Positions 1 through 64,000 of a stretch of DNA of 64,000 nucleotides are shown in pieces; within the stretch, counting starts at the first letter, position 1; every line of letters starts with the position of its first letter. The stretch is taken from positions 1-64,000 of the IMG/VR virus record IMGVR_UViG_3300015372_000001; one strand, written 5' to 3'. The DNA is from a virus. A program made the position numbers and the translations under genes. The notes below the pieces were generated by a model that saw only the letters and a program-made list of their open reading frames with translations, searched no databases and was not told the DNA's origin.

Positions 1-465
1 AAGGAGATCTTCCAGGGTGTGAACCGGACCAGCCCGACCCTGCGGGAGGTCTTCGACGGTGGTGAAGACTCGATGGATGCCTACCTGGAGACGATCCACC
101 GGACCCGGGCGATCAACGCCGGGATCCCGGACGACGAGCGTGGCTGGAAGGTGGAGCATCACGCGGAGCCGGCCGACCCGCAGACAGCGGACCGGGTGAA
201 GAACCTGGCCTACCTGGCCGAGCAGGCGGTCGGCCACTACGACCAGGGCTCCCAGGAGTACTCCCAGCTGGCGAACCTGGCCACCGACCTGAGGATGAAG
301 GACCTGAAGACGCCGAAGGAGCTGGGGGCCGCAGTCGAGGAGAACAAGCCGGCGGTGGACCTGCTGGCTGCGATGCTGCGGGAGAAGAAGATCCACAACT
401 ACGAGCCGGCCCCGGAACCGAAGCCGAAGCCACTGGGCGGTAGCGGCGGTCCGATCCTGACATGA
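1..465 (+). CDS. hypothetical head-region protein, 5'-truncated
   Basis: Frame open from the window edge, GC3-rich codons, stop overlaps the next ATG (ATGA). Confidence 0.7.
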   Translation, partial: KEIFQGVNRTSPTLREVFDGGEDSMDAYLETIHRTRAINAGIPDDERGWKVEHHAEPADPQTADRVKNLAYLAEQAVGHYDQGSQEYSQLANLATDLRMKDLKTPKELGAAVEENKPAVDLLAAMLREKKIHNYEPAPEPKPKPLGGSGGPILT

Positions 466-2615
466 CCATCACCCCGGCAGTCGAGCTTCGGTTCCATCCG
501 ACCGACCTCGACCATGCCGCGCTGCGCGAGGCGATCCGCCCGCCCGGGACTCCGAGCGAGGCGATCGAGGCAGCCCTGGTGATGGCCCGGCTGTCGGTGA
601 TCACCGCGGCCAAGGCCGAGGTGGCTCAGCTGACCGGGGAGATGAGCGCGGCCAAGCTGATCGGGGCCGCCGACCTGGCCTGGCAGCTCTACGCGCCCAA
701 GTTCGTCCGGACCCTGGGGCCGGTCTTCGCCGCTCAGTACTACGAGACGATGAAGGCCGCCGGGGCCGGGGAGATCCCGATGTCCACGGTCTACGCCCTG
801 GCCGAGCAGCACGCCAGCCGGATCGGCACCTACTACCACGAGAGCAACCGGACCGCGCTGGTCAGCGGGTTCAACACCTTCGTCAACCGGCGGATGACCG
901 AGCGGGTGGCCGCCGACCGGGTGCTGGACGGGTACGGGCTGACATCGCGGGGGATGGCCGGGTACACCTCGCGGGCCCTGGACAAGGCCGCGACCAGCAC
1001 CCCGCTGAAGCTCAAGCAGCGGGCGCTGGACTACATCGGCACCTCGGTCCGCCGGCGGAGCAAGATCTTCGCCACCCAGGAGGAGCACAACATCAGCCAG
1101 CAGGCCGAGCAGATCGCCTGGATGTGGTTGCAGGACAAGGGCAAGCTGACCCCGGCTGCGGAGAAGGTCTGGATCACCGCGCGGGACGAGAAGGTGTGCA
1201 AGATCTGTGGGCCGATGCACAACACCCGGGTGCTGCTGAGCGAGCGGTTCACCCTGCCCAACCAGACCAAGATCTACGTGCCCGGGGTGCACCCGAACTG
1301 CCGGTGCACGGTCCGGCTGCTGGACCACCCGTGGAACGTCGCGGGCACGGTCACCAAGGCCGACTGGGACCCCCAGGAGCACCCGCGCGGGGGCGACCCG
1401 GAGAACGCCGGACGGTTCTCGGCCAAGGCTCGTACCGCTCGACCGAAGCCGGTGGCCGAGGCCGAGGACCTGGCCGAGTTCCAGCAGTTCCTGGACCAGG
1501 CTGCGGCCCAGACCGAGACCCAGCCGCTGGCCCATGATGAGGCGTTGGAGGTGCTGGGTCTGGTGGATGTGCCCAAGGCGGTGCTGGCCCCGTTGGAGGC
1601 CCTGGCACCCAAGCCCACACTGAGCTCGTCGGCCAAGGCCGTGCTGGGGCCGAAGGCGCAGCTGGCATCGTCCCAGCCGCAGCTCGCACCCAAGGCGGTC
1701 CTGGGCGAGGCGAGCCAGGCCAAGGCCAGGCTGGAGCCGAGAGCGAGGGCGAAGATCACTGCCTACGAGCGGCACTGGATGGTGAGCGACACCGAGAAGG
1801 CGTTCCTGGCCTACAGCGAGCAGGCCCGGCGCAAGCTGCAGGTGCCGCAGCCGAACAAGCGGGTCCGGCGCGGGACCAAGTGGGTCACCGACGACATGGG
1901 CAACCCACAGCCGATGTACTACGTCGCCGGGCCGTGGGAGGCCCCCGACCACAACGGGCGGATCGAGCTGCACGACGAGATGGAGTTCACCGGCAACGCC
2001 AAGCGCGCCGCCGACATGGCCGCCCAGGAGTTCGACCAGAACGTCAACGACACCGCCGAGCGGATCAACGACAACGCGGAGAACAAGATCACCCAGAGGT
2101 TCGGGGACGGCCGGAGGTTCGAGGCGACGATCCCGGAGGAGCAGGTCTACGACATCGTGGGCTGGGCCGCCTACCAGGACAAGCCGGAGGACTCGGACTG
2201 GCGGGGAGACCAGACGATCGGGGTGACCTGGAAAGAAGTGGACAAGGACGACATGCCGCTGCCCGACGGCGAGGAGTACGCGGACACGGTGCGGTACTCC
2301 GACATCGCCGAGGAGTGGCACCTGGAGCCGAGCTACTTCAACGTCAGTGTGCTGGTGCTCACCGAGGGCCACTCCTCGACCAAGGGCAAGACCGAGCAGG
2401 TCAACTTCAGGAAGAAGCACGGCTACGACTCCTGGGTCACCACGGGTCCGTACGTCGCGTCCCCGGCCAACCGGGTGTTCGTCGGGAAGTCGCTGCCGAT
2501 CCAGTTCATGGACCTGGTGCCGGAGGACCCGGTGACCATGGAGGAGGACGAGCCGTTCATCGGGTGGCCTGAACCGTCCGACGAGGACCTGTCCGACTAC
2601 GACCGTGGCGACTAG
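462..2615 (+). CDS. MuF/SPP1 gp7-like minor head protein with long C-terminal extension
   Basis: KVWITARDEKVCKICGPMH...HPNCRC motif typical of MuF; HPRGG..GRF motif; located before the protease. Confidence 0.8.
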   Translation: MTITPAVELRFHPTDLDHAALREAIRPPGTPSEAIEAALVMARLSVITAAKAEVAQLTGEMSAAKLIGAADLAWQLYAPKFVRTLGPVFAAQYYETMKAAGAGEIPMSTVYALAEQHASRIGTYYHESNRTALVSGFNTFVNRRMTERVAADRVLDGYGLTSRGMAGYTSRALDKAATSTPLKLKQRALDYIGTSVRRRSKIFATQEEHNISQQAEQIAWMWLQDKGKLTPAAEKVWITARDEKVCKICGPMHNTRVLLSERFTLPNQTKIYVPGVHPNCRCTVRLLDHPWNVAGTVTKADWDPQEHPRGGDPENAGRFSAKARTARPKPVAEAEDLAEFQQFLDQAAAQTETQPLAHDEALEVLGLVDVPKAVLAPLEALAPKPTLSSSAKAVLGPKAQLASSQPQLAPKAVLGEASQAKARLEPRARAKITAYERHWMVSDTEKAFLAYSEQARRKLQVPQPNKRVRRGTKWVTDDMGNPQPMYYVAGPWEAPDHNGRIELHDEMEFTGNAKRAADMAAQEFDQNVNDTAERINDNAENKITQRFGDGRRFEATIPEEQVYDIVGWAAYQDKPEDSDWRGDQTIGVTWKEVDKDDMPLPDGEEYADTVRYSDIAEEWHLEPSYFNVSVLVLTEGHSSTKGKTEQVNFRKKHGYDSWVTTGPYVASPANRVFVGKSLPIQFMDLVPEDPVTMEEDEPFIGWPEPSDEDLSDYDRGD

Positions 2616-2637
2616 ACCGGATCGGGATCATGAAGGT

Positions 2638-3834
2638 ATGAACGACGCGACGTTCCGTGAGGTGGCCGACCTCCTGTTCGGTGGCGGGGGTGACCAGCTG
2701 CTGACGCAGATCGCGAGCGTCAGCAAGATGAACCCCACCCAGTCCGACGTGGCCGCGGACCGGAAGCAGCGCAAGGTCACCGCCGGGCTGAGCGCGATCG
2801 GTGGGACCGCGGGCGCGGCCGGGCTGGGCTATGCCGGCGCGAAGATGGGGAGCGCCGGGAAGAAGGCCTGGAAGGCCTCCCCGACCGCACGCAAGCTTCC
2901 CCGGCTGGCCGGGGCGATCGGGCACGGGGCGAAGAGCGAGAAGGGTGCTGCTCTGCTGCTCCCGCTCGAGGTGGCCGGGCTGGGCGGCGAGATCATGGCC
3001 ACCAAGATCCTGCACGGGGACACCAAGCACGGAGGGCCACCGAAGAAGAAGCCGGGCGCACTGGTGGCCAAGAACGATGTCAACGACATCGTGGAGCAGG
3101 TCGGCCCGATCCCGACCAAGCGCAGTGTGACCCGGGCGGTGGTGGCCAACCCCAAGCTGCAGGCCAAGGGGATCGAGACCACCAAGAAGGCGGGCGGGAT
3201 GCTGAAGAAGCTCCCGGACAAGGTGGCCACCGCCCAGGTGAAGAAGAACGTCACCTACGCCGATGTCTACAACGAGACTGCCTACCGCGCCAAGAACGGT
3301 GGTCCGCTCGCGCGGAGGAAGGCCCAGGGTCATCTGAAGCAGATGGCGGCCTACCAGCACAACAGCCAGGTGGCCGCGATGCCCACCAAGTCCAACCCGT
3401 ACCCGCAGCCGGTCAAGAAGGATCGAGTCGAGGTGACCTGGGCCGGAGAGTTCGCCAAGGCCGACTCGGAGAAGCAGCAGATCTTCGGCTGGGCCTCGGT
3501 GATCGAGATCGACGGCGAGCCGGTGCTGGACCTGCAGGGCGATGTCATCTCCGCCGACGAGATGGAGAAGGCCGGCTACTCCTACGTGATGAAGTCCCGC
3601 AAGGGCGGGGACATGCACCTGCGCGACAACTGGGAGCCGATCCAGAAGAGCGACATGATCGAGAGCTTCATCGTCACCGACGAGAAGCGGGAGGCGATGG
3701 GTCTGCCGGACTCGGTGCCGACCGGCTGGTGGGTGGGCTTCCAGGTCCAGGACCCCCAGGTCTGGAGCGACATCAAGACCGGGAAGCGGACCGGCTTCTC
3801 CATCCACGGGACTGGGAAGAGGACTCCGGCATGA
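2638..3834 (+). CDS. XkdF-like (S78-type) prohead protease with basic N-terminal extension
   Basis: C-terminal QIFGWASV..DLQGDVIS..DMH..ESF..GWWVGF..W..IK.G..TGFSI.G; ATG 2638 preferred over GTG 2605. Confidence 0.8.
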   Translation: MNDATFREVADLLFGGGGDQLLTQIASVSKMNPTQSDVAADRKQRKVTAGLSAIGGTAGAAGLGYAGAKMGSAGKKAWKASPTARKLPRLAGAIGHGAKSEKGAALLLPLEVAGLGGEIMATKILHGDTKHGGPPKKKPGALVAKNDVNDIVEQVGPIPTKRSVTRAVVANPKLQAKGIETTKKAGGMLKKLPDKVATAQVKKNVTYADVYNETAYRAKNGGPLARRKAQGHLKQMAAYQHNSQVAAMPTKSNPYPQPVKKDRVEVTWAGEFAKADSEKQQIFGWASVIEIDGEPVLDLQGDVISADEMEKAGYSYVMKSRKGGDMHLRDNWEPIQKSDMIESFIVTDEKREAMGLPDSVPTGWWVGFQVQDPQVWSDIKTGKRTGFSIHGTGKRTPA

Positions 3835-4511
3835 CCACCAAGAAGCAGAACAAGGGCACCGGGGACCTGGTGCTCGGTGGTGCGGCGACCGCCTACGGCG
3901 CGGCCAACGCGCCGGTGCTGCGTGCCGGTAGCAAAGACATGTCCCGGATGATCAACACCTCCCAGAAGCAGCAGGCCACCCGCTACCAGGCCGAGCTGCA
4001 CGGGGCGATGCAGCGCGGGAGGGTCAAGACCAACAGCCCGGTGCACGTACTGCGGACTCCCTCCGGCCGGCACATCAACGCCGGTGGCACCCACCGGCAG
4101 ATCGCCCGGCAGGCGATGGGCAAGCCGAGTGAGTACAAGATCAAGGACATCTCCCACGAGGTCCATGTCTCACCCGCCCAGATGGTGCGGGGGAGGCTGC
4201 GAGTCGCTGCAGCGCAGCGGGGCTCCAAGCGGGTGCAGGCGGGCAAGACCGTCAAGCCGGTCAGCGGTACCGCGCGCTCGGCGAACCGAGTCAAGATGGC
4301 CATGGACGATGTCGCCGACGAGCACATCTGGTCGCACCCTTCGGCCATCAGCGGGCCGGTCAAGACCGCGCGCAAGGCGGGCCTGAAGAGTGCCGGCCTG
4401 GTCATCGGCGCTGGTGGCCTGTCCACAGCGGTCGGGCTCCATCGGCGCAGCGAGTGGAAGAAGAAGCAACCGGTCCGCAAGTCCGCCTTCGGCATCGACC
4501 ACGGGTACTGA
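3831..4511 (+). CDS. basic head-associated protein, ParB/Srx-like motif, C-terminal SAFGIDHG tag
   Basis: ATGA coupling; PVHVLRTPSG..GGTHRQIARQAMG resembles the ParB-N GxHRxxA motif. Confidence 0.7.
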   Translation: MTTKKQNKGTGDLVLGGAATAYGAANAPVLRAGSKDMSRMINTSQKQQATRYQAELHGAMQRGRVKTNSPVHVLRTPSGRHINAGGTHRQIARQAMGKPSEYKIKDISHEVHVSPAQMVRGRLRVAAAQRGSKRVQAGKTVKPVSGTARSANRVKMAMDDVADEHIWSHPSAISGPVKTARKAGLKSAGLVIGAGGLSTAVGLHRRSEWKKKQPVRKSAFGIDHGY

Positions 4512-4512
4512 C

Positions 4513-5289
4513 ATGACACGCACCATGAGCGACACCGAGATCCGGCACCGGAAGAAGATCCAGGGTCATCTCAGCCAGACCACCGGGGTGCTGGGTCTGT
4601 CCTCGCTGGGGGCCTTCGCCGCGTCCAAGGCACCCGGGGCCAAGGTCCTGGCCAAGACCCCACGCCTGGCCCGGGCGGCATCGAAGATCAACCCGAAGAA
4701 GGCCGAGGGCGCAGCCCTGGGGCTGTCCACCGCCGGTGCCGGGATCGGTGGGGCCGGGTCGTTCAACTTCGCCGCCTACACCGGCGCGGAGTCCAAGAAG
4801 AGGAAGCCAGCGATGCCGGTGACCAAACGTGGAACGACAACGGGACTGACCGGCGACGTGGGCGTTTACGGCGAGATCGGCAAGAAGTGGGAGCCGAGCT
4901 CCTCGAAGTACGACTCGGAGAAGTCGCGGATGAAGCGGGCCCAGGCCTACGAGGACGTGGGCGGCCCGGCGACCGGAGTGCTGGCTGCCGGGGCCGGGGT
5001 CAAGGGGGTCCAGGCGGGCAAGCTGCTGCGGACCAACCGGAAGATCAAGGTCAGCGCGCGGAACCTGCCGAACGTGAGGCGGGCGATGGCCGGCCGTCGG
5101 GAGGCTGCGGTCGGCCACGGCAAGGCAGGGCTCGCCCTGGGTGGTGCGGCAGCGGCCACCGGAGCGGCCACGCTGGCTGTGCGGAACCGGAACCGGTCTC
5201 GATCGTGGGCCCCGTACGCCAAGCGATCGGCCTTCGGTGTGGACCACGGAGGGGTAGTGAGTGGACAGCATCGTGAGACTGAGAACTAG
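4513..5289 (+). CDS. basic Gly/Ala-rich head-associated protein, C-terminal SAFGVDHG tag
   Basis: ORF between protease and scaffold; hydrophobic GA-rich segments. Confidence 0.7.
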   Translation: MTRTMSDTEIRHRKKIQGHLSQTTGVLGLSSLGAFAASKAPGAKVLAKTPRLARAASKINPKKAEGAALGLSTAGAGIGGAGSFNFAAYTGAESKKRKPAMPVTKRGTTTGLTGDVGVYGEIGKKWEPSSSKYDSEKSRMKRAQAYEDVGGPATGVLAAGAGVKGVQAGKLLRTNRKIKVSARNLPNVRRAMAGRREAAVGHGKAGLALGGAAAATGAATLAVRNRNRSRSWAPYAKRSAFGVDHGGVVSGQHRETEN

Positions 5290-5300
5290 AGGTAGATGAG

Positions 5301-6119
5301 ATGCCACGCAAGAACAACCTGACCGACATGGAGATCGATGAGATCTCCACGGTGGACAAGACCGCCAACCAGTTCTCGCGGTTCGTCATCGCGAAGAGGG
5401 CTCCCGAGGAGGATCAGATGCCCCAGATCTACGACCAGGAGGGAACCCCCCTCGACATGGACCAGCTCGAGTTCGGTGATGTCGTCTACGACGACGACGG
5501 CACCGCCTACGAGTACGTCGAGGACACCGGCGAGGAAGAGGTCGAGGACGAGCACAAGGAAGAGCGCAAGGAGGAGCTGGTGGAGACCGGCAAGTCGGCG
5601 TTCTTCAAGCCGCAGACCCAGCAGGCCGGCAGCTTCAGCCAGCAGGTGATGGAGGAGCTGTCCAAGGCGTTCAGCGACGACGACCGTGATGCGGTCATCG
5701 CCAAGGCTCTGGGCCGGGTCGAGGAGCTGGAGAAGGCCCAGCTCGCAGCCCAGACGATCGCCAAGTCCGAGCGCGACCTCCGGCTCACCCGGGAGTACAT
5801 CTCCAAGGCGGCCGACTACAACCTGCCGATCGCTCCCGACGAGCTCGGCCCGGTGCTCTACCGGATGGCCGAGACGATGAGCTACGACGACTGCGCGGTG
5901 ATCGCGAAGTGCCTGGAGACCGCCGGCCAGATCATCTTCGAGGAGGTCGGCTACCAGGGCGGTGGCGACAACGCCGACATCTACAGCCAGGTCGAGGCAC
6001 ACGCCTACGACACGTTCGGCAAGGCCGAGGACTACAACCCGGCCACGGCCGTGAACAAGGTGTTCGACGCCAATCCTGCGGCGTACGACGAGTACCTGCT
6101 CGCACAGCGGAATCGATAG
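5301..6119 (+). CDS. capsid scaffolding protein with N-terminal protease-strand motif
   Basis: Acidic, helical, many xxKA/KS sites; N-terminus LTDMEIDEISTVDKTAN; upstream of the capsid genes. Confidence 0.75.
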   Translation: MPRKNNLTDMEIDEISTVDKTANQFSRFVIAKRAPEEDQMPQIYDQEGTPLDMDQLEFGDVVYDDDGTAYEYVEDTGEEEVEDEHKEERKEELVETGKSAFFKPQTQQAGSFSQQVMEELSKAFSDDDRDAVIAKALGRVEELEKAQLAAQTIAKSERDLRLTREYISKAADYNLPIAPDELGPVLYRMAETMSYDDCAVIAKCLETAGQIIFEEVGYQGGGDNADIYSQVEAHAYDTFGKAEDYNPATAVNKVFDANPAAYDEYLLAQRNR

Positions 6120-6131
6120 GAGGGAAGCTCG

Positions 6132-6536
6132 ATGGCCTACGAAGAGAGCCTACGGTCGATCACGCTGAACGCGGACTCGTCCCTGGGCATCTACACGGGG
6201 GTGCCGGGCCAGCCGGGCTCCCCGGATCCTCACGGAGGGAAGCAGTACCACTTCGTGGTGATCACCGGGGTCCACCAGGTTGGTCTGGCGGACGCGGACG
6301 ACACCGCCGTGGTCGGCGTCATGCAGAACAAGCCGCAGGGTGCCGGGCAGGCCGCGACCGTGGCCATCGCCGGTGTCTCGAAGGTGGTCAGCGATGTCGC
6401 GATCACCGCGGGCGACGCGATCAAGGTCAGCGCCGACGGCCAAGCGGCCAAGACCGGTTCCGGCCCCACGGTCGGACACGCCCTGTCCACTACTGCCAAC
6501 GCTGGGGAACTCGTTGACGTTCTCCTGACGCTCTGA
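6132..6536 (+). CDS. capsid decoration/cement protein (DUF2190-like)
   Basis: 134 aa; VGVMQNKP..G..ATV..GVSKV..AITAGD.I...ADGQA; immediately before the major capsid gene. Confidence 0.75.
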   Translation: MAYEESLRSITLNADSSLGIYTGVPGQPGSPDPHGGKQYHFVVITGVHQVGLADADDTAVVGVMQNKPQGAGQAATVAIAGVSKVVSDVAITAGDAIKVSADGQAAKTGSGPTVGHALSTTANAGELVDVLLTL

Positions 6537-6549
6537 GAGGAGTTGAGTC

Positions 6550-7548
6550 ATGCCGAACCCCACCCAGAGCGATCTCCACGTCAACGTGCCGTTGACCAAC
6601 GTGTCCGTCGCCTACATGCAGGACAAGGCGACGTTCATCGCGGACAAGGTGTTCCCGCGAGTGCCTGTCCAGAAGCAGTCGGACATGTACTGGAAGTACT
6701 CCAAGTCCGACTGGCGTCGGACCGACGCGCAGAAGCGTGCGCCGGGCACCGAGTCGGCCGGAGTCGGCTGGAAGCTCGACACCGGGCAGTACTTCTGCGA
6801 GGTCTGGGCTGTCCACAAGGACATCGATGACCAGGTGCGCGCCAACGCCGACAGCAACTGGCGGCTGGACTCCGACGCCACCCAGTTCGTCACCAACCAG
6901 CTCCTGCTCCGTCGGGACCTGGACTGGAACGACCACTTCTTCAAGACGGGCCTGTGGGGCACCGACCTGACCGGAGTGGCAGCGACCCCATCGGCCGGCC
7001 AGTTCCTGCAGTGGGACAACGCCGCGTCCGACCCGATCGTGCAGTTCGCCAACCTGCAGACCAACTTCGTGCTGCAGTCCGGCCGGAAGGCCAACACCCT
7101 GGTCCTCGGGGCGAACACGATCATCGCCCTGAAGAACCACCCGGACATCATCGACCGGATCAAGTACACGCAGAAGGGCGTGGTCACCACCGACCTGCTG
7201 GCCAGCCTGTTCGACGTGGAGAAGATCCTCGTGTCGTACGCCACCGTCACCGACGTGGCCGAGCTGAACGACGCCAGGGCGCAGGACGCCGCGGCGACGT
7301 ACAAGTTCATGTCCGGGGCCAAGAACGCTCTGCTGTGCTACACCCCGAGCGCTCCCAGCCTGATGACGCCCGCCGCGGGCTACACCTTCACCTGGAACGG
7401 GTACCTGGCTGGCAACAGCTTCGGTGTCCGGATGAAGAACTTCCGGATGGAGTGGATCGAGGCGGACCGGATCGAGGGCGAGATGACCTACGACCAGAGG
7501 ATCATCGCCAGGGACATGGGGATCTTCCTGTCCGGCGCGGTCGCCTGA
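6550..7548 (+). CDS. major capsid protein (lambda gpE-like)
   Basis: 332 aa; LTNVSVAY.Q..FIADKVFP.VPV, L.NHP.II.RIKY; GAGGAG SD; followed by a terminator. Confidence 0.9.
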   Translation: MPNPTQSDLHVNVPLTNVSVAYMQDKATFIADKVFPRVPVQKQSDMYWKYSKSDWRRTDAQKRAPGTESAGVGWKLDTGQYFCEVWAVHKDIDDQVRANADSNWRLDSDATQFVTNQLLLRRDLDWNDHFFKTGLWGTDLTGVAATPSAGQFLQWDNAASDPIVQFANLQTNFVLQSGRKANTLVLGANTIIALKNHPDIIDRIKYTQKGVVTTDLLASLFDVEKILVSYATVTDVAELNDARAQDAAATYKFMSGAKNALLCYTPSAPSLMTPAAGYTFTWNGYLAGNSFGVRMKNFRMEWIEADRIEGEMTYDQRIIARDMGIFLSGAVA

Positions 7549-7562
7549 TCGAGAACTACCCT

Positions 7563-7598
7563 GAGATGGGCTGTGGGTTCCGGCCCGCGGCCCATCTC
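7563..7598 (+). terminator. hairpin terminator after the major capsid gene
   Basis: GAGATGGGCTGTGGG / CCCGCGGCCCATCTC inverted repeat. Confidence 0.65.
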
Positions 7599-7614
7599 TG
7601 TGTGAGGAGCACTG

Positions 7615-8064
7615 ATGCCGAGCCAGCTGATCGACAACCAGGGGATCTCGTTCGTCTGCGCCAAGAGCTTCAAGTGGCGCGACACCGAGTACGAGATGGG
7701 CGACGACTTCCCGGCCGAGGAAGCCAACAACGTCGAGACCATGGTCCGCTCGCGGTTCCTGATCCCGGTGGTGGACGACATCAACGACAAGCCCCGGCAC
7801 TGGCATCGCGAGGTCCAGGTGAAGGACGACGCGCTGGCCAGGCTCCGCCAGGAGGTCGTCCAGATCGTGATGCCCGAGCAGACCCCGGAGACGACCGCGG
7901 AGACGACCGCGGAGACGACCGAGGCCGACGCGGGCTTCGACCCCGGTGAGCACACGGTCACCGAGGTGCTGGACTACATGGAGGACTACCCGGACCAGGC
8001 CGAGACGGTCAGGGCGCGCGAGGCGGCCGGGAAGAACCGCAAGGGGATCGTGGAGGGGTACTGA
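7615..8064 (+). CDS. hypothetical virion protein with C-terminal helical motif
   Basis: GAGGAG SD; C-terminal TVTEVLDY...EAAGKNRKGIV. Confidence 0.75.
   Translation: MPSQLIDNQGISFVCAKSFKWRDTEYEMGDDFPAEEANNVETMVRSRFLIPVVDDINDKPRHWHREVQVKDDALARLRQEVVQIVMPEQTPETTAETTAETTEADAGFDPGEHTVTEVLDYMEDYPDQAETVRAREAAGKNRKGIVEGY
7886..7921 (+). repeat. 3 x 12-bp tandem repeat CGGAGACGACCG (ETTA linker)
   Basis: Three perfect copies read directly. Confidence 0.9.
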
Positions 8065-8273
8065 TGATTAGCGCGTTCGGAGTGGAGCATGGTGAAGTCG
8101 CCAAGGCGTTCAACCCCGCCAAGGCACTGAAGGGGCTGAAGTCCGGCGGTGGCGCACACCGGGCGGCGGGCAAGACTCACCTCCCGGGAAGCACCCGGGC
8201 CCCGCGCGGCAAGTTCGTCTCCCGAGGCACGTTCTTTGGCAGCCCCGAGCGCGGCGGGGCACGGCGGAGGTAG
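8064..8273 (+). CDS. small basic protein, N-terminal SAFGVEHG tag
   Basis: TGATG coupling; MISAFGVEHGEVAK. Confidence 0.7.
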   Translation: MISAFGVEHGEVAKAFNPAKALKGLKSGGGAHRAAGKTHLPGSTRAPRGKFVSRGTFFGSPERGGARRR

Positions 8274-8276
8274 GAC

Positions 8277-8732
8277 ATGTACTCAGCGTTCGGCGTCGAC
8301 CACGGCTACGACGAGATCGAGAAGATCGGCAACCCGGTCGCCGCGCTGCGCACCTTCGGTACCGCGGCCAAGGAGGCGATCAGCCCGCTGAAGGTGAAGA
8401 TGGCCGGTGGCGGTGCCGCCCACCGGGCTCCCGGCTTGGCCGGGATGCCCAAACCTGCCGAGGCGGTCCGCGGCTTCACCGGTGGGGTCGGGGCCAGGGT
8501 CTCCGGCGGCCTGAAGCAGATGGGAGCCAAGGTCTCCGGAGCCCCCGGCAAGCGAGCAGCCCCGGGCCTCCGGGGCCGGGTCGGTGGCGCGCTGACCTCG
8601 CTGGGCCAGAGGTCGTTCAGCCACCCGATCGGCACCGGGGCCGCGGCTCTGGGTGCCGGTGGGGCTGCGGTCGGAGGCGGAGGTCTCGCGGCCGGGCACG
8701 CAGCCTTCGGGGGTCGCAGGCGGCAGCCGTGA
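8277..8732 (+). CDS. basic Gly/Ala-rich protein, N-terminal SAFGVDHG tag
   Basis: GGAGG SD; MYSAFGVDHGYDEIEK. Confidence 0.75.
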   Translation: MYSAFGVDHGYDEIEKIGNPVAALRTFGTAAKEAISPLKVKMAGGGAAHRAPGLAGMPKPAEAVRGFTGGVGARVSGGLKQMGAKVSGAPGKRAAPGLRGRVGGALTSLGQRSFSHPIGTGAAALGAGGAAVGGGGLAAGHAAFGGRRRQP

Positions 8733-9244
8733 CCATGACCTACTCCTACGAGGGGGCCGGGGAGTCCGACAAGGACACCATCCGGTTCCTGCTCCAGGAC
8801 ACCGATCCGCACGATGCCGGTGAGTGGCAGGTCAGCGATGAGGAGATCCAGTACGCCTACGACACCTGGTTTCCGAAGTACAACACCCTCTACTACGTGG
8901 CGGCGGCCCTCGCTGATACGATCGCCGGGCGTTACGCACGCGAGGCGTCTTACAGCGCCGACGGAGTGAGCGTCAGCCTCGGGCCGGTTGGAGACCAGTA
9001 CCGAGCGCTGGCCTCCTCCCTCCGTGCGCAGGACCAGGCGATCCAGGTCGGGACCGTGCCCGATGCCGGTGGGATCGCTCCCAACGAGCAGCTGCTGCCG
9101 GGGACCAAGCCGTTCGCCTTCGGCAAGGGCATGCACGACAACATCGAGGCCGGTGCCCAGGAGCTCGGCGGGGTCTACCCGCCGGACATCCCGGTCGAGG
9201 GCAACCCGAACGTGCCGGACGCCGAGCGGATCGTGGAGCCATGA
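8729..9244 (+). CDS. head-to-tail adaptor
   Basis: IRFLLQDTD...SDEEI motif; position in the operon. Confidence 0.75.
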   Translation: MTMTYSYEGAGESDKDTIRFLLQDTDPHDAGEWQVSDEEIQYAYDTWFPKYNTLYYVAAALADTIAGRYAREASYSADGVSVSLGPVGDQYRALASSLRAQDQAIQVGTVPDAGGIAPNEQLLPGTKPFAFGKGMHDNIEAGAQELGGVYPPDIPVEGNPNVPDAERIVEP

Positions 9245-9474
9245 GCTACGACAAGGCCAAGTACGACGCGCTCCGCAGCGCCGGGGTGTCGGCCAAGCTC
9301 GCGCTGGCGCTGACCCAGGAGAACCTCCCCAACATCGCGGCCGACCCGGACCGGAAGGTCCCGCACCCGCCGATCGAGAAGCTGCCGGCCAACGCCAACC
9401 AGAAGCAGAACTCCGAGAAGATCAACGAGATCATCGACGTGCTCAACGAGGTGCTGGAGTTCGAGGGGTCATGA
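9241..9474 (+). CDS. small virion/head-fibre-like protein
   Basis: Coupled ORF; C-terminal KINEIIDVL. Confidence 0.65.
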   Translation: MSYDKAKYDALRSAGVSAKLALALTQENLPNIAADPDRKVPHPPIEKLPANANQKQNSEKINEIIDVLNEVLEFEGS

Positions 9475-9716
9475 TCAGTGCGTTCGGCGTGGAGCACACC
9501 GTCTCCAAGGGGCTGTCCCGGAACCAGCTCAAGGGGCTGCTCGCGGTCAAGAACGCCCGTGGCACCGGACGTGAGCAGTACGCCGCAGCTCGGTACCAGG
9601 CGCACCGGATCGGACGGCAGAACGCACTCGGCTCGAAGACGGTCGGCGGGAACCTGAAGAAGATCGGCCGGATGACGATGGCCTCCGCCCAGGGTCGGGG
9701 CAGGAAGCTGCCATGA
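9471..9716 (+). CDS. small basic protein, N-terminal SAFGVEH tag
   Basis: ATGA coupling at both ends; MISAFGVEHTVSK. Confidence 0.7.
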   Translation: MISAFGVEHTVSKGLSRNQLKGLLAVKNARGTGREQYAAARYQAHRIGRQNALGSKTVGGNLKKIGRMTMASAQGRGRKLP

Positions 9717-10126
9717 CCAGCCCGATCACCGCCGAGGCCCGAGCCTTCGTCCGGAACCGGGCCACCGAGGTGATGGAGTACACCTGCCGGATCACCCGGC
9801 GCAGCCTGCCCGAGGGCTACGACGAGGACACCCTGGTCTACACCCCCGACGGCCTGGCCGAGGTGATCTACGAGGGCGTCTGCCGGCTCTGGGAGGTGTC
9901 CGGTGCGGCCACGGTCGTGGTCGGGGACACTGACATCTACCAGCAGACCACGCAGCTGTCCATCCCTTGGGACACCACTGCTCTCATCATGCGATACGAC
10001 GAGGTGGAGATCCTGACCGCGCCCACCGACTCCCAGGAGGTCGGCAAGCGATACGAGATCCAGACGGTGGCGAAGGCGGGTGAGCTGCGGGCCACTCGGC
10101 GCTTCGAGGTCACCGGGGTGATGTGA
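9713..10126 (+). CDS. head closure/stopper protein (DUF6093-like)
   Basis: TCRITR...YEGVCRL...LSIP...TRRF pattern. Confidence 0.7.
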   Translation: MTSPITAEARAFVRNRATEVMEYTCRITRRSLPEGYDEDTLVYTPDGLAEVIYEGVCRLWEVSGAATVVVGDTDIYQQTTQLSIPWDTTALIMRYDEVEILTAPTDSQEVGKRYEIQTVAKAGELRATRRFEVTGVM

Positions 10127-10821
10127 TGCTGTCCGCCTTCGGCGTAGACCACGGCGAGGTCTACAAGGGCTACCAGGACCAGCCCCGCGATGATCGTGGC
10201 CGGTGGGCGGCTGCGCACGCGCAGGGCCGTCGGGACGTGAAGCAGGAGGGGCTGCTCTCCGACGAGGACCTGGACCAGCAGTACGAGTCCTACCACGTCG
10301 ACTACAAGTCGCTGTGGCATCTGGCGGAGAAGAACCCCCAGCAGTTCCGCAAGCTGCGTCAGGAGCTGATGGAGGAGGCCCACTACTGGCACGGTCGCAA
10401 GGAGTTCGACCTGTCCGACGACATCCTGACCGCGGTCGAGACTGGCGACGAGATCCGGGCCAAGCAGAAGAAGGCCAAGCGGAAGCCCAGCACCAAGAAG
10501 CCAGTCGCCAAGGCCTTCGTGAAACTCCGTCCGAAGCTGGCCAGAGGGCTGGAGGACGAGGGCGTCAAGGCGCACCTGACCATGAACCAGAAGATGCGGC
10601 GGCATGCTGTTCAGGCTCGGATGGGTGCAGGCGGACAGGGACAGAGCGTGCTTCGCCGGATGCCTGCTGAGAGGCGCGAGGCGATGTTGAGTGGACCGCA
10701 CTCGACCAAGTACGGCAAGCCAGGTACCCGTCACGAGGTGCTGCGCCAGCAGAAGGTCGGTGCCCAGGGCATCTACGACACGCTGGGCCGCCAGGGCCGG
10801 GCGAAGAAGGTGCTGCCATGA
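10123..10821 (+). CDS. head-associated protein, N-terminal SAFGVDHG tag and PRDDRGRW motif
   Basis: MLSAFGVDHGEVYK; coupled to its neighbours. Confidence 0.7.
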   Translation: MMLSAFGVDHGEVYKGYQDQPRDDRGRWAAAHAQGRRDVKQEGLLSDEDLDQQYESYHVDYKSLWHLAEKNPQQFRKLRQELMEEAHYWHGRKEFDLSDDILTAVETGDEIRAKQKKAKRKPSTKKPVAKAFVKLRPKLARGLEDEGVKAHLTMNQKMRRHAVQARMGAGGQGQSVLRRMPAERREAMLSGPHSTKYGKPGTRHEVLRQQKVGAQGIYDTLGRQGRAKKVLP

Positions 10822-11273
10822 CCTCCGAGGCCTCCGCCGACATCAGCAAGCTGGCCGAGGCGCTGCGCCGGACCGCTGCCGAGTCTCACACCACCACCTT
10901 CGACGTGATGGTGCAGTCGGCCAACTTCATCCGGAACGAGATGCTGGCCCTGGTCCCGGTCAAGACCGGGGTGCTGCGGAACTCGATCCACATCCAGGTG
11001 GAGTCCGACCGGGTGATCATCGGGCCGAACATGAGCCAGGCTCCGTACGCCGGCTACGTCGAGTTCGGGACCAAGCCGCACGTCATCCGGGCGAGCAAGG
11101 CCAAGGCTCTCCGGTTCATGGTCGGGAGCACCGTGGTGTACGCCAAGAAGGTCAACCACCCCGGGACCAAGCCCCACCCCTACGTCGAGCCGGCCTTCCA
11201 GCACTGGGTGGACAGTCTCGGGACGATGGCAGCAGAAGCCAACGTGAGGACGTTCCGAGACAATGCCAGGTAG
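10818..11273 (+). CDS. HK97 gp10-like tail completion protein
   Basis: VPVKTGVLRNSI...YAGYVEFGT...HPGTKPHPY. Confidence 0.85.
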   Translation: MTSEASADISKLAEALRRTAAESHTTTFDVMVQSANFIRNEMLALVPVKTGVLRNSIHIQVESDRVIIGPNMSQAPYAGYVEFGTKPHVIRASKAKALRFMVGSTVVYAKKVNHPGTKPHPYVEPAFQHWVDSLGTMAAEANVRTFRDNAR

Positions 11274-11739
11274 CCCCAACACGATCTCCCGAGGACCGAT
11301 CACCAACCGGATCCTCGAGCAGCTCGCGACCGAGGGGTTCCCGGTCGGGGACAACTCGGCACCGACGGTGCCGTTCGGATGGCAGGGGGAGCCGAACCAG
11401 CCCGGGATGACGTTCACCCCGTGGTTGTCGCTGTCCCCGGCCGGGTCGATCCCGCAGAACCCGGCGGGGCCGCTGGCCAACACCTACGCGGACTGGAAGC
11501 TGTCCTACTCGGTCTTCTACGCCGGCCTGTCGAGGAAGCAGACCGAGGCGCTGGCGGACCGGATGCGGCACAACCTGACCTACATGGAGCGGGAGTCGAT
11601 CGAGACCAAGACCGGCAACTGGAAGGTCCAGAAGGTCGCGTGCGTCGCGATCGGCAACACTAACCGGATCAGTTCGGCCTATCCGGACTACTTCACACAG
11701 GCAGACTCGTTCGAGGTCTGGGTCAGCAAGGGGAGTTGA
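11263..11739 (+). CDS. tail terminator protein
   Basis: Between the gp10-like and major tail genes; expected size. Confidence 0.65.
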   Translation: MPGSPNTISRGPITNRILEQLATEGFPVGDNSAPTVPFGWQGEPNQPGMTFTPWLSLSPAGSIPQNPAGPLANTYADWKLSYSVFYAGLSRKQTEALADRMRHNLTYMERESIETKTGNWKVQKVACVAIGNTNRISSAYPDYFTQADSFEVWVSKGS

Positions 11740-11741
11740 AC

Positions 11742-11954
11742 ATGGCGTACGAGAAGAACATCACGATCAGCAAGGAAGGCCGGGAGGCCACGATCAAGGA
11801 CTCCTCCTGGAAGGTCTACGAGCGCAACGGCTGGACGCGCGCAGATGATGGAAGTAGCGAGGGCAGTACCGAACCAAGCTCTGCGCCGGCGGAGTCCGAG
11901 CCTGAGTCTGAAGCCCCGGCAAAGAAGACCACGACGAGGAAGAAGGCCGACTGA
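11742..11954 (+). CDS. small hypothetical protein
   Basis: GGGGAG SD; SWKVYERNGW plus a low-complexity tail. Confidence 0.6.
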   Translation: MAYEKNITISKEGREATIKDSSWKVYERNGWTRADDGSSEGSTEPSSAPAESEPESEAPAKKTTTRKKAD

Positions 11955-12448
11955 TGGCTCGCATCATCCCGAACGAAAACACCTGGATCGGGTTCACGCC
12001 TGCCTCCTTGACCGACATCTCCGCACCGACGGCAGCCCAGGTCGCGGACGCGATCGACCTGACCGGGTTCTGCATCAGCCTGAACGCCTCGGCGCGCGGG
12101 AACACGGTGCCCACCCCGTCCTTCGACTCGCTGTTCGAGACCAGCACGGCTGGCACCTCGGCGGCGACCTTCGACGCGGACTTCTACCGCGACGACGAGG
12201 ACGACACCGCCTGGGAGACCCTGACCCGGGGCACTCGCGGGTACTTCATCATCGCCCGGTTCGGCGGCACCGGAACCGCGAACCCCGGCGAGGAGAACCT
12301 GCCGGTGGCCGACGACGACGTGGAGGTCTGGCCGGTGATGATCACGTCGCGGACGATGGCGAACATGAGCTCGAACACGGTGCTCACGTTCACCGCCTCC
12401 TGCGCGGTCATGGAAGAGCCGGCGGAGAACGCGGTTGTCGCTGCCTAG
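11954..12448 (+). CDS. major tail protein
   Basis: DISAPTAA...DLT...GYFIIAR...DDVEVWPV actinophage tail-tube pattern. Confidence 0.85.
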   Translation: MARIIPNENTWIGFTPASLTDISAPTAAQVADAIDLTGFCISLNASARGNTVPTPSFDSLFETSTAGTSAATFDADFYRDDEDDTAWETLTRGTRGYFIIARFGGTGTANPGEENLPVADDDVEVWPVMITSRTMANMSSNTVLTFTASCAVMEEPAENAVVAA

Positions 12449-12480
12449 TCACGGGGACTCACAGCAGTAACATCTGGCCC

Positions 12481-12915
12481 ATGGCAAACACCACAGCGAA
12501 GACGGCCGAGGCCAGGCAGAAGCAGTCCCAGCAGGACAAGCGCGCCACCATCGACCAGCTGATCAACAAGCCGCGCTCGGTCACCGAGTTCTCGATCTAC
12601 CTCTCCGACGGCAACGGCGGGACCAACGAGGTGACCCTGAAGTACCAGGCGATCGGGATGCGGGAGTACGACCGGCTGGTCGGCAAGCACCCGCCCAAGC
12701 CCGACCAGCGGGCCGAGGGTGCCTCGTTCGACATCGACTCCTTCGCCCCGGCGCTGATCGCGGCCTGCTCGGTGGAGCCGGAGATCAGCCCGTCCGAGGC
12801 GAAGGCGATCTGGGACTCCGACGAGTGGTCGCGCGGGGACGTGATGGTGCTGTTCAGGCAGGCGGTGGAGCTCAACAACAGGGGGCTGGATGTCCCTTTC
12901 AACGGCAGAGACTGA
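12481..12915 (+). CDS. tail assembly chaperone (gpG)
   Basis: Follows the major tail gene; HPP..F..DSFAPALIAAC. Confidence 0.8.
   Translation: MANTTAKTAEARQKQSQQDKRATIDQLINKPRSVTEFSIYLSDGNGGTNEVTLKYQAIGMREYDRLVGKHPPKPDQRAEGASFDIDSFAPALIAACSVEPEISPSEAKAIWDSDEWSRGDVMVLFRQAVELNNRGLDVPFNGRD
12894..12900 (+). other. -1 programmed ribosomal frameshift site CCCTTTC
   Basis: XXXYYYZ heptamer at the 3' end of gpG; the -1 frame stays open to 13268. Confidence 0.8.
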
Positions 12916-13268
12916 GGGCAGACTCTGGCTTCTACATGGAGATGGGGTTCTGCAACGAGCATGGGATCCCGCACAGCGAGTTCCTGGAGTGGGACCCTGA
13001 GGACCGGGCCAAGGCACTGGCCTTCATCACCGAGCAGGCCATCCGGTGCCAGATGTGCGGGACGGCCCCCTGGGAGTGGGAGGAGAGCAAGTTCGCATTC
13101 ACCGCGGTCGAGGAGTTCTGTCAGGGCTGCTACCAGAAGCAGGTCTTCAGTGACCAACAGGGCTCGTCACTACCCGGGACCAATGTCAAACTGATCCCGA
13201 CTACACCGCAGCTGACAGCCCAGATGCGCATGAAGGCTCGGAAGCGCCGCGGGCTGAGCATGGACTAG
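12894..13268 (+). CDS. tail assembly chaperone gpGT, frameshifted portion
   Basis: -1 frame ORF, GIPHSEFL..W...DRAKALA..C..CG; directly before the tape measure gene. Confidence 0.75.
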   Translation, partial: PFQRQRLRADSGFYMEMGFCNEHGIPHSEFLEWDPEDRAKALAFITEQAIRCQMCGTAPWEWEESKFAFTAVEEFCQGCYQKQVFSDQQGSSLPGTNVKLIPTTPQLTAQMRMKARKRRGLSMD

Positions 13269-13275
13269 GGACGAG

Positions 13276-16200
13276 ATGAGCAGCCAGCCGGTTGAGGCCA
13301 ACGTCGTACTGACCGCTGACAACAGCGGCTACGACCAGGCGATGAACCAATCGGCTGGGTCGACCACGCAGCTCATGAACGCGGTCGACTCGCTGACCGC
13401 GAAGGTCTCGAAGATGACCAAGGTCGCGGGCAAGTCGCTGATCGGGATCACCGCCGCGGACACCGCCGTGATCGCCGGGGCCACCAAGGCCTGGAACGAC
13501 TACGAGAAGCAGATGGAGCGGCTCCGCTCCCAGTCGGCGGTCCTGGCCAGGACCAACGACCAGCAGAACAAGGTGATGAAGGACTACACCGCCTCGGTGA
13601 AGACCCTTCGCAACGAGTTCGGCACCACCACCTCCGAGGCCGCCAAGCTGGTGGAGACCCTGAGCAAGGTCACCACCCTGCGGCAGACCAGGGAGCTGCA
13701 GGACCTGTCCAAGGTCTTCGTGGAGATGTCGGCGGCCACCGGTGAGAGCTCGCAGGGGCTGGCCAGCTCGCTGACCAACCTGCAGAAGGTGATGGGCACC
13801 CCGATCAACGCCAAGACCACCCGGGAGTACGCGGACACCTTCACCTACCTGGCGGCCCAGACCAACACCACCGCCGGCGCGCTGATGGACTTCACCGCCC
13901 AGCTGGCCCCGGTGGCGAAGTCGCTGGGGATGAACACCCGGGACGTGGCCGGGTTCGCCACCGCCTTCACCCGAGCCGGGCAGGAAGGTGGGTCCGCTGC
14001 CCTGGCCTTCACCAAGGTTACCGGCGACATGCTGAAGTCGCTCCAGTCCGGATCACCGGAGATGGCGCACTACGCGAACATGGTGGACATGACTCGTGGC
14101 CAGTTCACGAAACTGGCCAAGGACGACTCCGCCGAAGCGGTGGTGCGGATCTTCGAGGCGCTCTCGCACCACAGCCGAGTGGCGACCACCGAGCTGAACC
14201 GGCTGGGTCTGGACGGGCCGCGCACGATCCGGTCGATCACCTCGATTGCGAGCGAGCCGGGCGGGATCCGGGCGGCCCTGGGACTGGCCGAGGACCCACG
14301 GGCCCGGGGAGCCACCTCCCGGGGCTACCAGGCCACCCTGGAGGGCCTGAGCGACGAGTTCGCCAAGATCCAGGAGAACCTCAAGCAGACCGCCGAGGCC
14401 TTCGCCACCTACCTCGGCCCGGCGATCGAGGTGTTCCTGCGCGGGATGGAGAAGGCCTCCGCGGCCGTCGAGAAGATCACCGAAGGGCCGATGGGCAAGT
14501 TCCTGCAGCTGGTCGCGGGGATGCTGGCTCCGCTGGCCGGCGGAGCCGGGCTGCTGCTGCTGTTCGCCGGGGCCCTGATCAAGGTGGCCAGCGCCTTCAC
14601 CCTGCTCCGGTCCTCGGCCGCCTACGGGGTCCGGGAGGGCTTCAAGGGTGGTGCCGCGCTGACCCGGACCGGGGTCGATGAGACCGGGCGGAGCATCTAC
14701 GGCCCGATGGGCGCGGGTGCCATGGGCAAGCGTGGCGCACAGCTGGCCGAGGAGGGCACCTGGGTCCAGCGCGGGCTGTACAACGTGGGTGCCTTCGCCG
14801 GGCAGGGATTGGGTGCGTTCCGCCGCGGCGGTGCGGTCCCGGAGAGCTGGTATCAGACCCGGGAGGCGCTGAGCCGGCACATCCCGTGGACCAGCCAGTA
14901 CGCCCGGCCGGAGGAACCCTCGTCGCTGAGCTCGCTGGTCTCGCGGGGTGCGGGCTACACGGTCCGGAACTTCCTGACACCGACCTTCGACCAGATGCGG
15001 TTCGCCGACCCGACCAAGCGAACCCAGTGGGCCGAGCGGGAGGCTCCCTGGATCCGGGGCGCGGACAAGCTCCGGCTGCTCAGCGGGCGCGAGGGCCTGG
15101 TCGCCCGGATGGGTCAGGTCGGGCTGGCCGAGACTCAGATGGTCGCTCAGCGTGCCGAGTACGCCAAGGCGCAGCAGGACCCGATGCTGTCCAACCAGGC
15201 GCGAGAGGCCCGGCTACAGGAGATCCGCGATCTGCATCGGGAGACCGTACAGCGCCGGAACGCTGCTGTGGCCCAGGAGACCGCGATCCGCAAGGAGATC
15301 GCCCAGCGCGGCGAGGCCTCCGCGGCCACCGCCGCCGCCTCCCGGGAGACCGTCACCTTCGGCAGGGCGCTACGAGGCCTGGGCGCGAACGTCGGCGGCG
15401 GGATCCTGGGTGCCGGCCGGGCCGGTGCGGGCGCGTTCATCCGGTCGCCGATGGCCGGACCGGTCGGCGCGATGGGCGCGATGGCCGGGATGAGCATGCT
15501 CGGGATCGACAACCCGATGCTGATGGGGGCCGCGACCGGCGCGATGGTCGGATCCATGATCCCAGGGATCGGCACCGTGGTCGGGGGCGGGATCGGGGCC
15601 GGGGTCGGCGCGATCACCGAGGCGATGCACGCCAACGACTCGGCGATGGAGTCGATCAAGAACCTGAACGCCGCTGCTACCGATGCCGCCCGGACCGGCT
15701 CCGGGCTCTCGGAGCTGAACCAGCTGCAGACCGAATCCACCCAGTCCCTGCAGGACTACACCAAGCAGATGGAGGATCCCGGGCTCGGCAAGAGCATCTC
15801 GGCCGTCCTGATGCCGGTGTTCAACGCCAAGACCATCTACGGCGGCGTGGCGAACACGGTCGAGGGGATCTTCGGCAAGTCCAACGTGGACGAGGCCGGC
15901 GACGCCTACGACACCGCCGCCGGCAAGGTCAAGAACCTGCAGGGCGCGATGGAGGACATGGCTCGGGCCGGCGGGACCAAGCTGACCGGGACCGACGAGA
16001 ACAAGCGCAAGCAGGTCGAAGCCTGGATGCAGAGCACCGGGATGGCTCAGCTCGGTGCTGCCGGGATCGACCTGGACCAGTTGGCAGCTGCTCGCGGGGC
16101 GGGCTCGGTCCAGTACGAGCAGATGCTGGCCAAAGCCACCACCCCGGGCAAGTCCAGTGGGATGTGGGACCGGGCTCGCACCACCGAGGCCGGCGAGGCG

Positions 16201-19200
16201 ATGCTGGACAGCCGGACCGCCCGGAGGTCGATCCGGCTGCAGGGCGACGTGGCGCTGTTCTACGACGCCACCAACGAAGTCTTCTCCAACATGCGCAAGC
16301 AGGGCATGTCCTACCTGGAGATCATCAAGTCCACCGAGAAGGCGCAGCAGCGGATCGGCGACGAGAACTCCCGCGAGTACGAGATCCAGATGGCGATGAG
16401 CCAGAAGGCTCAGTACGCGCTGCAGATGCAGGCTCCGCAGATCGGCCGGGCAGCCACCTTCACCCAGCAGCTCCAGCTCGGCGCGACGGTGATGGGGATC
16501 AAGCCGCGGACCCAGGAGCAGGCCCAGCAGATCGAGCAGCAGAAGCAGATGACGGTCCAGGCGGTCGCGGACAACGACGCCTACTTCCGGTCGCTGCTGC
16601 TGGCCCAGCAGGCCTACGAGCGGAGCCGGGCCCGCGCCCAGGAGGACTACAACCTGCAGCGTCAGTACCAGGAGTACGACTACAACCTGCAGCGGACCCG
16701 GGCCGAGGAGAACTTCAACCGGATGCGCGCCCGCGCGGTCGCCGACTACCACCGCAGCATGACCCGGGCCTGGGACGACTTCCACCTCCAGCGGAACCGC
16801 CAGGAGGAGGACTACCGGCACCAGATCGAGGTAACCGCCCAGCAGCAGGCCATCGGGATGAACCTCTACCAGCGGGTGGACACCCAGCGCACCTCGAGCG
16901 CGACCTGGCTGCTGAGCAACACCCAGGACATCTTGTCCCGGCTGCGCGAGCAGAAGCAGAACCTGAACAAGCTGCGCGAGCTGGGCTTCTCCGACGCAGT
17001 GATCCAGCAGCTGCAGCTGACCGACCCGTCCAACGCCCAGGAGCTGTCCCGGTTCGTCGCCGAGGTCGAGCGGGACCGCAGCATGGTGGGCAAGTTCAAC
17101 CGGACCGCCCGGCGGCTGCAGGGAGCCACCAAGGCGCTGGGCACCGATGAGTCCAACCTGGACTTCCAGGAGATGCAGCGCCAGTTCCGGCTGTCGCGCA
17201 CTCGTGGCCTGGCCGACATGAACCGGTCGATGGACCGGCAGCGCTCGGACTTCCGGCGTGGTCTTCACCAGCAGCGTGAGGACTTCAACATCATGATGGA
17301 CCAGCAGGCCGAGGACTACACCACCCAGATGAACCGGCAGGAGAAGCAGTACCGGACCACCATGCACCGGGCCGCGGTGGACATGTCTCACATGGCCGAC
17401 GAGATCACCGGGTCGATCGAGTCGGTGCTGGTCCGGGCGCACCGGAGGCTGACCGGCAGCGCCAAGGAGCAGGCCGGGATCGCGCTGCAGTCCTTCCGCG
17501 ACCTGAAGCGAGACTCCTCGGCCGAGGCGGTCGCGCTGATGACCGAGCTGGCCGACATCTTCGGGTTCAAGTACACCGCGCCGAAGGGCGCGAAGGACAC
17601 CGGCTCCTCCGGCTCCTCCGGACCTGCGCCGGGGAACGCCACCTCCGCAGACATGGGCTCTGCCGGGTACAGCGCGACTGCGGGGCAGACCTACTACGCC
17701 GGCGGCTACGGCGGGCCGAGCGGCGGGCTGCCGAACTCCGGGATGAACCAGGGCGGTGTGGTGCCCGGCTACACCCCGGACCGGGACACCCACACGATCG
17801 CGGTCGGCGGCGGCGAGGCGATCATGCGGCCGGAGTGGGTCCGGGCGATCGGCGGGGAGAAGGCGATCGCGGCGATGAACCACGCCGCCAAGTACGGCAA
17901 GGTGGTCGTCCAGGAGGGCTTCGCCGCCGGTGGGGTGGTCAACCCCGACCGCCGGGTCTACATGGACGGCGAGCCGCTGTCGAAGATCGCCGCCGCCCAG
18001 GTGCTGCTGGCCGAGAAGCTGTCCAAGCTGAACTTCTCGATCATGCAGGGCTCCTGGCAGCCCTACTCCAGCTACTCCGGCTCCTCCCACATGGGACCGG
18101 GTGTGTTGGACGCGGCACCTGGTGACTTCACCACCCAGTACTGGCTGCGCCGAGTCGGGTTCGCGGCCTGGGGCCGCAACTTCCCCGGTGCCGCCACCGC
18201 CGGCTCGGGCGCGCACGTCCACGCGGTCTCCCGGATCGATCCTGGTGCCTCCGGCCACGCCCAGCTGTCTTCCTTCGCCCGGGGCGAGGACGGCCTGGGC
18301 GGCCCGGACTACGGCCCGAACCCGCCGCTGGAGCCGGGGCTGATGCAGATGCTGGCCCAGTTCGGTGACCTGGCGCTCTCCACCGGCTCACCCAGCGGCG
18401 GAGCCGCGATGAAGCCGCGCGAGGTCCGGCGGATGGTGCAGCGGCAGGTGCTCAAGGACATGTACGCGCGCGCCGAGCGTTCGGCCGCGCACATGTCCGG
18501 GGTACACCCGCTGAAGCCGGGGATGATCTCGACCATCATCAACCGGTTCGCCAAGCACAAGATCCGGGAGATGGTGCACAAGTACGGGGGAGTCAGCGGA
18601 GCTCCTCCGGGTGCGGTCCTCGAGCCCACCGTGGCTGCGGCCCAGAAGTTCGCCCGGTCACACCTGGCTGACTACGGCTGGGGTGGCGGCCAGATGTCCC
18701 CGCTGGTGAACCTGTGGAACCGGGAGTCCGGCTGGCACTGGAACGCCGACAACCCGAACTCCTCGGCCTACGGCATCCCGCAGGCGCTGCCCGGCTCGAA
18801 GATGGCCAGCGCGGGCGCGGACTGGAAGACCAACGCAGCCACCCAGGTCAAGTGGGGTCTGGGCTACATCAAGGACCGGTACGGCTCGCCCGCGGCTGCC
18901 TGGGCGCACAGCAACGCCTACAACTGGTACGGCGACGGGGCGATGTTCGACCGGCCCAACGTGATCGGCGTGGGCGAGCGGGGACCGGAGGCGGTGATCC
19001 CGCTGAACGACGCTGGCGGGGAGTTCCTGGCCCGCTCGATCGGGCTGTCCACCCTGGCCGGGCACGGCGGGAGCATGAGCGTGCACAACTACCGGATCGA
19101 CCGGTCCACCAACTTCACCGGGCCGATCACGGTCCAGGCCAACGACCCGAACGAGCTGCTGGCCAAGCTGCAGGCGCGCCAGCGGGTTCGCGCGCTGTCT

Positions 19201-19230
19201 CGGCCCTCCCTGACAGGATCAGCGGCATGA
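13276..19230 (+). CDS. tape measure protein with C-terminal Zn-peptidase-like and lytic transglycosylase domains
   Basis: 1984 aa, helical; SSHMGPGVLD...HVH; RESGW..NP.SSAYGIPQ..GYIKDRYG. Confidence 0.93.
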   Translation: MSSQPVEANVVLTADNSGYDQAMNQSAGSTTQLMNAVDSLTAKVSKMTKVAGKSLIGITAADTAVIAGATKAWNDYEKQMERLRSQSAVLARTNDQQNKVMKDYTASVKTLRNEFGTTTSEAAKLVETLSKVTTLRQTRELQDLSKVFVEMSAATGESSQGLASSLTNLQKVMGTPINAKTTREYADTFTYLAAQTNTTAGALMDFTAQLAPVAKSLGMNTRDVAGFATAFTRAGQEGGSAALAFTKVTGDMLKSLQSGSPEMAHYANMVDMTRGQFTKLAKDDSAEAVVRIFEALSHHSRVATTELNRLGLDGPRTIRSITSIASEPGGIRAALGLAEDPRARGATSRGYQATLEGLSDEFAKIQENLKQTAEAFATYLGPAIEVFLRGMEKASAAVEKITEGPMGKFLQLVAGMLAPLAGGAGLLLLFAGALIKVASAFTLLRSSAAYGVREGFKGGAALTRTGVDETGRSIYGPMGAGAMGKRGAQLAEEGTWVQRGLYNVGAFAGQGLGAFRRGGAVPESWYQTREALSRHIPWTSQYARPEEPSSLSSLVSRGAGYTVRNFLTPTFDQMRFADPTKRTQWAEREAPWIRGADKLRLLSGREGLVARMGQVGLAETQMVAQRAEYAKAQQDPMLSNQAREARLQEIRDLHRETVQRRNAAVAQETAIRKEIAQRGEASAATAAASRETVTFGRALRGLGANVGGGILGAGRAGAGAFIRSPMAGPVGAMGAMAGMSMLGIDNPMLMGAATGAMVGSMIPGIGTVVGGGIGAGVGAITEAMHANDSAMESIKNLNAAATDAARTGSGLSELNQLQTESTQSLQDYTKQMEDPGLGKSISAVLMPVFNAKTIYGGVANTVEGIFGKSNVDEAGDAYDTAAGKVKNLQGAMEDMARAGGTKLTGTDENKRKQVEAWMQSTGMAQLGAAGIDLDQLAAARGAGSVQYEQMLAKATTPGKSSGMWDRARTTEAGEAMLDSRTARRSIRLQGDVALFYDATNEVFSNMRKQGMSYLEIIKSTEKAQQRIGDENSREYEIQMAMSQKAQYALQMQAPQIGRAATFTQQLQLGATVMGIKPRTQEQAQQIEQQKQMTVQAVADNDAYFRSLLLAQQAYERSRARAQEDYNLQRQYQEYDYNLQRTRAEENFNRMRARAVADYHRSMTRAWDDFHLQRNRQEEDYRHQIEVTAQQQAIGMNLYQRVDTQRTSSATWLLSNTQDILSRLREQKQNLNKLRELGFSDAVIQQLQLTDPSNAQELSRFVAEVERDRSMVGKFNRTARRLQGATKALGTDESNLDFQEMQRQFRLSRTRGLADMNRSMDRQRSDFRRGLHQQREDFNIMMDQQAEDYTTQMNRQEKQYRTTMHRAAVDMSHMADEITGSIESVLVRAHRRLTGSAKEQAGIALQSFRDLKRDSSAEAVALMTELADIFGFKYTAPKGAKDTGSSGSSGPAPGNATSADMGSAGYSATAGQTYYAGGYGGPSGGLPNSGMNQGGVVPGYTPDRDTHTIAVGGGEAIMRPEWVRAIGGEKAIAAMNHAAKYGKVVVQEGFAAGGVVNPDRRVYMDGEPLSKIAAAQVLLAEKLSKLNFSIMQGSWQPYSSYSGSSHMGPGVLDAAPGDFTTQYWLRRVGFAAWGRNFPGAATAGSGAHVHAVSRIDPGASGHAQLSSFARGEDGLGGPDYGPNPPLEPGLMQMLAQFGDLALSTGSPSGGAAMKPREVRRMVQRQVLKDMYARAERSAAHMSGVHPLKPGMISTIINRFAKHKIREMVHKYGGVSGAPPGAVLEPTVAAAQKFARSHLADYGWGGGQMSPLVNLWNRESGWHWNADNPNSSAYGIPQALPGSKMASAGADWKTNAATQVKWGLGYIKDRYGSPAAAWAHSNAYNWYGDGAMFDRPNVIGVGERGPEAVIPLNDAGGEFLARSIGLSTLAGHGGSMSVHNYRIDRSTNFTGPITVQANDPNELLAKLQARQRVRALSRPSLTGSAA

Positions 19231-19706
19231 CCACCAGAGCCAGGCCCTTCGTCGCCGAGGAACGCACCGGGCTGAACTACCTGGCGGTGGAGATCTCCTA
19301 CGGCTCGAGGTGGGTCAACCTCAACGACGGCGAGGTCTACAAGATCAGTGCCGACCAGACCCGGGAGACCACCACCAAGACCTGGCGGAAGACGGTGGCC
19401 GACTCCCCGGTGCTGGGCGGCAACTACCTGATCCACGCGGTGCCGGACATGGTGACCGAGACGGTCGGGGTCTGGGTCTACGGCCGCAGCCAGTCCGAGG
19501 TGGCCGACAACCTGTTCGGGCTGACCCGGCTGTTCGAGCAGTACGACTACCGGATCCGGTGGACCACCGATGACTACCGGGAGTACTGGCGCTGCCAGCT
19601 GGCCGAGGCGGCGACGAGCCGGGGCCAGGTCTGGACCCACAGCCAGATGGCGGCCGCGCACTTCACCGTCCCGCGCTACCCGGACGTGACCCGGGAGCGG
19701 ATCTGA
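19227..19706 (+). CDS. distal tail/minor tail protein
   Basis: ATGA coupling to the tape measure gene. Confidence 0.7.
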   Translation: MTTRARPFVAEERTGLNYLAVEISYGSRWVNLNDGEVYKISADQTRETTTKTWRKTVADSPVLGGNYLIHAVPDMVTETVGVWVYGRSQSEVADNLFGLTRLFEQYDYRIRWTTDDYREYWRCQLAEAATSRGQVWTHSQMAAAHFTVPRYPDVTRERI

Positions 19707-20164
19707 TGGCGGGCCGCTTGACGATCTGGGGTGCCGGTGAGCTGCTGACCACCTTCTTCGGCAACCTCGATGCCGCCAAGGACCCGCCATCCGCGTTCTA
19801 CCTTGCCCTGGTCCGGCTTATCGCTCCCACACCGTACATGTCCGGGGCCGAGCTGGACGAGCCGGACGCCTCGGACTACGCCCGGGTGCGGGTACCCAAC
19901 GACACGCTGAACTGGGCCAACCCGTCCAGCCCTCAGGCGATCGCCAACCTGATGGACGTGTCCTTCGTCCCGGCGGTCACCGACTGGGGCGAGTGCCGGT
20001 ACTGGGCGCTGTGCAACGCATCCACCGAGGGGTTCAACTACCTGGTCGGTGATCTGGAGTCCCCGATCCTGGTCGTGGCCGGAGACACCGTGGTGGTCTC
20101 CGACGGCGACCTGGGTGTCACCCTGGGCCCGTTCTACATGGCCGACGACGAGGATGACGCCTGA
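19706..20164 (+). CDS. minor tail protein
   Basis: FYLAL...E....YARV...F...DWG; similar to 23429-23791. Confidence 0.7.
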   Translation: MAGRLTIWGAGELLTTFFGNLDAAKDPPSAFYLALVRLIAPTPYMSGAELDEPDASDYARVRVPNDTLNWANPSSPQAIANLMDVSFVPAVTDWGECRYWALCNASTEGFNYLVGDLESPILVVAGDTVVVSDGDLGVTLGPFYMADDEDDA

Positions 20165-21147
20165 TGGCGACCAAGCAGATGAAGCCCGGCTCGACCGCGA
20201 TCGTCGCCCGGGCGATCACCAAGGCCGGGGTGGTGCCGCCGCAGATCCGGGACCTCCCCGGCGGGCTGTACCCGCTGCACTCGGCCGCCTTCGAGATGGA
20301 CGAGTACCGGATCATGGCGGGCTGGCCGGTGCCGGTGCCGGCCTACGACATCCGGATCCAGACTCTGATGAGCGCCGACGGCACCGTGATCGCGGACCGG
20401 GACTCGCCCACCTCGCTGGTCACTGGGGCCGACTTCCGGTGGATCGCGGACAACAACTACTGGGACACCACCTCGCTGCGCTGGGCCCCGATCCAGGGTC
20501 AGGCCCCGCCGTGGTCGGCGATGCCGGGCACCGAGCCGACCCTGATCACCAACTACTCCTACACCGTGGCCGACGAGCGGTTCACCGAGATGACCTGCCT
20601 GAACTTCGACTCCGACACCGCCGACTACCTGGTCAACGACCTGACCCTGACCATGGGCGGGATCCAGGGCTACACCATGATCATGGTGCTCAGCCCGAAC
20701 TCGGTGTACGGCAACAACGCCGACGTGCCGGCCAACGGCCTGCTCGGTCCGGCGGAGAACACCGACTCCCCGCCGGGCTGGTTCAGCCTGAAGATCCAGG
20801 GCAACTACCTGTGGCTGGACTCCGACGACTCCACCGACCAGCGCGGGGTCTCGATCGGGGTCGGTCAGCGGACCAACGCTCCGATGTTCCTCGCGATCGT
20901 GCTGGGACGCCCTCAGGCGGTCATGTACGCCGCCTCAGGGCCTTCCAGCCTGCTGAGCAAGAAGATCCCCACCGGGGATGTCGAACGGGCCCTGAGGGGC
21001 GACTTCTGGCTCGGCAAGACCCCACTGACGCCGGCCACCGCGGACATGGCGCTGTTCGACTTCGGGATCTACGGCAACATGCTCTCTCCGGCCGCGATCG
21101 GGGCCGAGTTCGCGGCGCTGTCCTCGATCTACGGCGGAGACACATGA
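20164..21147 (+). CDS. minor tail protein (beta-sandwich/LamG-like)
   Basis: Beta-rich; ends FDFGIYGNMLS..I; tail cluster. Confidence 0.65.
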   Translation: MATKQMKPGSTAIVARAITKAGVVPPQIRDLPGGLYPLHSAAFEMDEYRIMAGWPVPVPAYDIRIQTLMSADGTVIADRDSPTSLVTGADFRWIADNNYWDTTSLRWAPIQGQAPPWSAMPGTEPTLITNYSYTVADERFTEMTCLNFDSDTADYLVNDLTLTMGGIQGYTMIMVLSPNSVYGNNADVPANGLLGPAENTDSPPGWFSLKIQGNYLWLDSDDSTDQRGVSIGVGQRTNAPMFLAIVLGRPQAVMYAASGPSSLLSKKIPTGDVERALRGDFWLGKTPLTPATADMALFDFGIYGNMLSPAAIGAEFAALSSIYGGDT

Positions 21148-23420
21148 CCACGACCGAGAGCACCACCTTGACCGCGGTGGCCAGCGAGCAGGTGCCGCTG
21201 GGCTACTACCGGGTCTTCGCCCAGCCGCCGGGCGGCCACCGGCGGGAGATCACCATCTTCCGAGGCGCGCCGGTCCGGCTGATGTCGGCGACCACCCAGG
21301 ACCCGTTCACCGAGGTCAACGCGCAGATCGCCCTGCCCCAGGTCACGCTCTTCGACAACCCGGGTTCTGGCGACCTGGACTGGCTGGTGGCCGACTGCGA
21401 CATCGACATCGAGTTCCAGAACACCGGGGCCTACGACTTCAGGTGGTCCTGGGAGGGCTACGTCGCCTCGTTCAGCTACAGCCTGTCCGGGAGCGACTCG
21501 CTGGTCACCATCGACCTGAAGGGTGCCTTCTACGGGCTGGACGACTACCTGGCGATCCCGTCCTTCCCGCGCCGTCCGATCCCGTACGAGATCCTGATCG
21601 CCCGGGCCTTCGACCAGACCCTGCACCCCTCCCGGCTGGGCAGCTTCCGGATGGAGTTCCCGAGGTGGTGGTCGAATCGGGTGCCGGAGTTCAACGACCC
21701 CGACTACCTGGTCGCACTGAAGCCGTTCGGGGTGACCACCAACCAGCTCTGGACCGGGTTCACCTCCCGCTCCACCGGGACCTGGGAGGTGCTGCTGACC
21801 GGGCACGTCCAGTCCCTGCTCAGCGTGATGTACACCGCCGGCGGAGCGCAGTGGAGCATCCGGAACCGGGGCAAGCGCCGGGGGGAGCTGTACCTGCGGC
21901 AGATCCCGGCGGCCACCAGCGACAACATCATCGAGATCTACCTGGGCGCGCCCGGGGTGAGCTTCGAGGGCACCCGGGACTACACCCAGCGAGCCGGGGT
22001 GATCTACGGCTCCGGCTCGGACGAGGCCGCGATCACCTTCTCCAACATGCAGGTCACCCCGGACGGGCGGACCACCTACTTCAAGCCGTTCGCCTACTCC
22101 GCCCGGCAGTGGCCGCGCAAGGGCAACCCGATGTACGACAAGCGGGTCAAGCCCAAGGAGACGATGATCCAGTTCCAGCAGGGGATGGACGAGCTCGCCG
22201 CGACCAAGGTGGCCCAGGCCCAGTACCAGCGGTTCGCCGAGCCCGGGCTCACCGGGTCGATCACCCTGCTCACCGACCCCCGGTACTCCGACGGCTCGCT
22301 GTGCCCGCGGCTGATGATCCGGGCCGGGTCCACCATCCGGCTGAACGGGATGCTCGGGGTCAAGGAGGGAATCCTGGCCCACGTCACCCAGGCGGTGGCG
22401 GACTTCCAGTCGCTGAGCGTGTCGCTGACCTACGACACCAAGTACCGCGACCAGCTGACCATCGAGGAGGTGCGGGCTCGGACCAGGGACTCCCTGAACC
22501 CGGTGCACGCGCTGCAGGTCGGCAAGTACCAGAACACCATCAACGATCTGATCATCCCGTGGGACTACAGGGCCGGAAGCGGGATCATCCCGACCCCGGC
22601 CAAGGAGTTCTTCGCCCAGAAGCTGCCCTCGAGCGCGACCTTCCCGTTCGAGGAGTGGACCCGCAAGCACCCGCCGAAGGACCCGGAGAGCGCGCCGTAC
22701 TACATCCGGATCGGGCCGACCGACGTGAACAACTCCAGCAACAACTGGTCCGGGGTGGTCCGGGAGAACAGGATGACCATGGCCATCCCGATCCGGATGG
22801 GCCAGGCCGGGACGATCCGGCTCACCCAGCTGGCGGCGTACGACCGGGACGGCAACGTGATGCCGGTGAAGTTCCACTTCAGCGTCTACTACGGCAACGC
22901 CACGGCCGCGGACGGGATGCCGAAGTTCCCGCTGGACCCGTACCACAACGCCGACCCGGACCCGGACAAGATCGCCCCGGACTGGCGGCGGCCGCGGAAG
23001 CCGGTGACCGCGGAGATCATCCCGACCAACTACAAGACCTTCCAGGCCAACCCGTTCTACAAGGGAGCCTGGGAGCAGGTGCAGGAGGACGGCACCGTGT
23101 TCCCCTGGTCCGCCGACTCCAACCTGCCCACTCCCGGCTCGGGGCTGGTGGTCGGCTGGGGCAACTACTACGAGCCGGCCGGGTACTCCCCGGGCCGGGC
23201 CAGCAAGGGAGCCGCACGGACCGGACTGCTCCAGGACGACACGGCCTGGACCTGGGACGTGGCCCAGACCCAGAACATCGACTTCCAGAACCCTGAGAAC
23301 AACGTGAACGAGCAGTACATCGGGATGCTCTTCGTCCAGATCTACTGCGACGACCAGGACGACAAGGCGGTCTTCTTCATGGGCCGGCTGATCCGTAGCG
23401 ATCCCGGGCAGACCAACTAG
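21144..23420 (+). CDS. large minor tail/baseplate hub protein
   Basis: ATGA coupling at 21144; about 758 aa; tail cluster. Confidence 0.7.
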   Translation: MTTTESTTLTAVASEQVPLGYYRVFAQPPGGHRREITIFRGAPVRLMSATTQDPFTEVNAQIALPQVTLFDNPGSGDLDWLVADCDIDIEFQNTGAYDFRWSWEGYVASFSYSLSGSDSLVTIDLKGAFYGLDDYLAIPSFPRRPIPYEILIARAFDQTLHPSRLGSFRMEFPRWWSNRVPEFNDPDYLVALKPFGVTTNQLWTGFTSRSTGTWEVLLTGHVQSLLSVMYTAGGAQWSIRNRGKRRGELYLRQIPAATSDNIIEIYLGAPGVSFEGTRDYTQRAGVIYGSGSDEAAITFSNMQVTPDGRTTYFKPFAYSARQWPRKGNPMYDKRVKPKETMIQFQQGMDELAATKVAQAQYQRFAEPGLTGSITLLTDPRYSDGSLCPRLMIRAGSTIRLNGMLGVKEGILAHVTQAVADFQSLSVSLTYDTKYRDQLTIEEVRARTRDSLNPVHALQVGKYQNTINDLIIPWDYRAGSGIIPTPAKEFFAQKLPSSATFPFEEWTRKHPPKDPESAPYYIRIGPTDVNNSSNNWSGVVRENRMTMAIPIRMGQAGTIRLTQLAAYDRDGNVMPVKFHFSVYYGNATAADGMPKFPLDPYHNADPDPDKIAPDWRRPRKPVTAEIIPTNYKTFQANPFYKGAWEQVQEDGTVFPWSADSNLPTPGSGLVVGWGNYYEPAGYSPGRASKGAARTGLLQDDTAWTWDVAQTQNIDFQNPENNVNEQYIGMLFVQIYCDDQDDKAVFFMGRLIRSDPGQTN

Positions 23421-23428
23421 GAGGAGCC

Positions 23429-23791
23429 GTGGACGGCACCATCACCGATGCCCAGGTGCACCTGTGGCTGCAGGACATCGCGGACAGTGGTTATGTCAGC
23501 CTGCACTTCGACACCCCGGCGCTGGGCGGGCTGACCGCGGCCGAGATCTCCGGCGGCGGCTACCAGCGGTTCAAGATGAGCTGGTCGAACCCGGACAACC
23601 GGGCGATCTGGAGCGTGGTGGACGCCCGGTTCACCGGGCTGGTGCAGACCAAGGTCACCTACTTCGGGGTCTGGGACAAGCTGACCAAGGGCATGCTGAT
23701 GGCCTACACCGAGCTGGCCACCCCGGTGGCGATCCTGAACGGCAAGGGCTTCGTGATCCCGAAGGGCCAGATCGCGGTCAGCATGGGCTAG
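23429..23791 (+). CDS. minor tail protein
   Basis: GGAGGAG SD; YVSLH...EISGGGYQR...VTYFGVWD. Confidence 0.75.
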   Translation: MDGTITDAQVHLWLQDIADSGYVSLHFDTPALGGLTAAEISGGGYQRFKMSWSNPDNRAIWSVVDARFTGLVQTKVTYFGVWDKLTKGMLMAYTELATPVAILNGKGFVIPKGQIAVSMG

Positions 23792-23927
23792 CCTGTGGGC
23801 GAAGTTGAAGTGCCCGCGCGTGGTACGCCGTGCGCCGGCCCTGGGCAAGCCGGGACCTTCTGGTCGTGAACCCCTCCTCCGGGAGGGGTTCTCCGTCTAT
23901 TCACTCCATTCACTCTGGTCACATCGA

Positions 23928-23989
23928 GGGCATAAAAAAAGACCCGTTGGGGGCCGCCCTGCCCGAAGGCAGAGCGACCCCCTCGGGTC
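23928..23989 (-). terminator. intrinsic terminator ending the leftward arm
   Basis: Long GC hairpin with UUCG loop followed by T7-ATGCCC on the - strand. Confidence 0.85.
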
Positions 23990-24102
23990 CCTACAGGTTC
24001 CACCAAGATCGGTGTCCCCATGATTGCCCCGGTGCTGATCCCCCGATTCAGCGGTGGGGCGAGCCCCCTCCCCCTACATGCGCAATGGGGGGAGGGGACG
24101 GT

Positions 24103-25269
24103 TCAGGCCGCACGCTCCAGGATCGGAACGTCCGGGTGTCGGCAGACCTGCGGAGAAGACCAGTTCCCGGTGTTCCGGAAGTGCTCCTCGTCGGCCATGA
24201 TCGCCAGCAGCTGACCCACCCAGCCATCGGCCAAGGGTAGGACCCGACCGTCCGCTTCCCGCATTCCGGGAGCGACGCAGATCCGGCCCAGCCGGCAGCC
24301 GTGCTGATCGACCTGCACGATGTTGCCGTGCACGCCGTTCTGCAGGGTGTCGATCTCATACATCCCACCCTGCGAGCCCCTCACCGGGATGATGTGGCGG
24401 TCCCGGAGCGACTGCTTCTGCTCGGGTGTGAGCAGCATCTGGAGCAGCTCACCGCCCCGAGCCTCGGCCATGATCCTGGCCTCCTGCGCGGCGGCGTAGC
24501 GCTGCTCCTGCTCGAGCGCCCGACGGGCACGCTCCTCGCGAGCGCGCTGCTCACGATCGGCGAACTCCTGCAACTGCTCGGCCGTGGGCACGGTGCGCTG
24601 CTGGATCACCCGCCACTGCTCGGCGACGTGCCGGGCAGCCTCGCCGGCGTGGGTCAGGGCGTCGCCCATCTGGTGCCAGCCCACATCCCAGGTGACCCCG
24701 GTCCCCTCGAAGCGGGCCATGTCCTCGTCGGCGATGGTGGTGTAGGTACCGGTGGTGGTGTTGCCCACCGTCCACCCTGCCCACATCTCGTCTCTGGTCA
24801 CGGTCCAATCTCCTATCGTGGTGGTGTTGTAGGCCGGATGGGTCCAGGTGACTGTCGGATAAACCGCCGCCGTGACCGTGGTGTAGGTGTTCAGCGCGAT
24901 CCGGTCCTGGGTGGCCTGGGTGAGGTCGTCCCAGCGATACGGGTACGGGTTCTGCACCGGGTAGGTGATGGTGGTGTGGGTGTGGGTCGGGATGTCCCAG
25001 GCCCGACCGCCGTAGTGCCGGCCGACTCGCAGGTCGTTCCAGCCGTACGGCAGCCCCTCGAACCGGCCCCGGTTCCGCCGGACGTACTCGTCGTACTTGG
25101 TCTCCCGACCGTCCAACCCCCACTCCCGGAGCAGCCGAGCCCGCTCCCGGTGGGTGCGTCTGCCGTACAACTCTCGGCTGACGTTGCGCATGTCTCGGCA
25201 CGGCCGATCCGGCTCGGAGTAGCACCTGGGACAGGCCACACCCCAGACGTTCTTGATCCGGCCGGCCAT
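24103..25269 (-). CDS. Zn-finger + Thr/Trp-rich region + coiled coil + C-terminal E2-like cysteine domain
   Basis: CPRC..C..H at the N-terminus; HGNI...GRICV and LP..D...GQLL...DE..F shared with 37125 and 37985. Confidence 0.7.
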   Translation of the reverse strand: MAGRIKNVWGVACPRCYSEPDRPCRDMRNVSRELYGRRTHRERARLLREWGLDGRETKYDEYVRRNRGRFEGLPYGWNDLRVGRHYGGRAWDIPTHTHTTITYPVQNPYPYRWDDLTQATQDRIALNTYTTVTAAVYPTVTWTHPAYNTTTIGDWTVTRDEMWAGWTVGNTTTGTYTTIADEDMARFEGTGVTWDVGWHQMGDALTHAGEAARHVAEQWRVIQQRTVPTAEQLQEFADREQRAREERARRALEQEQRYAAAQEARIMAEARGGELLQMLLTPEQKQSLRDRHIIPVRGSQGGMYEIDTLQNGVHGNIVQVDQHGCRLGRICVAPGMREADGRVLPLADGWVGQLLAIMADEEHFRNTGNWSSPQVCRHPDVPILERAA

Positions 25270-25278
25270 CAGCCGCCC

Positions 25279-25596
25279 TCACGGACTGCCCGGATGAAGC
25301 AAGTGGTGGTGACTGGGACACAGCCACCGCACCTCCAACGGCTTGGTGTAGTCGTCATGGTGTGCATCGGTCTTCTCCCTTCCGCAGACCTCGCACGGGC
25401 CTCTGACCAGCCGCCCAGACTTGAGGGCGGCGGCGACCTTGTTGCGCGCAGCAACCTTGGTCCGGTCAGCCTGCTTGGCCTTCGCGAGTTGCTTCGCTCG
25501 AGTGCGTTGGTAGTAGCGCTGGCGAGCAGCCTTCACCTTGTCGGGGTTGGCCGCTCGCCAGGCTCGGTGGTACTCACGACGATCGGGAGGCGTAGC
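25279..25596 (-). CDS. HNH-type endonuclease-like protein (start unresolved)
   Basis: CEVCG...AHHDDYTKPLEVRWLC..HH; coding-like sequence runs up to the preceding stop codon. Confidence 0.7.
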   Translation of the reverse strand, partial: ATPPDRREYHRAWRAANPDKVKAARQRYYQRTRAKQLAKAKQADRTKVAARNKVAAALKSGRLVRGPCEVCGREKTDAHHDDYTKPLEVRWLCPSHHHLLHPGSP

Positions 25597-25857
25597 TCAA
25601 CCCCCTTGGAGTTGCTTCGTCATTATTATCTTCCCGGCCTGCGGGTCGAACTCGTGGATCACGGTGCCGGTCTTCTCCCCGGAGGTCTCGTCCACGGTGT
25701 AGGCGAGCATCCCCCGCTTCTTGGCCTTGTGGAAGGCCTCCCTGGCGACCTTCACCTCGTCCTCGATCCGGGGGTCCCACATGATCCGGGTGTCCCCGGT
25801 CGGGTCCGCGATCGAGAGCATGTTGCGGCCCTCGGGTCGGATTGCGGTGTCTGTCAT
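25597..25857 (-). CDS. 86-aa Gly-Gly-terminated ubiquitin-like candidate A
   Basis: AAGGAAG SD; ends KQLQGG; paralog of 37647-37907. Confidence 0.75.
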   Translation of the reverse strand: MTDTAIRPEGRNMLSIADPTGDTRIMWDPRIEDEVKVAREAFHKAKKRGMLAYTVDETSGEKTGTVIHEFDPQAGKIIMTKQLQGG

Positions 25858-25870
25858 GCGATCTTCCTTT

Positions 25871-26092
25871 CTAGTTCCAGGGAAAGTTGTCCCTGAGGTA
25901 CTGGATCCGGGCCTCCTCGGCGAGGTTGGCCAGGTGCTTGGTGTACTGGTGGCGCGTGTAGAGCCCGAACGCAGTGCAGACCACGGCCGCCGCCAGGTTC
26001 ATCAGCGAGACCCAGTTCCACACCCACCAGGCGATGAACAGGTTGAAGGCGGCCAGACCGAAGTCCATCAGTGCGATCCAGCGCCAGTGCAC
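25871..26092 (-). CDS. small membrane protein
   Basis: Two hydrophobic segments. Confidence 0.65.
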   Translation of the reverse strand: MHWRWIALMDFGLAAFNLFIAWWVWNWVSLMNLAAAVVCTAFGLYTRHQYTKHLANLAEEARIQYLRDNFPWN

Positions 26093-26093
26093 C

Positions 26094-26969
26094 TCAGTCC
26101 ACCTCCGGCATGTGGTCGGTGGCGGGCCGGTAGCGCATGGTCTGCCGTTCGCGGCCGTTGGCGTAGTCGTTCCAGCTCCTGATCCCGTTGGCCAGGAAGG
26201 TGGTCGGCCGGTAGGTGCCGCTGATCGACCGGTAGCCCTTCTCCGAGATCAGCCAGCGGCGGAAGGCGAGGATCGGGCTGCCGGGGCTCAGGTTGGTGCC
26301 GTCGCCCAGCCGCTCCCGGAACTCGGTCTGGGTGTCCGGACCGTGCTTGGAGTACAGCGAGAGCAGCGCGATCAGGACGCTGACCGAGGTCCGCATCCCG
26401 TACCGGCCGACCGCGTTGGAGACGACGTAGCCGGGCCGGAGCGAGTCCTGGATCGCTGGGCCGACCTCATCGTCGGCCAGCTTGATCAGCAGGTCCTGGG
26501 TGGTCATGCCGACCGTGGCCGAGCCCAACGTCGAGGTGGTGCCGATCACCTCGGGGTAGGCCAGCACCTGGCGGGTGACCGCGGCCAGCACGTTCACGTC
26601 GGTGTAACCGGCGATCCGCAGGCTGTCACCCGGCGACCGGGCAGCTCCGGTGTCGATCACGCCGAAGGTCTCGGGGTCGGCATCGAAGGCGACCAGACTG
26701 GCGACGTGCTTGCGCTGGGCGGCGATCGCGGTGAGCCGGTGCCGTCCGTCCAGGACGAACCCGGTCGGATCCAGGGCGATCGGCTGGTGGGTGAACTTCC
26801 ACTCGCCGGTCTCGATCGCGTGCAGGATCTTGGCGACGTTCCGCTGGCGGATGGCGCGCTGGTTGCGCTCCGGAGAGACAGTCAGCCACTCGCGGGCCAT
26901 GGCCGGCGTGATCTTGACCTCCTCGATGCGCATCTTCCGCTTGCCACCGCCGCTAGGGGTGGTAGTCAT
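26094..26969 (-). CDS. ParB-like N-terminal domain protein
   Basis: ITPAMAREWL...NQR...GEW...PIA...LDGRHRLTAI. Confidence 0.8.
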   Translation of the reverse strand: MTTTPSGGGKRKMRIEEVKITPAMAREWLTVSPERNQRAIRQRNVAKILHAIETGEWKFTHQPIALDPTGFVLDGRHRLTAIAAQRKHVASLVAFDADPETFGVIDTGAARSPGDSLRIAGYTDVNVLAAVTRQVLAYPEVIGTTSTLGSATVGMTTQDLLIKLADDEVGPAIQDSLRPGYVVSNAVGRYGMRTSVSVLIALLSLYSKHGPDTQTEFRERLGDGTNLSPGSPILAFRRWLISEKGYRSISGTYRPTTFLANGIRSWNDYANGRERQTMRYRPATDHMPEVD

Positions 26970-26975
26970 AACTGC

Positions 26976-27245
26976 TCATTCCATGTCGGCCAGGAACTCC
27001 ATGAACTGGTTGGCCAGTCCGGGGCTCATCTGGATCGGGATTCGGATTCGGCCGGCCTGGTCGGTCCGGCCAGCAACGAACATCAGCACGCAGAGGTTCA
27101 CGAGGTCCTCGTCACGGGTGATGACGAGCTCGTTGACGCGGATGTACTCGTCAACGAGCACGGCCAGGCGTTCCTCTTCGGTTTCGGTCACGTTGGTGCC
27201 GGCGGCCTCGATGGCCTGGGCGGTGAAGGCTTCTTCGATCTCCAT
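26976..27245 (-). CDS. hypothetical protein
   Basis: AAGGAGG SD before ATG 27245. Confidence 0.65.
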   Translation of the reverse strand: MEIEEAFTAQAIEAAGTNVTETEEERLAVLVDEYIRVNELVITRDEDLVNLCVLMFVAGRTDQAGRIRIPIQMSPGLANQFMEFLADME

Positions 27246-27356
27246 GTGTCCCTCCTTGGGACGCAATGGAGCGAGCACCCGAGTGCCCGCTCCACCGCAG
27301 AATGCGACCAGGGAGGGGGCGCAACCCCCCAGTTCTCCCCCTCCCCGGTCTCTGGG

Positions 27357-29012
27357 CTAGCTGCGCACCATGATCTCGCCGTCGGACAGGTCAACGACGT
27401 GGTGCTGCAGCACCCGCTCGAACACGTTCTCGACCGCCGCCTCCAGAGCAGGCTTGGGCGGCCGGTCGGTGGCCAGCTGGTGCGCGTCGCGCTCGGCGCG
27501 CTTGGCGTTGGCCGCCCGGAGGAAGTCCTCGGTCGTCAGAGGCTGACCGAGCTTCCTGGTCCGGATGATGTTGTGCTTCACCACGTCCTCCAGCGTGCGG
27601 ACGACGAACGCCGGCATCCAGCCCTCGTAGGCGGTGTCGAGCTGGGCGTAGTCCAGCTTGGCCCGCTGCGACTCCGGGATGTGGCTGTCGATCAGCCGCT
27701 GCAGACCGGGCTGGTCCAACGGGCCGATGACGATGGTGTGGTCGATCCGGTGACCGCCCTTCATCGACTTCGGGATCTCCTCGGGGTGGTTGGTGGTCAT
27801 CAGCAGCGTGACCGCGTACCCCTTGGTTCGCATCCCGTCGAACTCCCCCAGCAGCTTGTCCATGGCGTCGGGGTTCTTGAACAGGTGCTCCACGTCCTCG
27901 AGCACCATCACCGTGGGCTGGTCCAGCCGCTGGACGAACCGAGTGGCCTGAACCAAGTCCTCGTTCCAGTTCACCTCCACGAAGTTGAACCCGTACTCCA
28001 GGCAGTACTGCCCGGCGATCGCCGCCGCGCAGGTCTTGCCACCACCGTTGTCGCCGGACAACAGCACGTTGTTCGACAGCTTGATGTGGGTCCGCTCCGT
28101 CCTCGTGATCGGCTTGCCGTCCTCATCGAGAACCGGCTTCCGACCCTCAGGGTCGGTCACCCACTCGGTGACCGGCTCGGCTTCGGGATGGTCCGCTGCC
28201 ACGAGGTTGCCCGCATGGTCGTCGTAGACGATGTTGTCGTCCTCATCGACCACGTAGACCTTGTGGACCAGGTAGCCAGCGTTGGCCTCCTTGATCAGCT
28301 CGTGGCACTCGATCAGCCCGTAGATGTGAGCCTGCAGCTCCCACCAGTTCTCGGTGGAGTAGGCGATGGTCGCCCGGTCCACCACGTACGGGTCGATGAA
28401 CTCCGGCTGGGCGGTGACGTTGCGCATCGCCTTCCCGGCGTAGATCGAGTTCTCCTTGAGGAAGTCCTCGAGGAGCAGGAAGAAGTTCGAGATGTCGGTC
28501 TCGTACTTCAGCTTGCCGTAGGCGCTGACCGAGAACGAGACTCCGTACTCGGGGTGCATCGCCATGCCCAGCTCGAACGTGGTCTCCCAGGGCTTGAAGT
28601 ACATCGTCCCCCAGGGCACGTTGTAGGACTCGCCGCGGTTGACCTCGACCGCGATCATCTGCGGCGGCGAGGCGAACCAGCCGGTGGTCCGCTTGCCGAG
28701 TGGGGTGTCCCACAGCTGGGTGAGCAGCTTGTTGAAGTTCCACGCGCCGTCCGGCGGCCGGCACAGGAAGACCTTGGAGAACTCGTAGGTCTCCTCCTCG
28801 GCTTCCTTCTTCTCGCGGATGGTCTCCTCGGCGGTCTCGAGGGCCATGTCCACCGGCAGCGCGATCTTCTTGCCGCCGTCCTTGCGTCGCTCGATCTTCT
28901 CGGTCAGGGTGCTGCGGTTCTTGCCGTGCTCGGCAAGAAGGTCACTGACCCGTCGGCGCTCCTCGTCTGCTGCCTCGGTGCTCCACGGGTCAACCTTCTC
29001 CTGCTCTGACAT
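27357..29012 (-). CDS. AAA+ ATPase
   Basis: Walker A GDNGGGKT, Walker B MVLEDVE, sensor TTNHPE, HRIDH. Confidence 0.85.
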   Translation of the reverse strand: MSEQEKVDPWSTEAADEERRRVSDLLAEHGKNRSTLTEKIERRKDGGKKIALPVDMALETAEETIREKKEAEEETYEFSKVFLCRPPDGAWNFNKLLTQLWDTPLGKRTTGWFASPPQMIAVEVNRGESYNVPWGTMYFKPWETTFELGMAMHPEYGVSFSVSAYGKLKYETDISNFFLLLEDFLKENSIYAGKAMRNVTAQPEFIDPYVVDRATIAYSTENWWELQAHIYGLIECHELIKEANAGYLVHKVYVVDEDDNIVYDDHAGNLVAADHPEAEPVTEWVTDPEGRKPVLDEDGKPITRTERTHIKLSNNVLLSGDNGGGKTCAAAIAGQYCLEYGFNFVEVNWNEDLVQATRFVQRLDQPTVMVLEDVEHLFKNPDAMDKLLGEFDGMRTKGYAVTLLMTTNHPEEIPKSMKGGHRIDHTIVIGPLDQPGLQRLIDSHIPESQRAKLDYAQLDTAYEGWMPAFVVRTLEDVVKHNIIRTRKLGQPLTTEDFLRAANAKRAERDAHQLATDRPPKPALEAAVENVFERVLQHHVVDLSDGEIMVRS

Positions 29013-29087
29013 GCTGTGCCTTCCATAGTTGGCTGTACTAGGGGTTCGTTGCACGGTCCTGCTGGTTGGTGCTGGTGGTACCTCCTC

Positions 29088-29474
29088 TCAGAGCGATCCG
29101 ATGTCCCAGATCTGCCGGTAGCTGTTGAGCACGTCCTGGCACTGGGGGTCGTTCTGATCGACCCAGGTGGGGACGGGCTTGGGGTAGGACAGGGTGTAGG
29201 TCTCGGTCATCCCGGCGATCGGGTAGTGCTCGCAGATCGCGTAGTCGCGCTTGGCGTCTCCACCCGTGCCGAGCATCAGGACTGCGAGCAGGTCTCCTTG
29301 CCTCAGCATCTGCGTCCGGGCCTGGGTGGCGCGTGCCTTCCCGAGTTCGGTGAGGTGGAGGGTGTGAGCGATCTTGTAGTCCTTGTCGATCAGGAACATG
29401 ACCTCGCGTCCGGACATGACCGAGATCACGGCCTGGACGACGCTTCTCAGCATCGGGTCTTCGGGTTCTTTCAT
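29088..29474 (-). CDS. hypothetical protein
   Basis: AAGGAG SD, GC3-rich. Confidence 0.6.
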   Translation of the reverse strand: MKEPEDPMLRSVVQAVISVMSGREVMFLIDKDYKIAHTLHLTELGKARATQARTQMLRQGDLLAVLMLGTGGDAKRDYAICEHYPIAGMTETYTLSYPKPVPTWVDQNDPQCQDVLNSYRQIWDIGSL

Positions 29475-29554
29475 GGGTCTCTCCTTGCTGACGAGGGGAA
29501 GCGAAAGGAGGGGAGGGACCCGTGCCGAAACGGGCCCCTCCCCTGGGGTGACTC

Positions 29555-30613
29555 TCAGGCGACCTTGCTGCCCTTGAGCCGGTCGTGCTCTGCCTTCAGC
29601 CGGATGATCTTGTTCAGCCGGCTGTTCTCGGCCATCGCTCCGCGGTAAAGCGCCGAGGGGTAGATCCCTGACTCCTCGGAACTGGCGATCGGCACCTCGT
29701 GCTCCGATCCCCACTGCAGAAGCAAGGACTTCTTGAAGTCCTCGTGGATCTCTGCGACGGTGGCCGACTTCTTGACCTTGGAGTGCTTACCCGCCCGAAC
29801 GTGGATGAGGTTCTGGCGACCCTGCAGTTCGCAGATGTACTCCTTGTCCTGGTCGGGCTTGTTCATCTCGGCGTTGATGAGCACGTCCAGGTCGTTGAAA
29901 CGCTTGGCAAGCGTCTCGGTCGGGATCAGGTCGCCCTCGGGCAGCTTGACCTTGTAGCCGTTGCCCTTGGCGGGCTCGGCGGCCGAGGAGTCCTCGGTCT
30001 TCTCGACCTCGGCCGGAGCCTCAGTCACAGGCGGAGCCTCGGGCGAGGTCTTGGTCACGACGACCTCGACCTCCTCGGTCTCGTCGGTGAGAGCCTCGAA
30101 GACAGCATCGACTGCCTCCTTGACCTTCTCCTCCGCGACCTTCCGGGACTTCTTCTTCGGAGCCTTCGGCTCCTCAGGGGCGGGGGCGACCTCGATCGCC
30201 ACCACCTTCTCCTTGCCTCGCCAGTTCTTCCTGGTGACGATCGTCACCACGAGGCCCAACAGGACGAGTCCCGTCAGCGCCGCGAGCAGCTTGGAGCCCA
30301 TCATGACCGCGAGGGCCACTCCGACTCCGTACGCCACCGGCTGAACCACCATCCGGTTGGCCCACTGGACCCCCGGGTGTGCCCAGTGCCAGGCCTTGGA
30401 TCCGGCGAACTTCGCCTTGTCCCAGGCCCAGGTGACTGGGGTGAGGTGGAATGCCCAGTTGCCGGCCTTCTTGGCGAACTGGACGGCCTTGGAGGTCGCG
30501 GTCTTCGCGAACTCCAGAGCCTTCCGGGCCATGGCCCGGAAGCGATCCGACACGCGCGCCATGAAGGCGTCACGGTTGGGGATCGCAGGCACAACTGCAA
30601 CTGCTGCAGCCAT
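29555..30613 (-). CDS. membrane-anchored protein
   Basis: Amphipathic Trp-rich N-terminus, TM segments, charged linker; first gene after promoter P30. Confidence 0.7.
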   Translation of the reverse strand: MAAAVAVVPAIPNRDAFMARVSDRFRAMARKALEFAKTATSKAVQFAKKAGNWAFHLTPVTWAWDKAKFAGSKAWHWAHPGVQWANRMVVQPVAYGVGVALAVMMGSKLLAALTGLVLLGLVVTIVTRKNWRGKEKVVAIEVAPAPEEPKAPKKKSRKVAEEKVKEAVDAVFEALTDETEEVEVVVTKTSPEAPPVTEAPAEVEKTEDSSAAEPAKGNGYKVKLPEGDLIPTETLAKRFNDLDVLINAEMNKPDQDKEYICELQGRQNLIHVRAGKHSKVKKSATVAEIHEDFKKSLLLQWGSEHEVPIASSEESGIYPSALYRGAMAENSRLNKIIRLKAEHDRLKGSKVA

Positions 30614-30659
30614 GGTGATCACACCCTTTCATGATGTGGTCGTTGGGGTTTGCACACCG

Positions 30660-30725
30660 GGCCCTCTTCGAGGCCGCTCCGCAGAGCCGGTCGATTGCCA
30701 CACGTCTTCGGCCCTCTTCGAGGCC
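30660..30725 (-). repeat. two 16-bp direct repeats GGCCCTCTTCGAGGCC (hairpin-forming)
   Basis: Copies at 30660-30675 and 30710-30725. Confidence 0.85.
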
Positions 30726-30739
30726 CACCCGCAGGTTCC

Positions 30740-30779
30740 GGACATGCAAAAAGCCCCTGACCATCGGGGTCAGGGGCTT
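30740..30779 (-). terminator. leader terminator
   Basis: GCCCCTGACC/GGTCAGGGGC stem plus TTTTTGCATGTCC. Confidence 0.8.
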
Positions 30780-30849
30780 CAGTGGGCGGATGGCCTCTGA
30801 CAGCCATCCGTCCTGTTTCCGCGCAGGCAGAAGCCCACGCACTGGAATC

Positions 30850-30878
30850 AGTGTATCACATACACAACACTGGGTCCA
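30850..30878 (-). promoter_or_regulatory. leftward SigA-like promoter P30
   Basis: TGGACC-17-TACACT with extended TG; AT-rich island. Confidence 0.6.
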
Positions 30879-30989
30879 GGAGACATCGGCAGTGGCCGGT
30901 GGGGACCGCGCACCGTGGGGATGCCGTCCTGCCTAACCGGCCACCACCGTGGACCGGCCCCTCCACCGGACAACAGAGGGGCCAGTCGT

Positions 30990-31247
30990 CTATGGGCTGG
31001 CCTTGCGCCTGACGGCGCACTGCTCGCACCAGCCGATGAACCGGTCACGCCGGTCCTGCCCCAGCCGCCACAGCTCGTCGGCGATGAAGTTCGGCACCAT
31101 CCGGGCGTTCTTCATCCCCGAGCAGTACGGGACGCTGTGCAGCAGCGCGACTCCTCCCATCGCGGTGGCGGTGGTGTACATGACGCCGTTGCTGGTGCGC
31201 TCCCAGTCGGCGAGCACCGACATGGTGGGCGTGAAGGTGTCAGGCAT
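30990..31247 (-). CDS. hypothetical Cys-containing protein
   Basis: GGAGG SD; H..C...C..C. Confidence 0.6.
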   Translation of the reverse strand: MPDTFTPTMSVLADWERTSNGVMYTTATAMGGVALLHSVPYCSGMKNARMVPNFIADELWRLGQDRRDRFIGWCEQCAVRRKASP

Positions 31248-31500
31248 CGGCTGCCTCCTTCTGGTCCGAGTCGTGCCAGGCCAGCCAGTCGGCGAACCCG
31301 ACGGTGGTGTCACCTAGCGCGACCTCCTGCTGCCAGAGCGCGTACGCGCCCAGGCTGCTCGGGTCCACGGCGGCAGCACGCTCCCGAGCGCGTCGATCTG
31401 CTGCCTCCATGCAGGTGGCGATCCGGTCCAGGTGGTGCCGGATCATGCTGATGTCGCCGCAGAACTGATGGTCCATGCGGCTACCCGGCTCTCCTGGCAT
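31240..31500 (-). CDS. hypothetical protein
   Basis: Coupled ORF; WQQEVALGDT..G..DW. Confidence 0.6.
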   Translation of the reverse strand: MPGEPGSRMDHQFCGDISMIRHHLDRIATCMEAADRRARERAAAVDPSSLGAYALWQQEVALGDTTVGFADWLAWHDSDQKEAADA

Positions 31501-31877
31501 CAGCCCTCACCTCCGTGCTGGACGTGGAGATCCTCGATCTCCTTGTTCCGCCTGGCTTCTCTCTCGGCGTGGTGAATGTCGCACAGCGTCTTCCACCAGC
31601 CGTGGATCGACCGGGTTTCGGCTCGCTTCCCGCACACCTCGCAGAGCTTGGTGGAGGCCTCCTCGGCGATGGCGATCGCCTCGTGGAAGCCCTCGGCGTC
31701 GGACTGGGCGTAGTACCGCAGCCCGCCGAACTTCTCCTTGACCTGCTGGAGGGTGAAGTCCGGGTCCAGGTCGTTGAGCTGGAGCTCCAGGTTGCGGAGC
31801 AGTTGGTGCCAGCCCTCACCGACGTTGCTAGCCGCAGTCATCATCGGTGATGCCTGCGGCCCGAAACAGGTGGTCAT
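31500..31877 (-). CDS. conserved phage protein (QVKEKFGGLRYY family)
   Basis: GW..L...QVKEKFGGLRYY...CEVCG...LC..H. Confidence 0.75.
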   Translation of the reverse strand: MTTCFGPQASPMMTAASNVGEGWHQLLRNLELQLNDLDPDFTLQQVKEKFGGLRYYAQSDAEGFHEAIAIAEEASTKLCEVCGKRAETRSIHGWWKTLCDIHHAEREARRNKEIEDLHVQHGGEG

Positions 31878-32248
31878 GACACTCCCTCGGTTTCCTGTGG
31901 TTCACGAGCCCAGTACTCGTGAACCTGATCCCAGCCATCCAGCCGCTGACCGGCCAGGTGCATCACGTAGATGTCGGCGACGTGCATCATCACTCCGTAG
32001 CCCTCCATCGGGCCGCGGGTCACGATGATCCCGCCGACGTTGGCGGTCTGCTTGGCACCGGTCACCTCGACCAGCGCCACCAGTTGGGCGAGCTCGTGGA
32101 CCACCACGTCGTACGTCGGGCAGTCCTTGATGCCGCGGACTACCTTCAGGATCTGGTAGACCCGTCTGGCCTGCTCGCGCAGATGGTCGTTGTCCTTCAG
32201 CTCCGCGCTGCGGGGCATCCACTCGTGGTTCGGATCCAAGTTGCTCAT
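31874..32248 (-). CDS. hypothetical protein
   Basis: AAGGAG SD, coupled. Confidence 0.6.
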   Translation of the reverse strand: MSNLDPNHEWMPRSAELKDNDHLREQARRVYQILKVVRGIKDCPTYDVVVHELAQLVALVEVTGAKQTANVGGIIVTRGPMEGYGVMMHVADIYVMHLAGQRLDGWDQVHEYWAREPQETEGVS

Positions 32249-32454
32249 GTCTCTCCTTTCTCGTGCTCTAGGTTGTGTTGCTCGGCGTACTTCGCGGAGA
32301 GCTCGGCGAGCCCTCCCAGACCCTCGGTGAACCGGGGCCATGCGTGCCCGCAGTGCGGGCACACCCAGTACAGAACTCCGTCGTAGACCCCGAGCACCTC
32401 GTAGCCGAGGTAGTCGGGCTCCTCGCACTCCGGGCAGCCGTCCGGTTCGGCCAT
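32245..32454 (-). CDS. Zn-ribbon protein
   Basis: CPEC...YDGVLYWVCPHCG. Confidence 0.7.
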   Translation of the reverse strand: MAEPDGCPECEEPDYLGYEVLGVYDGVLYWVCPHCGHAWPRFTEGLGGLAELSAKYAEQHNLEHEKGET

Positions 32455-32816
32455 CAGCCGTTGTAGAGCGAGGTAGTGCCGACGAATGCTCCGGACCACT
32501 CCCAGTTGTCCAGCCAGTAGGCGTTGAAGTCACGCTCGTCCAGCTGAACGGTGTCGTTCACCTCGGCTTCGAGGCGGGCGATCATCACGTCGTAGGACTT
32601 CGCGTAGCTGGTGGGCTTCGGAAGCTTGTTCAGCGGAGAGAAGCTCTGGTAGTTCAGCTTCTGATCCTTCTCCGCTCGATCAGCGACCTTGCGAAGCTCC
32701 CGGATCGCCTTCTTCAGCCAGGTCCTCCGGGCCTTCTTGTACTCCTTGATGTGCTTGGTCCGGTTCTCCTGGAGTTTGTCCAGGAGGTCGGTGGTCTTGA
32801 CCTCGGTGGGCTTCAC
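32454..32816 (-). CDS. conserved hypothetical phage protein
   Basis: AAGGAG SD before GTG; helical; P.SY...YD..I..LE...F..Y..D.W.W. Confidence 0.7.
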   Translation of the reverse strand: MKPTEVKTTDLLDKLQENRTKHIKEYKKARRTWLKKAIRELRKVADRAEKDQKLNYQSFSPLNKLPKPTSYAKSYDVMIARLEAEVNDTVQLDERDFNAYWLDNWEWSGAFVGTTSLYNG

Positions 32817-33220
32817 GGTGTTCTCCTTACTGGGTCGTTGCTGGGGCCGGTTGGCGGATGCCAGTTGCCCTTCTCGTCGCGGTACGCGGGGGTGTCGAGC
32901 ATCATCACTTCGTCCTCGATCTGGTCGCCGATGGTGGTGCCGGCGGCGTTCAGGATCTTGGAGCCGCAGTCGGTGCAGCGCATCGGACGGGCTCGCGCCG
33001 TCTTCGCATCGCTGCGCTTCTCCAGCTCCTCGGTGATCTCGGTCTCGCCGATGAAGCAGATCCCGCCGACGATGATGGCCGGGATGCCCATGGCGAAGGC
33101 GGTGGCCATCAGCGCCTTCCCGGCCGGGTCCGGCAGCCAGTAGCTGACCATCAGCGCGATCCAGGCCACCACCACGGTCACCACCGCGAACGCGGTCACC
33201 AGGCGGATGTTGTGCCGCAT
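32813..33220 (-). CDS. membrane protein with CxxC
   Basis: Two TM segments. Confidence 0.65.
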   Translation of the reverse strand: MRHNIRLVTAFAVVTVVVAWIALMVSYWLPDPAGKALMATAFAMGIPAIIVGGICFIGETEITEELEKRSDAKTARARPMRCTDCGSKILNAAGTTIGDQIEDEVMMLDTPAYRDEKGNWHPPTGPSNDPVRRTP

Positions 33221-33576
33221 CAGTAGCCACGCTCCTCGCGGATCGTCTTGCGGGCGATCTCCCGGAACCGGCCTTCGAGATCGAGCTCGGTCTTCATCTG
33301 GGCCAGTTCCTTGGTGTCGCTGGTGATCACCTGGGCCTTCTGCTGCTGGTCCAGGTAGATGTTCTTCTCCAGCGCCATCGAGGACCGGTGGTTGGAGTGG
33401 TACCAGCCGAGCGCGACGTTGGCGGCGACCGCGGTCGCGAAGAACAGCACCCCGGACCAGATGAACCGGTAGTTCACCCCGGTGCCCATCCAGATGCCGA
33501 TCAGTACCAGGGCGAACGCGATCGTGTAGAAGATCGCGATGTACTTGCTGTAGCGCAGGAAGTCGTTCCAGGTCAT
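33220..33576 (-). CDS. membrane protein
   Basis: Two TM segments; GAGGAG SD. Confidence 0.7.
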   Translation of the reverse strand: MTWNDFLRYSKYIAIFYTIAFALVLIGIWMGTGVNYRFIWSGVLFFATAVAANVALGWYHSNHRSSMALEKNIYLDQQQKAQVITSDTKELAQMKTELDLEGRFREIARKTIREERGY

Positions 33577-33851
33577 GTTCTCTCCTCAGGGTGTTGGGCT
33601 TCGTAGAAGTCGATGGAGCCGATCACCATCTGGCCCCACAGGTTCACGTCGGACTGGTCCGGGCCGAGGGCGGCTGCATAGGCCAGCCCGACCTCCTCGC
33701 GGAGGATCTCCTTGCCGTCGGCGATCCGGGTGACGGTGAGGATCCCGCGCCAGCTGTTGGTCTCCATCCGGGTCACGTCGGCCCGCCAGGCTCCGTCATC
33801 GACGCCTGCGGACCAGACCAGCCCGGCGATCTCGGCGGGTTCTTCGGTCAT
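33573..33851 (-). CDS. hypothetical protein
   Basis: GAGGAG SD. Confidence 0.65.
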   Translation of the reverse strand: MTEEPAEIAGLVWSAGVDDGAWRADVTRMETNSWRGILTVTRIADGKEILREEVGLAYAAALGPDQSDVNLWGQMVIGSIDFYEAQHPEERT

Positions 33852-33915
33852 GGCAGCTCCTCTCACAAGTCGAGGGGGCAGCAAGCAGGACGTGCCTGCT
33901 CACTGCCCCCTGGTC

Positions 33916-34149
33916 TCAGGCGACGTTCTTCAGATGGCGGATGGCCATCAGCACGAACGTCTTGGTGGACTCGAAGTAGGTGATCTTGCGAGTCACCTCG
34001 GTGCTGGTCGCGGTGAAGCCGTTCTGGCTGAACAGCTGACGAGCGAACTCACCGATCTCTCGGGTCATCTTGTCGATCGTGACCTGGTTGGCCTTCCGGG
34101 TTCCCTTGGCCAGATCCGCAACGAACTTGATCTCGATCCTGCGTGGCAT
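33916..34149 (-). CDS. hypothetical protein
   Basis: GGAGG SD. Confidence 0.6.
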   Translation of the reverse strand: MPRRIEIKFVADLAKGTRKANQVTIDKMTREIGEFARQLFSQNGFTATSTEVTRKITYFESTKTFVLMAIRHLKNVA

Positions 34150-34153
34150 TGCG

Positions 34154-34372
34154 TTACCTCCGTTCCTTCTGTTCAGTCCGAGATGTCATGTGCCAGTACG
34201 GGCAGTCCCGGCACTTGTAGGCGCGCAGCCGTTGCCCGCCCTTGATCGCGCGATTGAGCGTGGCGCTCAGTGCATGCGCCTTGCTCTGGTAGCAGAACTT
34301 GCCGCTCTTGCACTCCTTCAGGGCCGGGGAGCGGTGCGGCTTCCTCCTCCTCGGCTTGATTCGTCGGCCCAT
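34154..34372 (-). CDS. small basic Zn-binding phage protein
   Basis: C.SGK.CY...A...RAYKCRDCPYWHMTS. Confidence 0.7.
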   Translation of the reverse strand: MGRRIKPRRRKPHRSPALKECKSGKFCYQSKAHALSATLNRAIKGGQRLRAYKCRDCPYWHMTSRTEQKERR

Positions 34373-34382
34373 GGGCCCTCCC

Positions 34383-34682
34383 TTACTCCTCGGTCCGCCC
34401 ATAGGGGTGCGGAATGCTTCTGACGGCTCGCTTCCGGCCATGCAGCGCGGCCAGCAGCGACTCGATGTAGGGGTCGTAGGTGCCTCCGGCGATGCCCTCG
34501 ATCAGGTCATCGATCTCGGGCGGTCCGGAGGACTCCGCGACCTCTTCCTCCTCGGCGCGGCGCAGCCACTCCCAGGAGTGATCGGACAGATCAGTCACGG
34601 TGTGACCGATCGGATGGGTGCAAGCCAGCCGCTCCCCGCTGACCCGGCTGGTGTACTTCTGGTTGCAGATCCGAGGGCTCAC
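34383..34682 (-). CDS. hypothetical protein
   Basis: Coupled ORF with C/H motif. Confidence 0.6.
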   Translation of the reverse strand: MSPRICNQKYTSRVSGERLACTHPIGHTVTDLSDHSWEWLRRAEEEEVAESSGPPEIDDLIEGIAGGTYDPYIESLLAALHGRKRAVRSIPHPYGRTEE

Positions 34683-35029
34683 GCCGGCTCATCTCCTTCC
34701 GGGAGCGGGCTCTCGATCGAGATGACGCGAGGCAGTGGTTCCGGTCCGACATAGCGCAGACACCGGCAGGTGGTGAGCACCTGCCGGGTGCCCAGCTTGG
34801 TCTTCTTGAAGAAGGCGACGGTGTAGTGACAGCCGTCGTCGTCGCTGTGGAACGAGTAGTGGTGCGTGCACCCACAGGTCGGGTCCGGATCGGTGAGGAC
34901 CCGGACCCGACGCTGCAGCCGAATGTTCGCCTGGTGGTAGGTCTCACCCCAGCCGAGGGTGAGGAACCAGCCGATGGCCAGCACCACGTTGCAGGTCAGG
35001 CTGACCCACAGCAGGTGCTGTGCGGTCAT
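34679..35029 (-). CDS. membrane-anchored Cys/His-rich protein
   Basis: N-terminal TM; CGCTHHYSFH..C..CRC..YVGPEP. Confidence 0.7.
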   Translation of the reverse strand: MTAQHLLWVSLTCNVVLAIGWFLTLGWGETYHQANIRLQRRVRVLTDPDPTCGCTHHYSFHSDDDGCHYTVAFFKKTKLGTRQVLTTCRCLRYVGPEPLPRVISIESPLPEGDEPA

Positions 35030-35298
35030 CTGACGATCGCCGTCTCACGATCGAGGATCTCGTACCGGGAGTAGCCGTTCTCCGGATCGCCGATGATCCG
35101 CTGCACCTCCGACAGCACCAGCTGGTCGAGCTGGATGTGGGTGTGCACCTCCGTGGAGGGCCCGTTGTCGGGGCTCTGGGCGGGCGTACGGCGCTTCCGG
35201 GGAGTCGGTTGGACCTCTCCCCTGGCCACGGCCTGAACGGCCTTCTCGTGGAGGCTGGCGGTCTCGGGGAGGGGCACGCCCTTCTTGGTCTCAGTCAT
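35026..35298 (-). CDS. hypothetical protein
   Basis: GGAGG SD. Confidence 0.6.
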   Translation of the reverse strand: MTETKKGVPLPETASLHEKAVQAVARGEVQPTPRKRRTPAQSPDNGPSTEVHTHIQLDQLVLSEVQRIIGDPENGYSRYEILDRETAIVR

Positions 35299-35620
35299 GG
35301 TCCTCCGCTCCTTCCACGGTGTCCGGGATGCCGACGAACTCCAGGTCCCGGCCACTGGCCTGGAAGATCGCCTTCATGTGCATGAACAGCGCGGCCATCG
35401 CCTGCACCGAGTCCTCGTAGTCGCGGATCTGGATCCCGGCCTTCTCGTCGTCCTCGAGGAAGACAATGGCCTTGACCGGGGTCAGGTTGGCCTCGGGGTC
35501 GCCCCGGTGCTCCTCGCGCTCTGCTTCGAGTGCGTCGTCCAAGGCGTCGGTCATCGACTGGCACAGGCGGGTCAGCCGGGTGAACGGCTGGTCGGCCTGC
35601 TTTACGTCCATGTCGGTCAT
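35291..35620 (-). CDS. hypothetical protein
   Basis: Coupled ORF. Confidence 0.6.
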   Translation of the reverse strand: MTDMDVKQADQPFTRLTRLCQSMTDALDDALEAEREEHRGDPEANLTPVKAIVFLEDDEKAGIQIRDYEDSVQAMAALFMHMKAIFQASGRDLEFVGIPDTVEGAEDHD

Positions 35621-35838
35621 GGCGTTCCTTCCTTGCAGGTCAGCTGGTGGGCCTTGAGCTCGTGTCGAGCCATGGCCGCCTGCGTCCGCAGCTGTTGCAG
35701 ACGCCGGCGCTCGGGGGCGCTGATGTGTCGCCCACGAGCCTTGATGGCCAGGCTGTTGTGCTCACCGGCGACCCGGACCAGGTTCCGCTTGAGCTCACTG
35801 CACTCCGCGCAAGCGACCCTGTTCTCGGCGATCCTCAT
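35617..35838 (-). CDS. hypothetical protein with CxxC
   Basis: GGAAGGA SD. Confidence 0.55.
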   Translation of the reverse strand: MRIAENRVACAECSELKRNLVRVAGEHNSLAIKARGRHISAPERRRLQQLRTQAAMARHELKAHQLTCKEGTP

Positions 35839-35892
35839 TCCGTTCCTTCCTGGGTGACTGGCATGATGGAACCTCGTTCCCTTCCAAGGCGA

Positions 35893-35938
35893 ACAGCAGA
35901 GCCCCGGAGCTTGTGGTGATCCCCGGGGCTCTGCTGTG
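35893..35938. terminator. intergenic hairpin
   Basis: ACAGCAGAGCCCCGG / CCGGGGCTCTGCTGT inverted repeat. Confidence 0.55.
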
Positions 35939-36199
35939 TCAGGCGACTGCTCGATCCTCGCAACCGAAGACCGGGCTATTGATGTGGTGGGTGATGTTGC
36001 CCAGCTCGTCCCGTCCGATCAGGGTGACCATCCGGATGTGCTTCGGGTTGAGCTGGGTGAGCAGGCTGGGATCGATCGCACACGAGAGCATGGTGCTGTA
36101 CTCATCCATCGCCTCTTCGAGGCTGGTGTGGTTGCGGCTGAAGCTGCTCCCACTGCAGAGAGTGATCCCCACCTCATACGTCACGGATCTGGTGCCCAT
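35939..36199 (-). CDS. hypothetical protein
   Basis: AAGGAG SD before ATG 36199. Confidence 0.55.
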   Translation of the reverse strand: MGTRSVTYEVGITLCSGSSFSRNHTSLEEAMDEYSTMLSCAIDPSLLTQLNPKHIRMVTLIGRDELGNITHHINSPVFGCEDRAVA

Positions 36200-36293
36200 G
36201 ACTCCTTCTTTCGGGGTCGGCAGGTTGGTGGTGACCCACGCCTCGCCGACCGGGAGGCATTGGCCTATCTGGCGGGGGTGTAGACCCGAGAGC

Positions 36294-36425
36294 TCACTCG
36301 AGCCCCCTGTCATGATCGTGGATCTCTTCGGTGGCCCGCCGTTGCCAGTAGGCCTCCATGAACAGGTTGGTGAGGATGGAGACCCCCACCGACCCGAATA
36401 GACAGGACAGGAAGAAGAGCGACAT
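36294..36425 (-). CDS. small membrane peptide
   Basis: MSLFFLSCLFGSVGVSIL; TGATG coupling. Confidence 0.5.
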   Translation of the reverse strand: MSLFFLSCLFGSVGVSILTNLFMEAYWQRRATEEIHDHDRGLE

Positions 36426-36610
36426 CAGGCCTCCTCCCCCGTCCAGTCGTGGCAGTTCCCGCAGTACCCCTCGCGGATGTCGTTCGGGTTGTGCGAGGTC
36501 CTGCCGCATCGCGGGCAGGTGAAGCCGGTGATGATCCGGTCCACCGCCTGCTGGGCCTTGCGGCCCCGCTCCACGAACTCGCGGAGCATGTCCTGGTTGC
36601 GCTCGGTCAC
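36425..36610 (-). CDS. small Zn-finger protein
   Basis: FTCPRCGRTSHNPND...GYCGNCHDWT. Confidence 0.7.
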   Translation of the reverse strand: MTERNQDMLREFVERGRKAQQAVDRIITGFTCPRCGRTSHNPNDIREGYCGNCHDWTGEEA

Positions 36611-37002
36611 GACTGCTCACCTTCTGCGTCGTCACGGTCGATGCGCTCGGTGGGCAACTCACCTCTGACCCGGACCTTGATCTGGTACCTGCTCCAGTCA
36701 TCCCGGCCGACCTCCTGGGCGACCACATCCTGGAAGTACTCTGGAATCTCCTCCCAGGGCACCTGGTGGAAGTCGAGCAGCTCGTTCCGCTTCAGCTCCG
36801 ACCGGTCCCGGTTGAGCATCACCGCGTTCCGCAGGTAGGCCGGCTGTGCGGTCCCCAGCGGGTGGATGCCGGACGGCTCCGCACTGGGCTGGAGCGTGGT
36901 GAACTGGGTCCAGCCTTCGGTAGGGCTGGAGAACCCTTCCGGTGTCGTCGGCTGGTTGGCGTGACCGACCTCGATGACGATGGTCGGTGCAAGGTGCTTC
37001 AT
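36607..37002 (-). CDS. hypothetical protein
   Basis: AAGGGG SD. Confidence 0.55.
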   Translation of the reverse strand: MKHLAPTIVIEVGHANQPTTPEGFSSPTEGWTQFTTLQPSAEPSGIHPLGTAQPAYLRNAVMLNRDRSELKRNELLDFHQVPWEEIPEYFQDVVAQEVGRDDWSRYQIKVRVRGELPTERIDRDDAEGEQS

Positions 37003-37124
37003 GGTGTCCCCTTTCGGAGGGTTTGGTTCCCCACGACGGTCGCCGTGGGCAGGGCGGGTCACCCTCCAGACACGCACATCCTCGACGGAGAGGACGAGGA
37101 TGTGCGTGCTGGGCAGCGACCCCC

Positions 37125-37646
37125 TCAGTAGCGGGTGTAGGCCACGACCGACTTCGCGAGGAACTGAGTCTCGTTGAACTTCAGGCCCAGGTACTGCCCG
37201 AGGTAGAAGTCGTACATCGGGATCGGCAGCGGCTGCCTCCCCTCCAGCCTCATCGCTTGGCTCCAGAGCTCGTCATCGACCCGAGGGAGCCGGGAGCGGT
37301 GCATCGACGCTGGCGTGGAGTAGTCGGACCACAGGTATGGACCACCGCAGATCCGGCCGCCCTGGTTCCCGTACGGCGTGGTGGACTTGAACCTGAAGCT
37401 GATGTTCTCCACCATCCCGGTGAACCGGATCTCATAGACGGCCGATTCGGTCTCCACCTGGATCGGATTGCTGAGATTGCTATCCCAGTCGCCTGGGTCC
37501 ACCAGTGCCCGCAGCAGAGCCAGCGAGCGCTTCTCGGCATTCTCCTGGCGCTGCTCCCGGGACGGTCGTGCGGCCCACCGGCCGTTGGGCAGCCGAGGCT
37601 GCTGGCGGAGCCGGTTCAGGACGTTGGCGACAGGACTGCTGGCCAT
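37125..37646 (-). CDS. E2-like cysteine-domain protein
   Basis: ENI...GGRICGGP; P..D..LGQYL.LK.NE..F; abuts the GG protein gene. Confidence 0.7.
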   Translation of the reverse strand: MASSPVANVLNRLRQQPRLPNGRWAARPSREQRQENAEKRSLALLRALVDPGDWDSNLSNPIQVETESAVYEIRFTGMVENISFRFKSTTPYGNQGGRICGGPYLWSDYSTPASMHRSRLPRVDDELWSQAMRLEGRQPLPIPMYDFYLGQYLGLKFNETQFLAKSVVAYTRY

Positions 37647-37907
37647 CTAGCCCCCGACCGTCTGCGGGACCATGACCACCTGCTCGGCGGTCTGGTCGAA
37701 GGTGCGGGTGACCGTGCCCGTGCCACCGCCGGAGTCCACGGTGAAGGCGAGCATGCCCTTGGCCATGGACTCATCGAAGGTGGCCATGGCCTCGTTGACC
37801 TCGGTCTCGACGGCCGGGTCGTAGATCACGTCGGTGTGGCCGGAGCTGTCCAGGATGCGCAGGACGTGCTTGCCGGCCGGAACGTCGATCTTGGTGAGAG
37901 TGGACAT
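37647..37907 (-). CDS. 86-aa Gly-Gly-terminated ubiquitin-like candidate B
   Basis: AAGGGA SD; ends PQTVGG; paralog of 25597-25857. Confidence 0.75.
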   Translation of the reverse strand: MSTLTKIDVPAGKHVLRILDSSGHTDVIYDPAVETEVNEAMATFDESMAKGMLAFTVDSGGGTGTVTRTFDQTAEQVVMVPQTVGG

Positions 37908-37984
37908 TCGGTTGTTTCCCTTCGTGGTGATACAGCGAAGCCCCACAGCCGAGTTGCTGTGGGGCGGGTGGAACATCCGTGGGG

Positions 37985-38368
37985 CTACAGGACCACGACG
38001 TGGTGCGGCCAGTGGGCGTAGGGGACGGCCTTCTTGCGGAAGGCCCGCTCGTCGTACTTCAACGCGAGGTACTGCCCGAGCCAGATGTCGGGGTCCGGCA
38101 GTCGGCCGCCTGTGTAGGAGAAGGGCTTCGGCCCCCCACACAGGGCGAACATGAAGTGCCCTTCGGTGCCGACTGCCTTGATGTTGATCGCGGTCGAGGC
38201 GAACCAGACCTGGTAGCGCTGCCCGCTCTGGCTGGTGAACTCCAGGTGGGTGTAGATCCGTCGCTGGAACCGACCACGCTTGTCCCGTTCGACCTGCCAC
38301 CGCCAGTCCGAACTGGGGACGGTGGCTCGTAGCAGAGCCCAGCTGCGTTCATAGGCCGCTCCGGCCAT
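37985..38368 (-). CDS. E2-like cysteine-domain protein
   Basis: INI...ALCGGP; LPDPDIWLGQYLALKYDERAF. Confidence 0.7.
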   Translation of the reverse strand: MAGAAYERSWALLRATVPSSDWRWQVERDKRGRFQRRIYTHLEFTSQSGQRYQVWFASTAINIKAVGTEGHFMFALCGGPKPFSYTGGRLPDPDIWLGQYLALKYDERAFRKKAVPYAHWPHHVVVL

Positions 38369-38551
38369 TCATGCTCCTTCCGTGGTGTGGGCGAGCGCGA
38401 GGAACCAGAGCTCCGGAGTGGCGTTCTCGCACCGCTCCATCGCCATGGCCTTGCGTCCGACCTCCAGTTCCCGTTGGAGGTCGGACGTGGACGCTCCGGG
38501 GCTGCTGTCCCAGCCCCAGATGTCGGCGTACCAGTAGACGTACTCAGGCAT
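38369..38551 (-). CDS. hypothetical protein
   Basis: GAGGT SD, coupled. Confidence 0.5.
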   Translation of the reverse strand: MPEYVYWYADIWGWDSSPGASTSDLQRELEVGRKAMAMERCENATPELWFLALAHTTEGA

Positions 38552-38720
38552 CTGCCACCTCGGTGGTGACGGTGATGACCAGGACATGCACCTTGCGGAA
38601 CTCGTCTCCCGGTGGGGTGGGCTGATCGGGGTGGATGTGAGGTTCCGTCATCCAACCGCCGTCGTTGGTGCGGACCTGCACCTCGACTCGCTCGGTGTAG
38701 GTGACCTCGGCGGCGCTCAT
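38544..38720 (-). CDS. hypothetical protein
   Basis: GGAGG SD. Confidence 0.55.
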   Translation of the reverse strand: MSAAEVTYTERVEVQVRTNDGGWMTEPHIHPDQPTPPGDEFRKVHVLVITVTTEVADA

Positions 38721-38959
38721 CCGACCTCCTCCTGTTCGACTGCGATGAACCGTCGGACACAGGCCTCGACGTTGAGGTAGGCGGCTGCACTGATCGGCGA
38801 GCAGCGAACTGCTTCGATCAGCGCCACACCAGCCGCCTCGACTGGGATGTGCTGGATCTCCAGGAGTTCCAGCACCTCTCGGGTCACGTCGAAGATCTGG
38901 ACCAGGTGGGTGTCCATGAGCACCGACACGGCCAGTTCGACCTTCTCGTCCAGCGTCAT
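38717..38959 (-). CDS. hypothetical protein
   Basis: GGAGG SD, TGATG coupling. Confidence 0.55.
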   Translation of the reverse strand: MTLDEKVELAVSVLMDTHLVQIFDVTREVLELLEIQHIPVEAAGVALIEAVRCSPISAAAYLNVEACVRRFIAVEQEEVG

Positions 38960-39276
38960 CACACCTCCAGCGGGAGCAGGGAGCGGGGCTCCATGACCGT
39001 GACCTGCCGGGCGGAGACCTCCAGCACCTCGGGGATGTCCCAGCACGCGACACCTTGTTGACCTTGCGCGCCGGCGATCTCCGGGGTGCAGCCGACCTGC
39101 ACCTCGTCCAGGAGGCGTTCGATCAGGACCGTGAGCGGCGGTTGACGGCTGTTGACCAACTCCAGCAGCCCGAAGAAGTGACCGGCGATGTAGCTGAACC
39201 GGTAGTAGTTCTCGGTCGCGCCCTTGCCCGCGTTGTCGGGCTTGGTCCGGAACGTGACGACGTAGATGTCCATCAC
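38959..39276 (-). CDS. hypothetical protein
   Basis: GAGGAG SD. Confidence 0.55.
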   Translation of the reverse strand: MMDIYVVTFRTKPDNAGKGATENYYRFSYIAGHFFGLLELVNSRQPPLTVLIERLLDEVQVGCTPEIAGAQGQQGVACWDIPEVLEVSARQVTVMEPRSLLPLEV

Positions 39277-39596
39277 TCCTCCTCGTCCTCGCCGTAGGAC
39301 TCCAGCCAGGCCTGCTCGCGCGCCAGGTCACGGTCCTGGGCGCGCTCGGCCTGCTCCTCGAGCCAGTCCTCGCACTCGTCCGAGCAGCCCAGCTGCCAGA
39401 CGCTGACGGGCTGGAAGTGCGCGGCGCAGCGCAGGCACTGATCGACCCTGTTGTACGGATCGATCTTCTTGATGCAGGTGATGCACCGGTACTGCTGCTC
39501 CGGGTGGGGCTCGAACTCGTCGTCCGCCCAGGTGATCTCGGCCCCGCAGTCCATGCAGGCGACATCGTGGTAGTACGTGGTGATGGTGGTGCTCAT
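39273..39596 (-). CDS. Cys-rich Zn-binding protein
   Basis: Several CxxC pairs; AAGGAG SD; first gene after P39. Confidence 0.7.
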   Translation of the reverse strand: MSTTITTYYHDVACMDCGAEITWADDEFEPHPEQQYRCITCIKKIDPYNRVDQCLRCAAHFQPVSVWQLGCSDECEDWLEEQAERAQDRDLAREQAWLESYGEDEEE

Positions 39597-39616
39597 GGTG
39601 ACTCCTTTCAGGGGTC

Positions 39617-39659
39617 AGACATGCGAAAAGGCCCCCAGATCGAGTGATCTGAGGGCCTT
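39617..39659 (-). terminator. leader terminator
   Basis: GGCCCTCAGATC/GATCTGGGGGCC stem plus TTTTCGCATGTCT. Confidence 0.75.
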
Positions 39660-39734
39660 CCCGCCGGCAACACCTTGTTGCCGTCGTTGCTGGTCAGAGC
39701 CGCTTTTGGGTATGCGGTCGCTGATCAACTGCTC

Positions 39735-39770
39735 TAACTATCTCATACAGGCGTGGGAAACGCAAGTCAA
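39735..39770 (-). promoter_or_regulatory. leftward promoter P39
   Basis: TTGACT-17-TATGAG in an AT-rich island; ATGAGATA motif. Confidence 0.55.
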
Positions 39771-39807
39771 AACGCTACATTCCCAGCACTTTCTTGCGCC
39801 TCAGGAG

Positions 39808-40008
39808 TCACACCCCAGGGAACAGCCGCACGTTGGGGTCGAACGGCTCGTCCAGGATCTGGATCTCCATCTTGCGGCCTCCCTTGGTGAATACCAGGGC
39901 CACGACGCCGTAGTCGGCGGCCTGAACCTTCTCGATCGCGGCCACGATGTCGTTGCTGCTGGCCTTCATGTGCTGTGCCATCCGCAGGAAGTGGTTGTAG
40001 TCGGGCAT
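39808..40008 (-). CDS. hypothetical protein
   Basis: GGAGG SD. Confidence 0.55.
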   Translation of the reverse strand: MPDYNHFLRMAQHMKASSNDIVAAIEKVQAADYGVVALVFTKGGRKMEIQILDEPFDPNVRLFPGV

Positions 40009-40112
40009 CAGGAGCCTCCTCTGCTCCACCACCACGCGAGGAGCAGCCCTGTCCAGAAGCAGACGTAGCCGTACAGGGCTGCCCACACGATCACCAGGTG
40101 CTGAAGACTCAC
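40008..40112 (-). CDS. 34-aa membrane peptide (not in ORF track)
   Basis: MSLQHLVIVWAALYGYVCFWTGLLLAWWWSRGGS; coupled on both sides. Confidence 0.5.
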   Translation of the reverse strand: MSLQHLVIVWAALYGYVCFWTGLLLAWWWSRGGS

Positions 40113-40378
40113 TCAGCCTCCTCGGCGGCCTCGGAGATCTTCGCGATCATGTCGTCCACCACCTGCGGAGCGATCTTGAGCATCGCCTGAGCCAGCCGCA
40201 GGTGGTCGTCGTCGGCCTCGAACTCGACGCTCAGGATCGCGCCCCTGGCCTTGATCATGACCTGGATCCCCATCTCGGTAGGCCGGATGCTGGCCTCGCC
40301 GATGGTCGCGCTGCAGTCGGCGTTGTTCAGCCGGGTCATCAGCTCCTCGAGCAGCTCGGCATCGGGTACCTGGGTCAC
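40109..40378 (-). CDS. hypothetical protein
   Basis: GTGA coupling. Confidence 0.55.
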   Translation of the reverse strand: MTQVPDAELLEELMTRLNNADCSATIGEASIRPTEMGIQVMIKARGAILSVEFEADDDHLRLAQAMLKIAPQVVDDMIAKISEAAEEAE

Positions 40379-40800
40379 AGCTTCTCCCCAGCGATCTTCT
40401 CGGCGATCCGGCGGACCTGGGTTGCCGAGTTGGAGCCGTCGAACAGCGCGCCCGCCTGCTCGTCGGTGAGACCGAGCTCCGTTATCGCGACGTACCGGAC
40501 ATGGATCCCGTCCACCACGTCCGTGGTGGTGTACCGGGAGTCGGCATGCATCCCGACCCAGCCGGCCACACAGTAGGCAGTGCCGCAGTGCGCCCGGATC
40601 TGGTTGAGCTGCTCGTTGTTGACTCGGGTGCCGTCGCTGTTCCAGACCATTCTGACCAGGTGGTCGGCCATGTAGTTGGGGGGCGTCACGTACCCGCCCT
40701 GCCACCACTCGCGGTCGATCTCGGGCAGAGCGTCCTGCTCCTCTACCCACTCCACTGCCTTCCGCAGCAGCGGGATGTTGGGACTGATGTTCTCGGTCAT
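40375..40800 (-). CDS. conserved phage protein
   Basis: W.Q...HCGTAYCVAGW...A...LGL..EQA..LF. Confidence 0.7.
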   Translation of the reverse strand: MTENISPNIPLLRKAVEWVEEQDALPEIDREWWQGGYVTPPNYMADHLVRMVWNSDGTRVNNEQLNQIRAHCGTAYCVAGWVGMHADSRYTTTDVVDGIHVRYVAITELGLTDEQAGALFDGSNSATQVRRIAEKIAGEKL

Positions 40801-41201
40801 GGGATGATCCCTTCATCCGGGTCGAACCCAGCTCTCGCGATCTTCTCGCACTTGGCCAGCAGGTCCTCGACCTCCGTCTGGGTGGTGGTATCGGCGTCGT
40901 TCCAGCAGGTGACCACGCCGACCGGGGCCGGCTGAAGGTCTCCGTCCTCGTCGTACTTGCGCTCGTCGTAGTCGAGCTGGCTGGCCAGCAGCCAGACCGC
41001 CTCGGTCATGTCCTCGTGCTCGGAGACCAGTTGCTCCAGGGACTCGTTGTCGGTCTCGAACAGACCCTGACAGAACGCCATCCCGCCCATCATGCAGACG
41101 TGGCCGTTCTCCTCGTTCAGGGTGCCCTGAGCCCAGCCGTGCTCCCGGATGTACTCCCGGGTGCTGGCCAGCAGGTCGGCCACCCTGTCCATGATCTTCA
41201 T
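40797..41201 (-). CDS. DUF6197-like protein, paralog 3
   Basis: HGWAQG..C..G..WND..T..EV. Confidence 0.7.
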   Translation of the reverse strand: MKIMDRVADLLASTREYIREHGWAQGTLNEENGHVCMMGGMAFCQGLFETDNESLEQLVSEHEDMTEAVWLLASQLDYDERKYDEDGDLQPAPVGVVTCWNDADTTTQTEVEDLLAKCEKIARAGFDPDEGIIP

Positions 41202-41563
41202 GTGGTGATCCCTTCATCCGGGTCAAACCCGGCTCGTTCGATCTTGGCTGCCTTGCGGAACGTGTCCAGGACGTGCTGCTTGCCCCGGGCACCCCTCTCC
41301 TTGTCGTCGTTCCAGGTCATGACGTTGCCCGAGGCGAGGACGATGTTCTCGGATCCGTCGATCGCCTTCATCAGGGCCTGACAGGCGCGCGCGACCTCCG
41401 GGGCCTGTACCTGGCTCTCGTCCAGGTCAGCGGAGAACAGGATCGCGCCGACGGCGCAGCTCTGGTTCCGGTTGGGACCGAGGAGGGCACCCCTCCACCA
41501 GCCATGGTTCTCGAGGTAGTCGGCCGCGGCGTCCAGCCAGTCGGCCACGGATGCGAACTTCAC
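41198..41563 (-). CDS. DUF6197-like protein, paralog 2
   Basis: HGWWRG..CAVGAI..WND..V. Confidence 0.7.
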   Translation of the reverse strand: MKFASVADWLDAAADYLENHGWWRGALLGPNRNQSCAVGAILFSADLDESQVQAPEVARACQALMKAIDGSENIVLASGNVMTWNDDKERGARGKQHVLDTFRKAAKIERAGFDPDEGITT

Positions 41564-41901
41564 AGCTCGTCCCTCTCCGCGATCTTGATGGCTCGGTCGA
41601 ATGCCTCTACCACCTCGGCCTGGGTCCGACCGGCGGCGTCGTTCCAGTCGATCAGGTCGTACTCCCAGGGCCCGGTGGTGAGCTCGGTGATGGCCATCTC
41701 CACCACCCGCTGGTCGTTGTACAAGCGCTCCTGGACGGGGCCACGGTGCCCGATCTGCTCCAGGACCGCCATCCGCAGCGCTCCGATCGAGCAGAACCTC
41801 AGCTGCCCGTCATCGTCGGTCGTCATCTCGATGTTCTGGGCCCAGCCGTTCGCGATCTTGTCGCGGGCTGCGGTCAGCTCCGCGACTGTTCGCGTCTGCA
41901 T
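41560..41901 (-). CDS. DUF6197-like protein, paralog 1
   Basis: GWAQ..FCSIGAL..WNDAAGRTQAEVVEAFDRAI; start at 41901 or 41940. Confidence 0.7.
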   Translation of the reverse strand: MQTRTVAELTAARDKIANGWAQNIEMTTDDDGQLRFCSIGALRMAVLEQIGHRGPVQERLYNDQRVVEMAITELTTGPWEYDLIDWNDAAGRTQAEVVEAFDRAIKIAERDEL

Positions 41902-41936
41902 CAGTGGTCCCTCTCCGCGGGTGTAACGGGGTCGCT

Positions 41937-42425
41937 TCATCTTTGGTTCCCTTCCGTGGGGTTGTCTTCTTCCATCTGCTTGGCGATCTCCTTGGGGTAC
42001 ATCACGACCATCGCGTCGTTCCAGGAGTCGGCGTAGTTGTACTGGCGCTCCCCGGTTGCGGCGTCCAGAGCATCGATGAACTGGCTCAGAAACGACCGCG
42101 AAGTGTCCTCGGGGTGCTCATCACCCGGGGTCCATCCGGTCCAGCGGGTGACCAGCAGGGAGTGTCCTTGCTCGGCCTCCTCGCGGGTGGAGTACCGGAT
42201 CATGTCCAGGTCGGTGCTGTCGTCGGGGCCGAAGACCATCGACTCGAAGATCAGCGGCGGGCCTTCCTCCCTGAACGAGTGGTCCAGCCCGAGCCAGACC
42301 GTGGAGACCCGGCAGCCGCCGGGCAGCTCGGTGTAGCCGATCCGGCGGTGCTCGAAGTCCTCGAACGTCTCGCACCACTTCTCCATGGTGATCGGCTGAC
42401 CGTCCATGTCGTAGTAGTGGCTCAT
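41937..42425 (-). CDS. conserved phage protein
   Basis: VSTVWLGLDH...PLIFESMVFG...RYST.EEA..GH. Confidence 0.75.
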   Translation of the reverse strand: MSHYYDMDGQPITMEKWCETFEDFEHRRIGYTELPGGCRVSTVWLGLDHSFREEGPPLIFESMVFGPDDSTDLDMIRYSTREEAEQGHSLLVTRWTGWTPGDEHPEDTSRSFLSQFIDALDAATGERQYNYADSWNDAMVVMYPKEIAKQMEEDNPTEGNQR

Positions 42426-42694
42426 GTGTACCCCCAGCCCGAGCTCCCTCCGTCGTTGACCTCCTCGAACTCGACGGTGGTGGTGAACCGCAGCCCAGAC
42501 TCGGTGACGATGGTGAAGGACTGGATGGTCCCGGAGTCACTGCGGTTCTCCTCGACGTGATCGACCTTGATCGGGAACTCATCGAAGCCCACGACTGCCC
42601 GAAAGCAGCCGAGGATCAGGTACTTCAGAGACCGATCCGGCATCGGGGTCTCACCGGGCCCCGGTGGGCCCATGCGGATGTGTCTCCTGGTCAT
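42422..42694 (-). CDS. hypothetical protein
   Basis: GGAG SD, coupled. Confidence 0.55.
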   Translation of the reverse strand: MTRRHIRMGPPGPGETPMPDRSLKYLILGCFRAVVGFDEFPIKVDHVEENRSDSGTIQSFTIVTESGLRFTTTVEFEEVNDGGSSGWGYT

Positions 42695-42846
42695 GACGCC
42701 TTCTCCTTCGGTGCCTGGTACCACCAGCGCTTGCACTCGGCGCAGAAGTGGTCTCCGTCGTTGTGGTCGCCGGTGCAGGTGTGGGTGTGGCCGGGATCGG
42801 CGATCCCCGGCATGGTCGCCCGGCAGATCTTCGGCTTGTCGTTCAC
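42691..42846 (-). CDS. small Cys/His-rich protein (not in ORF track)
   Basis: MNDKPKIC...HTCTGDHNDGDHFCAECKRWW; coupled on both sides. Confidence 0.55.
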   Translation of the reverse strand: MNDKPKICRATMPGIADPGHTHTCTGDHNDGDHFCAECKRWWYQAPKEKAS

Positions 42847-43046
42847 AGCCACACCACCTGAGTGGCACCGTCATGACCGTGGATCGACATCGCGTCGTCC
42901 AGGTTGGCCCAGATCACGGTGGAGGCCTTCTCGGTCAGCCACCTGATCGCCACCGTGCCGTCGGTGAACTGCACGCCCTCGGCCACGATCCCGGTGCCCG
43001 AGACACCGGAGACATCGCGGTCGCGGAGCAGCCGGAAGGTCCTCAC
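42843..43046 (-). CDS. conserved phage protein
   Basis: RDVSGVSGTGIVAEGVQFTDG.V.IRW...IHGHDG.T. Confidence 0.75.
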   Translation of the reverse strand: MRTFRLLRDRDVSGVSGTGIVAEGVQFTDGTVAIRWLTEKASTVIWANLDDAMSIHGHDGATQVVWL

Positions 43047-43384
43047 AGGAACTCCACTCGGGAGAACGGGTTCCCCACAACCGGGTGCTTCGGCTTGTCT
43101 CCGTGAGAGGAAGGACCGATCATCTGCTGCCCGGCGTGGAACTTGCAGATGTCGTTGTAGCAGCTGATGCAGTAGTGGCCGATCATCCCGCAGCAGGACC
43201 TGATCGTGACCACCTTCGCCGGGTTGGAGCAGGTGAAGTTGTTGCCGACGGTCTCCACCGGACCTCCGTTCTCGGCGCGCTGGAACTTGTGCCCGATGCA
43301 CTTCGGCACCTTCTCCTGGGACTCCTCCGGGTCGAAGTCCAGGTGGGTGATCTCGGCCGGGACTGTGGTGTTCTGCTCACTCAT
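43043..43384 (-). CDS. Cys-rich hypothetical protein
   Basis: Several Cys/His residues; coupled. Confidence 0.6.
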   Translation of the reverse strand: MSEQNTTVPAEITHLDFDPEESQEKVPKCIGHKFQRAENGGPVETVGNNFTCSNPAKVVTIRSCCGMIGHYCISCYNDICKFHAGQQMIGPSSHGDKPKHPVVGNPFSRVEFL

Positions 43385-43844
43385 CGCCGCTCCAGATCCC
43401 GAGCAGCGGCTGCCGGTCCCGGTACTCCTCCTCGAAGTCCTCGTGCCAGGGGAACCTGTCGCTGGCGTCCGGCCAGACGATCTGCAGTGCCTCCACCTGT
43501 CCGAAGAGGTGGTTGCACATGGACAGCGGGTAGTCCCCGAGGGGCTCCAGGACCTCCAGAACGGCCACTCTGAGGCCTCGCAGCACCTCGGTGGAGTAGG
43601 TGTCCGGGTAGAACCTGGTACCCCGCTGAACGGCCTGGTACGCCGCGTTCAGGACACCGTGCGCCTGCTGCTGCACCATGCCCATCACGATCATGTCGGG
43701 GTGGTCGTGCTTGGTCATCCCGACGGTGTAGGTGAAGTACTCGTTGCCCGGGCCGAGGTCGTCCTCGGTGGGGAACACCGAGATCGCCGCCCAGCCGGTG
43801 CGCTCGATGTCGTCAAGGACCTTCCGGTCCACCTTGTCCAGCAT
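43377..43844 (-). CDS. DUF4262-like protein
   Basis: GW..V...FTYTVGM..HPD..ALQIVWPD..RFPW...QPLL. Confidence 0.75.
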   Translation of the reverse strand: MLDKVDRKVLDDIERTGWAAISVFPTEDDLGPGNEYFTYTVGMTKHDHPDMIVMGMVQQQAHGVLNAAYQAVQRGTRFYPDTYSTEVLRGLRVAVLEVLEPLGDYPLSMCNHLFGQVEALQIVWPDASDRFPWHEDFEEEYRDRQPLLGIWSGDE

Positions 43845-44184
43845 CTTCCTCTCCTTCCGGTGTGGTTGAACGTGCGATCTGCTCCTCGGTGTAGCGGCAG
43901 CCGATGGCGAAGCCGTCCACCCACAGCGCCATCCCCAGCGCCCGCAGATCGAGGTCGGTCTGGAGCGCGGGGTTGATCTCGGTCCCGCGCAGGACCCGTT
44001 GGTTGCACAGGTAGACCACGGAGTCGGGGTCGGCATAGACCGCCACGATCTCCTTGGGATGGTGACCACCCTCGCCGGCCTGACCGTCGAGGTAGTTGAC
44101 CGCATCGGACAGCCACCAGAAGTCGGTGTGCCGGGGACGGTCAGGGAACCTCGGGTCGTTGAGCGGGTCGATGAAGTCGTTCAC
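43813..44184 (-). CDS. hypothetical protein
   Basis: DPRFPDRP.H.DFW.LS; GTGA coupling. Confidence 0.6.
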   Translation of the reverse strand: MNDFIDPLNDPRFPDRPRHTDFWWLSDAVNYLDGQAGEGGHHPKEIVAVYADPDSVVYLCNQRVLRGTEINPALQTDLDLRALGMALWVDGFAIGCRYTEEQIARSTTPEGEEDAGQGGPEGP

Positions 44185-44327
44185 GACCGCTCACCCACTT
44201 CGGGCGGAGTGACGCACGGCTCGCATTGGTCGTCGAGGTTGTCGCGCTCCCAATCCGTCAGGGCATGGCCGCAGGTTCGGCAGACGATTGCCCGCGAGCG
44301 ACCCGCGTCATTCTCGGCGTTAGGCAT
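44181..44327 (-). CDS. 48-aa Zn-finger protein (not in ORF track)
   Basis: CRTCG...CEPC; GGAGG SD; coupled. Confidence 0.5.
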   Translation of the reverse strand: MPNAENDAGRSRAIVCRTCGHALTDWERDNLDDQCEPCVTPPEVGERS

Positions 44328-44580
44328 CGCGTCCTCCCTCGGGCGGAGTGACGCGGGTCCAGTCGCTCACCATCCGGGTCTCAATGCGGAGGTTCCGCTT
44401 CGGGGCTCTGAGCGACCTTTCCTCCACGATGCGGAGCGCGGCCTGCACGGCGTCAAGGGATGGGACCTCGTGCATCCGAACCGCGTTGTGCGAGCCGTCC
44501 ATGTTCGGGGTGTCGCTGTCGTAGGCGACGCACCAGACCTGGCGTAGCCCATTCTCGGCGGTAGATGTCTGGTCGTTCAT
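44320..44580 (-). CDS. hypothetical protein
   Basis: AAGGAG SD. Confidence 0.55.
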   Translation of the reverse strand: MNDQTSTAENGLRQVWCVAYDSDTPNMDGSHNAVRMHEVPSLDAVQAALRIVEERSLRAPKRNLRIETRMVSDWTRVTPPEGGRDA

Positions 44581-44885
44581 GGCAGCTCCTTGCAGCTCGG
44601 GCAGACCCCGAACATGAAGATCACCTGGACGTTGCCCCGCATCCGGACCGAGTGGCCGGTGTAGAACTCGTCCGGGCAGTAGGCACCGCAGTTGTCGCAG
44701 GTGCGCTCCCAGACCTCACGGTCGTGATCGGTGGCGTTCTCCTCGGGCTCGGTCAGCGGGGTCATCACCACGTTGGCCGGCACGTCGGCGGCGTTGCCCA
44801 TGTGCTGCTCCATCAGGGCCAGCCGCTGGTCGATGCTCGCCCGCAGCCACGTCGGCTCAGGCTGGAGCTTGGGCTTGTCATCCAT
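44577..44885 (-). CDS. Zn-binding hypothetical protein
   Basis: CDNC...CPSC. Confidence 0.6.
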   Translation of the reverse strand: MDDKPKLQPEPTWLRASIDQRLALMEQHMGNAADVPANVVMTPLTEPEENATDHDREVWERTCDNCGAYCPDEFYTGHSVRMRGNVQVIFMFGVCPSCKELP

Positions 44886-45129
44886 GGCTCTCCTCCGGAC
44901 AGCCGCCGTCCTCGTTCAGATGCCGGTCCAGGGACTCGGCGTCCTCGAACCGGTAGTGGCAGTGCGGGCACTCGTGCAGGCCAGGCAACTGGTCCTCCTC
45001 CTCGGGGTAGTTGGTCTCGCAGAACGGGTTCGCGCAGGCCAGCGGCCCACCCACCACCCATCCCTTCGGCTTGTAGATGGTGGTGTGCCCGCAGTACGGG
45101 CACACCGGGGAGTACTCAGATGTGGACAT
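44878..45129 (-). CDS. double Zn-finger protein
   Basis: CPYC..C...C and C2H2-like CPHC...F.....L..H. Confidence 0.65.
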   Translation of the reverse strand: MSTSEYSPVCPYCGHTTIYKPKGWVVGGPLACANPFCETNYPEEEDQLPGLHECPHCHYRFEDAESLDRHLNEDGGCPEESHG

Positions 45130-46312
45130 CGACCACGGCCAGGTATGCCTCGTCCGGCAGGCTGTCGATCAGCCGGGCGAACTCGCGCTCCCAGGTGGTC
45201 TGGTCCTTCTCGTTGCTGACCGTCCCGAACCAGCCCATCCGACCCTGCTCGTGCCACTGACCGTCGACCAGCACCGCGTGGGTGATCCCAGCGCCGTCAC
45301 GAGCGTGAGCGACGTACGCCTCACGACCACCGGAGTTGACGTACCAGGCCTCCAGCGGGTCATCGAGCCACGGCATCAGGTGGGCCTCGGACAGGGCCTT
45401 GATGAACGGCTGGTTGTGGAACTGGTGGCGAGCCTCGTTGGTGAGCTGCTGCCGGTTCTGCACCCACTCGGCCTCCGAGACCGGCTCCAGTTTCTCCGCA
45501 GTCCTGGCCAGCACGTAGCCGTCGTAGGTCTCGTCCGGGTCGGTGTCGTGGTCGAAGTACACCCGGCGCAGCAGGTCCGGCCAGCTCTCCGGCAGCTCCA
45601 GGCCGACGGTCGCCTTCTCGAAGGCGTCGTAGCCGGCCTCGGCGTTCTGCCCAGCCATCATCCGCATCGCCTCGAAGTCGATCTGGCCCTTGCGAGCCAG
45701 GTCCGCCCGGCCCTCGAAGTTGCTGCCCTGGTCGTCACCGAAGGTGCCTCCGTTGCCGAGCACGGCGTCCTGGGAGCCGTCGTAGACCGGGAGCTGCTCC
45801 TCGCCGTGAACCCGGTCCTCACCGACCGGTGACCGGTCCTCCAGTGCCCTGCGCCACTCCGGTACCGGTACCGCGGCCAGGTTCACCGCGGGCTTGAGCT
45901 GGTAGAAGCCGTGCCAGCGACCACCGAGGGTCCACCAGTCCCAGCGCGAGTCCGGGTTGTAGCTGGACAGGTAGCCGAACCGGTCCTCCTCGGCGTCGTA
46001 GATCCCGCGCTCACAGCCGTTGCCGAAGTAGCCACCGACGGCCATCCGGGCCCACTCGTTCCAGGCCTCGAGGTTGCCCTCGGTCACGTAGTCATCGAAC
46101 GGCTTGGTCGGACCGTCGTCACCGGTGCAGTACTCGGGGTGCTCCCGGTAGAAGGTCTGGGCCTGCTGGACGCCATCGGCTTCCACCCACTCCGGGTAGG
46201 GGTCCATCTCCTTGTTCTCATCGAAGGGATCGAGGATCCCTCCCAACATCTCCATCGCCTCGGCAGAGGTACTGGCGTCACGGATTACCACGGTCACGGT
46301 GCTGTGCGACAT
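45116..46312 (-). CDS. conserved phage protein
   Basis: MSH..V.V...L.PFDEN; YNPDSRWDWW.LGGRW; DGQWHE.G.MGWFG; VDVH; first gene after P46. Confidence 0.8.
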   Translation of the reverse strand: MSHSTVTVVIRDASTSAEAMEMLGGILDPFDENKEMDPYPEWVEADGVQQAQTFYREHPEYCTGDDGPTKPFDDYVTEGNLEAWNEWARMAVGGYFGNGCERGIYDAEEDRFGYLSSYNPDSRWDWWTLGGRWHGFYQLKPAVNLAAVPVPEWRRALEDRSPVGEDRVHGEEQLPVYDGSQDAVLGNGGTFGDDQGSNFEGRADLARKGQIDFEAMRMMAGQNAEAGYDAFEKATVGLELPESWPDLLRRVYFDHDTDPDETYDGYVLARTAEKLEPVSEAEWVQNRQQLTNEARHQFHNQPFIKALSEAHLMPWLDDPLEAWYVNSGGREAYVAHARDGAGITHAVLVDGQWHEQGRMGWFGTVSNEKDQTTWEREFARLIDSLPDEAYLAVVDVHI

Positions 46313-46336
46313 TCGGTTCCCTTCCATAGGTTGTCT

Positions 46337-46393
46337 GGGCATGAAAAAGGCCCGGTACCGGAGAAGCTTCCTCTGCTCCTCCGACACCGGGCC
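46337..46393 (-). terminator. leader terminator
   Basis: GGCCCGGT/ACCGGGCC extended stem plus TTTTTCATGCCC. Confidence 0.75.
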
Positions 46394-46468
46394 GGTCTTC
46401 CTTGAACCTTCCCAGAACGGTTGGGAAGGGCCTGGATCAGGGCATGCGGTGCCCCAAACGCTAGGTTC

Positions 46469-46498
46469 ATTGTATCTCATCTAGGTAAAGACGCACAA
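46469..46498 (-). promoter_or_regulatory. leftward promoter P46
   Basis: TTGTGC-18-TACAAT; ATGAGATA motif. Confidence 0.65.
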
Positions 46499-46727
46499 GG
46501 GCCGAGACGATGTTCGTCCCGGCCTGTTCGGAGTATCAGCGCGGCACTGTGTCTACGTGACGGGCCGACTGATTGACCCCGAGGCGAGGTGTGATCCCCG
46601 CCAGAGACCGCCGGCTAACCTGCCCAGCGATCTCATGTACCCCACTGTAGGCCATACACCACAGGTTGTCAACCAGGGCAGCCAACCTCGTTACCGTGGA
46701 GGGGAGGGGGAGCGCGAAGGGGATGCC

Positions 46728-46991
46728 ATGACCAGGCGAAGGTTCCGGGACCGGCCTACCGGGGAGATCATGGTGCTGATGATCGCGGCCACGATCTGCA
46801 CCTACATCGCGGCCACGATGGTCGTGCTGTTCATCCTGGCGATCACCACCGACCGGGACCTGTCGGGTCCAGCTCGGAACATCGCCGACATCATCAACAC
46901 CCTGATCGGTCTGCTGGCCGGCTACCTGGCCGGCCGTACCGACATCGCACTCGGGCACAAGAAGGAACCGGAGCAGCCCAGTGAACCGTAG
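46728..46991 (+). CDS. two-TM membrane protein (holin-like)
   Basis: AAGGGG SD; two hydrophobic helices. Confidence 0.6.
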   Translation: MTRRRFRDRPTGEIMVLMIAATICTYIAATMVVLFILAITTDRDLSGPARNIADIINTLIGLLAGYLAGRTDIALGHKKEPEQPSEP

Positions 46992-47553
46992 GTGGACCTC
47001 GATCCTGGGCTACGGCTCTGCGCTGGTGCTGAGTGGTGTCGGGTTCGCTGCTGCCAGCTACGACCGGGCGTCATCTGCCAATGCGCCATCGGCTCCATCG
47101 GCGTCAACTGGACCCAGTAGTAGCCCAACAGTGTCTCCTACACCTCCGGCTAGCTCACCGACACCAGTACCAGGACCGCGAGGAGAACCAGGACCGAGAG
47201 GCCCACGAGGCCCCCGAGGAAAGCCAGGAACACCGGGCTCGACAGGTCAGGCAGGTCAGAAGGGTGAGACTGGCTCAACCGGTCCACGAGGACCAGCAGG
47301 ACGACCAGGAGAACCAGGAAGGGCGGGACCAGGAGGACCAGCAGGACCTCCCGGTGAGAGGGGACCACGAGGTGTGAGAGGACCGAGGGGGGCATCGGGA
47401 CAGGATGGTCTACCGGGCCCGCAGGGCCCAGCCGGACCTCCCTGTCCGGATGGCTACACCGGGATGGATCTGGGGGTCCACATCAGGGAACCGATCGATC
47501 GGACAGTTCAGATGTTCGTCTGCGTCCGGAACGACCAGCTCCCGATCGGCTGA
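46981..47553 (+). CDS. membrane-anchored collagen-like protein
   Basis: N-terminal signal/TM, 30 uninterrupted Gly-X-Y triplets, C-terminal Cys pair. Confidence 0.85.
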
Positions 47554-47570
47554 AGGCTATGACCTGATGG

Positions 47571-47816
47571 TCACTGGCCTGAAGTGCTGAACCTTCTGCG
47601 TGGAGGTGGAGGTGGACCGACTCGAGGTGATCGTGAGACCCATCTCCAGGTGTACTTCCTGATCTGCTCCCTGGCCAGTTCCAGACCGTCGGTCTGGTGG
47701 TCGTCCGGGATCGGGTCAGGTGGTCGTACGACGTAGACCGGACCGGATCTGGCAGCCCACTGCTTCTCCTGAGAGTCCCGTTTCCTCTTCCTGGATCTCC
47801 GAGCTCCCCTAGTCAT
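47571..47816 (-). CDS. small basic protein
   Basis: AAGGAG SD; Arg-rich. Confidence 0.45.
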   Translation of the reverse strand: MTRGARRSRKRKRDSQEKQWAARSGPVYVVRPPDPIPDDHQTDGLELAREQIRKYTWRWVSRSPRVGPPPPPRRRFSTSGQ

Positions 47817-47877
47817 GTGGCTCCTTCGGAGCCGTGGCGCTTCGCACTGTGGCCCTCCCCCCTATCCCCCCAGCGGG

Positions 47878-47908
47878 GGACATGCGAAACAGCCGAAACA
47901 CTCGGCTG
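47878..47908 (-). terminator. terminator-like hairpin
   Basis: CAGCCGA/TCGGCTG stem plus TTTCGCATGTCC. Confidence 0.55.
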
Positions 47909-47986
47909 CCGGGGACCTTTCCGGCGCACGGTCGCAACCGCCTCTGACGCGGGTTGCTCCGGTTCGACTTCCGGGTCCTGATCGGC
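47908..47986 (-). ncRNA. candidate structured RNA (multi-way junction)
   Basis: Closing stem GGACC/GGTCC enclosing hairpins, one with a GUCAGAG loop; non-coding; terminator follows. Confidence 0.35.
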
Positions 47987-48117
47987 TTCACGCCGCCGTG
48001 GCGTCGCATGATCTGTTCAGTTGGTGCCCAGAACGAGATGCAGATCGCGACGCCGATGGCCTACGATGTGATCGCGTTCCTGACAAGCGCACAGTAGTTC
48101 GCTGGCACGAGCTACGG

Positions 48118-48159
48118 CAAGGCCCCTGGTTGGCATGTTCCTGCCAGGGGCCTTTTGCT
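48118..48159 (+). terminator. terminator hairpin
   Basis: AAGGCCCCTGG/CCAGGGGCCTT followed by TT. Confidence 0.6.
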
Positions 48160-48230
48160 GTCAGGACCATCTCCAGAGATAGTTCCTTCGGCCCACGCGC
48201 GCCGTCCCCGGAGGGGAGTACGGTGCGCAG

Positions 48231-48560
48231 ATGCCGACAGTCTGGATCCGGGATGATCCCAAGCACCGGACCAGATTCCACCGCCATCCCGACTGCTTCC
48301 AGCTGACCAAGAAGCCGTCCCGGGGCGACCACCACGACCTGGTGTCCGCCGACCTCTCGACAGTGCATGTCCGGCCCTGTCGGGTCTGCTACCCCGACGC
48401 CCCACACCTGGCGCTGTGGAAGCGGTACTGCCCGACCTGCGACACCAAGAACGCCTGCCGGCACAACGGTGGGATCGAGGTGATCGACCGACGAGGGCGC
48501 AAGTTCTGGGTCTGGCCGGATACCAACCAGATGCCCTACTATCGCAAACAGGCCATCTAG
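48231..48560 (+). CDS. Zn-binding hypothetical protein
   Basis: FH...DC..PCRVCYP..CPTC..C.HNGG. Confidence 0.7.
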   Translation: MPTVWIRDDPKHRTRFHRHPDCFQLTKKPSRGDHHDLVSADLSTVHVRPCRVCYPDAPHLALWKRYCPTCDTKNACRHNGGIEVIDRRGRKFWVWPDTNQMPYYRKQAI

Positions 48561-48634
48561 GCCAGCTAGATCACCACATCAACTACACACACTCCTGGAC
48601 GAGCGTGTGGGACGAGCACACGAATGGAGTCACC

Positions 48635-49936
48635 GTGCCAGCGGTATCCGCAGAAGCGCTGTTGATCTCAGCCCTGGTCAACACCGCGTCGGTCGGAAGC
48701 GAGGTCCCGTTCGGGATCAGCGCTTCGGACTTCGAGGGCTACTCCGACGAGTACAACTGGCTCGTCAACTACACCGAGACCTACGGCGCGCAGCCGACCT
48801 GGGACATCTTCGCGATGAAGTTCCCAGGCTTCTGGCGCAGCGAGCACACCGAGGTGCGCTCGGCCGCGGACATGGTGCACCAGTCCGCCAACCGCCGCCG
48901 GCTGAACACCGCGATCACCGAGGCGTCCGAGCTGGTGCACCTAGGGGAGGCGAGCGCCGCCTACGAGCGGCTGGTCGAAGCCCGGCCGAGACGGGCTGCG
49001 GCTCGTCCCCGGCGGATCCTCACCGACACCGGCTACCTGGACGAGTGGGACGCCCGGCCGTACGCCGTCGAGCTGCCCTACCCCACCTTGCAGCGGTACA
49101 CCGGCGGGATCTGCGCGGGCAACCTGTGGTACCTGGCCGGGAGGCCGAGCCAGGGCAAGTCGGCGCACATCACGGTGATCAGCAAGAGCGCGGTGATCGG
49201 CGGGAACCGGGTCCTGATGTACAGCCTCGAGATGAGCGAGGCCGAGGTCAGGGCCCGGTTCCATGCATGTCTGGGGGCCGAGATGGGCTACCCGTCGATC
49301 ACCCTGACCAACCTGCGGGCCCGGGCCTGCGAGCGGGCCACGGTGAAGAAGTTCACCGGCGAGCTCGCCGACCGGCTGGAGGCCTGCGGCGGGGTGCTGG
49401 ACGTGCACACCCCGGCCGACGGCCCGGTCAGCCCATCGGTGGTCGCGGCCAGAGCATCGGAGTACGACCTGGTGGTGATCGACTACGTGGGCCTGATGTC
49501 CGCCGACGGCGGTGGCCGGGCGGTGGACGACTGGCGGGAGATGGCCAAGATCTCCAACTCGCTGAAGTCGATCGCGTTGAGCCAGAAGACCGCGCTGCTG
49601 TGCGCGGCCCAGATCAACCGGGACGGGGAGACCGGCTCGGCACCGCCGAAGGTGAAGAACCTGGCCCAGTCCGACGCGCTCGGGCAGGACGGTGACGTGG
49701 TGCTGACGATGCGGTCCAAGCCGCACAACGTGGCCACCCACTTTTCCCTGGAAAAGAACCGGCACGGTCCCTCCGGGATCTACTTCCACACCACCTTCGA
49801 CCCCGACCACGGGTCCTTCACCGAGATCTCGGCCGACCATGCCGACGACCTGGTGATCAACGCCGAGGTGATGTCCGAGAACACCAGCACTCCGCCACCC
49901 GCACTCCGGGTGATCAAGACCAAGGACGAGCTATGA
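48635..49936 (+). CDS. dnaB: DnaB-like replicative helicase
   Basis: GRPSQGKS, SLEMS, VIDYVGL, AQINR, SD.L.QDGD, KNRHG. Confidence 0.92.
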   Translation: MPAVSAEALLISALVNTASVGSEVPFGISASDFEGYSDEYNWLVNYTETYGAQPTWDIFAMKFPGFWRSEHTEVRSAADMVHQSANRRRLNTAITEASELVHLGEASAAYERLVEARPRRAAARPRRILTDTGYLDEWDARPYAVELPYPTLQRYTGGICAGNLWYLAGRPSQGKSAHITVISKSAVIGGNRVLMYSLEMSEAEVRARFHACLGAEMGYPSITLTNLRARACERATVKKFTGELADRLEACGGVLDVHTPADGPVSPSVVAARASEYDLVVIDYVGLMSADGGGRAVDDWREMAKISNSLKSIALSQKTALLCAAQINRDGETGSAPPKVKNLAQSDALGQDGDVVLTMRSKPHNVATHFSLEKNRHGPSGIYFHTTFDPDHGSFTEISADHADDLVINAEVMSENTSTPPPALRVIKTKDEL

Positions 49937-50100
49937 GCACCATCGAGACCCTGCCCGCGATCGAGACCGTGCAGGAAACCCTGTTCGTGCTGCCGCACAT
50001 GACCACCGTCGGCAACACCACCTTCTGGTGCATCCAGGAGGACTGTGACGGCGAGCACCACTTCTGGTGCGACTGCCATGCATCCACACACGCTGGCTGA
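49933..50100 (+). CDS. 55-aa Cys/His peptide (not in ORF track)
   Basis: ATGA coupling; FWCIQEDCDGEHHFWCDCH. Confidence 0.45.
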   Translation: MSTIETLPAIETVQETLFVLPHMTTVGNTTFWCIQEDCDGEHHFWCDCHASTHAG

Positions 50101-50905
50101 GGCGCTGCTGTACGGCCGGGGAGTCGAGCGCCCGTTCCTGTGCCCGGAACACGGCGACTCCCGGCCGAGCGCCAGCGTGAACGTGGTCAAGAAGGTCTGG
50201 TTCTGCTACACCTGCCACGCCCACGGCGACCTGACCGGGGAGGCCCGGCTGGCCGAGCCGGACTACACGGTGATGCGGCTGTGGCTGGACAAGAAGATCG
50301 CCGAGGGCCAGATCTACCCCGAGGCCTGGCTGGACCGGTTCGACGCCGGCGAGGTGCACCCGTACTGGGTCCAACGAGTAGGGACAGCCGCCGCTCGTGA
50401 GTTCCGGTTGGGATCGGATCCGGACGAGGAGGCTGTCACCTACCCGCTTCGTGACCCACGGGGTCAGGTGCTCGGGGTGGTCCGACGGGCGCTGGGGGGA
50501 GCTGGCCCGAAGTACCGCTACCCGACCGGTGTCGATGTGGGTCGTCTGCTCTTTCAGTACACACCCGCCTACCGGGATGCGGTAGTGCTGGTGGAGGGAG
50601 CGCTGGACGCGATCGCATTGTGGAACGTGGGAGTCGAGGCGTTCGCGATCTACGGCTCCCGGCTGAGCGAGTACCAGGTGCACCTGATCGACAAGATCGA
50701 CCCCACCTACGTCTACACCTGCTACGACCTGGACAAGGCCGGGTGGACCGCGCACTGCGAGACCGAGCGGGCCTTCAAGCACCGGATGGTCACCCGGATC
50801 TCCTGGCCCAAGGGCTGGGGCGGTGACATCGCCGAGCTGTCCGAAGATCGTCGACGACACGTCGTTGATGACCTTGTATCAACTGGACTGGCATGCGTAG
50901 AGTGA
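50078..50905 (+). CDS. DNA primase (CHC2 Zn finger + TOPRIM)
   Basis: CPEHGDSRPS..WFCYTC; LVEGALD; YDLDKAG. Confidence 0.9.
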   Translation: MHPHTLAEALLYGRGVERPFLCPEHGDSRPSASVNVVKKVWFCYTCHAHGDLTGEARLAEPDYTVMRLWLDKKIAEGQIYPEAWLDRFDAGEVHPYWVQRVGTAAAREFRLGSDPDEEAVTYPLRDPRGQVLGVVRRALGGAGPKYRYPTGVDVGRLLFQYTPAYRDAVVLVEGALDAIALWNVGVEAFAIYGSRLSEYQVHLIDKIDPTYVYTCYDLDKAGWTAHCETERAFKHRMVTRISWPKGWGGDIAELSEDRRRHVVDDLVSTGLACVE

Positions 50906-50909
50906 CCTC

Positions 50910-51266
50910 ATGCCCCAGGATCACGAGTACATGTCGGGTCACAAGACCCCCAAGGAGAAGCAGCAGCGAGTGCTGGTGGCTCTCGCCAGGGCTGGCCGGG
51001 ACGGGCTCACCTCGCGTGAGCTGGCGAAGGTAGAGACACCGGGAGATGTCTCGGCGGTGAGTGCCTGGGGGTCCGCCTTCACGGTGCTGCACCAGGAGAA
51101 CCTGATCGCCGCTCTGGCTGAGCGGCGCGACGCCCACCACGTCTATGTGATGCCGGAGCACGTCGGTGACCGGGCCACTTGGCCGGGGTACCGACACCGT
51201 GGCTCGGGCCAGATCGTGGTGATCACCAAGCACTGCAGGACCTGCACCTGCCCAGAGGAGGAGTGA
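50910..51266 (+). CDS. winged-HTH-like protein
   Basis: VLVAL..AGRDGLTSRELA. Confidence 0.6.
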   Translation: MPQDHEYMSGHKTPKEKQQRVLVALARAGRDGLTSRELAKVETPGDVSAVSAWGSAFTVLHQENLIAALAERRDAHHVYVMPEHVGDRATWPGYRHRGSGQIVVITKHCRTCTCPEEE

Positions 51267-51652
51267 TGGAGAACCCGTTGGTAGACGACTACCTCGAGGC
51301 CAAGGCGGAGAGGGACAAGGCCCAGGCCCGGCTCGATGAGCTGGGCGAGCGGCTGACCAAGCAGATGGAGGCCGACCAGCGGAAGTCCTACCGCTGGAAC
51401 GCCGATGGGGTCAGGCACACCCTGACCTACGTCCAGGCCCACACCACCCAGATCGATGAGCAGGGGCTGCGCAAGGCGCTGACGGCCAAGGTCTTCGACC
51501 GTTACACGAAACGTGTATTGGACCGGAAGTCGATGGAGAACGCGATCGACGCCGGTGACGTGGACCCGGTGGTGGTGAGCCGGTTCGTGACCCTGCGGCC
51601 GAACAAGCCGCACCTGACCTACAAGGCCGGCGCGCCGGTCGAGGAGGACTGA
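51266..51652 (+). CDS. hypothetical protein
   Basis: GAGGAGG SD; N-terminal coiled coil; IDE..L.KAL. Confidence 0.7.
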   Translation: MENPLVDDYLEAKAERDKAQARLDELGERLTKQMEADQRKSYRWNADGVRHTLTYVQAHTTQIDEQGLRKALTAKVFDRYTKRVLDRKSMENAIDAGDVDPVVVSRFVTLRPNKPHLTYKAGAPVEED

Positions 51653-51834
51653 TGGCCAGGCTGAACATCGGGATGGAGGGCGGCTCGATCGACCTGGAGA
51701 GCCTGCGCCGGCTGGTGGCTCTGGCCGACTGGCTGGACTTCCCGGACTCGGCGTCGGTCTCGTCCAACCTCCAGCAGATCTTCATCAGCATCACCGAAGC
51801 CGAGATCAAGTGGGACAAGGTGGTGGGTCCATGA
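51652..51834 (+). CDS. hypothetical protein
   Basis: Coupled ORF. Confidence 0.55.
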   Translation: MARLNIGMEGGSIDLESLRRLVALADWLDFPDSASVSSNLQQIFISITEAEIKWDKVVGP

Positions 51835-52046
51835 GCACCGTGAGGTACCTGCTGGTGGTCAGCGCGGACCAGAAGGTCCGGATCGCCAAGCGCCCGCACA
51901 TCTATGCCGACGAGATCGCGATCCCGATCAACCTGGAGTACCCGCCGCACTGGGGCCGGGTGCTGACCGACCAGGCGATCACGATCAAGGTGCCCGACTT
52001 CACCCCCGAGGTGATCCACGAGATCGAGAAGGAGGAGACCTCATGA
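51831..52046 (+). CDS. hypothetical protein
   Basis: ATGA coupling. Confidence 0.6.
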   Translation: MSTVRYLLVVSADQKVRIAKRPHIYADEIAIPINLEYPPHWGRVLTDQAITIKVPDFTPEVIHEIEKEETS

Positions 52047-52273
52047 GCACCGCACCCACGATCGGCCGGATCGTGCACTACCGGACCTACGAGAATGACC
52101 GGACCCTGACCCGATGCGTCCCGGCGTTCGTGACCGAGGTCCACGAGAACAGCGAGGTGGGACTGGCCATCTTCACTCCCACCGGCTCGTCCTTCGACCG
52201 CAGGGTGCGGTGGGACGAGCAACAGGACCCGGCCACCTGGCACTGGCCCTGCGTGCGAACAGAGGAAACCTGA
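52043..52273 (+). CDS. conserved phage protein
   Basis: PTIGRIVHY...PA.VTEV..L.IF.PTG...TWHWP. Confidence 0.75.
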   Translation: MSTAPTIGRIVHYRTYENDRTLTRCVPAFVTEVHENSEVGLAIFTPTGSSFDRRVRWDEQQDPATWHWPCVRTEET

Positions 52274-52605
52274 TGGTGAACCCCAAGATCGTGGACTCCG
52301 AGGAGATCAAGCGTCGTCCCCGGAAGTCCCCGGCCACCCGGCTGATCGAGTCGCTGCCGCCGAACCTGCTGACCGCGCGTCAGGTGGCGGAGAGGTTCGA
52401 GGTGAGCATCGAGACGATCCGCCGTCTGGGCCGGAAGAAGCTGTCGGACGGCAGCCCTATGTTCAAGGCACCGAGCAAGGCTGCGCGGACCGGCGATCTG
52501 GTCGTCTGGCTGTACACGCCGGCCGACCTGAGAGAGCTCGCGGAGTACTTCGGGAGGAAGGAACCCACCAACAACACCACCAGGAAGGGAAGGAAGAAGG
52601 CGTGA
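52273..52605 (+). CDS. MerR-like HTH DNA-binding protein
   Basis: LLTARQVAERFEVSIETIRR...LYT..DL. Confidence 0.75.
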   Translation: MVNPKIVDSEEIKRRPRKSPATRLIESLPPNLLTARQVAERFEVSIETIRRLGRKKLSDGSPMFKAPSKAARTGDLVVWLYTPADLRELAEYFGRKEPTNNTTRKGRKKA

Positions 52606-52847
52606 ACGAACCAGCCAGGAAGGGCATGGAGGCCTACGAGCTGTTCGCGGGCGACCAGATCACCGTGGGTGTGACCCACCAGATCGAGATCGGCCGGGAC
52701 AAGTCGTGGGTGAAGTACGAGGCGATCACCAAGATCCGCCCCGGTGAGGCAGCAGAAGACGCAAGGACCCGGGCCATTGGCCACGTCAACGTGAGCGTCA
52801 TGGAAGTCGTACATCAGACAGTCGAGACAGTGAGGAACGCATCATGA
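52602..52847 (+). CDS. hypothetical protein
   Basis: Coupled ORF. Confidence 0.6.
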   Translation: MNEPARKGMEAYELFAGDQITVGVTHQIEIGRDKSWVKYEAITKIRPGEAAEDARTRAIGHVNVSVMEVVHQTVETVRNAS

Positions 52848-53653
52848 GGTTTGGCAAGAGCGCGGCCGAGGCCGCCGAAGAGCCTGGTCGTGGCGGTGGT
52901 GGAGGGGACTTCATCCGCTACCTGAAGGACGGTGACACCACCTTCCGGATCCTGCAGGAGCCGGATGACTGGACCTACTGGTGGGAGCACTTCTCCCCGA
53001 TGGGGTTCTCCTTCCCCTGCCCGCGCGGCGTGGACGACCCGGTGGAGGACTGCCCCGGCTGCAGTAGCGACAACGAGAAGATGTCCAAGGTGAACCGCAA
53101 GATCGGGTTCAACGTGCTGGCCTCGGTCAACGGCGTGGAGTACGTCAACGCCTTCAAGGTCGGGCCCACGGTCGCGGACAAGCTGAAGAACCGGTTCAAC
53201 CGGTTCTCGACCGTGACCGACCGGGACTACACCATCACTCGGTACAAGACCGGCTCGGACCGCTGGGACTTCGACGTGGAGGGCGGGATGCCCAGCCCGG
53301 TCGATGTCAGCAAGTACGAGCTGAAGGACCTCGAGGAGCTCCTGGCCCAGTCCTACGACGAGGCCTGGGGCGACGGTGCGCAGGCCCAGGCGAACCGTCA
53401 GGGCTCGGCCGAGGTTGCGGTGGCTGCCCAGCCCAAGCGGCCCACGATCGCCCCGCAGACGGCGGCTGTGGCCCAGGAGGAGCCCCCTTTTGAGGCTCCG
53501 GGGACCGAGAAGGTCTACCAAGAGGCCGACCTGCGGAAGATGGACCGCGAGGAGCTCCTGCTGCTGATCAAGAACGACCTGGGAGTGGAGCCGCCGAGCA
53601 CCCTGACCACCCCGGGCGAGGTCGTGGACTGGCTGATGTCGATCCAGCCCTGA
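52844..53653 (+). CDS. single-stranded DNA-binding protein (gp32-like)
   Basis: LKDG...RIL...EH..C...CPGC...RDY.I.R; adjacent to the polymerase gene. Confidence 0.7.
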   Translation: MRFGKSAAEAAEEPGRGGGGGDFIRYLKDGDTTFRILQEPDDWTYWWEHFSPMGFSFPCPRGVDDPVEDCPGCSSDNEKMSKVNRKIGFNVLASVNGVEYVNAFKVGPTVADKLKNRFNRFSTVTDRDYTITRYKTGSDRWDFDVEGGMPSPVDVSKYELKDLEELLAQSYDEAWGDGAQAQANRQGSAEVAVAAQPKRPTIAPQTAAVAQEEPPFEAPGTEKVYQEADLRKMDREELLLLIKNDLGVEPPSTLTTPGEVVDWLMSIQP

Positions 53654-53658
53654 GAGTC

Positions 53659-53699
53659 GTGGGTGGGGCTCCGGGTTCTGAACACCGGGCCCCACCCAC
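53659..53699 (+). terminator. hairpin after the SSB gene
   Basis: GTGGGTGGGGC/GCCCCACCCAC inverted repeat. Confidence 0.5.
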
Positions 53700-53776
53700 T
53701 ACCAGCTCCCCCGTAACCCCCGCATGGAAGGAACGACCGAGGTGGCCAAACGTGACGCCACCTCGGGTCTGCTGCG

Positions 53777-56509
53777 ATGAGGATCATCCCAACCCCGAGA
53801 CCGTTCCGGATCGAGCCGATGCCGTTCTGGCACCTGCATGCCCATAGTCGGTACTCGGTCAACGACGCGATGCCGGCGGTCGAGGCGATGGTGGCCAAGG
53901 TCAAGGCGATGGGCCAGCCCGCGCTCGCGATCACCGACCACGGCAACATGGCCGCGAGCGTGGAGCTGTACCAGGCCTGCGCCAAGGCCGGGATCACCCC
54001 GTTCCCCGGCTCGGAGATGTACTTCGTGCCGGACACCATGGCCTATCGCACCGACCGTGCGGACAAGAGCACCAAGGCGACCATGTACCACCTGGGTGTG
54101 GTGGCCTACACCACCCAGGGCTACGAGCACCTGGTCAACCTCTCGACCGCGAGCCACCGCAACCACTTCCACAAGCCGCTGGTGGACGAGCTGATGCTGG
54201 CCCAGCTGGCCCAGGACGGGAAGACCGCCGGGCTGGCGGTGACCACCGGCTGCTACTACGGCTACCTGGCGCAGACTCTGCTGCACGGCGGGGAGGCGTC
54301 AGCCCTGCGCTTCCTGCACACCCTCTCGGCCTGGTTCCCCGGCTCGGTGTACGTGGAGATCCAGAATCATCACATCACTCATGACGAGGGGACGAACGAC
54401 GATGAACTGGCCGAAGGGCTTGTGGTACTGGCTGACCGAGCTGGTCTTCCCGTGGTCATCACTCAGGACTCGCACTACCTCGAGCCCGGTGACCGAGCCG
54501 ACCACGACGGACTCAAGCGACTCGTTGCCTTTGGACCGGACCCGGACGACGCTGTTTTCCCCGGGGATGGCTTCCACCTGGCGGACGCCGGATGGATCGC
54601 AGATCATCACGGTCAACGTCGCCTTGCGCGAGGGCTGGAAGGACTGGCAGATCTCCTCGGTCGTCACACACTCACGATCCCTGTCCTTGACTCTTACTCG
54701 TACGCCGTCCCCGAAGTCGTAGCCAACCCGTTCCAGGCGCTGGTCAACCGGGTGCACGCCGCGCTCGAGGGGCGGTTCGCACCGAAGGGGATTCCGAACC
54801 GGTACGCGCTTCGGCTGGACGACGAGCTGCAGGTGATCGATGACTCCGGGATGGCCGGCTACCTGATGCTGGTGGCCCAGGTGACGGACTGGTTGCGGGC
54901 CGAAGACATCATGTTCCAGACTAGAGGCTCGGCCGCGGGTTCTCTGGTCTGCTGGCTGCTCGGAATCTCGAACGTCGACCCGATCAAGTGGGACCTGAGG
55001 TTCGAGCGGTTCCTGTCCAAGGATCGGACGAAGCCTCCGGACGTGGACCTGGATGTGGCCCACGACCGACGTGACGAGCTGCTCGCGATGCTGGACACCC
55101 GGTTCACTGCTCATCAGATCGGGTCGTGGGCCACGTACTCGCTGAACGACACCGAGGACGAGTTCGGTGAGACCCAACGAGGCTCTCTACGGGTGCGCTA
55201 CTTCACCGCCGCCAACAAGCGCGACGAGGGCGCATCCTCGTGGTCTGAGGTTCCGGCCGCCGACAAGACCATGCTCGCCTCCCTCTCCGAACGGCACCTG
55301 TACAAGGGTATGGGAACCAACGCCGCCGGGATCGTGCTCACCAGCACCCAGGCGGAGTTCGACCGTCTCGTACCCATGGCATGGATGGCCAATCGCAAGG
55401 CGTACGTCACCCAGTACGGCAAGGACCAGATCGAGGCGCTGGGCCTGGTCAAGCTGGACGCGCTCGGGCTGAAGACGATGACCGTGCTGGACCGCACCAT
55501 GCGGATGCTCGGACTGCCGCTGCACCGGCTCGGTGACATCGAGCACAAGGACGGACCCACCTACCAGCTGATCCGCTCGGGCAACACCGAGGGCATCTTC
55601 CAGCTGGAGGGCCGCTCCACTCAGTGGGGGCTGCGGGACCTGAAGCCGACCACGATCAAGGATGTGATCGCGGCGATGGCGCTGTTCCGTCCCGCGACCA
55701 TGAACACCGGGGCCACCCGGGCCTACATCGCCCGTAAGCACGGCGATGCGGCGATCCCGCTGCGGCACGAGCTGATCGCCAGGGTCACCGCGCCTACCTA
55801 CGGGATCATGCTCTACCAGGAGCAGGTGATCGACATCCTGCGCGGGCTGGGGATGAACGCCGACGACCTGACCGCGTTCCTGAAGGCGGTCAAGGCCTCC
55901 AACAAGGACATCGGTGACGCCGGTGACGTGATCGACTCCTACATGACCTGGATCATCGAGGAGTGCGCCGAGCGCGGGATGAGCCAGGTCGACATCGACT
56001 ACATCGAGGGGTCCATCCATGGGTTCGCCGAGTACGGCTTCAACCGGGCGCACGCCACGGTCTACGGGATCACCGCGTACCGCTGCGCGTACCTGGCGGC
56101 GCGTCATCCGCTGGAGTTCCACACGGCTCTGCTGGGCGTGGCGTCGGGCGGGGACAGCAAGAAGGAGACTCGCTACCTGGCTGCGACCAGGCGTCGCGGG
56201 CTGCGGGTGCTGGCACCGGACATCAACGTCTCGGGTGCCTCCTACACCCTCGATGAACTGCGAGGGGCTGTCCGTCGTGGACTTCAGTCCATTGATGGAG
56301 TCGGGGCCATCAGCGCAGCTCGACTGGAATCCCTCCAGCCCTTCTCCGGGCTGGACGATCTTGTCGAGCGATCCGCCACCGCGAGCGTTTCTGGACACAA
56401 GGAGTACGACGGAACCCCCGAGTCCCTGACCGGGGTGCTCGGCAAGATCTTCGCCTCGGGGGCGCTCACCACCCTCATCCATGGAAGGAACCCGCATGTC
56501 CCACTGTGA
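53777..56509 (+). CDS. dnaE: DNA polymerase III alpha subunit (compact DnaE)
   Basis: PHP HLHAHS..S..D, AITDHG, DSHY; RGSAAGSL, FERFL, PDVDLD, KLD.LGL, GIFQLE, YQEQ, YGFNRAHA; start at 53777 or 53819. Confidence 0.95.
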   Translation: MRIIPTPRPFRIEPMPFWHLHAHSRYSVNDAMPAVEAMVAKVKAMGQPALAITDHGNMAASVELYQACAKAGITPFPGSEMYFVPDTMAYRTDRADKSTKATMYHLGVVAYTTQGYEHLVNLSTASHRNHFHKPLVDELMLAQLAQDGKTAGLAVTTGCYYGYLAQTLLHGGEASALRFLHTLSAWFPGSVYVEIQNHHITHDEGTNDDELAEGLVVLADRAGLPVVITQDSHYLEPGDRADHDGLKRLVAFGPDPDDAVFPGDGFHLADAGWIADHHGQRRLARGLEGLADLLGRHTLTIPVLDSYSYAVPEVVANPFQALVNRVHAALEGRFAPKGIPNRYALRLDDELQVIDDSGMAGYLMLVAQVTDWLRAEDIMFQTRGSAAGSLVCWLLGISNVDPIKWDLRFERFLSKDRTKPPDVDLDVAHDRRDELLAMLDTRFTAHQIGSWATYSLNDTEDEFGETQRGSLRVRYFTAANKRDEGASSWSEVPAADKTMLASLSERHLYKGMGTNAAGIVLTSTQAEFDRLVPMAWMANRKAYVTQYGKDQIEALGLVKLDALGLKTMTVLDRTMRMLGLPLHRLGDIEHKDGPTYQLIRSGNTEGIFQLEGRSTQWGLRDLKPTTIKDVIAAMALFRPATMNTGATRAYIARKHGDAAIPLRHELIARVTAPTYGIMLYQEQVIDILRGLGMNADDLTAFLKAVKASNKDIGDAGDVIDSYMTWIIEECAERGMSQVDIDYIEGSIHGFAEYGFNRAHATVYGITAYRCAYLAARHPLEFHTALLGVASGGDSKKETRYLAATRRRGLRVLAPDINVSGASYTLDELRGAVRRGLQSIDGVGAISAARLESLQPFSGLDDLVERSATASVSGHKEYDGTPESLTGVLGKIFASGALTTLIHGRNPHVPL
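54402..54722 (+). CDS. candidate gene nested in the +1 frame of dnaE
   Basis: GAGGGG SD; its limits coincide with an A/T-rich wobble patch in dnaE. Confidence 0.45.
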   Translation: MNWPKGLWYWLTELVFPWSSLRTRTTSSPVTEPTTTDSSDSLPLDRTRTTLFSPGMASTWRTPDGSQIITVNVALREGWKDWQISSVVTHSRSLSLTLTRTPSPKS

Positions 56510-56804
56510 AGCCATGATCGCGACCAGGACCGGTAGGTACGCCTGCTGCGGAGCCGAGCCGGCCGACCTGCACCACAAGATCACCCGAGCCCGGGGTGGG
56601 CTGATCCTGGACGCGGCGAACGAGACCTACCACCAGATGTACCTGTGCCGAGAGCACCACGCCTACGCCCATGACCGTGAGACCGCGTTCGAGGGCGGGC
56701 TGCTGATCCACGGCTACGTGGTGACCGGGGTGGACGGCCGGCCGCTGTACACCGGGCCCGACGAGTACCTGACCGAGCACTACGGCAAGGGTGCACGAGT
56801 CTGA
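56496..56804 (+). CDS. HNH endonuclease-like protein
   Basis: CEA..C...DLHHK..R.RGG...LCREHH..AH. Confidence 0.75.
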   Translation: MSHCEAMIATRTGRYACCGAEPADLHHKITRARGGLILDAANETYHQMYLCREHHAYAHDRETAFEGGLLIHGYVVTGVDGRPLYTGPDEYLTEHYGKGARV

Positions 56805-56862
56805 GCGTGTCGCCTGGACGAACCAACGTGCGTCGTACTAGTGTGCGTAACAGGAGTGACAG

Positions 56863-57615
56863 ATGAAGTTCTCTGAGACGATCAAGCTGGCCGATCCTGG
56901 GCTGGTGGTGAGCAAGCGGCACGAGGCCTGGATCACCGAGCTCGACCACCACATGTACAGCCAGCGGGCGATCGACTTCGCCCAGGCCCAGCTCGGCTCG
57001 GTGGGCCGGAAGAGGTCGGGCACGATCAGCGCCTCGTCCCTGGGCGAGTGCGGCCGGTACCAGCAGTTCGTCTACCTGGGGATGCCCAAGCTGCTCCCCG
57101 ATGCGAAGAACGCCGCGAAGATGGCCAACGGGTCGTTCATGCACCTGAGGTGGCAGATGGAGGGGTTGACCGAGGGCTGGCTGTCCCATGCCGAGGTGCC
57201 CTTGGACAAGAACGTCTTCGGGCTGAGCGGGACCATGGACGGGCTGCTGTACGACGACTCGATCCTGGAGCTGAAGAGCATCAACACCAACGGATTCAGT
57301 CGTGTGGTGACCTTCGGCCCACTGATCCCGCACCTGTTCCAGATGGCCACCTACATGATGTGCAGCGGCATCGACAAGGGCGTCTTCATCTACGAGAACA
57401 AGGACAACCAGGAGTACAAGGAGATCGTGGTCACCCCCGACGACGTGGACTTCGAGGAGACCAGGATCAGGGCCGAGTGGATGTGGGGTTCCACGGTCAC
57501 CAAGAAGCTGCACGAGCCGCTGGGCAAGTGCATCGACCGAGAAGGCTGGGAGTACAACTCGTGCCCGTTCCGTGACCGGTGCCTGTCGATCACGAGCTGG
57601 GAGGAGGTCGGGTGA
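56863..57615 (+). CDS. Cas4-like PD-(D/E)XK exonuclease
   Basis: SASSLGECGR, G...H, GTMDG...LELKS, Q...YM, C-terminal C..CPF...C. Confidence 0.85.
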   Translation: MKFSETIKLADPGLVVSKRHEAWITELDHHMYSQRAIDFAQAQLGSVGRKRSGTISASSLGECGRYQQFVYLGMPKLLPDAKNAAKMANGSFMHLRWQMEGLTEGWLSHAEVPLDKNVFGLSGTMDGLLYDDSILELKSINTNGFSRVVTFGPLIPHLFQMATYMMCSGIDKGVFIYENKDNQEYKEIVVTPDDVDFEETRIRAEWMWGSTVTKKLHEPLGKCIDREGWEYNSCPFRDRCLSITSWEEVG

Positions 57616-57818
57616 ACAGCGTTGTCAACATCGTCTGGTGCCCGTACTGCGAGGAGCCCATCGACTACCCCTGTCTGACCGTGAGCGGGAAGAAGAGCCG
57701 GGTCCTGCACCAGGCTCGCCTGATTGCGTCCGGGGGACCGATCTGCACCGAGTGCGGCAACGACCTGGCGGCCGAGGGCCAGCAGCTGTGCCTGGAGTGC
57801 CTGGAGGCTACGTCGTGA
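57612..57818 (+). CDS. Zn-finger protein
   Basis: CPYC..PC..H..R; CTEC..CLEC. Confidence 0.65.
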   Translation: MNSVVNIVWCPYCEEPIDYPCLTVSGKKSRVLHQARLIASGGPICTECGNDLAAEGQQLCLECLEATS

Positions 57819-57982
57819 AGACGATCAGGCTCGAGACCGTCCAGGAGATCTGCAAGCTGCTGGAGATCGACCCCGAGGACACCCTGGAGATCTACATCGG
57901 GGTGCACGAGGTGACGGTGACCAGGCGGCACGGGTTCATCAGCCGGAAGATCATCGCCGACGATGCCGAGGAGTCGGAGTGA
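57815..57982 (+). CDS. hypothetical protein
   Basis: GGAGG SD, GTGA coupling. Confidence 0.55.
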   Translation: MKTIRLETVQEICKLLEIDPEDTLEIYIGVHEVTVTRRHGFISRKIIADDAEESE

Positions 57983-58398
57983 GGATTGAGCCGTCCCGAC
58001 AGCCGAGCGTCCGTGCGCCGGCCAAGTTCGGGCACAAGCTGACCGATGTCGAGGTGCTCTCCGGACTGCCCGATGTCGAGGACCTGCACGACGAGCTGCT
58101 GGGCTACGCCAACATCATCCTGGGCCGGGCAGACCCGCCGGCCGACATGGACTCGGTGCTGGACCTGATGGAGATCGCCGCGGCCTACTACGCGCGGGCC
58201 AAGGAGATCGACATGCTGATCCACTGGGAGGAGCAGAACCGGCGCGTGATCAGGGGCAGCCCGTACTACAAGTTCCGCACCGGACAACTGAGGAGCTTCA
58301 TCGAGATGGCCAAGATGATGGCCGACCTGGGGAGCAGGCGACTGACCCAGGAGCGGCTGTTGTTCGAGGCAAGGTACGACGCGAACGGAGATGTGTGA
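57979..58398 (+). CDS. conserved helical phage protein
   Basis: LME.A.AYYARA.EI...YYKFRTG.LRSF. Confidence 0.7.
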   Translation: MRIEPSRQPSVRAPAKFGHKLTDVEVLSGLPDVEDLHDELLGYANIILGRADPPADMDSVLDLMEIAAAYYARAKEIDMLIHWEEQNRRVIRGSPYYKFRTGQLRSFIEMAKMMADLGSRRLTQERLLFEARYDANGDV

Positions 58399-58883
58399 TG
58401 GGCACCAAGCGGGCCAGGAGCCAGCGCTGGATGGAGGGTGCGGAGGTGGCGCGGGTCGGGACCGCAGGCCATCAGGCGATGTACCAGATGGAGCGGTTGA
58501 TCCAGGGTCAGCACCCGGAGAAGAACCCGATCAGGCAGCTGGTGCTGATGAAGAAGTACGGCCGCAGTCTGATGGAGCTGGTCTTCATGATGACCAAGGT
58601 GCAGAAGGTGATGCGCGAGCAGATGATGATGGACACGCCGAACCAGGGTCTGCCCTGGACCGAGCAGGAGGATGAGCTGGTGGTTCGGGACCGGGCCGAG
58701 GGGATGGAGATCCACGAGATCGCCCGGTCCTTGGGCAGGACGCCGGCCGCGATCGCGACCAGGCTGAGCGTGCTGATCGGAGTGCCGAGGTCGGAGATCG
58801 TGACCGCCTACATCGACGGCACGGTGGACACCGAGCGGGTGCGTGGGATCTTCCACGGTGTGGCCAAGCGGGTGGCGGGGTGA
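58395..58883 (+). CDS. Myb/HTH DNA-binding protein
   Basis: G.PWTEQED..L...G..I.EIA..LGRTP.AI..RL. Confidence 0.75.
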   Translation: MMGTKRARSQRWMEGAEVARVGTAGHQAMYQMERLIQGQHPEKNPIRQLVLMKKYGRSLMELVFMMTKVQKVMREQMMMDTPNQGLPWTEQEDELVVRDRAEGMEIHEIARSLGRTPAAIATRLSVLIGVPRSEIVTAYIDGTVDTERVRGIFHGVAKRVAG

Positions 58884-59095
58884 CCGAGAAGATCCCGGAC
58901 GAGGTGATCAAGCAGGCCCTGGCCCAGGCGGCGTGGGACAAGAGGAAGTCCCTGACCCAGTACCGGATCGCGATCGAGACCGCTCATCAGCACGGCTGGG
59001 GGCACACCAGAATCGCACGAGTGTGCGGGGTGAGTGAGGCCGCCATCCGCAACTACCTGCGGCGATCCAAGAGTAAGGCCAAGGGGCGGAGATAG
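58880..59095 (+). CDS. HTH DNA-binding protein
   Basis: HTRIARVCGVSEAAIRNYL. Confidence 0.75.
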   Translation: MTEKIPDEVIKQALAQAAWDKRKSLTQYRIAIETAHQHGWGHTRIARVCGVSEAAIRNYLRRSKSKAKGRR

Positions 59096-59105
59096 GTGGT
59101 TACTG

Positions 59106-59858
59106 ATGGTTGACATAACGTTGCATGCGATGCACTGTTCGATGCAGTTCGCGGACTCGGCCAAGCAGAAGCAGGCCGATGCAGCGAAGATCTTCGGCCG
59201 GGCCAAGAGCAGGGGCGTGCACTGGATCACCGGCACCGAGGCGGGGATGGCGAAGAGCGCCGACCTGCGCAAGGCACTGGGCAAGGCAGCCGACGCCACC
59301 GACTACCGGTTCACCGTGCAGAGCGATGTCTGGATCGCGGTCAGGAAGGACCTGATCCTGCCGGGGACCTGGAAGCGAGGGTTCATCCAGACCCTGGAGG
59401 CGAGCACCGGGAGCCAGACCTTCTCTGACCGGGGGATCCTGTGGGCCCAGTTCGACACCGCCGAGGTTGGGCTGGTGAGCGTGGGGTGCAGCCACTACAT
59501 GACCAACGGCCGGAAGCCGGGGGACGAGTACTACCAGGCCAACACCAAGCTGACCAGGGCGATCGGGGAGTGGGGCAAGGTGCACGGGAAGGGCGCGCAG
59601 CTGTGCTTCTACGGAGGCGATGCCAACATCGTGGACCGGACCGACGACGTGTTCCGGGGCAAGCCGTTCACCACCCTGGCCGATGAGCTGAAGGACTGGG
59701 AGAACTCGGGGCACGGGAGCATCGACATCATCGCCTCCTATGACGCCGACAGGCGGGTCAAGGGCAAGTACTGGCGGGTGCTGGACGACTCCGAGTTCCA
59801 CCTGAACACCGACCACTACGCCTGCGAGGGCGGGTTCACGGTGACCAGGAAGACGTGA
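59106..59858 (+). CDS. endonuclease/exonuclease/phosphatase (EEP)-family protein
   Basis: GTEA, SH, GGDAN, IDII, TDH motifs. Confidence 0.7.
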   Translation: MVDITLHAMHCSMQFADSAKQKQADAAKIFGRAKSRGVHWITGTEAGMAKSADLRKALGKAADATDYRFTVQSDVWIAVRKDLILPGTWKRGFIQTLEASTGSQTFSDRGILWAQFDTAEVGLVSVGCSHYMTNGRKPGDEYYQANTKLTRAIGEWGKVHGKGAQLCFYGGDANIVDRTDDVFRGKPFTTLADELKDWENSGHGSIDIIASYDADRRVKGKYWRVLDDSEFHLNTDHYACEGGFTVTRKT

Positions 59859-59874
59859 TCGCTAGCCTGAGCAC

Positions 59875-60465
59875 ATGGCCAAGGTGCGGGCTCACTGGGC
59901 GGCGATCGGGGACTCGCTGACCTTCGGCTGGGGCTCCACCGACCCCGCCACCAAGGCGTACCCGGTGATCGCGGGGCTGCCCAGGATCGGCAAGCCGGGG
60001 CAGTGCCTGACCATCCCAGGCCCCTGGCCGGCGCTGATCGACACCTTCGCCAACGAGGTGAACAACCTGAAGGCCGACTTCGGGGTGAACGCGATCGTGG
60101 TGGAGATCGGGCTGAACGACCTGCGGCGCAGGGACAAGCTCTACGACGACATGCTGGCCGGGTACCAGCACCTGGCGAAGGTGGGGGACAACCACCATGT
60201 GAAGGTGGTGTTCTCCACGATCACGCCCTGGGGAGCAGGCAGCACCACGGCGACAGCGCTCAAGCAGCAGAACCGGGCTCAGCTCAACCACTGGGTGCGG
60301 ACCACGGTGGGGTTCGTGGAGTACGCGATCCCGATGGGCAACGCCACGTTGAGGCCCGAGTTCGACAGCGGCGACCACACCCATCCCAGTGATGCCGGGC
60401 ATGCCCGGATGGGCGGGGTGCTGGCTGCCTACGCGGCCCTGCACCAGGAGATCAAGAAGCCCTGA
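59875..60465 (+). CDS. SGNH/GDSL hydrolase
   Basis: GDSLTFG, GLND, DHTHP..AGH. Confidence 0.9.
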   Translation: MAKVRAHWAAIGDSLTFGWGSTDPATKAYPVIAGLPRIGKPGQCLTIPGPWPALIDTFANEVNNLKADFGVNAIVVEIGLNDLRRRDKLYDDMLAGYQHLAKVGDNHHVKVVFSTITPWGAGSTTATALKQQNRAQLNHWVRTTVGFVEYAIPMGNATLRPEFDSGDHTHPSDAGHARMGGVLAAYAALHQEIKKP

Positions 60466-60468
60466 TAG

Positions 60469-60559
60469 CGTCAGACGTTTGCTGATAACGTCTGACGTTA
60501 TGGCGAGAAAACCCCTGGATACGTCAGACGAAACCCTCCGACTGACCATTCGTCTGACG
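60469..60559. promoter_or_regulatory. four palindromic CGTCWGACG boxes (putative operator)
   Basis: Copies start at 60469, 60489, 60522 and 60551. Confidence 0.7.
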
Positions 60560-60835
60560 AAACAGCAACTGGCGCTGTTGGACTCCCAGCGTGGAGGCGC
60601 GTCCCGGAGTTCCTACGTGCGCGAGCTGATCGAGCACGGGATGGCGCAGAAGACCCTGCGTGACATTCCGCCCATGCAACCGACCCGAGTCGGGGAGCGG
60701 ATGATCGTGGTCGAGCCCTTGGAACCGGTGCGGGAGCATCTGCACCGGTACATCAAGGGCGACGAAGCTGGGTACGTCCGTGGCACCAAGGTCTACCTCT
60801 ACACCTGCGAGTGCGGGGAGACCGAGGTTCGATGA
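60500..60835 (+). CDS. ribbon-helix-helix DNA-binding protein
   Basis: LTIRLT..QLA.LD..RG..SRS.YVRELI; C-terminal H.H..C.CG. Confidence 0.75.
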   Translation: MARKPLDTSDETLRLTIRLTKQQLALLDSQRGGASRSSYVRELIEHGMAQKTLRDIPPMQPTRVGERMIVVEPLEPVREHLHRYIKGDEAGYVRGTKVYLYTCECGETEVR

Positions 60836-60845
60836 GGGAGGACCG

Positions 60846-60938
60846 ATGAGCCGAGAAGTCTTCCAGTGGATCGTGGTGATCGAGCTGTTCGTGATCATCC
60901 TGCTGCTGGCCCTGCCCCTGCGTGGGAGGGTGCGATGA
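60846..60938 (+). CDS. 30-aa membrane peptide (not in ORF track)
   Basis: GGAGG SD; FQWIVVIELFVIILLLAL. Confidence 0.55.
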   Translation: MSREVFQWIVVIELFVIILLLALPLRGRVR

Positions 60939-60945
60939 TGAGCCT

Positions 60946-61899
60946 GTGTCAGGCCATGCGTCCTTCACTCACATCCACTGCTCCTCGCGGTTCGACCGGA
61001 GTGCGGCTGCGCTCGAGGTAGACCTCGACCGGTGGATGGAGAACAGCTCGCTGATCACCCTGACCGAGGTGGCGTCATCAGACCGGGCCTCAAAGCTGCG
61101 AGAGCAGGGCTGGGGTCACTTCGTGGCCTCGGAGGGCGGCCGCTCCGACGATGCCGCGATCGCCTGGGAGAAGAAGACCTGGCGTGACCAGGAGCACTGG
61201 GCCAAGAAGCTGCACGGCAGCTTCGGCAGCGGGGCGTTGCTGGTCTCGGGGCTGTGGTGCTCCGATGTCCTGCTCAAGCACGTCGGAACCGGGCAGACCC
61301 TGATCGTCAGCGTCTCCCACATGCCCGCGCATGTGAACGGGACCGAGGGGTTCTCCAACATCCGCAACGAGCCGGCCGCGATCTGGGCTGCCCGCAAGCA
61401 GGCCTACCAGCAGGGGATGGACCAGTGGTCCACCCATGTCCAGGACATCTGCCGGCGGAAGAAGCCGGATGCGCTGATGGTGGTGGGCGACTTCAACGTC
61501 AACCTCAAGGACGACTGGTTCCGGGCCTACATGAAGCAGCACTGGAAGCCGCTGGACCTGACCTTGGCCTGGAAGCACTTCCCGACCGAGGGCGGAACCC
61601 TGGGTGGGAACCGGATCATCGACGGCACCTACTACCACGGGATGTCCACCGATGGCGCGGTCCTGCAGCCGCGGGTGAACAGTAGCGACCACCGCCCCTA
61701 CAAGGAGTCCTTCGCCCTGGGCGCGACCGAGCCGGTCGAGTTCTACGACCCGGCCACCGGCCACATCGGTCCGGGCGTGGAGTGGTGGGGCTTCGGCGAC
61801 TACGCCTACGACGAGATGTTCGAGAAGCAGACCGTCGATGACGACGGGAACGTGGTCGTGTCCTTCGACTTCTCCGGCCTCGACCCGAACTTCTTCTAA
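60946..61899 (+). CDS. EEP-family protein with acidic C-terminal tail
   Basis: LTEV, SH.P, GDFNV, IID, SDHRP. Confidence 0.8.
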   Translation: MSGHASFTHIHCSSRFDRSAAALEVDLDRWMENSSLITLTEVASSDRASKLREQGWGHFVASEGGRSDDAAIAWEKKTWRDQEHWAKKLHGSFGSGALLVSGLWCSDVLLKHVGTGQTLIVSVSHMPAHVNGTEGFSNIRNEPAAIWAARKQAYQQGMDQWSTHVQDICRRKKPDALMVVGDFNVNLKDDWFRAYMKQHWKPLDLTLAWKHFPTEGGTLGGNRIIDGTYYHGMSTDGAVLQPRVNSSDHRPYKESFALGATEPVEFYDPATGHIGPGVEWWGFGDYAYDEMFEKQTVDDDGNVVVSFDFSGLDPNFF

Positions 61900-61907
61900 G
61901 GAGCGAG

Positions 61908-62405
61908 ATGAGCGTCCTGATCGGGATCGACCTGGGGGTGCGCAAGATCGCGCTGGCGGTGTTCATCGAGAACTCGCTGGCGGTCACCCACGCCTACGAG
62001 TCGAACGCCAAGGACCGCGATGTCCAGCTGATGCAGCTGGGCCACTACGCCCTGGATGTGGTCCAGCTCCATGCTGCGGATTCGGTCTGGACCGAGGACG
62101 TGCTGATGGGCAACAACCGCAAGTACTCGCTGGCCCTGGCCGAGACCAAGGGCGCGGTGCTGGGCTCGCTGTCCCACCTGCGACCGGCCTGCGACATCCG
62201 TACGGTCAACGTCAAGGCCTGGAAGAAGGAGGTCGTCGGGAACGGAAACGCCGGCAAGGAACAGGTGAGTAACTACATCGTTGCCACTCACCCTGCGTAT
62301 GCTGCGGTCTGTGACGGGGACCAGGACCGCATCGACGCCACCTGTGTTGCCCTCTACGGACTCCGAATCACCTCCCGAGTACGAGAGCTGCGACTCGCCG
62401 AGTAG
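61908..62405 (+). CDS. RuvC-like Holliday junction resolvase
   Basis: IGIDLG, E, WKK.V.GNGNA.K, D..DA..VA. Confidence 0.85.
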   Translation: MSVLIGIDLGVRKIALAVFIENSLAVTHAYESNAKDRDVQLMQLGHYALDVVQLHAADSVWTEDVLMGNNRKYSLALAETKGAVLGSLSHLRPACDIRTVNVKAWKKEVVGNGNAGKEQVSNYIVATHPAYAAVCDGDQDRIDATCVALYGLRITSRVRELRLAE

Positions 62406-62898
62406 CTACCTGCTGGACGACTGGCTGGATCTGACCGGGCAGCGCATCCCCGACTCCGATGACCAGCGGTGGGTCAGCTACAACGTCTCCGACCTCTACC
62501 CGGAGTGGCAGGACCAGGCGCACTGCGCGGGGGTCGGGGTGCAGTACTACTTCGGCGAGTCGATCCAGCAGGTGCGTCGCGCGTCCAAGCTGTGCGATGT
62601 CTGCCCGGTCTTCTACGACTGCCTGTTCCACGCCCTGGTCAACCGCGAGGGCTACGGGGTCTGGGCCGGCACATCGGGCCGGATGAGACGGCGGATCTTC
62701 AAGATGGTGGACACTGGTCAAACCACTGTGGCAGAGGTGATGGAGGTGTTCCGCCGTGGCGAAGGGGACAGGTACCGGATCGGGGCCCAAGAAGCAGGTC
62801 AGTACCGTGAGCTCGCTCCGGAGCCCGTCGCGCGAGGAGCACTGGACGAGGGCACGAGAGGCCTTCGACCTGAGGCTGGAGGGGCACTCGCCCTCTGA
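62299..62898 (+). CDS. whiB: WhiB-family transcription factor
   Basis: W...A.C...C..CPV..C...A...GVWAG; the start must lie inside the RuvC-like gene. Confidence 0.85.
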   Translation: MLRSVTGTRTASTPPVLPSTDSESPPEYESCDSPSSYLLDDWLDLTGQRIPDSDDQRWVSYNVSDLYPEWQDQAHCAGVGVQYYFGESIQQVRRASKLCDVCPVFYDCLFHALVNREGYGVWAGTSGRMRRRIFKMVDTGQTTVAEVMEVFRRGEGDRYRIGAQEAGQYRELAPEPVARGALDEGTRGLRPEAGGALAL

Positions 62899-63229
62899 GA
62901 TCGCGGCCATCCTGGCGGTCACTCCCGAGTCGGTGACCCAGATGCTGAGCGAGCTGTACGGGTTCGACGCGGCCTACCTGACCGAGCAGGAGCGGACCAC
63001 CGCCCTGGCCACCGAGGTGATGCGGCTGGACAAGCTGCAGACCGCGGTCTGGCCGGCGGCGATGATGGGCGATCCGAAGTCCGTGGACTCCGCAGTGCGG
63101 ATCATCATGGCGCGGGCCAAGATCACCGGCCTGGAGCAGGCCGACCCGGTGGTGAACAAGAACCTGGTGCTGATCATGGGGGACAAGGAGGAGGACTACA
63201 TCAAGGCCCTGCAGGCGGCTACCGAGTAG
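62756..63229 (+). CDS. probable terminase small subunit (HTH)
   Basis: AF.LR..G.S..EIA..L; RLD.L..A.W..A..GD.K.V......RAK..GL. Confidence 0.65.
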   Translation: MAKGTGTGSGPKKQVSTVSSLRSPSREEHWTRAREAFDLRLEGHSPSEIAAILAVTPESVTQMLSELYGFDAAYLTEQERTTALATEVMRLDKLQTAVWPAAMMGDPKSVDSAVRIIMARAKITGLEQADPVVNKNLVLIMGDKEEDYIKALQAATE

Positions 63230-63255
63230 CACGCGCAGCCCGTAGGGTTCGCCCC

Positions 63256-63684
63256 ATGGCAGCCAAGCGGACCTCGCTCCCCATGACCGAGCTCACCGCA
63301 GAGCAGCTGCTACTGCATGTTGTGATCCCGTCCCTCAACCGCCTGGAGAAGAAGATGACCGACCTTGGAACAGCAGTAGCAGACCTGCAGTCTGCAGTGG
63401 ACGGAGTGGCCCAGCGGCTGCTCCCGGAGATCGCCAACCTCGAGGCCGCTCTGGCCGCTGCCCAGGCAGACGACGCGGATGCGGCTGCGGCTGCTGCCGA
63501 CGCGGCTACCGCGGTGGCCAACATCCGGACCGAGGTGGACCGGCTGAACGCGCTCGGCACCGACCCGAGCACGCCGGTGGACACCGAGACCCCGCCGGTC
63601 GAGCCGCCTCCGGTCGAGGTGCCGGCCGACCCGAACGCTCCGGTCGTGGACAACACCCTCCCCGGCGACCTGCCGGTCGAGTAG
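63256..63684 (+). CDS. acidic coiled-coil protein with Pro-rich tail
   Basis: Ala/Asp-rich helix; PVE repeats. Confidence 0.65.
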   Translation: MAAKRTSLPMTELTAEQLLLHVVIPSLNRLEKKMTDLGTAVADLQSAVDGVAQRLLPEIANLEAALAAAQADDADAAAAAADAATAVANIRTEVDRLNALGTDPSTPVDTETPPVEPPPVEVPADPNAPVVDNTLPGDLPVE

Positions 63685-63788
63685 GCTACAACCGCTGCGA
63701 CCACGGCGAAGGCCTCGTACCGATCCTGCCCCATGCTGGACGGTCCGGGGCCTTCGTTCTGGGTAGCGGAGATCGGGATGATGGAGAC

Positions 63789-64000
63789 ATGGTTGCCGCG
63801 AACGTGCCGATGGAGATCGACCAGGGCGAGGACTGGACCACCACGATCGTCTACACCGACGACTTCGATGAGCCCTACCACCTCGTCGCCCCGTGCCGGC
63901 TGGACATCAAGTCCAGGCAGGGAGCGATCCAGCTCACCCTGGAGACCCCGGACGAGGAGGTGCCCGAGGGCACGATCCCGGCGATCGGGATCAGCGAGGA
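63789..64000 (+). CDS. probable virion beta-sandwich protein, 3'-truncated
   Basis: M.IDQGEDW...Y.D..P..L...R.DIK; open to the window end. Confidence 0.6.
   Translation, partial: MVAANVPMEIDQGEDWTTTIVYTDDFDEPYHLVAPCRLDIKSRQGAIQLTLETPDEEVPEGTIPAIGISE

Follow-up and report, generated by a model that had tools for sequence, protein, structure and literature searches.

Gene organization of the head region

The window, i.e., the whole stretch of 64,000 nucleotides analyzed here, belongs to a phage genome of 80.7 kb, and its head genes are listed in Table 1. The gene order resembles that of a long-tailed non-contractile phage, and the genome encodes a portal, a MuF-like protein, a protease, a scaffold, and tail components. 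Six genes of this region encode proteins (hereafter, cargo) that carry the heptapeptide SAFG[VI][DE]H (hereafter, the tag). The product of the first of them has a net charge of +25 and showed no Pfam or PHROG match. The second belongs to the best-conserved tagged family, which in relatives is placed between the protease and the scaffold. Gly and Ala account for 45% of the body of the 151-aa cargo, and the product of the last tagged gene, nearly an orphan, is the only cargo in the window that is not of low complexity. The capsid protein starts with MPNPTQSDL and the scaffold with MPRKNNL; neither carries the full tag.

Table 1. Head genes and tagged genes of the window, with tag positions and predicted cut sites (nt, window coordinates).
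Product	Coordinates	Strand	Tag start or span	Features
MuF-like minor head protein	462..2615	+		Start of head module
Prohead protease, presumed tag-removing enzyme	2605..3834	+		XkdF-type domain, Pfam Peptidase_S78_2, aa 282-406
Cargo, C-terminal tag	3831..4511	+	4482-4502	SAFGIDH, then GY and stop; V-R-K directly before
Cargo, near-C-terminal tag	4513..5289	+	5227-5247	SAFGVDH plus 13 aa; Y-A-K-R before
Scaffold protein	5301..6119	+		11 hydrophobic-x-Lys sites
Head decoration or cement protein	6132..6536	+		Domain/family searches (Pfam, PHROG)
Major capsid protein, lambda gpE type	6550..7548	+		phrog_1005, "major head protein"
Cargo, 69 aa, N-terminal tag	8064..8273	+	8070	M-I-SAFGVEH-G-EVAK; predicted cut after Lys14, nt 8103-8105
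Cargo, 151 aa, N-terminal tag	8277..8732	+	8283	M-Y-SAFGVDH-GYD-EIEK; predicted cut after Lys16, nt 8322-8324
Cargo, 81 aa, N-terminal tag	9471..9716	+	9477	M-I-SAFGVEH-TVSK; predicted cut after Lys13, nt 9507-9509
Cargo, N-terminal tag	10123..10821 (ATG 10126 likelier)	+	10132	M-L-SAFGVDH-G-EVYK; predicted cut after Lys, nt 10165-10167

The heptapeptide and its codons

A six-frame scan of the window recovered the tag exactly six times, all on the + strand, whereas the amino-acid composition of these frames predicts only 0.0003 copies by chance. These are the same six places that the original prediction had named. The rest of the genome contains two further copies, both N-terminal and located shortly after the end of the window (G000 64205 and 65038). 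The four N-terminal tags in the window are located at residues 3-4, and the other two lie two and 13 residues ahead of the stop codon, respectively. For the last tagged gene, the ATG at 10126 is the likelier start, since it gives the usual two-residue leader (M-L). As had also been described, [VI]xK-type motifs follow the N-terminal tags (EVAK, EIEK, TVSK, and EVYK), and VRK and AKR precede the C-terminal ones. The proteins had been called mutually unrelated and rich in Lys and Arg. With the tag masked, no convincing similarity was observed among them (best E 0.006 over 54 aa, between the genes starting at 8064 and 8277), and each of the six cargo bodies has a positive net charge (+12 to +35).

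The Ser codons of the six tags (TCC, TCG, AGC, TCA, AGT, and TCC) were identical on re-checking to those first listed, and the accompanying claim, that conservation acts on the protein and does not reflect a DNA repeat, holds in a much larger sample. Across 193 distinct DNA contexts, the Ser is encoded by AGY in 85 and by TCN in 108, the Gly codon varies at its third base (T50/G50/C51/A42), and four-fold sites contain 0-0.2 bits of information. This switching between the two Ser codon families, together with the free synonymous positions, indicates that the tag is selected as protein and not as DNA.

Distribution across phages and proteins

Relatives were found with the major capsid protein as the anchor, and 57 of the 80 capsid-anchored loci contained the strict tag. 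All 190 tags in these loci are on the strand of the capsid gene and lie between -9 and +4 kb from it. In 2.9 million viral contigs, an unbiased scan by DNA pattern identified 62 new loci, and 54 of these share the core head genes. The tag occurs in only one clade of uncultured phages, with a capsid protein of the lambda-E type and a head protease of the XkdF type. In a scan of prokaryote genomes, no true copy of the tag was found among the first 120 matches listed. The head genes of tag-bearing phages and tag-less relatives were also compared, and no presence/absence pattern indicating a tag partner was observed. Two tagged genes adjoin tail-fibre genes, outside the head module.

The motif search in related phages, which had been suggested as a check of the original prediction, yielded 194 distinct tag instances in viral contigs, in this one clade. 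They are carried by at least 70 unrelated cargo families (70 BLAST clusters once the tag is masked). By position, 142 are N-terminal, 36 are C-terminal, and the remaining 16 comprise about eight truly internal copies, several N-terminal ones with a longer leader, and two chance hits. Among the N-terminal instances, 121 of 142 have the two-residue leader M-x, and a Shine-Dalgarno-like motif is located upstream of 112. In a library of 1.84 billion proteins, tagged proteins form 559 clusters at 50% identity. Most tags are found on single-module cargo, as the best 150 hits of the library search have a single tag in 136 cases and the tag at residue 3-4 in 144.

The tag also changes position between related proteins. 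Two pairs of homologous cargo carry it at opposite ends, with 40% identity over 249 aa (E 3e-40) in one pair and 53% over 104 aa in the other. Polyproteins were observed in relatives, in which the heptapeptide lies between modules up to four times in the arrangement phi-x-K/SAFGVEH..phi-x-K/ (a slash marks the predicted cut). A second type of spacer, DPFE[IV]xK, has only the cut-site end in common with the tag. Cargo genes show fast turnover between close relatives, and in one relative (L126) the tag is located near the C-terminus of the portal protein.

Composition of the cargo

Cargo bodies were net positive in 164 of 164 cases. For N-tagged cargo, the medians are +14 for net charge and 99 aa for length; K+R make up 18%, D+E 4%, and G+A 33%, and the top 150 hits from the independent search of the library are alike in these respects. 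About half of the cargo contains a Gly/Ala-rich stretch without charged residues, at least 18 residues long, that could act on membranes. Comparison of the cargo with known domains and folds (including Pfam) gave almost no match, and its role can therefore only be guessed from composition. The suggestion that the cargo condenses DNA is consistent with the strongly basic character of all of it.

Predicted cut-site pattern, scaffold, and protease

After every one of the 142 N-terminal tags, [IVLFM]-x-K occurs at a distance of 0-7 residues, as ISK or VSK in 92 cases. Before C-terminal and internal tags, the same pattern occurs within 0-6 residues in 26 of 48 cases, compared with a background rate of 21%, and most of the others have Y-x-K. 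The very acidic scaffold contains 11 hydrophobic-x-Lys sites where 3.4 would be expected (z 5.1), an enrichment of 3-4 times, and the next residue is mostly Ala or Ser. Enrichment was observed in 21 of 21 scaffold orthologues (z 3.2-5.9). In cargo bodies, counted once per cluster, the pattern is depleted, with 66 sites where 122 would be expected (z -5.7, ratio 0.54). For the control patterns phi-K, phi-x-x-K, and K-x-phi, ratios in the same bodies were 0.97-1.09, phi-x-R was raised (1.39), and the other proteins of the genome had a ratio of 0.95 for hydrophobic-x-Lys. The P4-P1' logos of tag sites and scaffold sites agree, and residues 96-102 of the scaffold contain a conserved tag-like V-G-K/S-A-F-F. 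Enrichment in the scaffold, avoidance in the cargo, and the switch of sides with the tag together point to a cleavage-site pattern and not to one part of a binding motif. The cut after Lys is a purely statistical inference.

The protease matches Peptidase_S78_2 (XkdF) with E 1.2e-16. Ahead of this domain, it has a basic, Gly/Ala-rich N-terminal extension, in which a copy of the capsid protein N-terminus (NPTQSD) comes after a conserved [IV]-[SA]-K. Release of the protease domain itself by the same type of site was considered and fails, since Lys285 of GEFAK lies within a predicted beta-strand of the fold in a low-confidence model.

Proposed function and alternative explanations

We consider it probable that SAFG[VI][DE]H serves as a short tag for capsid loading, independent of its position, and is removed after loading, although both loading and cleavage are inferred and no measurements exist. 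The original prediction had described a portable address label that is then clipped off. Every sequence-level test that was run agrees with it, but entry into the prohead remains an inference and has not been observed. In this scheme, about eight small, strongly basic, Gly/Ala-rich proteins would be made late in infection with the heptapeptide at the N- or C-terminus, and the heptapeptide would dock each precursor on a component of the assembling prohead; the capsid protein (through its inner face), the scaffold, and the protease could each be the receptor. After entry into the prohead, each precursor would be cut by the XkdF-type maturation protease at E-[IV]-[SA]-K ahead of A, G, or S, and SAFGVDHGEISK/A-type peptides are predicted to be substrates cut after Lys. 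The cut would release the cargo, because the hydrophobic-x-Lys site lies between tag and cargo, and the scaffold would be shredded by the same enzyme at the same site. The cargo is expected to resist further cutting and to remain with the DNA, where it may neutralize DNA charge or from where it may exit with the DNA at infection. Prohead binding, cleavage by the XkdF-type protease, retention in the virion, and cargo function are all inferred. The capsid protein is a candidate receptor, without binding data. A more specific version, held only tentatively, regards the tag as a position-independent peptide that docks on the inner face of an HK97-fold capsid, a phage counterpart of the encapsulin loading peptide with release by a protease added. 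It would load protamine-like, glycine-zipper proteins, some of them as polyproteins, that travel with the DNA; receptor binding has not been shown.

The heptapeptide could instead serve processing alone, as an exosite that directs the protease to the neighboring hydrophobic-x-Lys cuts, with cargo entering by other means such as charge attraction to the scaffold. The polyproteins, in which the tag is a spacer flanked by cut sites on both sides, are compatible with this, as are the tag-like V-G-K/S-A-F-F of the scaffold itself, the DPFE[IV]xK spacer that retains only the cut-site end, and the contrast of acidic scaffold and basic cargo throughout. However, a single tag in 136 and a tag at residue 3-4 in 144 of the best 150 library hits fit it poorly. 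On single-module cargo and in the 36 C-terminal instances, the cut would remove nothing except the recognition element, and an invariant heptapeptide retained merely for its own removal has no evident purpose. We regard this explanation as unlikely, without discarding it. Less probable still is a permanent anchor, in which the tag stays and pins basic tails to the inner capsid wall or the portal, with hydrophobic-x-Lys as part of the binding motif. Multi-tag polyproteins would then bind at several points, the portal protein of L126 is tagged, and encapsulin targeting peptides do remain on their cargo (PMC10960027). Yet hydrophobic-x-Lys swaps sides with the tag so as to face the cargo, and it is enriched 3-4 times in the scaffold, which must go, and avoided in the cargo, unlike phi-x-Arg.

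Two further explanations do without the capsid. A signal read by the host or a chaperone (a degron, a signal for export, or a handle by which a chaperone prevents toxic basic or glycine-zipper proteins from doing harm in the cytoplasm) would suit the potentially membrane-active Gly/Ala stretch in about half of the cargo, and degrons of ClpX-type machines can be located at either terminus. We give it very little weight: the tag is also present inside polyproteins, is restricted to a single phage clade and, within it, to late structural genes and their strand, and has no true copy among those first 120 prokaryote matches, and the cut-site statistics of the scaffold would be left unexplained. Finally, every copy lies at a gene boundary and cargo genes turn over rapidly among close relatives, as would be expected of an element that acts on the level of DNA or RNA where genes meet (a recombination linker or translational coupling) and whose peptide is only apparent. 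Synonymous positions are almost free, with 0-0.2 bits at four-fold sites, and together with the AGY/TCN switch of the Ser this refutes such an element in practice, so that we see next to no chance for it.

Comparison with known systems

For the loading tag proposed here, the closest parallel is found in T4, whose internal proteins are diverse and have in common only the capsid-targeting sequence, which loads them into the scaffolding core (PMC3012670). In both systems, a short terminal peptide is the sole common part of diverse basic head-internal proteins, namely IPI, IPII, and IPIII in T4, where the prohead protease gp21 cuts the peptide off (PMC3012670; PMC9026906). In both, the peptide ends in the head-protease cut motif (hydrophobic-x-charged residue) at which the scaffold is also degraded, as inferred here, and the tag should likewise be portable to foreign proteins. 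The two sequences show no similarity. Moreover, the T4 signal is N-terminal only, whereas the present tag is N-terminal, C-terminal (36), or internal (about eight); T4 cuts after Glu with a gp21-type protease, in contrast to the inferred P1 Lys and the XkdF-type protease (Peptidase_S78_2). The head of the tagged phage has a lambda-E-type capsid protein, and its cargo consists nearly entirely of low-complexity basic proteins without recognizable enzymes or inhibitors, unlike in T4. In our reading, which rests on this analogy, the system would work like the T4 capsid-targeting sequence, but in another head type, at either cargo end, and with a Lys cut.

Encapsulins load an HK97-fold shell by a short linear terminal peptide, with shell and cargo genes as neighbors (PMC8229669; PMC10960027). 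Their peptides have other consensus sequences and stay uncleaved, whereas the flanking cut sites argue for removal of the phage tag, and their shells are without the portal, DNA, scaffold, or protease, of which the tagged phage has portal, scaffold, and protease. The HK97 fold of its capsid protein is assumed from the family (phrog_1005). In adenovirus, pVI, pVII, and pre-mu are basic DNA-condensing precursors with short terminal propeptides that the adenovirus protease cuts inside the capsid, and one such peptide docks inside the capsid protein. This lineage is unrelated, however, and differs in protease, cut motif, and the lack of a single common tag. Phage 80-alpha has a short leader common to its capsid and scaffold proteins; this leader mimics ribosomal protein L27, occurs at the N-terminus only, and is removed by the host protease Prp. 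In the tagged phage, neither of these two proteins carries the full tag. The giant phages phiKZ and SPN3US are similar in that their prohead protease processes numerous proteins of the head interior, among them ejection and inner-body proteins, during maturation, at the short motif S/A/G-x-E (PMC10052503; PMC5694885). Their propeptides are long, mutually dissimilar, and N-terminal only, without a conserved heptapeptide, and are cut after Glu by T4-type proteases.

Implications and origin of the sequences

To our knowledge, experimentally established capsid-targeting tags come mainly from T4. The new elements are a small head of the lambda-E/XkdF type, a tag at either end or between polyprotein modules, and an implied Lys-specific head protease. 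If the proposal is true, the 559 clusters at 50% identity would represent a large and so far unnoticed group of basic internal proteins of such phages, the uncharacterized XkdF protease family would gain a testable cut motif, and a seven-residue either-end tag could become a phage-engineering tool for packing foreign proteins into such capsids. The paired signal, cut sites enriched in the scaffold and depleted in the cargo, is a test applicable to other phages. The clade has no cultured member, and its tagged proteins are all metagenomic and currently named "hypothetical". The source phage, also uncultured, is from soil.

The tag and its genomic setting

The original prediction placed six copies of a heptapeptide, SAFG[VI][DE]H (the tag), between positions 4482 and 10152 of the window, on otherwise unrelated proteins. 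Six-frame translation of the window recovered all six there, on the plus strand, against 0.0003 expected by chance from composition, and with the predicted Ser codons (TCC, TCG, AGC, TCA, AGT and TCC). No convincing similarity among the six proteins was found after masking of the tag. Their interleaving among canonical head genes was likewise evident, with four small tagged genes sitting between head-completion genes. Two further tagged genes lie past the window, immediately ahead of a gene with collagen repeats and one for a 1229-aa tail-collar fibre; from there the portal gene is ~11 kb downstream.

Features of the head module and the tagged genes past the window (G000, whole genome; L264, a stretch of it reaching past the window)
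Feature	Position	Strand	Basis or remark
Head module	462-11,700	+	Pfam/PHROG matches
MuF-like protein	462-2615	+	
Protease	2605-3834	+	XkdF-type Peptidase_S78_2 domain, aa 282-406
Two genes without assignment	3831-4511 and 4513-5289	+	
Scaffold	5301-6119	+	
Decoration or cement protein	6132-6536	+	
Lambda-E-type major capsid protein	6550-7548	+	phrog_1005, E 1e-86
Head-completion genes	within head module	+	four small unassigned genes interspersed
N-terminally tagged basic gene, MK-SAFGVEHGEFSK	G000 64199-65020 (L264:2199-3020)		past window
N-terminally tagged basic gene, MQ-SAFGVEHGEISK	G000 65032-65256 (L264:3032-3256)		past window

The genome has a G+C content of 65-70%, and the window is the initial 64 kb of an IMG/VR virus record of 80.7 kb. 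Capsid identity to the nearest cultured phages (hosts Rhizobium, Arthrobacter, Microbacterium, Pseudomonas and Roseobacter) is only 40-48%. A 42-bp identity links the capsid gene (window positions 7129-7170) to its counterpart in Arthrobacter phage Kharcho. Between the portal and MuF genes, both record ends lie in what would be a single ORF of ~1230 aa (L264:15483-18737 plus window 1-465), which lacks a Pfam match. Should the ends join there, the record would represent a complete, permuted genome.

Distribution among related phages

A motif search in related phages had been proposed as a check, and the tag did recur there. Among 80 related loci taken from IMG/VR with the capsid protein as anchor, exact matches were present in 57, at 1-7 copies per locus, always on the capsid-gene strand and from -9 to +4 kb relative to the capsid gene. 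The tag persists to ~63% capsid identity and is absent at 45% or lower. At ~57%, relaxing the motif revealed the variant NAFGV[EQD][HV], after which comes x-[IVL]-[SA]-K. Four of these relatives (L061, L062, L064 and L065) carry the form NAFGV[EQD][HV]-x-[PST]-[IL]-[SA]-K (L062 5057-6685, 11703-12344), which also occurs twice inside a single 542-aa protein. A k-mer search for alternative tags in the tag-less relatives returned only noise.

The back-translated tag, scanned independently against all 2.9 million viral contigs, yielded 62 new loci, 54 of them with the same core head genes. The N-terminal tag profile, searched against 1.84 billion representative proteins, matched 559 clusters at E 0.001 or better. 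The tag stood at residue 3-4 in 144 of the best 150 of these library matches, and all ten matches looked up were metagenomic and either unnamed or annotated as hypothetical. A search of prokaryote genomes for hosts with the tag DNA pattern gave, among the 120 matches listed, only isolated chance-like ones, and the motif strings had no match in the literature searched.

Portability and selection on the peptide

The 194 distinct tag instances comprised 142 at the N-terminus (121 with a two-residue leader, M-x), 36 at the C-terminus and 16 others, of which ~8 are truly internal, several are N-terminal with a longer leader and 2 are chance matches in unrelated long proteins. Shine-Dalgarno-like motifs upstream of 112 of the 142 N-terminal instances support the start codons of these genes. 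With the tag masked, 192 tagged proteins fell into 70 BLAST clusters. Homologues tagged at opposite ends were observed twice: L083 (N-terminal) and L099 (C-terminal) share 40% identity over 249 aa (E 3e-40), and the tagged proteins of L094 and L084 share 53% over 104 aa. Between phages with 93% identical capsid proteins, most tagged genes were unshared and core head genes were 70-90% identical.

Across 193 distinct DNA contexts, codon positions 1 and 2 were fixed, four-fold third positions carried 0-0.2 bits, and the tag Ser was encoded by AGY 85 times and by TCN 108 times. Conservation therefore lies at the protein level, as predicted, and the nearly free synonymous positions, together with the AGY/TCN switching, exclude an element acting as DNA or RNA. 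Third-base use in the tag Gly codon (codon 4) is even (T/G/C/A 50/50/51/42 in 193 instances, in genomes of ~66% G+C), which could reflect pressure to keep repeated tags dissimilar as DNA and so avoid recombination among them.

The putative cleavage site

A hydrophobic-x-Lys motif (phi-x-K) accompanies the tag. [IVLFM]-x-K occurs 0-7 residues after it in all 142 N-terminal instances (ISK 48 times, VSK 44 times). Most C-terminal or internal tags are preceded by such a motif within 0-6 residues (26 of 48 with [IVLFM], most others with Y-x-K), against a background rate of 21% in the same proteins. Because the motif changes sides along with the tag, it behaves as expected of a cleavage site between tag and cargo (the tagged small basic proteins) and not of half of a binding motif.

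The scaffold, a protein whose degradation is required, contains 11 hydrophobic-x-Lys sites against 3.4 expected (z 5.1), and an excess was found in 21 of 21 scaffold orthologues (z 3.2-5.9), tag-less relatives included. Cargo bodies, taken without the tag and one per cluster (64 proteins, 6877 residues), contain 66 sites where 122 would be expected (ratio 0.54, z -5.7), with control motifs flat (phi-K 0.98, phi-x-x-K 0.97, K-x-phi 1.09) and a ratio of 0.95 in the genome's other 76 proteins. For phi-x-R the ratio climbs to 1.39, as though Arg had taken the place of Lys at these positions. The logos of tag sites (E-[IV]-S-K, then A or G) and scaffold sites ([EV]-[IVL]-[ASG]-K, then A or S) agree. 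Scaffold enrichment, cargo depletion and logo agreement support hydrophobic-x-Lys as the prohead protease site, although cleavage itself is inferred from these sequence patterns. Peptides of the type SAFGVDHGEISK-A are the predicted substrate of the XkdF domain, with the cut inferred to follow Lys; such a cut, if real, would be invisible to ordinary tryptic proteomics.

Another kind of leader or spacer, (K-K-N)-D-P-F-E-[IV]-x-K, was seen only in relatives (L088 6890-8998, L132, L036 8264, L040 6942, L047 7283 and protein P0082), with 11 distinct instances in loci and two more in P0082. Its positions are N-terminal or intermodular, in the same basic polyproteins that also bear the SAFG tag, with which it has only the E-[IV]-x-K end in common.

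Composition of the cargo

The predicted Lys/Arg-rich and mostly Gly/Ala-rich character extends to the wider set (K+R 18%, D+E 4%, G+A 33%), and all 164 complete cargo bodies have a positive net charge. For N-terminally tagged cargo, the median charge is +14 and the median length 99 residues. The best 150 library matches are alike in composition, the lowest charge being +6. In about half to two thirds of cargo, at least 18 consecutive residues are uncharged; this stretch is typically rich in Gly/Ala/Thr/Leu, moderately hydrophobic and often near the C-terminus, followed by a basic tail. In many families the C-terminal part reads R/H-P-G-L-T-G-T-A-L-V-G-G-G-G-A-A-G-Y-K, with a basic tail after it (e.g. 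L016:2901-3227, L023:3556-3852), and this glycine-zipper-like segment may act on membranes.

Almost no Pfam domains were found among cargo, and searches of Pfam, PHROGs and the ESM Atlas and by homology gave nothing usable on function; the sole window cargo that is not of low complexity is a near-orphan with a low-confidence Atlas model. By charge, uncharged stretches and near-absence of Pfam domains, cargo resembles protamine-like or membrane-active internal proteins and not a set of enzymes. Neutralising the charge of packaged DNA, leaving with the DNA, or both are plausible roles, but these are guesses without functional data.

Loading label or processing signal

Fourteen of the best 150 library matches are polyproteins with 2-4 tags each, built on the unit ...phi-x-K↓SAFGVEH-(1-3 residues)-phi-x-K↓... 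(arrows, predicted cuts), in which the tag becomes a ~12-residue spacer between two sites. The tag might accordingly do no more than direct the protease to neighbouring cuts, with cargo loaded otherwise. The remaining 136 matches, however, are single modules with one terminal tag, where a cut frees the tag alone, so that it would be kept merely to direct its own removal. An invariant heptapeptide found at one end or the other of hundreds of unrelated proteins must act before it is removed. We therefore prefer to regard the tag as a label for loading into the prohead, an inference made without experimental data or a cultured member. Loading would be the simplest such function, given late genes among head genes and the analogy with the T4 capsid-targeting sequence, a precedent for loading into the prohead (PMC3012670). 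The depletion of sites implies that cargo meets the protease and is meant to survive it, and is the best, if indirect, sign that cargo is inside the prohead and retained there.

The likeness to T4 is in the mode of working, since no sequence is shared. The SAFG tag is not confined to the N-terminus as in T4, being also C-terminal and internal, and the protease is XkdF-type with an inferred Lys cut, not a gp21-type enzyme cutting after Glu. Encapsulin targeting peptides are similarly terminal docking peptides beside an HK97-type shell gene; unlike them, the tag comes from a phage that packages DNA, and it seems to be removed.

Protease, scaffold and portal

No head gene was restricted to tag-bearing phages when relatives were compared by presence and absence in search of a receptor. 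A conserved, tag-like V-G-K↓S-A-F-F occupies aa 96-102 of the scaffold (window 5586-5606), between the acidic N-terminal and helical C-terminal parts of that protein. Every relative of at least 72% capsid identity has it; more distant relatives have a cargo-like Gly/Ala-rich basic insert where it would sit. As some tagged phages lack it, it is not the tag receptor.

Tagged proteins of 430-450 aa located 3.5 kb upstream of the capsid gene in relatives were considered as the protease and rejected, as Pfam finds no XkdF domain in them; the protease there is the untagged gene immediately preceding. The sequence GE[FI][AS]K before the protease domain is conserved in 17 of 17 homologues. It is not supported as an autocleavage site because Lys285 falls inside a strand (274-287) in a low-confidence AlphaFold2 model, on which its conservation would probably be structural. 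The N-terminal extension of the protease (aa 34-49, window 2704-2751) has a conserved [IV]-[SA]-K, followed in most of 17 homologues by x-N/S-P-x-Q-S-D, which copies the capsid protein N-terminus MPNPTQSDL. L057 and L060, two relatives that have no tag, are without this extension. A Portal_Mu-family protein of one relative (L126:19-1383) has the tag beyond residue 379, between KKVKK and DISK, with a further 75 residues following; it is either a fusion of portal and cargo or a portal whose tail is processed.

Follow-up and report, generated by a model that had tools for sequence, protein, structure and literature searches.

A phage gene pair encoding a Gly-Gly-ended, predicted beta-grasp protein and an invariant-Cys partner: a possible stripped-down protein-tagging kit

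Results

Architecture of the locus

The window analyzed here is a 64,000-nucleotide stretch (positions 1 to 64,000 of IMG/VR record IMGVR_UViG_3300015372_000001) from the complete, 80.7-kb genome of an uncultured soil phage. An obligate phage module of two genes occurs in it as two paralogous copies (Table 1); one gene encodes a small protein ending in Gly-Gly (GG1 or GG2) and the other a partner with an invariant Cys. A third partner gene lies upstream of GG2 without a GG gene of its own, and the ORF upstream of it (38369-38587) has no GG end. All five GG and partner ORFs are present on the minus strand, with GC3 values of 0.87-0.91 that are typical of this genome's coding sequence. The module lies in a long leftward arm whose genes are small, evolve fast, and have no assigned function.

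Table 1. Coordinates of the genes discussed in the text
Feature	Position	Strand	Description
Long-form partner	24103..25269	(-)	388 aa; ends in ERAA
HNH-like gene	25279..25536	(-)	85 aa; between GG1 and partner; H-H-D...H-H-H-L-L-H type motif
GG1	25597..25857	(-)	86-aa beta-grasp-like protein; ends in KQLQGG; type-1 module
Short-form partner	37125..37646	(-)	173 aa; Asn81 and Cys100
GG2	37647..37907	(-)	86-aa paralog of GG1; ends in PQTVGG; type-2 module
Orphan short-form partner paralog	37985..38368	(-)	127 aa; Asn62 and Cys77

The linkage of the two families holds in other genomes. When the search starts from the GG side, the GG and Cys genes lie side by side on one strand in 23/23 pairs, in most cases with 0-10 nt between them; in the reverse test, from the Cys side, a GG gene is adjacent in all 17 testable loci. 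At most loci the partner gene lies immediately next to the GG gene, and the two are usually translationally coupled. At the GG2 locus (locus B) the junction reads GGGGGC TAG ATG, so that the short-form partner's ATG comes immediately after the stop codon of GG2. The type-1 module is interrupted by the HNH-like gene, for which no Pfam match and, at the same position in 21 viral loci, no homolog was found; it is probably a mobile insertion outside the module.

The GG proteins

GG1 and GG2 share 43% identity across 79 residues (E 9e-18), and GG2 is the second match when GG1 is searched against its own genome, in agreement with the paralogy proposed in the initial annotation. The conservation of the terminal Gly-Gly, which that annotation had seen in these two proteins, proved to be general. 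The dipeptide is the exact C-terminus of all 62 homologs found in a 5.8-billion-protein collection, of 22/23 GG copies on IMG/VR viral contigs, and of 18/18 copies from loci fetched via the Cys family; the GG2 orthologs at loci L003, L009, L059, L083, and L085 retain it as well. It is thus kept across about 100 sequences, down to 39% identity. In the single longer homolog, the GG domain is at the C-terminal end. The sole non-GG copy on the IMG/VR contigs (locus L023) ends in RGGGFA.

The last of these observations bears on chemistry that would proceed without an E1, wherein the partner Cys would cleave a C-terminal extension from the GG protein and store the energy of the bond as a thioester. 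A precedent exists in an E2-only bacterial system (E2-CBASS), in which the substrate is processed at its C-terminus and joined first to Cys and afterwards to Lys (bioRxiv 10.1101/2022.05.25.493364; PMC12948482), and the partner ATG at locus B is in frame after the GG2 stop codon. However, a cleavable extension is lacking from approximately 100 of 101 GG proteins. Further, as counted from ORF coordinates, partner and GG ORFs are in frame in only a minority of abutting or overlapping loci, clearly at L010 and L014; therefore, fusion by stop-codon readthrough cannot be a general route. We regard this explanation as very improbable.

The AlphaFold2 (AF2) model of GG1 (pLDDT 79) has the strand/helix order b-b-a-b-b-b that had been suggested from its hydrophobic pattern (DSSP: E12-18, E21-27, H32-47, E50-55, E65-67, E76-81), with a GG tail that is predicted to be flexible. 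Its top Foldseek and VIA matches are all beta-grasp/Ubl domains, with BubA and a bacterial Ubl among the weak ones, and the scores are weak throughout (best E 0.014, TM 0.45, Z at most 5.5). Neither Pfam (0 matches for 31 members, E up to 10) nor a PDB sequence search (no Ubl match at E up to 10) connected the GG family to ubiquitin, ThiS, or MoaD. On the strength of the model, the GG protein is predicted to be a small, ubiquitin/MoaD-shaped beta-grasp protein made with a free Gly-Gly C-terminus.

The Cys-partner family

The C-terminal 139 aa of the long-form partner (residues 250-388), the short-form partner, and its orphan paralog align as one common domain with invariant Cys, Pro, Asp, Gln, and Leu residues. 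Over 162 members, Asn is conserved in 100%, Cys, Asp, and Gln in 99% each, and Pro in 98-99%, which substantiates the earlier proposal of a second family with an invariant Cys. Three of the findings that the initial annotation had named as possible refutations, a GG end that varies among homologs, an unconserved Cys, and a lack of co-occurrence of the two families, are thus contradicted by the data. Clustering at 50% identity divides the Cys-partner family into 9,293 clusters; the domain invariably occupies the C-terminal end of the protein. The family has no Pfam or PHROG model and is named by no database; the gene pair is undescribed and very common in environmental phages.

The long-form partner is composed of an N-terminal Zn-ribbon (Phage_zn_bind_8 match, E 3e-4), a Thr/Trp/Tyr-rich region, a charged helix, and the Cys domain, in which Asn316 and Cys331 are encoded at 24322-24324 and 24277-24279, respectively. 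Its AF2 model has a pLDDT of 87. The short-form partner of GG2 has an insertion of about 30 aa C-terminal of the Cys; the orphan has 12 homologs.

The C-terminal domain has a predicted alpha-4beta-2alpha order and may have an RWD/UBC-like topology. The top fold matches are RWD and UEV domains, with scores within the range that the tool calls common. No match to the UQ_con or Prok-E2 Pfam models was found among 29 + 44 partner members, and a PDB profile search with the domain returned no E2 at E up to 10. In UBC enzymes, the catalytic Cys lies about 8 residues after HPN (HPN-x7-Cys), in the linker from strand 4 to helix 2. The UBC-like motif described initially, HGNI...GRIC, is present in the long-form protein of this phage, but family-wide only its Asn and Cys are kept, at a spacing of 14-16 residues rather than 8; by alignment and model, the HPN-x7-Cys arrangement is absent from the family. 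Strand 4 terminates in the invariant Cys, after which comes x-[H/A/G]-P, and the Asn lies where strand 3 begins. Both residues should sit at the base of one hairpin. The assignment of the partner as E2-like is thus supported in part, by the predicted Cys-loop interface described below, but not by E2 profiles or by the position of the Cys.

Most long-form partners also have a C-terminus that resembles an ssrA-type degron in sequence. Among 148 family representatives, the last two residues are AA in 82, VA in 24, and LA in 2 (AA/VA in 106/148), and one of these three ends is found in partners at 27 of 28 metagenome loci. Residues 137-139 of the long-form domain model have pLDDT values below 50. 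In Streptomyces, a C-terminal Ala-Ala drives the ClpP-dependent turnover of proteins such as ClgR, PopR, Lon, and sigma-AntA (PMC9775585). Short-form partners have no AA tail, and their pairing with GG genes is still kept.

These features also inform whether the GG protein could be a sulfur carrier of the MoaD/ThiS/CysO type. A host MoeZ/MoeB-rhodanese E1 would thiocarboxylate it, and sulfur would pass to or through the partner Cys for a phage-specific thio-modification. However, the partner is unlike MoaE, ThiG, CysM, and TtuA. Its small size, its fusion to a coiled coil and variable N-termini, and the putative degron that it often carries are more suggestive of an adaptor than of a biosynthetic enzyme. 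Also, no further sulfur-metabolism genes were found in the neighborhood of the pair. We therefore consider a sulfur carrier unlikely.

Activating and deconjugating enzymes

The initial annotation noted that no E1 or JAB gene is visible in the window; this holds for the whole genome and beyond. A ThiF-type E1 is absent from the window, from the entire 80.7-kb genome, and from 20 other carrier records, 8 of which are at least 90% complete (0/21 above the cut-off), and the Prok-JAB model, the one peptidase-family model used, finds no JAB in the same 21 genomes and records. Atu_ph07, a cultured phage of Agrobacterium tumefaciens C58, carries a probable distant GG/Cys pair, and no E1 or JAB was found in it either. 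A ThiF-type E1 was detected in 14/14 control bacteria and archaea, and thus an activator from the host is generally available. Given that the carriers have no E1 or JAB, activation of the GG protein would rest on such a putative host enzyme.

A module with no E1 of its own could instead be an anti-defense decoy that titrates or poisons a host Ubl pathway (Bil, Bub, type II CBASS Cap2, or the host E1) through dead-end complexes, with no tagging of targets. Its place in the leftward arm is typical for host-takeover genes, and each of the two diverged copies in a phage could be matched to a different host system. On the other hand, the roughly 9,300 clusters, the strict 1:1 pairing, and the strong purifying selection on both partners suggest an autonomous function, and it is not obvious that a decoy would need a Cys partner of its own. 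This alternative appears improbable to us.

A predicted complex of the GG protein and its partner

Prediction of a complex between the GG protein and its partner yielded a score of 0.82, versus 0.02 for the best of 3 controls. This mark is reached by 58/80 solved complexes and 2/110 mismatched pairs, although these counts are only rough because custom alignments were used. The runs agree in at least 91% of contacts, with a partner pLDDT of at least 82. In the predicted heterodimer, the partner docks onto the GG protein at its beta-sheet face, and the GG tail runs along the invariant-Cys loop, beside the invariant Asn. On the partner side, the interface of about 100 contacts includes residues 65-66, 82-87, 93-96, and 99-110, and with them most of the invariant residues (82-87, 95-96, 99, 106); on the side of the GG protein it includes residues 80-86, which face partner residues 82-87.

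So extensive an interface, formed over most of the invariant partner residues, could be the whole function. The partner would then be a catalytically silent, UEV/RWD-like binder, the GG tail and Cys loop a lock-and-key interface and nothing else, and the GG protein a factor that stabilizes, masks, or regulates a partner whose abundance is set by the Ala-Ala degron. That the top fold matches are the non-catalytic RWD and UEV domains is consistent with this notion, as is the absence of an activating enzyme from the carrier genomes searched; the AA/VA tail, in turn, suggests regulated turnover. However, an exact terminal Gly-Gly in about 100 sequences to 39% identity, and probably in Atu_ph07, exceeds what a binding tail usually needs. 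Also, the hairpin on which the invariant Asn and the invariant Cys are neighbors resembles an active site, and short-form partners that have no AA tail are paired nonetheless. We view a purely non-covalent heterodimer as possible but rather doubtful.

Discussion

Our results raise the possibility that this gene pair is a stripped-down protein-tagging kit. The overall reading that we favor, albeit tentatively and at somewhat less than an even chance, is that the GG protein is charged by a host E1, held as a thioester on the partner Cys, and passed on to targets. ThiF/MoeB/MoeZ-type E1 enzymes are found in nearly every bacterium; we infer that one of them would adenylate the GG carboxylate. The GG protein would then be captured on the partner Cys in an E2-like step and handed to targets chosen by the variable N-terminal regions of the partner (Zn-ribbon, Thr/Trp-rich). 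The long-form partner would probably be kept short-lived by its ssrA-like Ala-Ala/Val-Ala degron.

Several observations argue against this favored reading. The carriers have no E1 or JAB, and there is no sequence or profile link to the ubiquitin, ThiS, MoaD, or E2 families. The Cys closes strand 4 and follows the Asn by 14-16 residues, unlike the HPN-x7-Cys arrangement of UBC enzymes. Moreover, an invariant Cys and an invariant tail can also serve a purely structural interface. The most elaborate form of the proposal is that soil phages run a minimal tagging system, in which a viral Ubl is charged by a hijacked host MoeB, ThiF, or MoeZ, carried as a thioester on a new, highly diverged viral enzyme of E2/RWD-like character, and then joined to proteins of the host or the phage that the variable N-terminus of this enzyme selects; a ClpXP degron would time the enzyme itself. 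This scenario is conceivable, but we doubt that it is correct in full.

If the pair does conjugate, phages can tag proteins post-translationally by borrowing a housekeeping E1 from the host, and the partner represents a new branch of the E2/RWD fold. If it does not, it is still among the commonest uncharacterized gene pairs of soil phages, with a testable heterodimer model. The probable pair in Atu_ph07, whose host is A. tumefaciens C58, makes experiments feasible.

Relation to known systems

The closest parallels are prokaryotic. Bil (BilABCD), Bub, and type II CBASS (Cap2/Cap3) likewise combine a small, Gly-ended beta-grasp protein with a carrier of a catalytic residue in compact clusters (PMC10557695, PMC11601596). 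An E1 gene is a constant part of their operons, and a gene for a JAB or another peptidase is usually present as well, whereas neither E1 nor JAB accompanies the phage module in the 21 genomes and records. They have no sequence similarity to the GG/Cys pair, and the position of the Cys differs. Moreover, they are cellular anti-phage defenses, while the pair is phage-borne.

E2-CBASS of Serratia marcescens also has an E2-like protein without an E1, into which the C-terminal tail of its partner inserts to form a stable heterodimer (the two reports cited above). In that system, however, the substrate is a cGAS-like enzyme, and the energy for the bond comes from its cleavable C-terminal extension, whereas the phage substrate would be a free-standing beta-grasp protein that is already GG-terminated. 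Additionally, the E2 of that system is recognizably UBC-like, and the phage partner domain is not.

MoaD, ThiS, CysO, TtuB, Urm1, and the SAMPs resemble the GG protein in size (~65-100 aa), beta-grasp fold, free GG end, and a gene beside, often overlapping, that of a partner, and their activation depends on a housekeeping E1 whose gene lies elsewhere. TtuB, the SAMPs, and Urm1 also conjugate to proteins without an E2 (for Urm1, PMC9574740). The phage pair differs from these carriers in having no profile match to them, in a partner that does not resemble theirs, and in its phage setting. RWD and UEV domains, for their part, are non-catalytic UBC-like folds without the invariant Cys/Asn pair of the phage partner. 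To our knowledge, all Ubl tagging described to date in prokaryotes is cellular, serves mostly in anti-phage defense, and involves an E1 in every case; in the present module, parts of this kind are on the side of the virus, without the activating enzyme.

Results

The small Gly-Gly-terminated (GG) proteins of this phage and their cysteine-containing (Cys) partners form a genuine phage module, both very widespread and undescribed. The initial annotation had pointed to two GG paralogs and to a second family with an invariant Cys, and both observations hold. GG1 (25597-25857) and GG2 (37647-37907), each of 86 residues, are 43% identical (E 9e-18). Among 5.8 billion proteins GG1 has 62 relatives (47 to 99% identity), every one of which ends in Gly-Gly, and 22 of the 23 copies found on 21 IMG/VR contigs, with identity down to 39%, end likewise. 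The exception (L023 5902-6228, plus strand) ends RGGGFA and is the sole family member to run past the Gly-Gly; it may be a precursor, or the contig may be misassembled there. The sole longer relative is a DUF6197 fusion, which still carries Gly-Gly at its end. For this family there is no Pfam or PHROG model. The ESM Atlas gave nothing but clusters without names, with scores below 0.9.

The metagenome protein P0075 carries its GG domain behind a fused DUF6197 domain. Several paralogous genes at window 40375-41563 (minus strand) resemble, by eye only, the DUF6197-bearing N-terminal part of P0075, and a DUF4262 protein lies at 43377-44105.

The three Cys proteins of the window have one domain in common. 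Across 162 members of its family, an Asn (100%), the Cys (99%), two Pro (98-99%), an Asp (99%) and a Gln (99%) are conserved, and the domain occupies the C-terminal end without exception, in proteins of 120-516 residues. When 1.84 billion representatives were searched with a profile, 9,293 clusters scored at E <= 0.001 and 5,170 at E <= 1e-10; Pfam and PHROGs hold no model of this family, and PDB sequence profiles gave nothing relevant for either family. T- and W-rich N-terminal regions similar to that of the 388-residue protein recur in many long-form members.

In 108 of 148 representatives, and at 27 of 28 metagenome loci, the long-form partner has Ala-Ala, Val-Ala or Leu-Ala as its last two residues, preceded by a tail that varies in length and sequence; the short-form partners C127 and C173 have no end of this type. 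C-terminal Ala-Ala is recognized by Clp in Streptomyces ClgR, PopR, Lon and sigma-AntA and in ssrA tags (PMC9775585). By analogy, the long-form end looks like an ssrA-type Clp degron, and thus the partner would probably be unstable by design.

Coordinates of features associated with the GG/Cys pair
Feature	Location	Strand	Remarks
HNH-like gene, 85 aa	window 25279-25536	minus	inserted between GG1 and its partner (locus A)
Thr/Trp/Tyr-rich stretch, residues ~60-240 of the 388-aa protein	window 24550-25100	minus	between Zn-ribbon and charged helix; matches no known family
C-terminus ERAA of the 388-aa long-form partner	window 24103-24111	minus	from sequence
Probable Atu_ph07 pair, AUZ95013.1 + AUZ95012.1	MF403008 181237-182788 (locus L058 7238-8789)	minus	from structural match and adjacency

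The gene pairing noted in the window proved general in gene contexts drawn from IMG/VR and JGI loci. Profile HMMs found 23 GG genes and 23 Cys-domain genes at 21 viral loci, and in all 23 pairs the Cys gene lies downstream of the GG gene on the same strand; in most the two genes abut or share a few bases. A reverse test, in which only the Cys domain served to draw loci, from 28 metagenome contigs and one additional viral contig, placed a GG gene immediately upstream in 17 of the 17 loci that retain upstream DNA. Two module types can be distinguished: type 1 comprises GG1 and a long-form partner, type 2 GG2 and a short-form partner into which extra residues are inserted past the Cys. The window and locus L003 each have both types, and L009, L083 and L085 also have two modules each. 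The 127-residue gene encodes an additional short-form partner that lacks a separate GG gene.

No consistently linked third gene was found across the loci examined. The 565-residue AAA-family ATPase 1.5 kb upstream of GG1 (27357-29054, minus strand) is unlinked to the pair in other phages and therefore is probably not an activator; a 291-residue gene also showed no linkage elsewhere. A small unrelated ORF sits at the GG/partner junction in four loci (L005, L016, L021 and L022) and is absent from most. The 77-nt gap between the 127-residue gene and GG2 contains a perfect 9-bp hairpin (CCCCACAGC, a 6-nt loop, GCTGTGGGG; window ~37941-37964, minus strand), which may serve in RNA processing or attenuation.

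The window covers the opening 64 kb of an 80,737-bp IMG/VR record of ~65% G+C, rated complete by CheckV. Structural genes occupy the plus strand to ~23.8 kb. The genes that follow, most of them small, form a long leftward arm (24.1-46.5 kb) containing both modules; beyond it, a rightward arm encodes the replication proteins DnaB, primase and a DnaE that is 35% identical to those of Gordonia phages. Rhizosphere metagenome runs contain DNA near-identical to this phage, with no RNA run among those listed. Among 50,697 GenBank phages, a 14.5-kb region had no megablast match, and GG1, C127, protein P0078 and the partners at loci L021 and L011 had no tblastn match; a 717-residue ORF (462-2615) was likewise unmatched in GenBank phages. 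Contigs of species genomes yielded no relatives when scanned with alignments of the GG family and of the short-form Cys proteins, and literature searches brought up no account of a GG protein that phages encode together with a Cys partner.

A cultured phage probably has a distant version of the pair. A Foldseek search of BFVD with the Cys domain returned two unnamed viral proteins (E 2.6e-4 and 1.7e-3) and a 397-residue protein of the Agrobacterium jumbo phage Atu_ph07 (TM 0.60, E 0.026). This protein, AUZ95012.1, is encoded 4 nt downstream of AUZ95013.1, a 117-residue protein that ends KQFAGG and is among only three GG-ending ORFs of <= 140 residues in the 490-kb genome. In HMM and hhalign comparisons with the family, the scores alone are not significant; the alignments are in register, the Cys included.

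Complex prediction for the GG protein and its partner gave a score of 0.82, and the best of three controls gave 0.02. The mark attained by this pair is also attained by 58 of 80 solved complexes, against 2 of 110 mismatched pairs, counts that are only a rough guide here because our own alignments went into the prediction. Contact agreement between runs was at least 91%, with partner pLDDT of at least 82. As a prediction, the model supports binding of the GG protein to its partner. The GG protein is predicted to contribute a beta-sheet face and its tail (residues 80-86), and the partner its N-terminal helix, residues 65-66, the Cys loop (82-87), Leu-Pro 95-96 and helix 99-110, so that most invariant partner residues would be interface residues. 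The predicted GG tail lies along the Cys loop of the partner.

Discussion

Does the pair conjugate proteins? The absence of E1 and JAB genes, first remarked for the window, extends to the whole genome and 20 other carrier records (8 at least 90% complete), in which ThiF and Prok-JAB models found nothing; the ThiF model found no such gene in Atu_ph07 either and was positive in all 14 cellular genomes used as controls. With no phage E1, any activation of the GG carboxylate must come from a host E1. An E1-free route by transpeptidation is very improbable: the route known from E2-CBASS requires a cleavable extension (bioRxiv 10.1101/2022.05.25.493364; PMC12948482), whereas the GG proteins here have none. 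Stop-codon readthrough that would fuse the GG protein to its partner can be dismissed as the general mechanism, since most loci have the two genes in different frames; ORF coordinates place them in the same frame in a minority of abutting loci only.

The proposal that the partner is E2-like stands in part. We refrain from classing it as an E2: two defining E2 features were looked for and not found. Its predicted docking with the GG protein is nevertheless like that of E2~Ubl. Foldseek against the PDB gave nothing below E 0.69, its one UBC13 row (TM 0.18) being at chance level, and the rows of a VIA structure search of the PDB contained no E2. We tentatively regard the partner as an E2-like thioester carrier dependent on a host E1, at somewhat less than even chances. 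An anti-defence decoy role for the pair is a reading to which we give little credence.

The predicted geometry is similar to that of the closed E2~Ub conformation, and also to that of MoaD inserted into MoaE; such geometry does not separate covalent from non-covalent function. A non-covalent regulatory heterodimer is a serious, if rather unlikely, alternative to the thioester carrier. A sulfur-carrier system we judge improbable.
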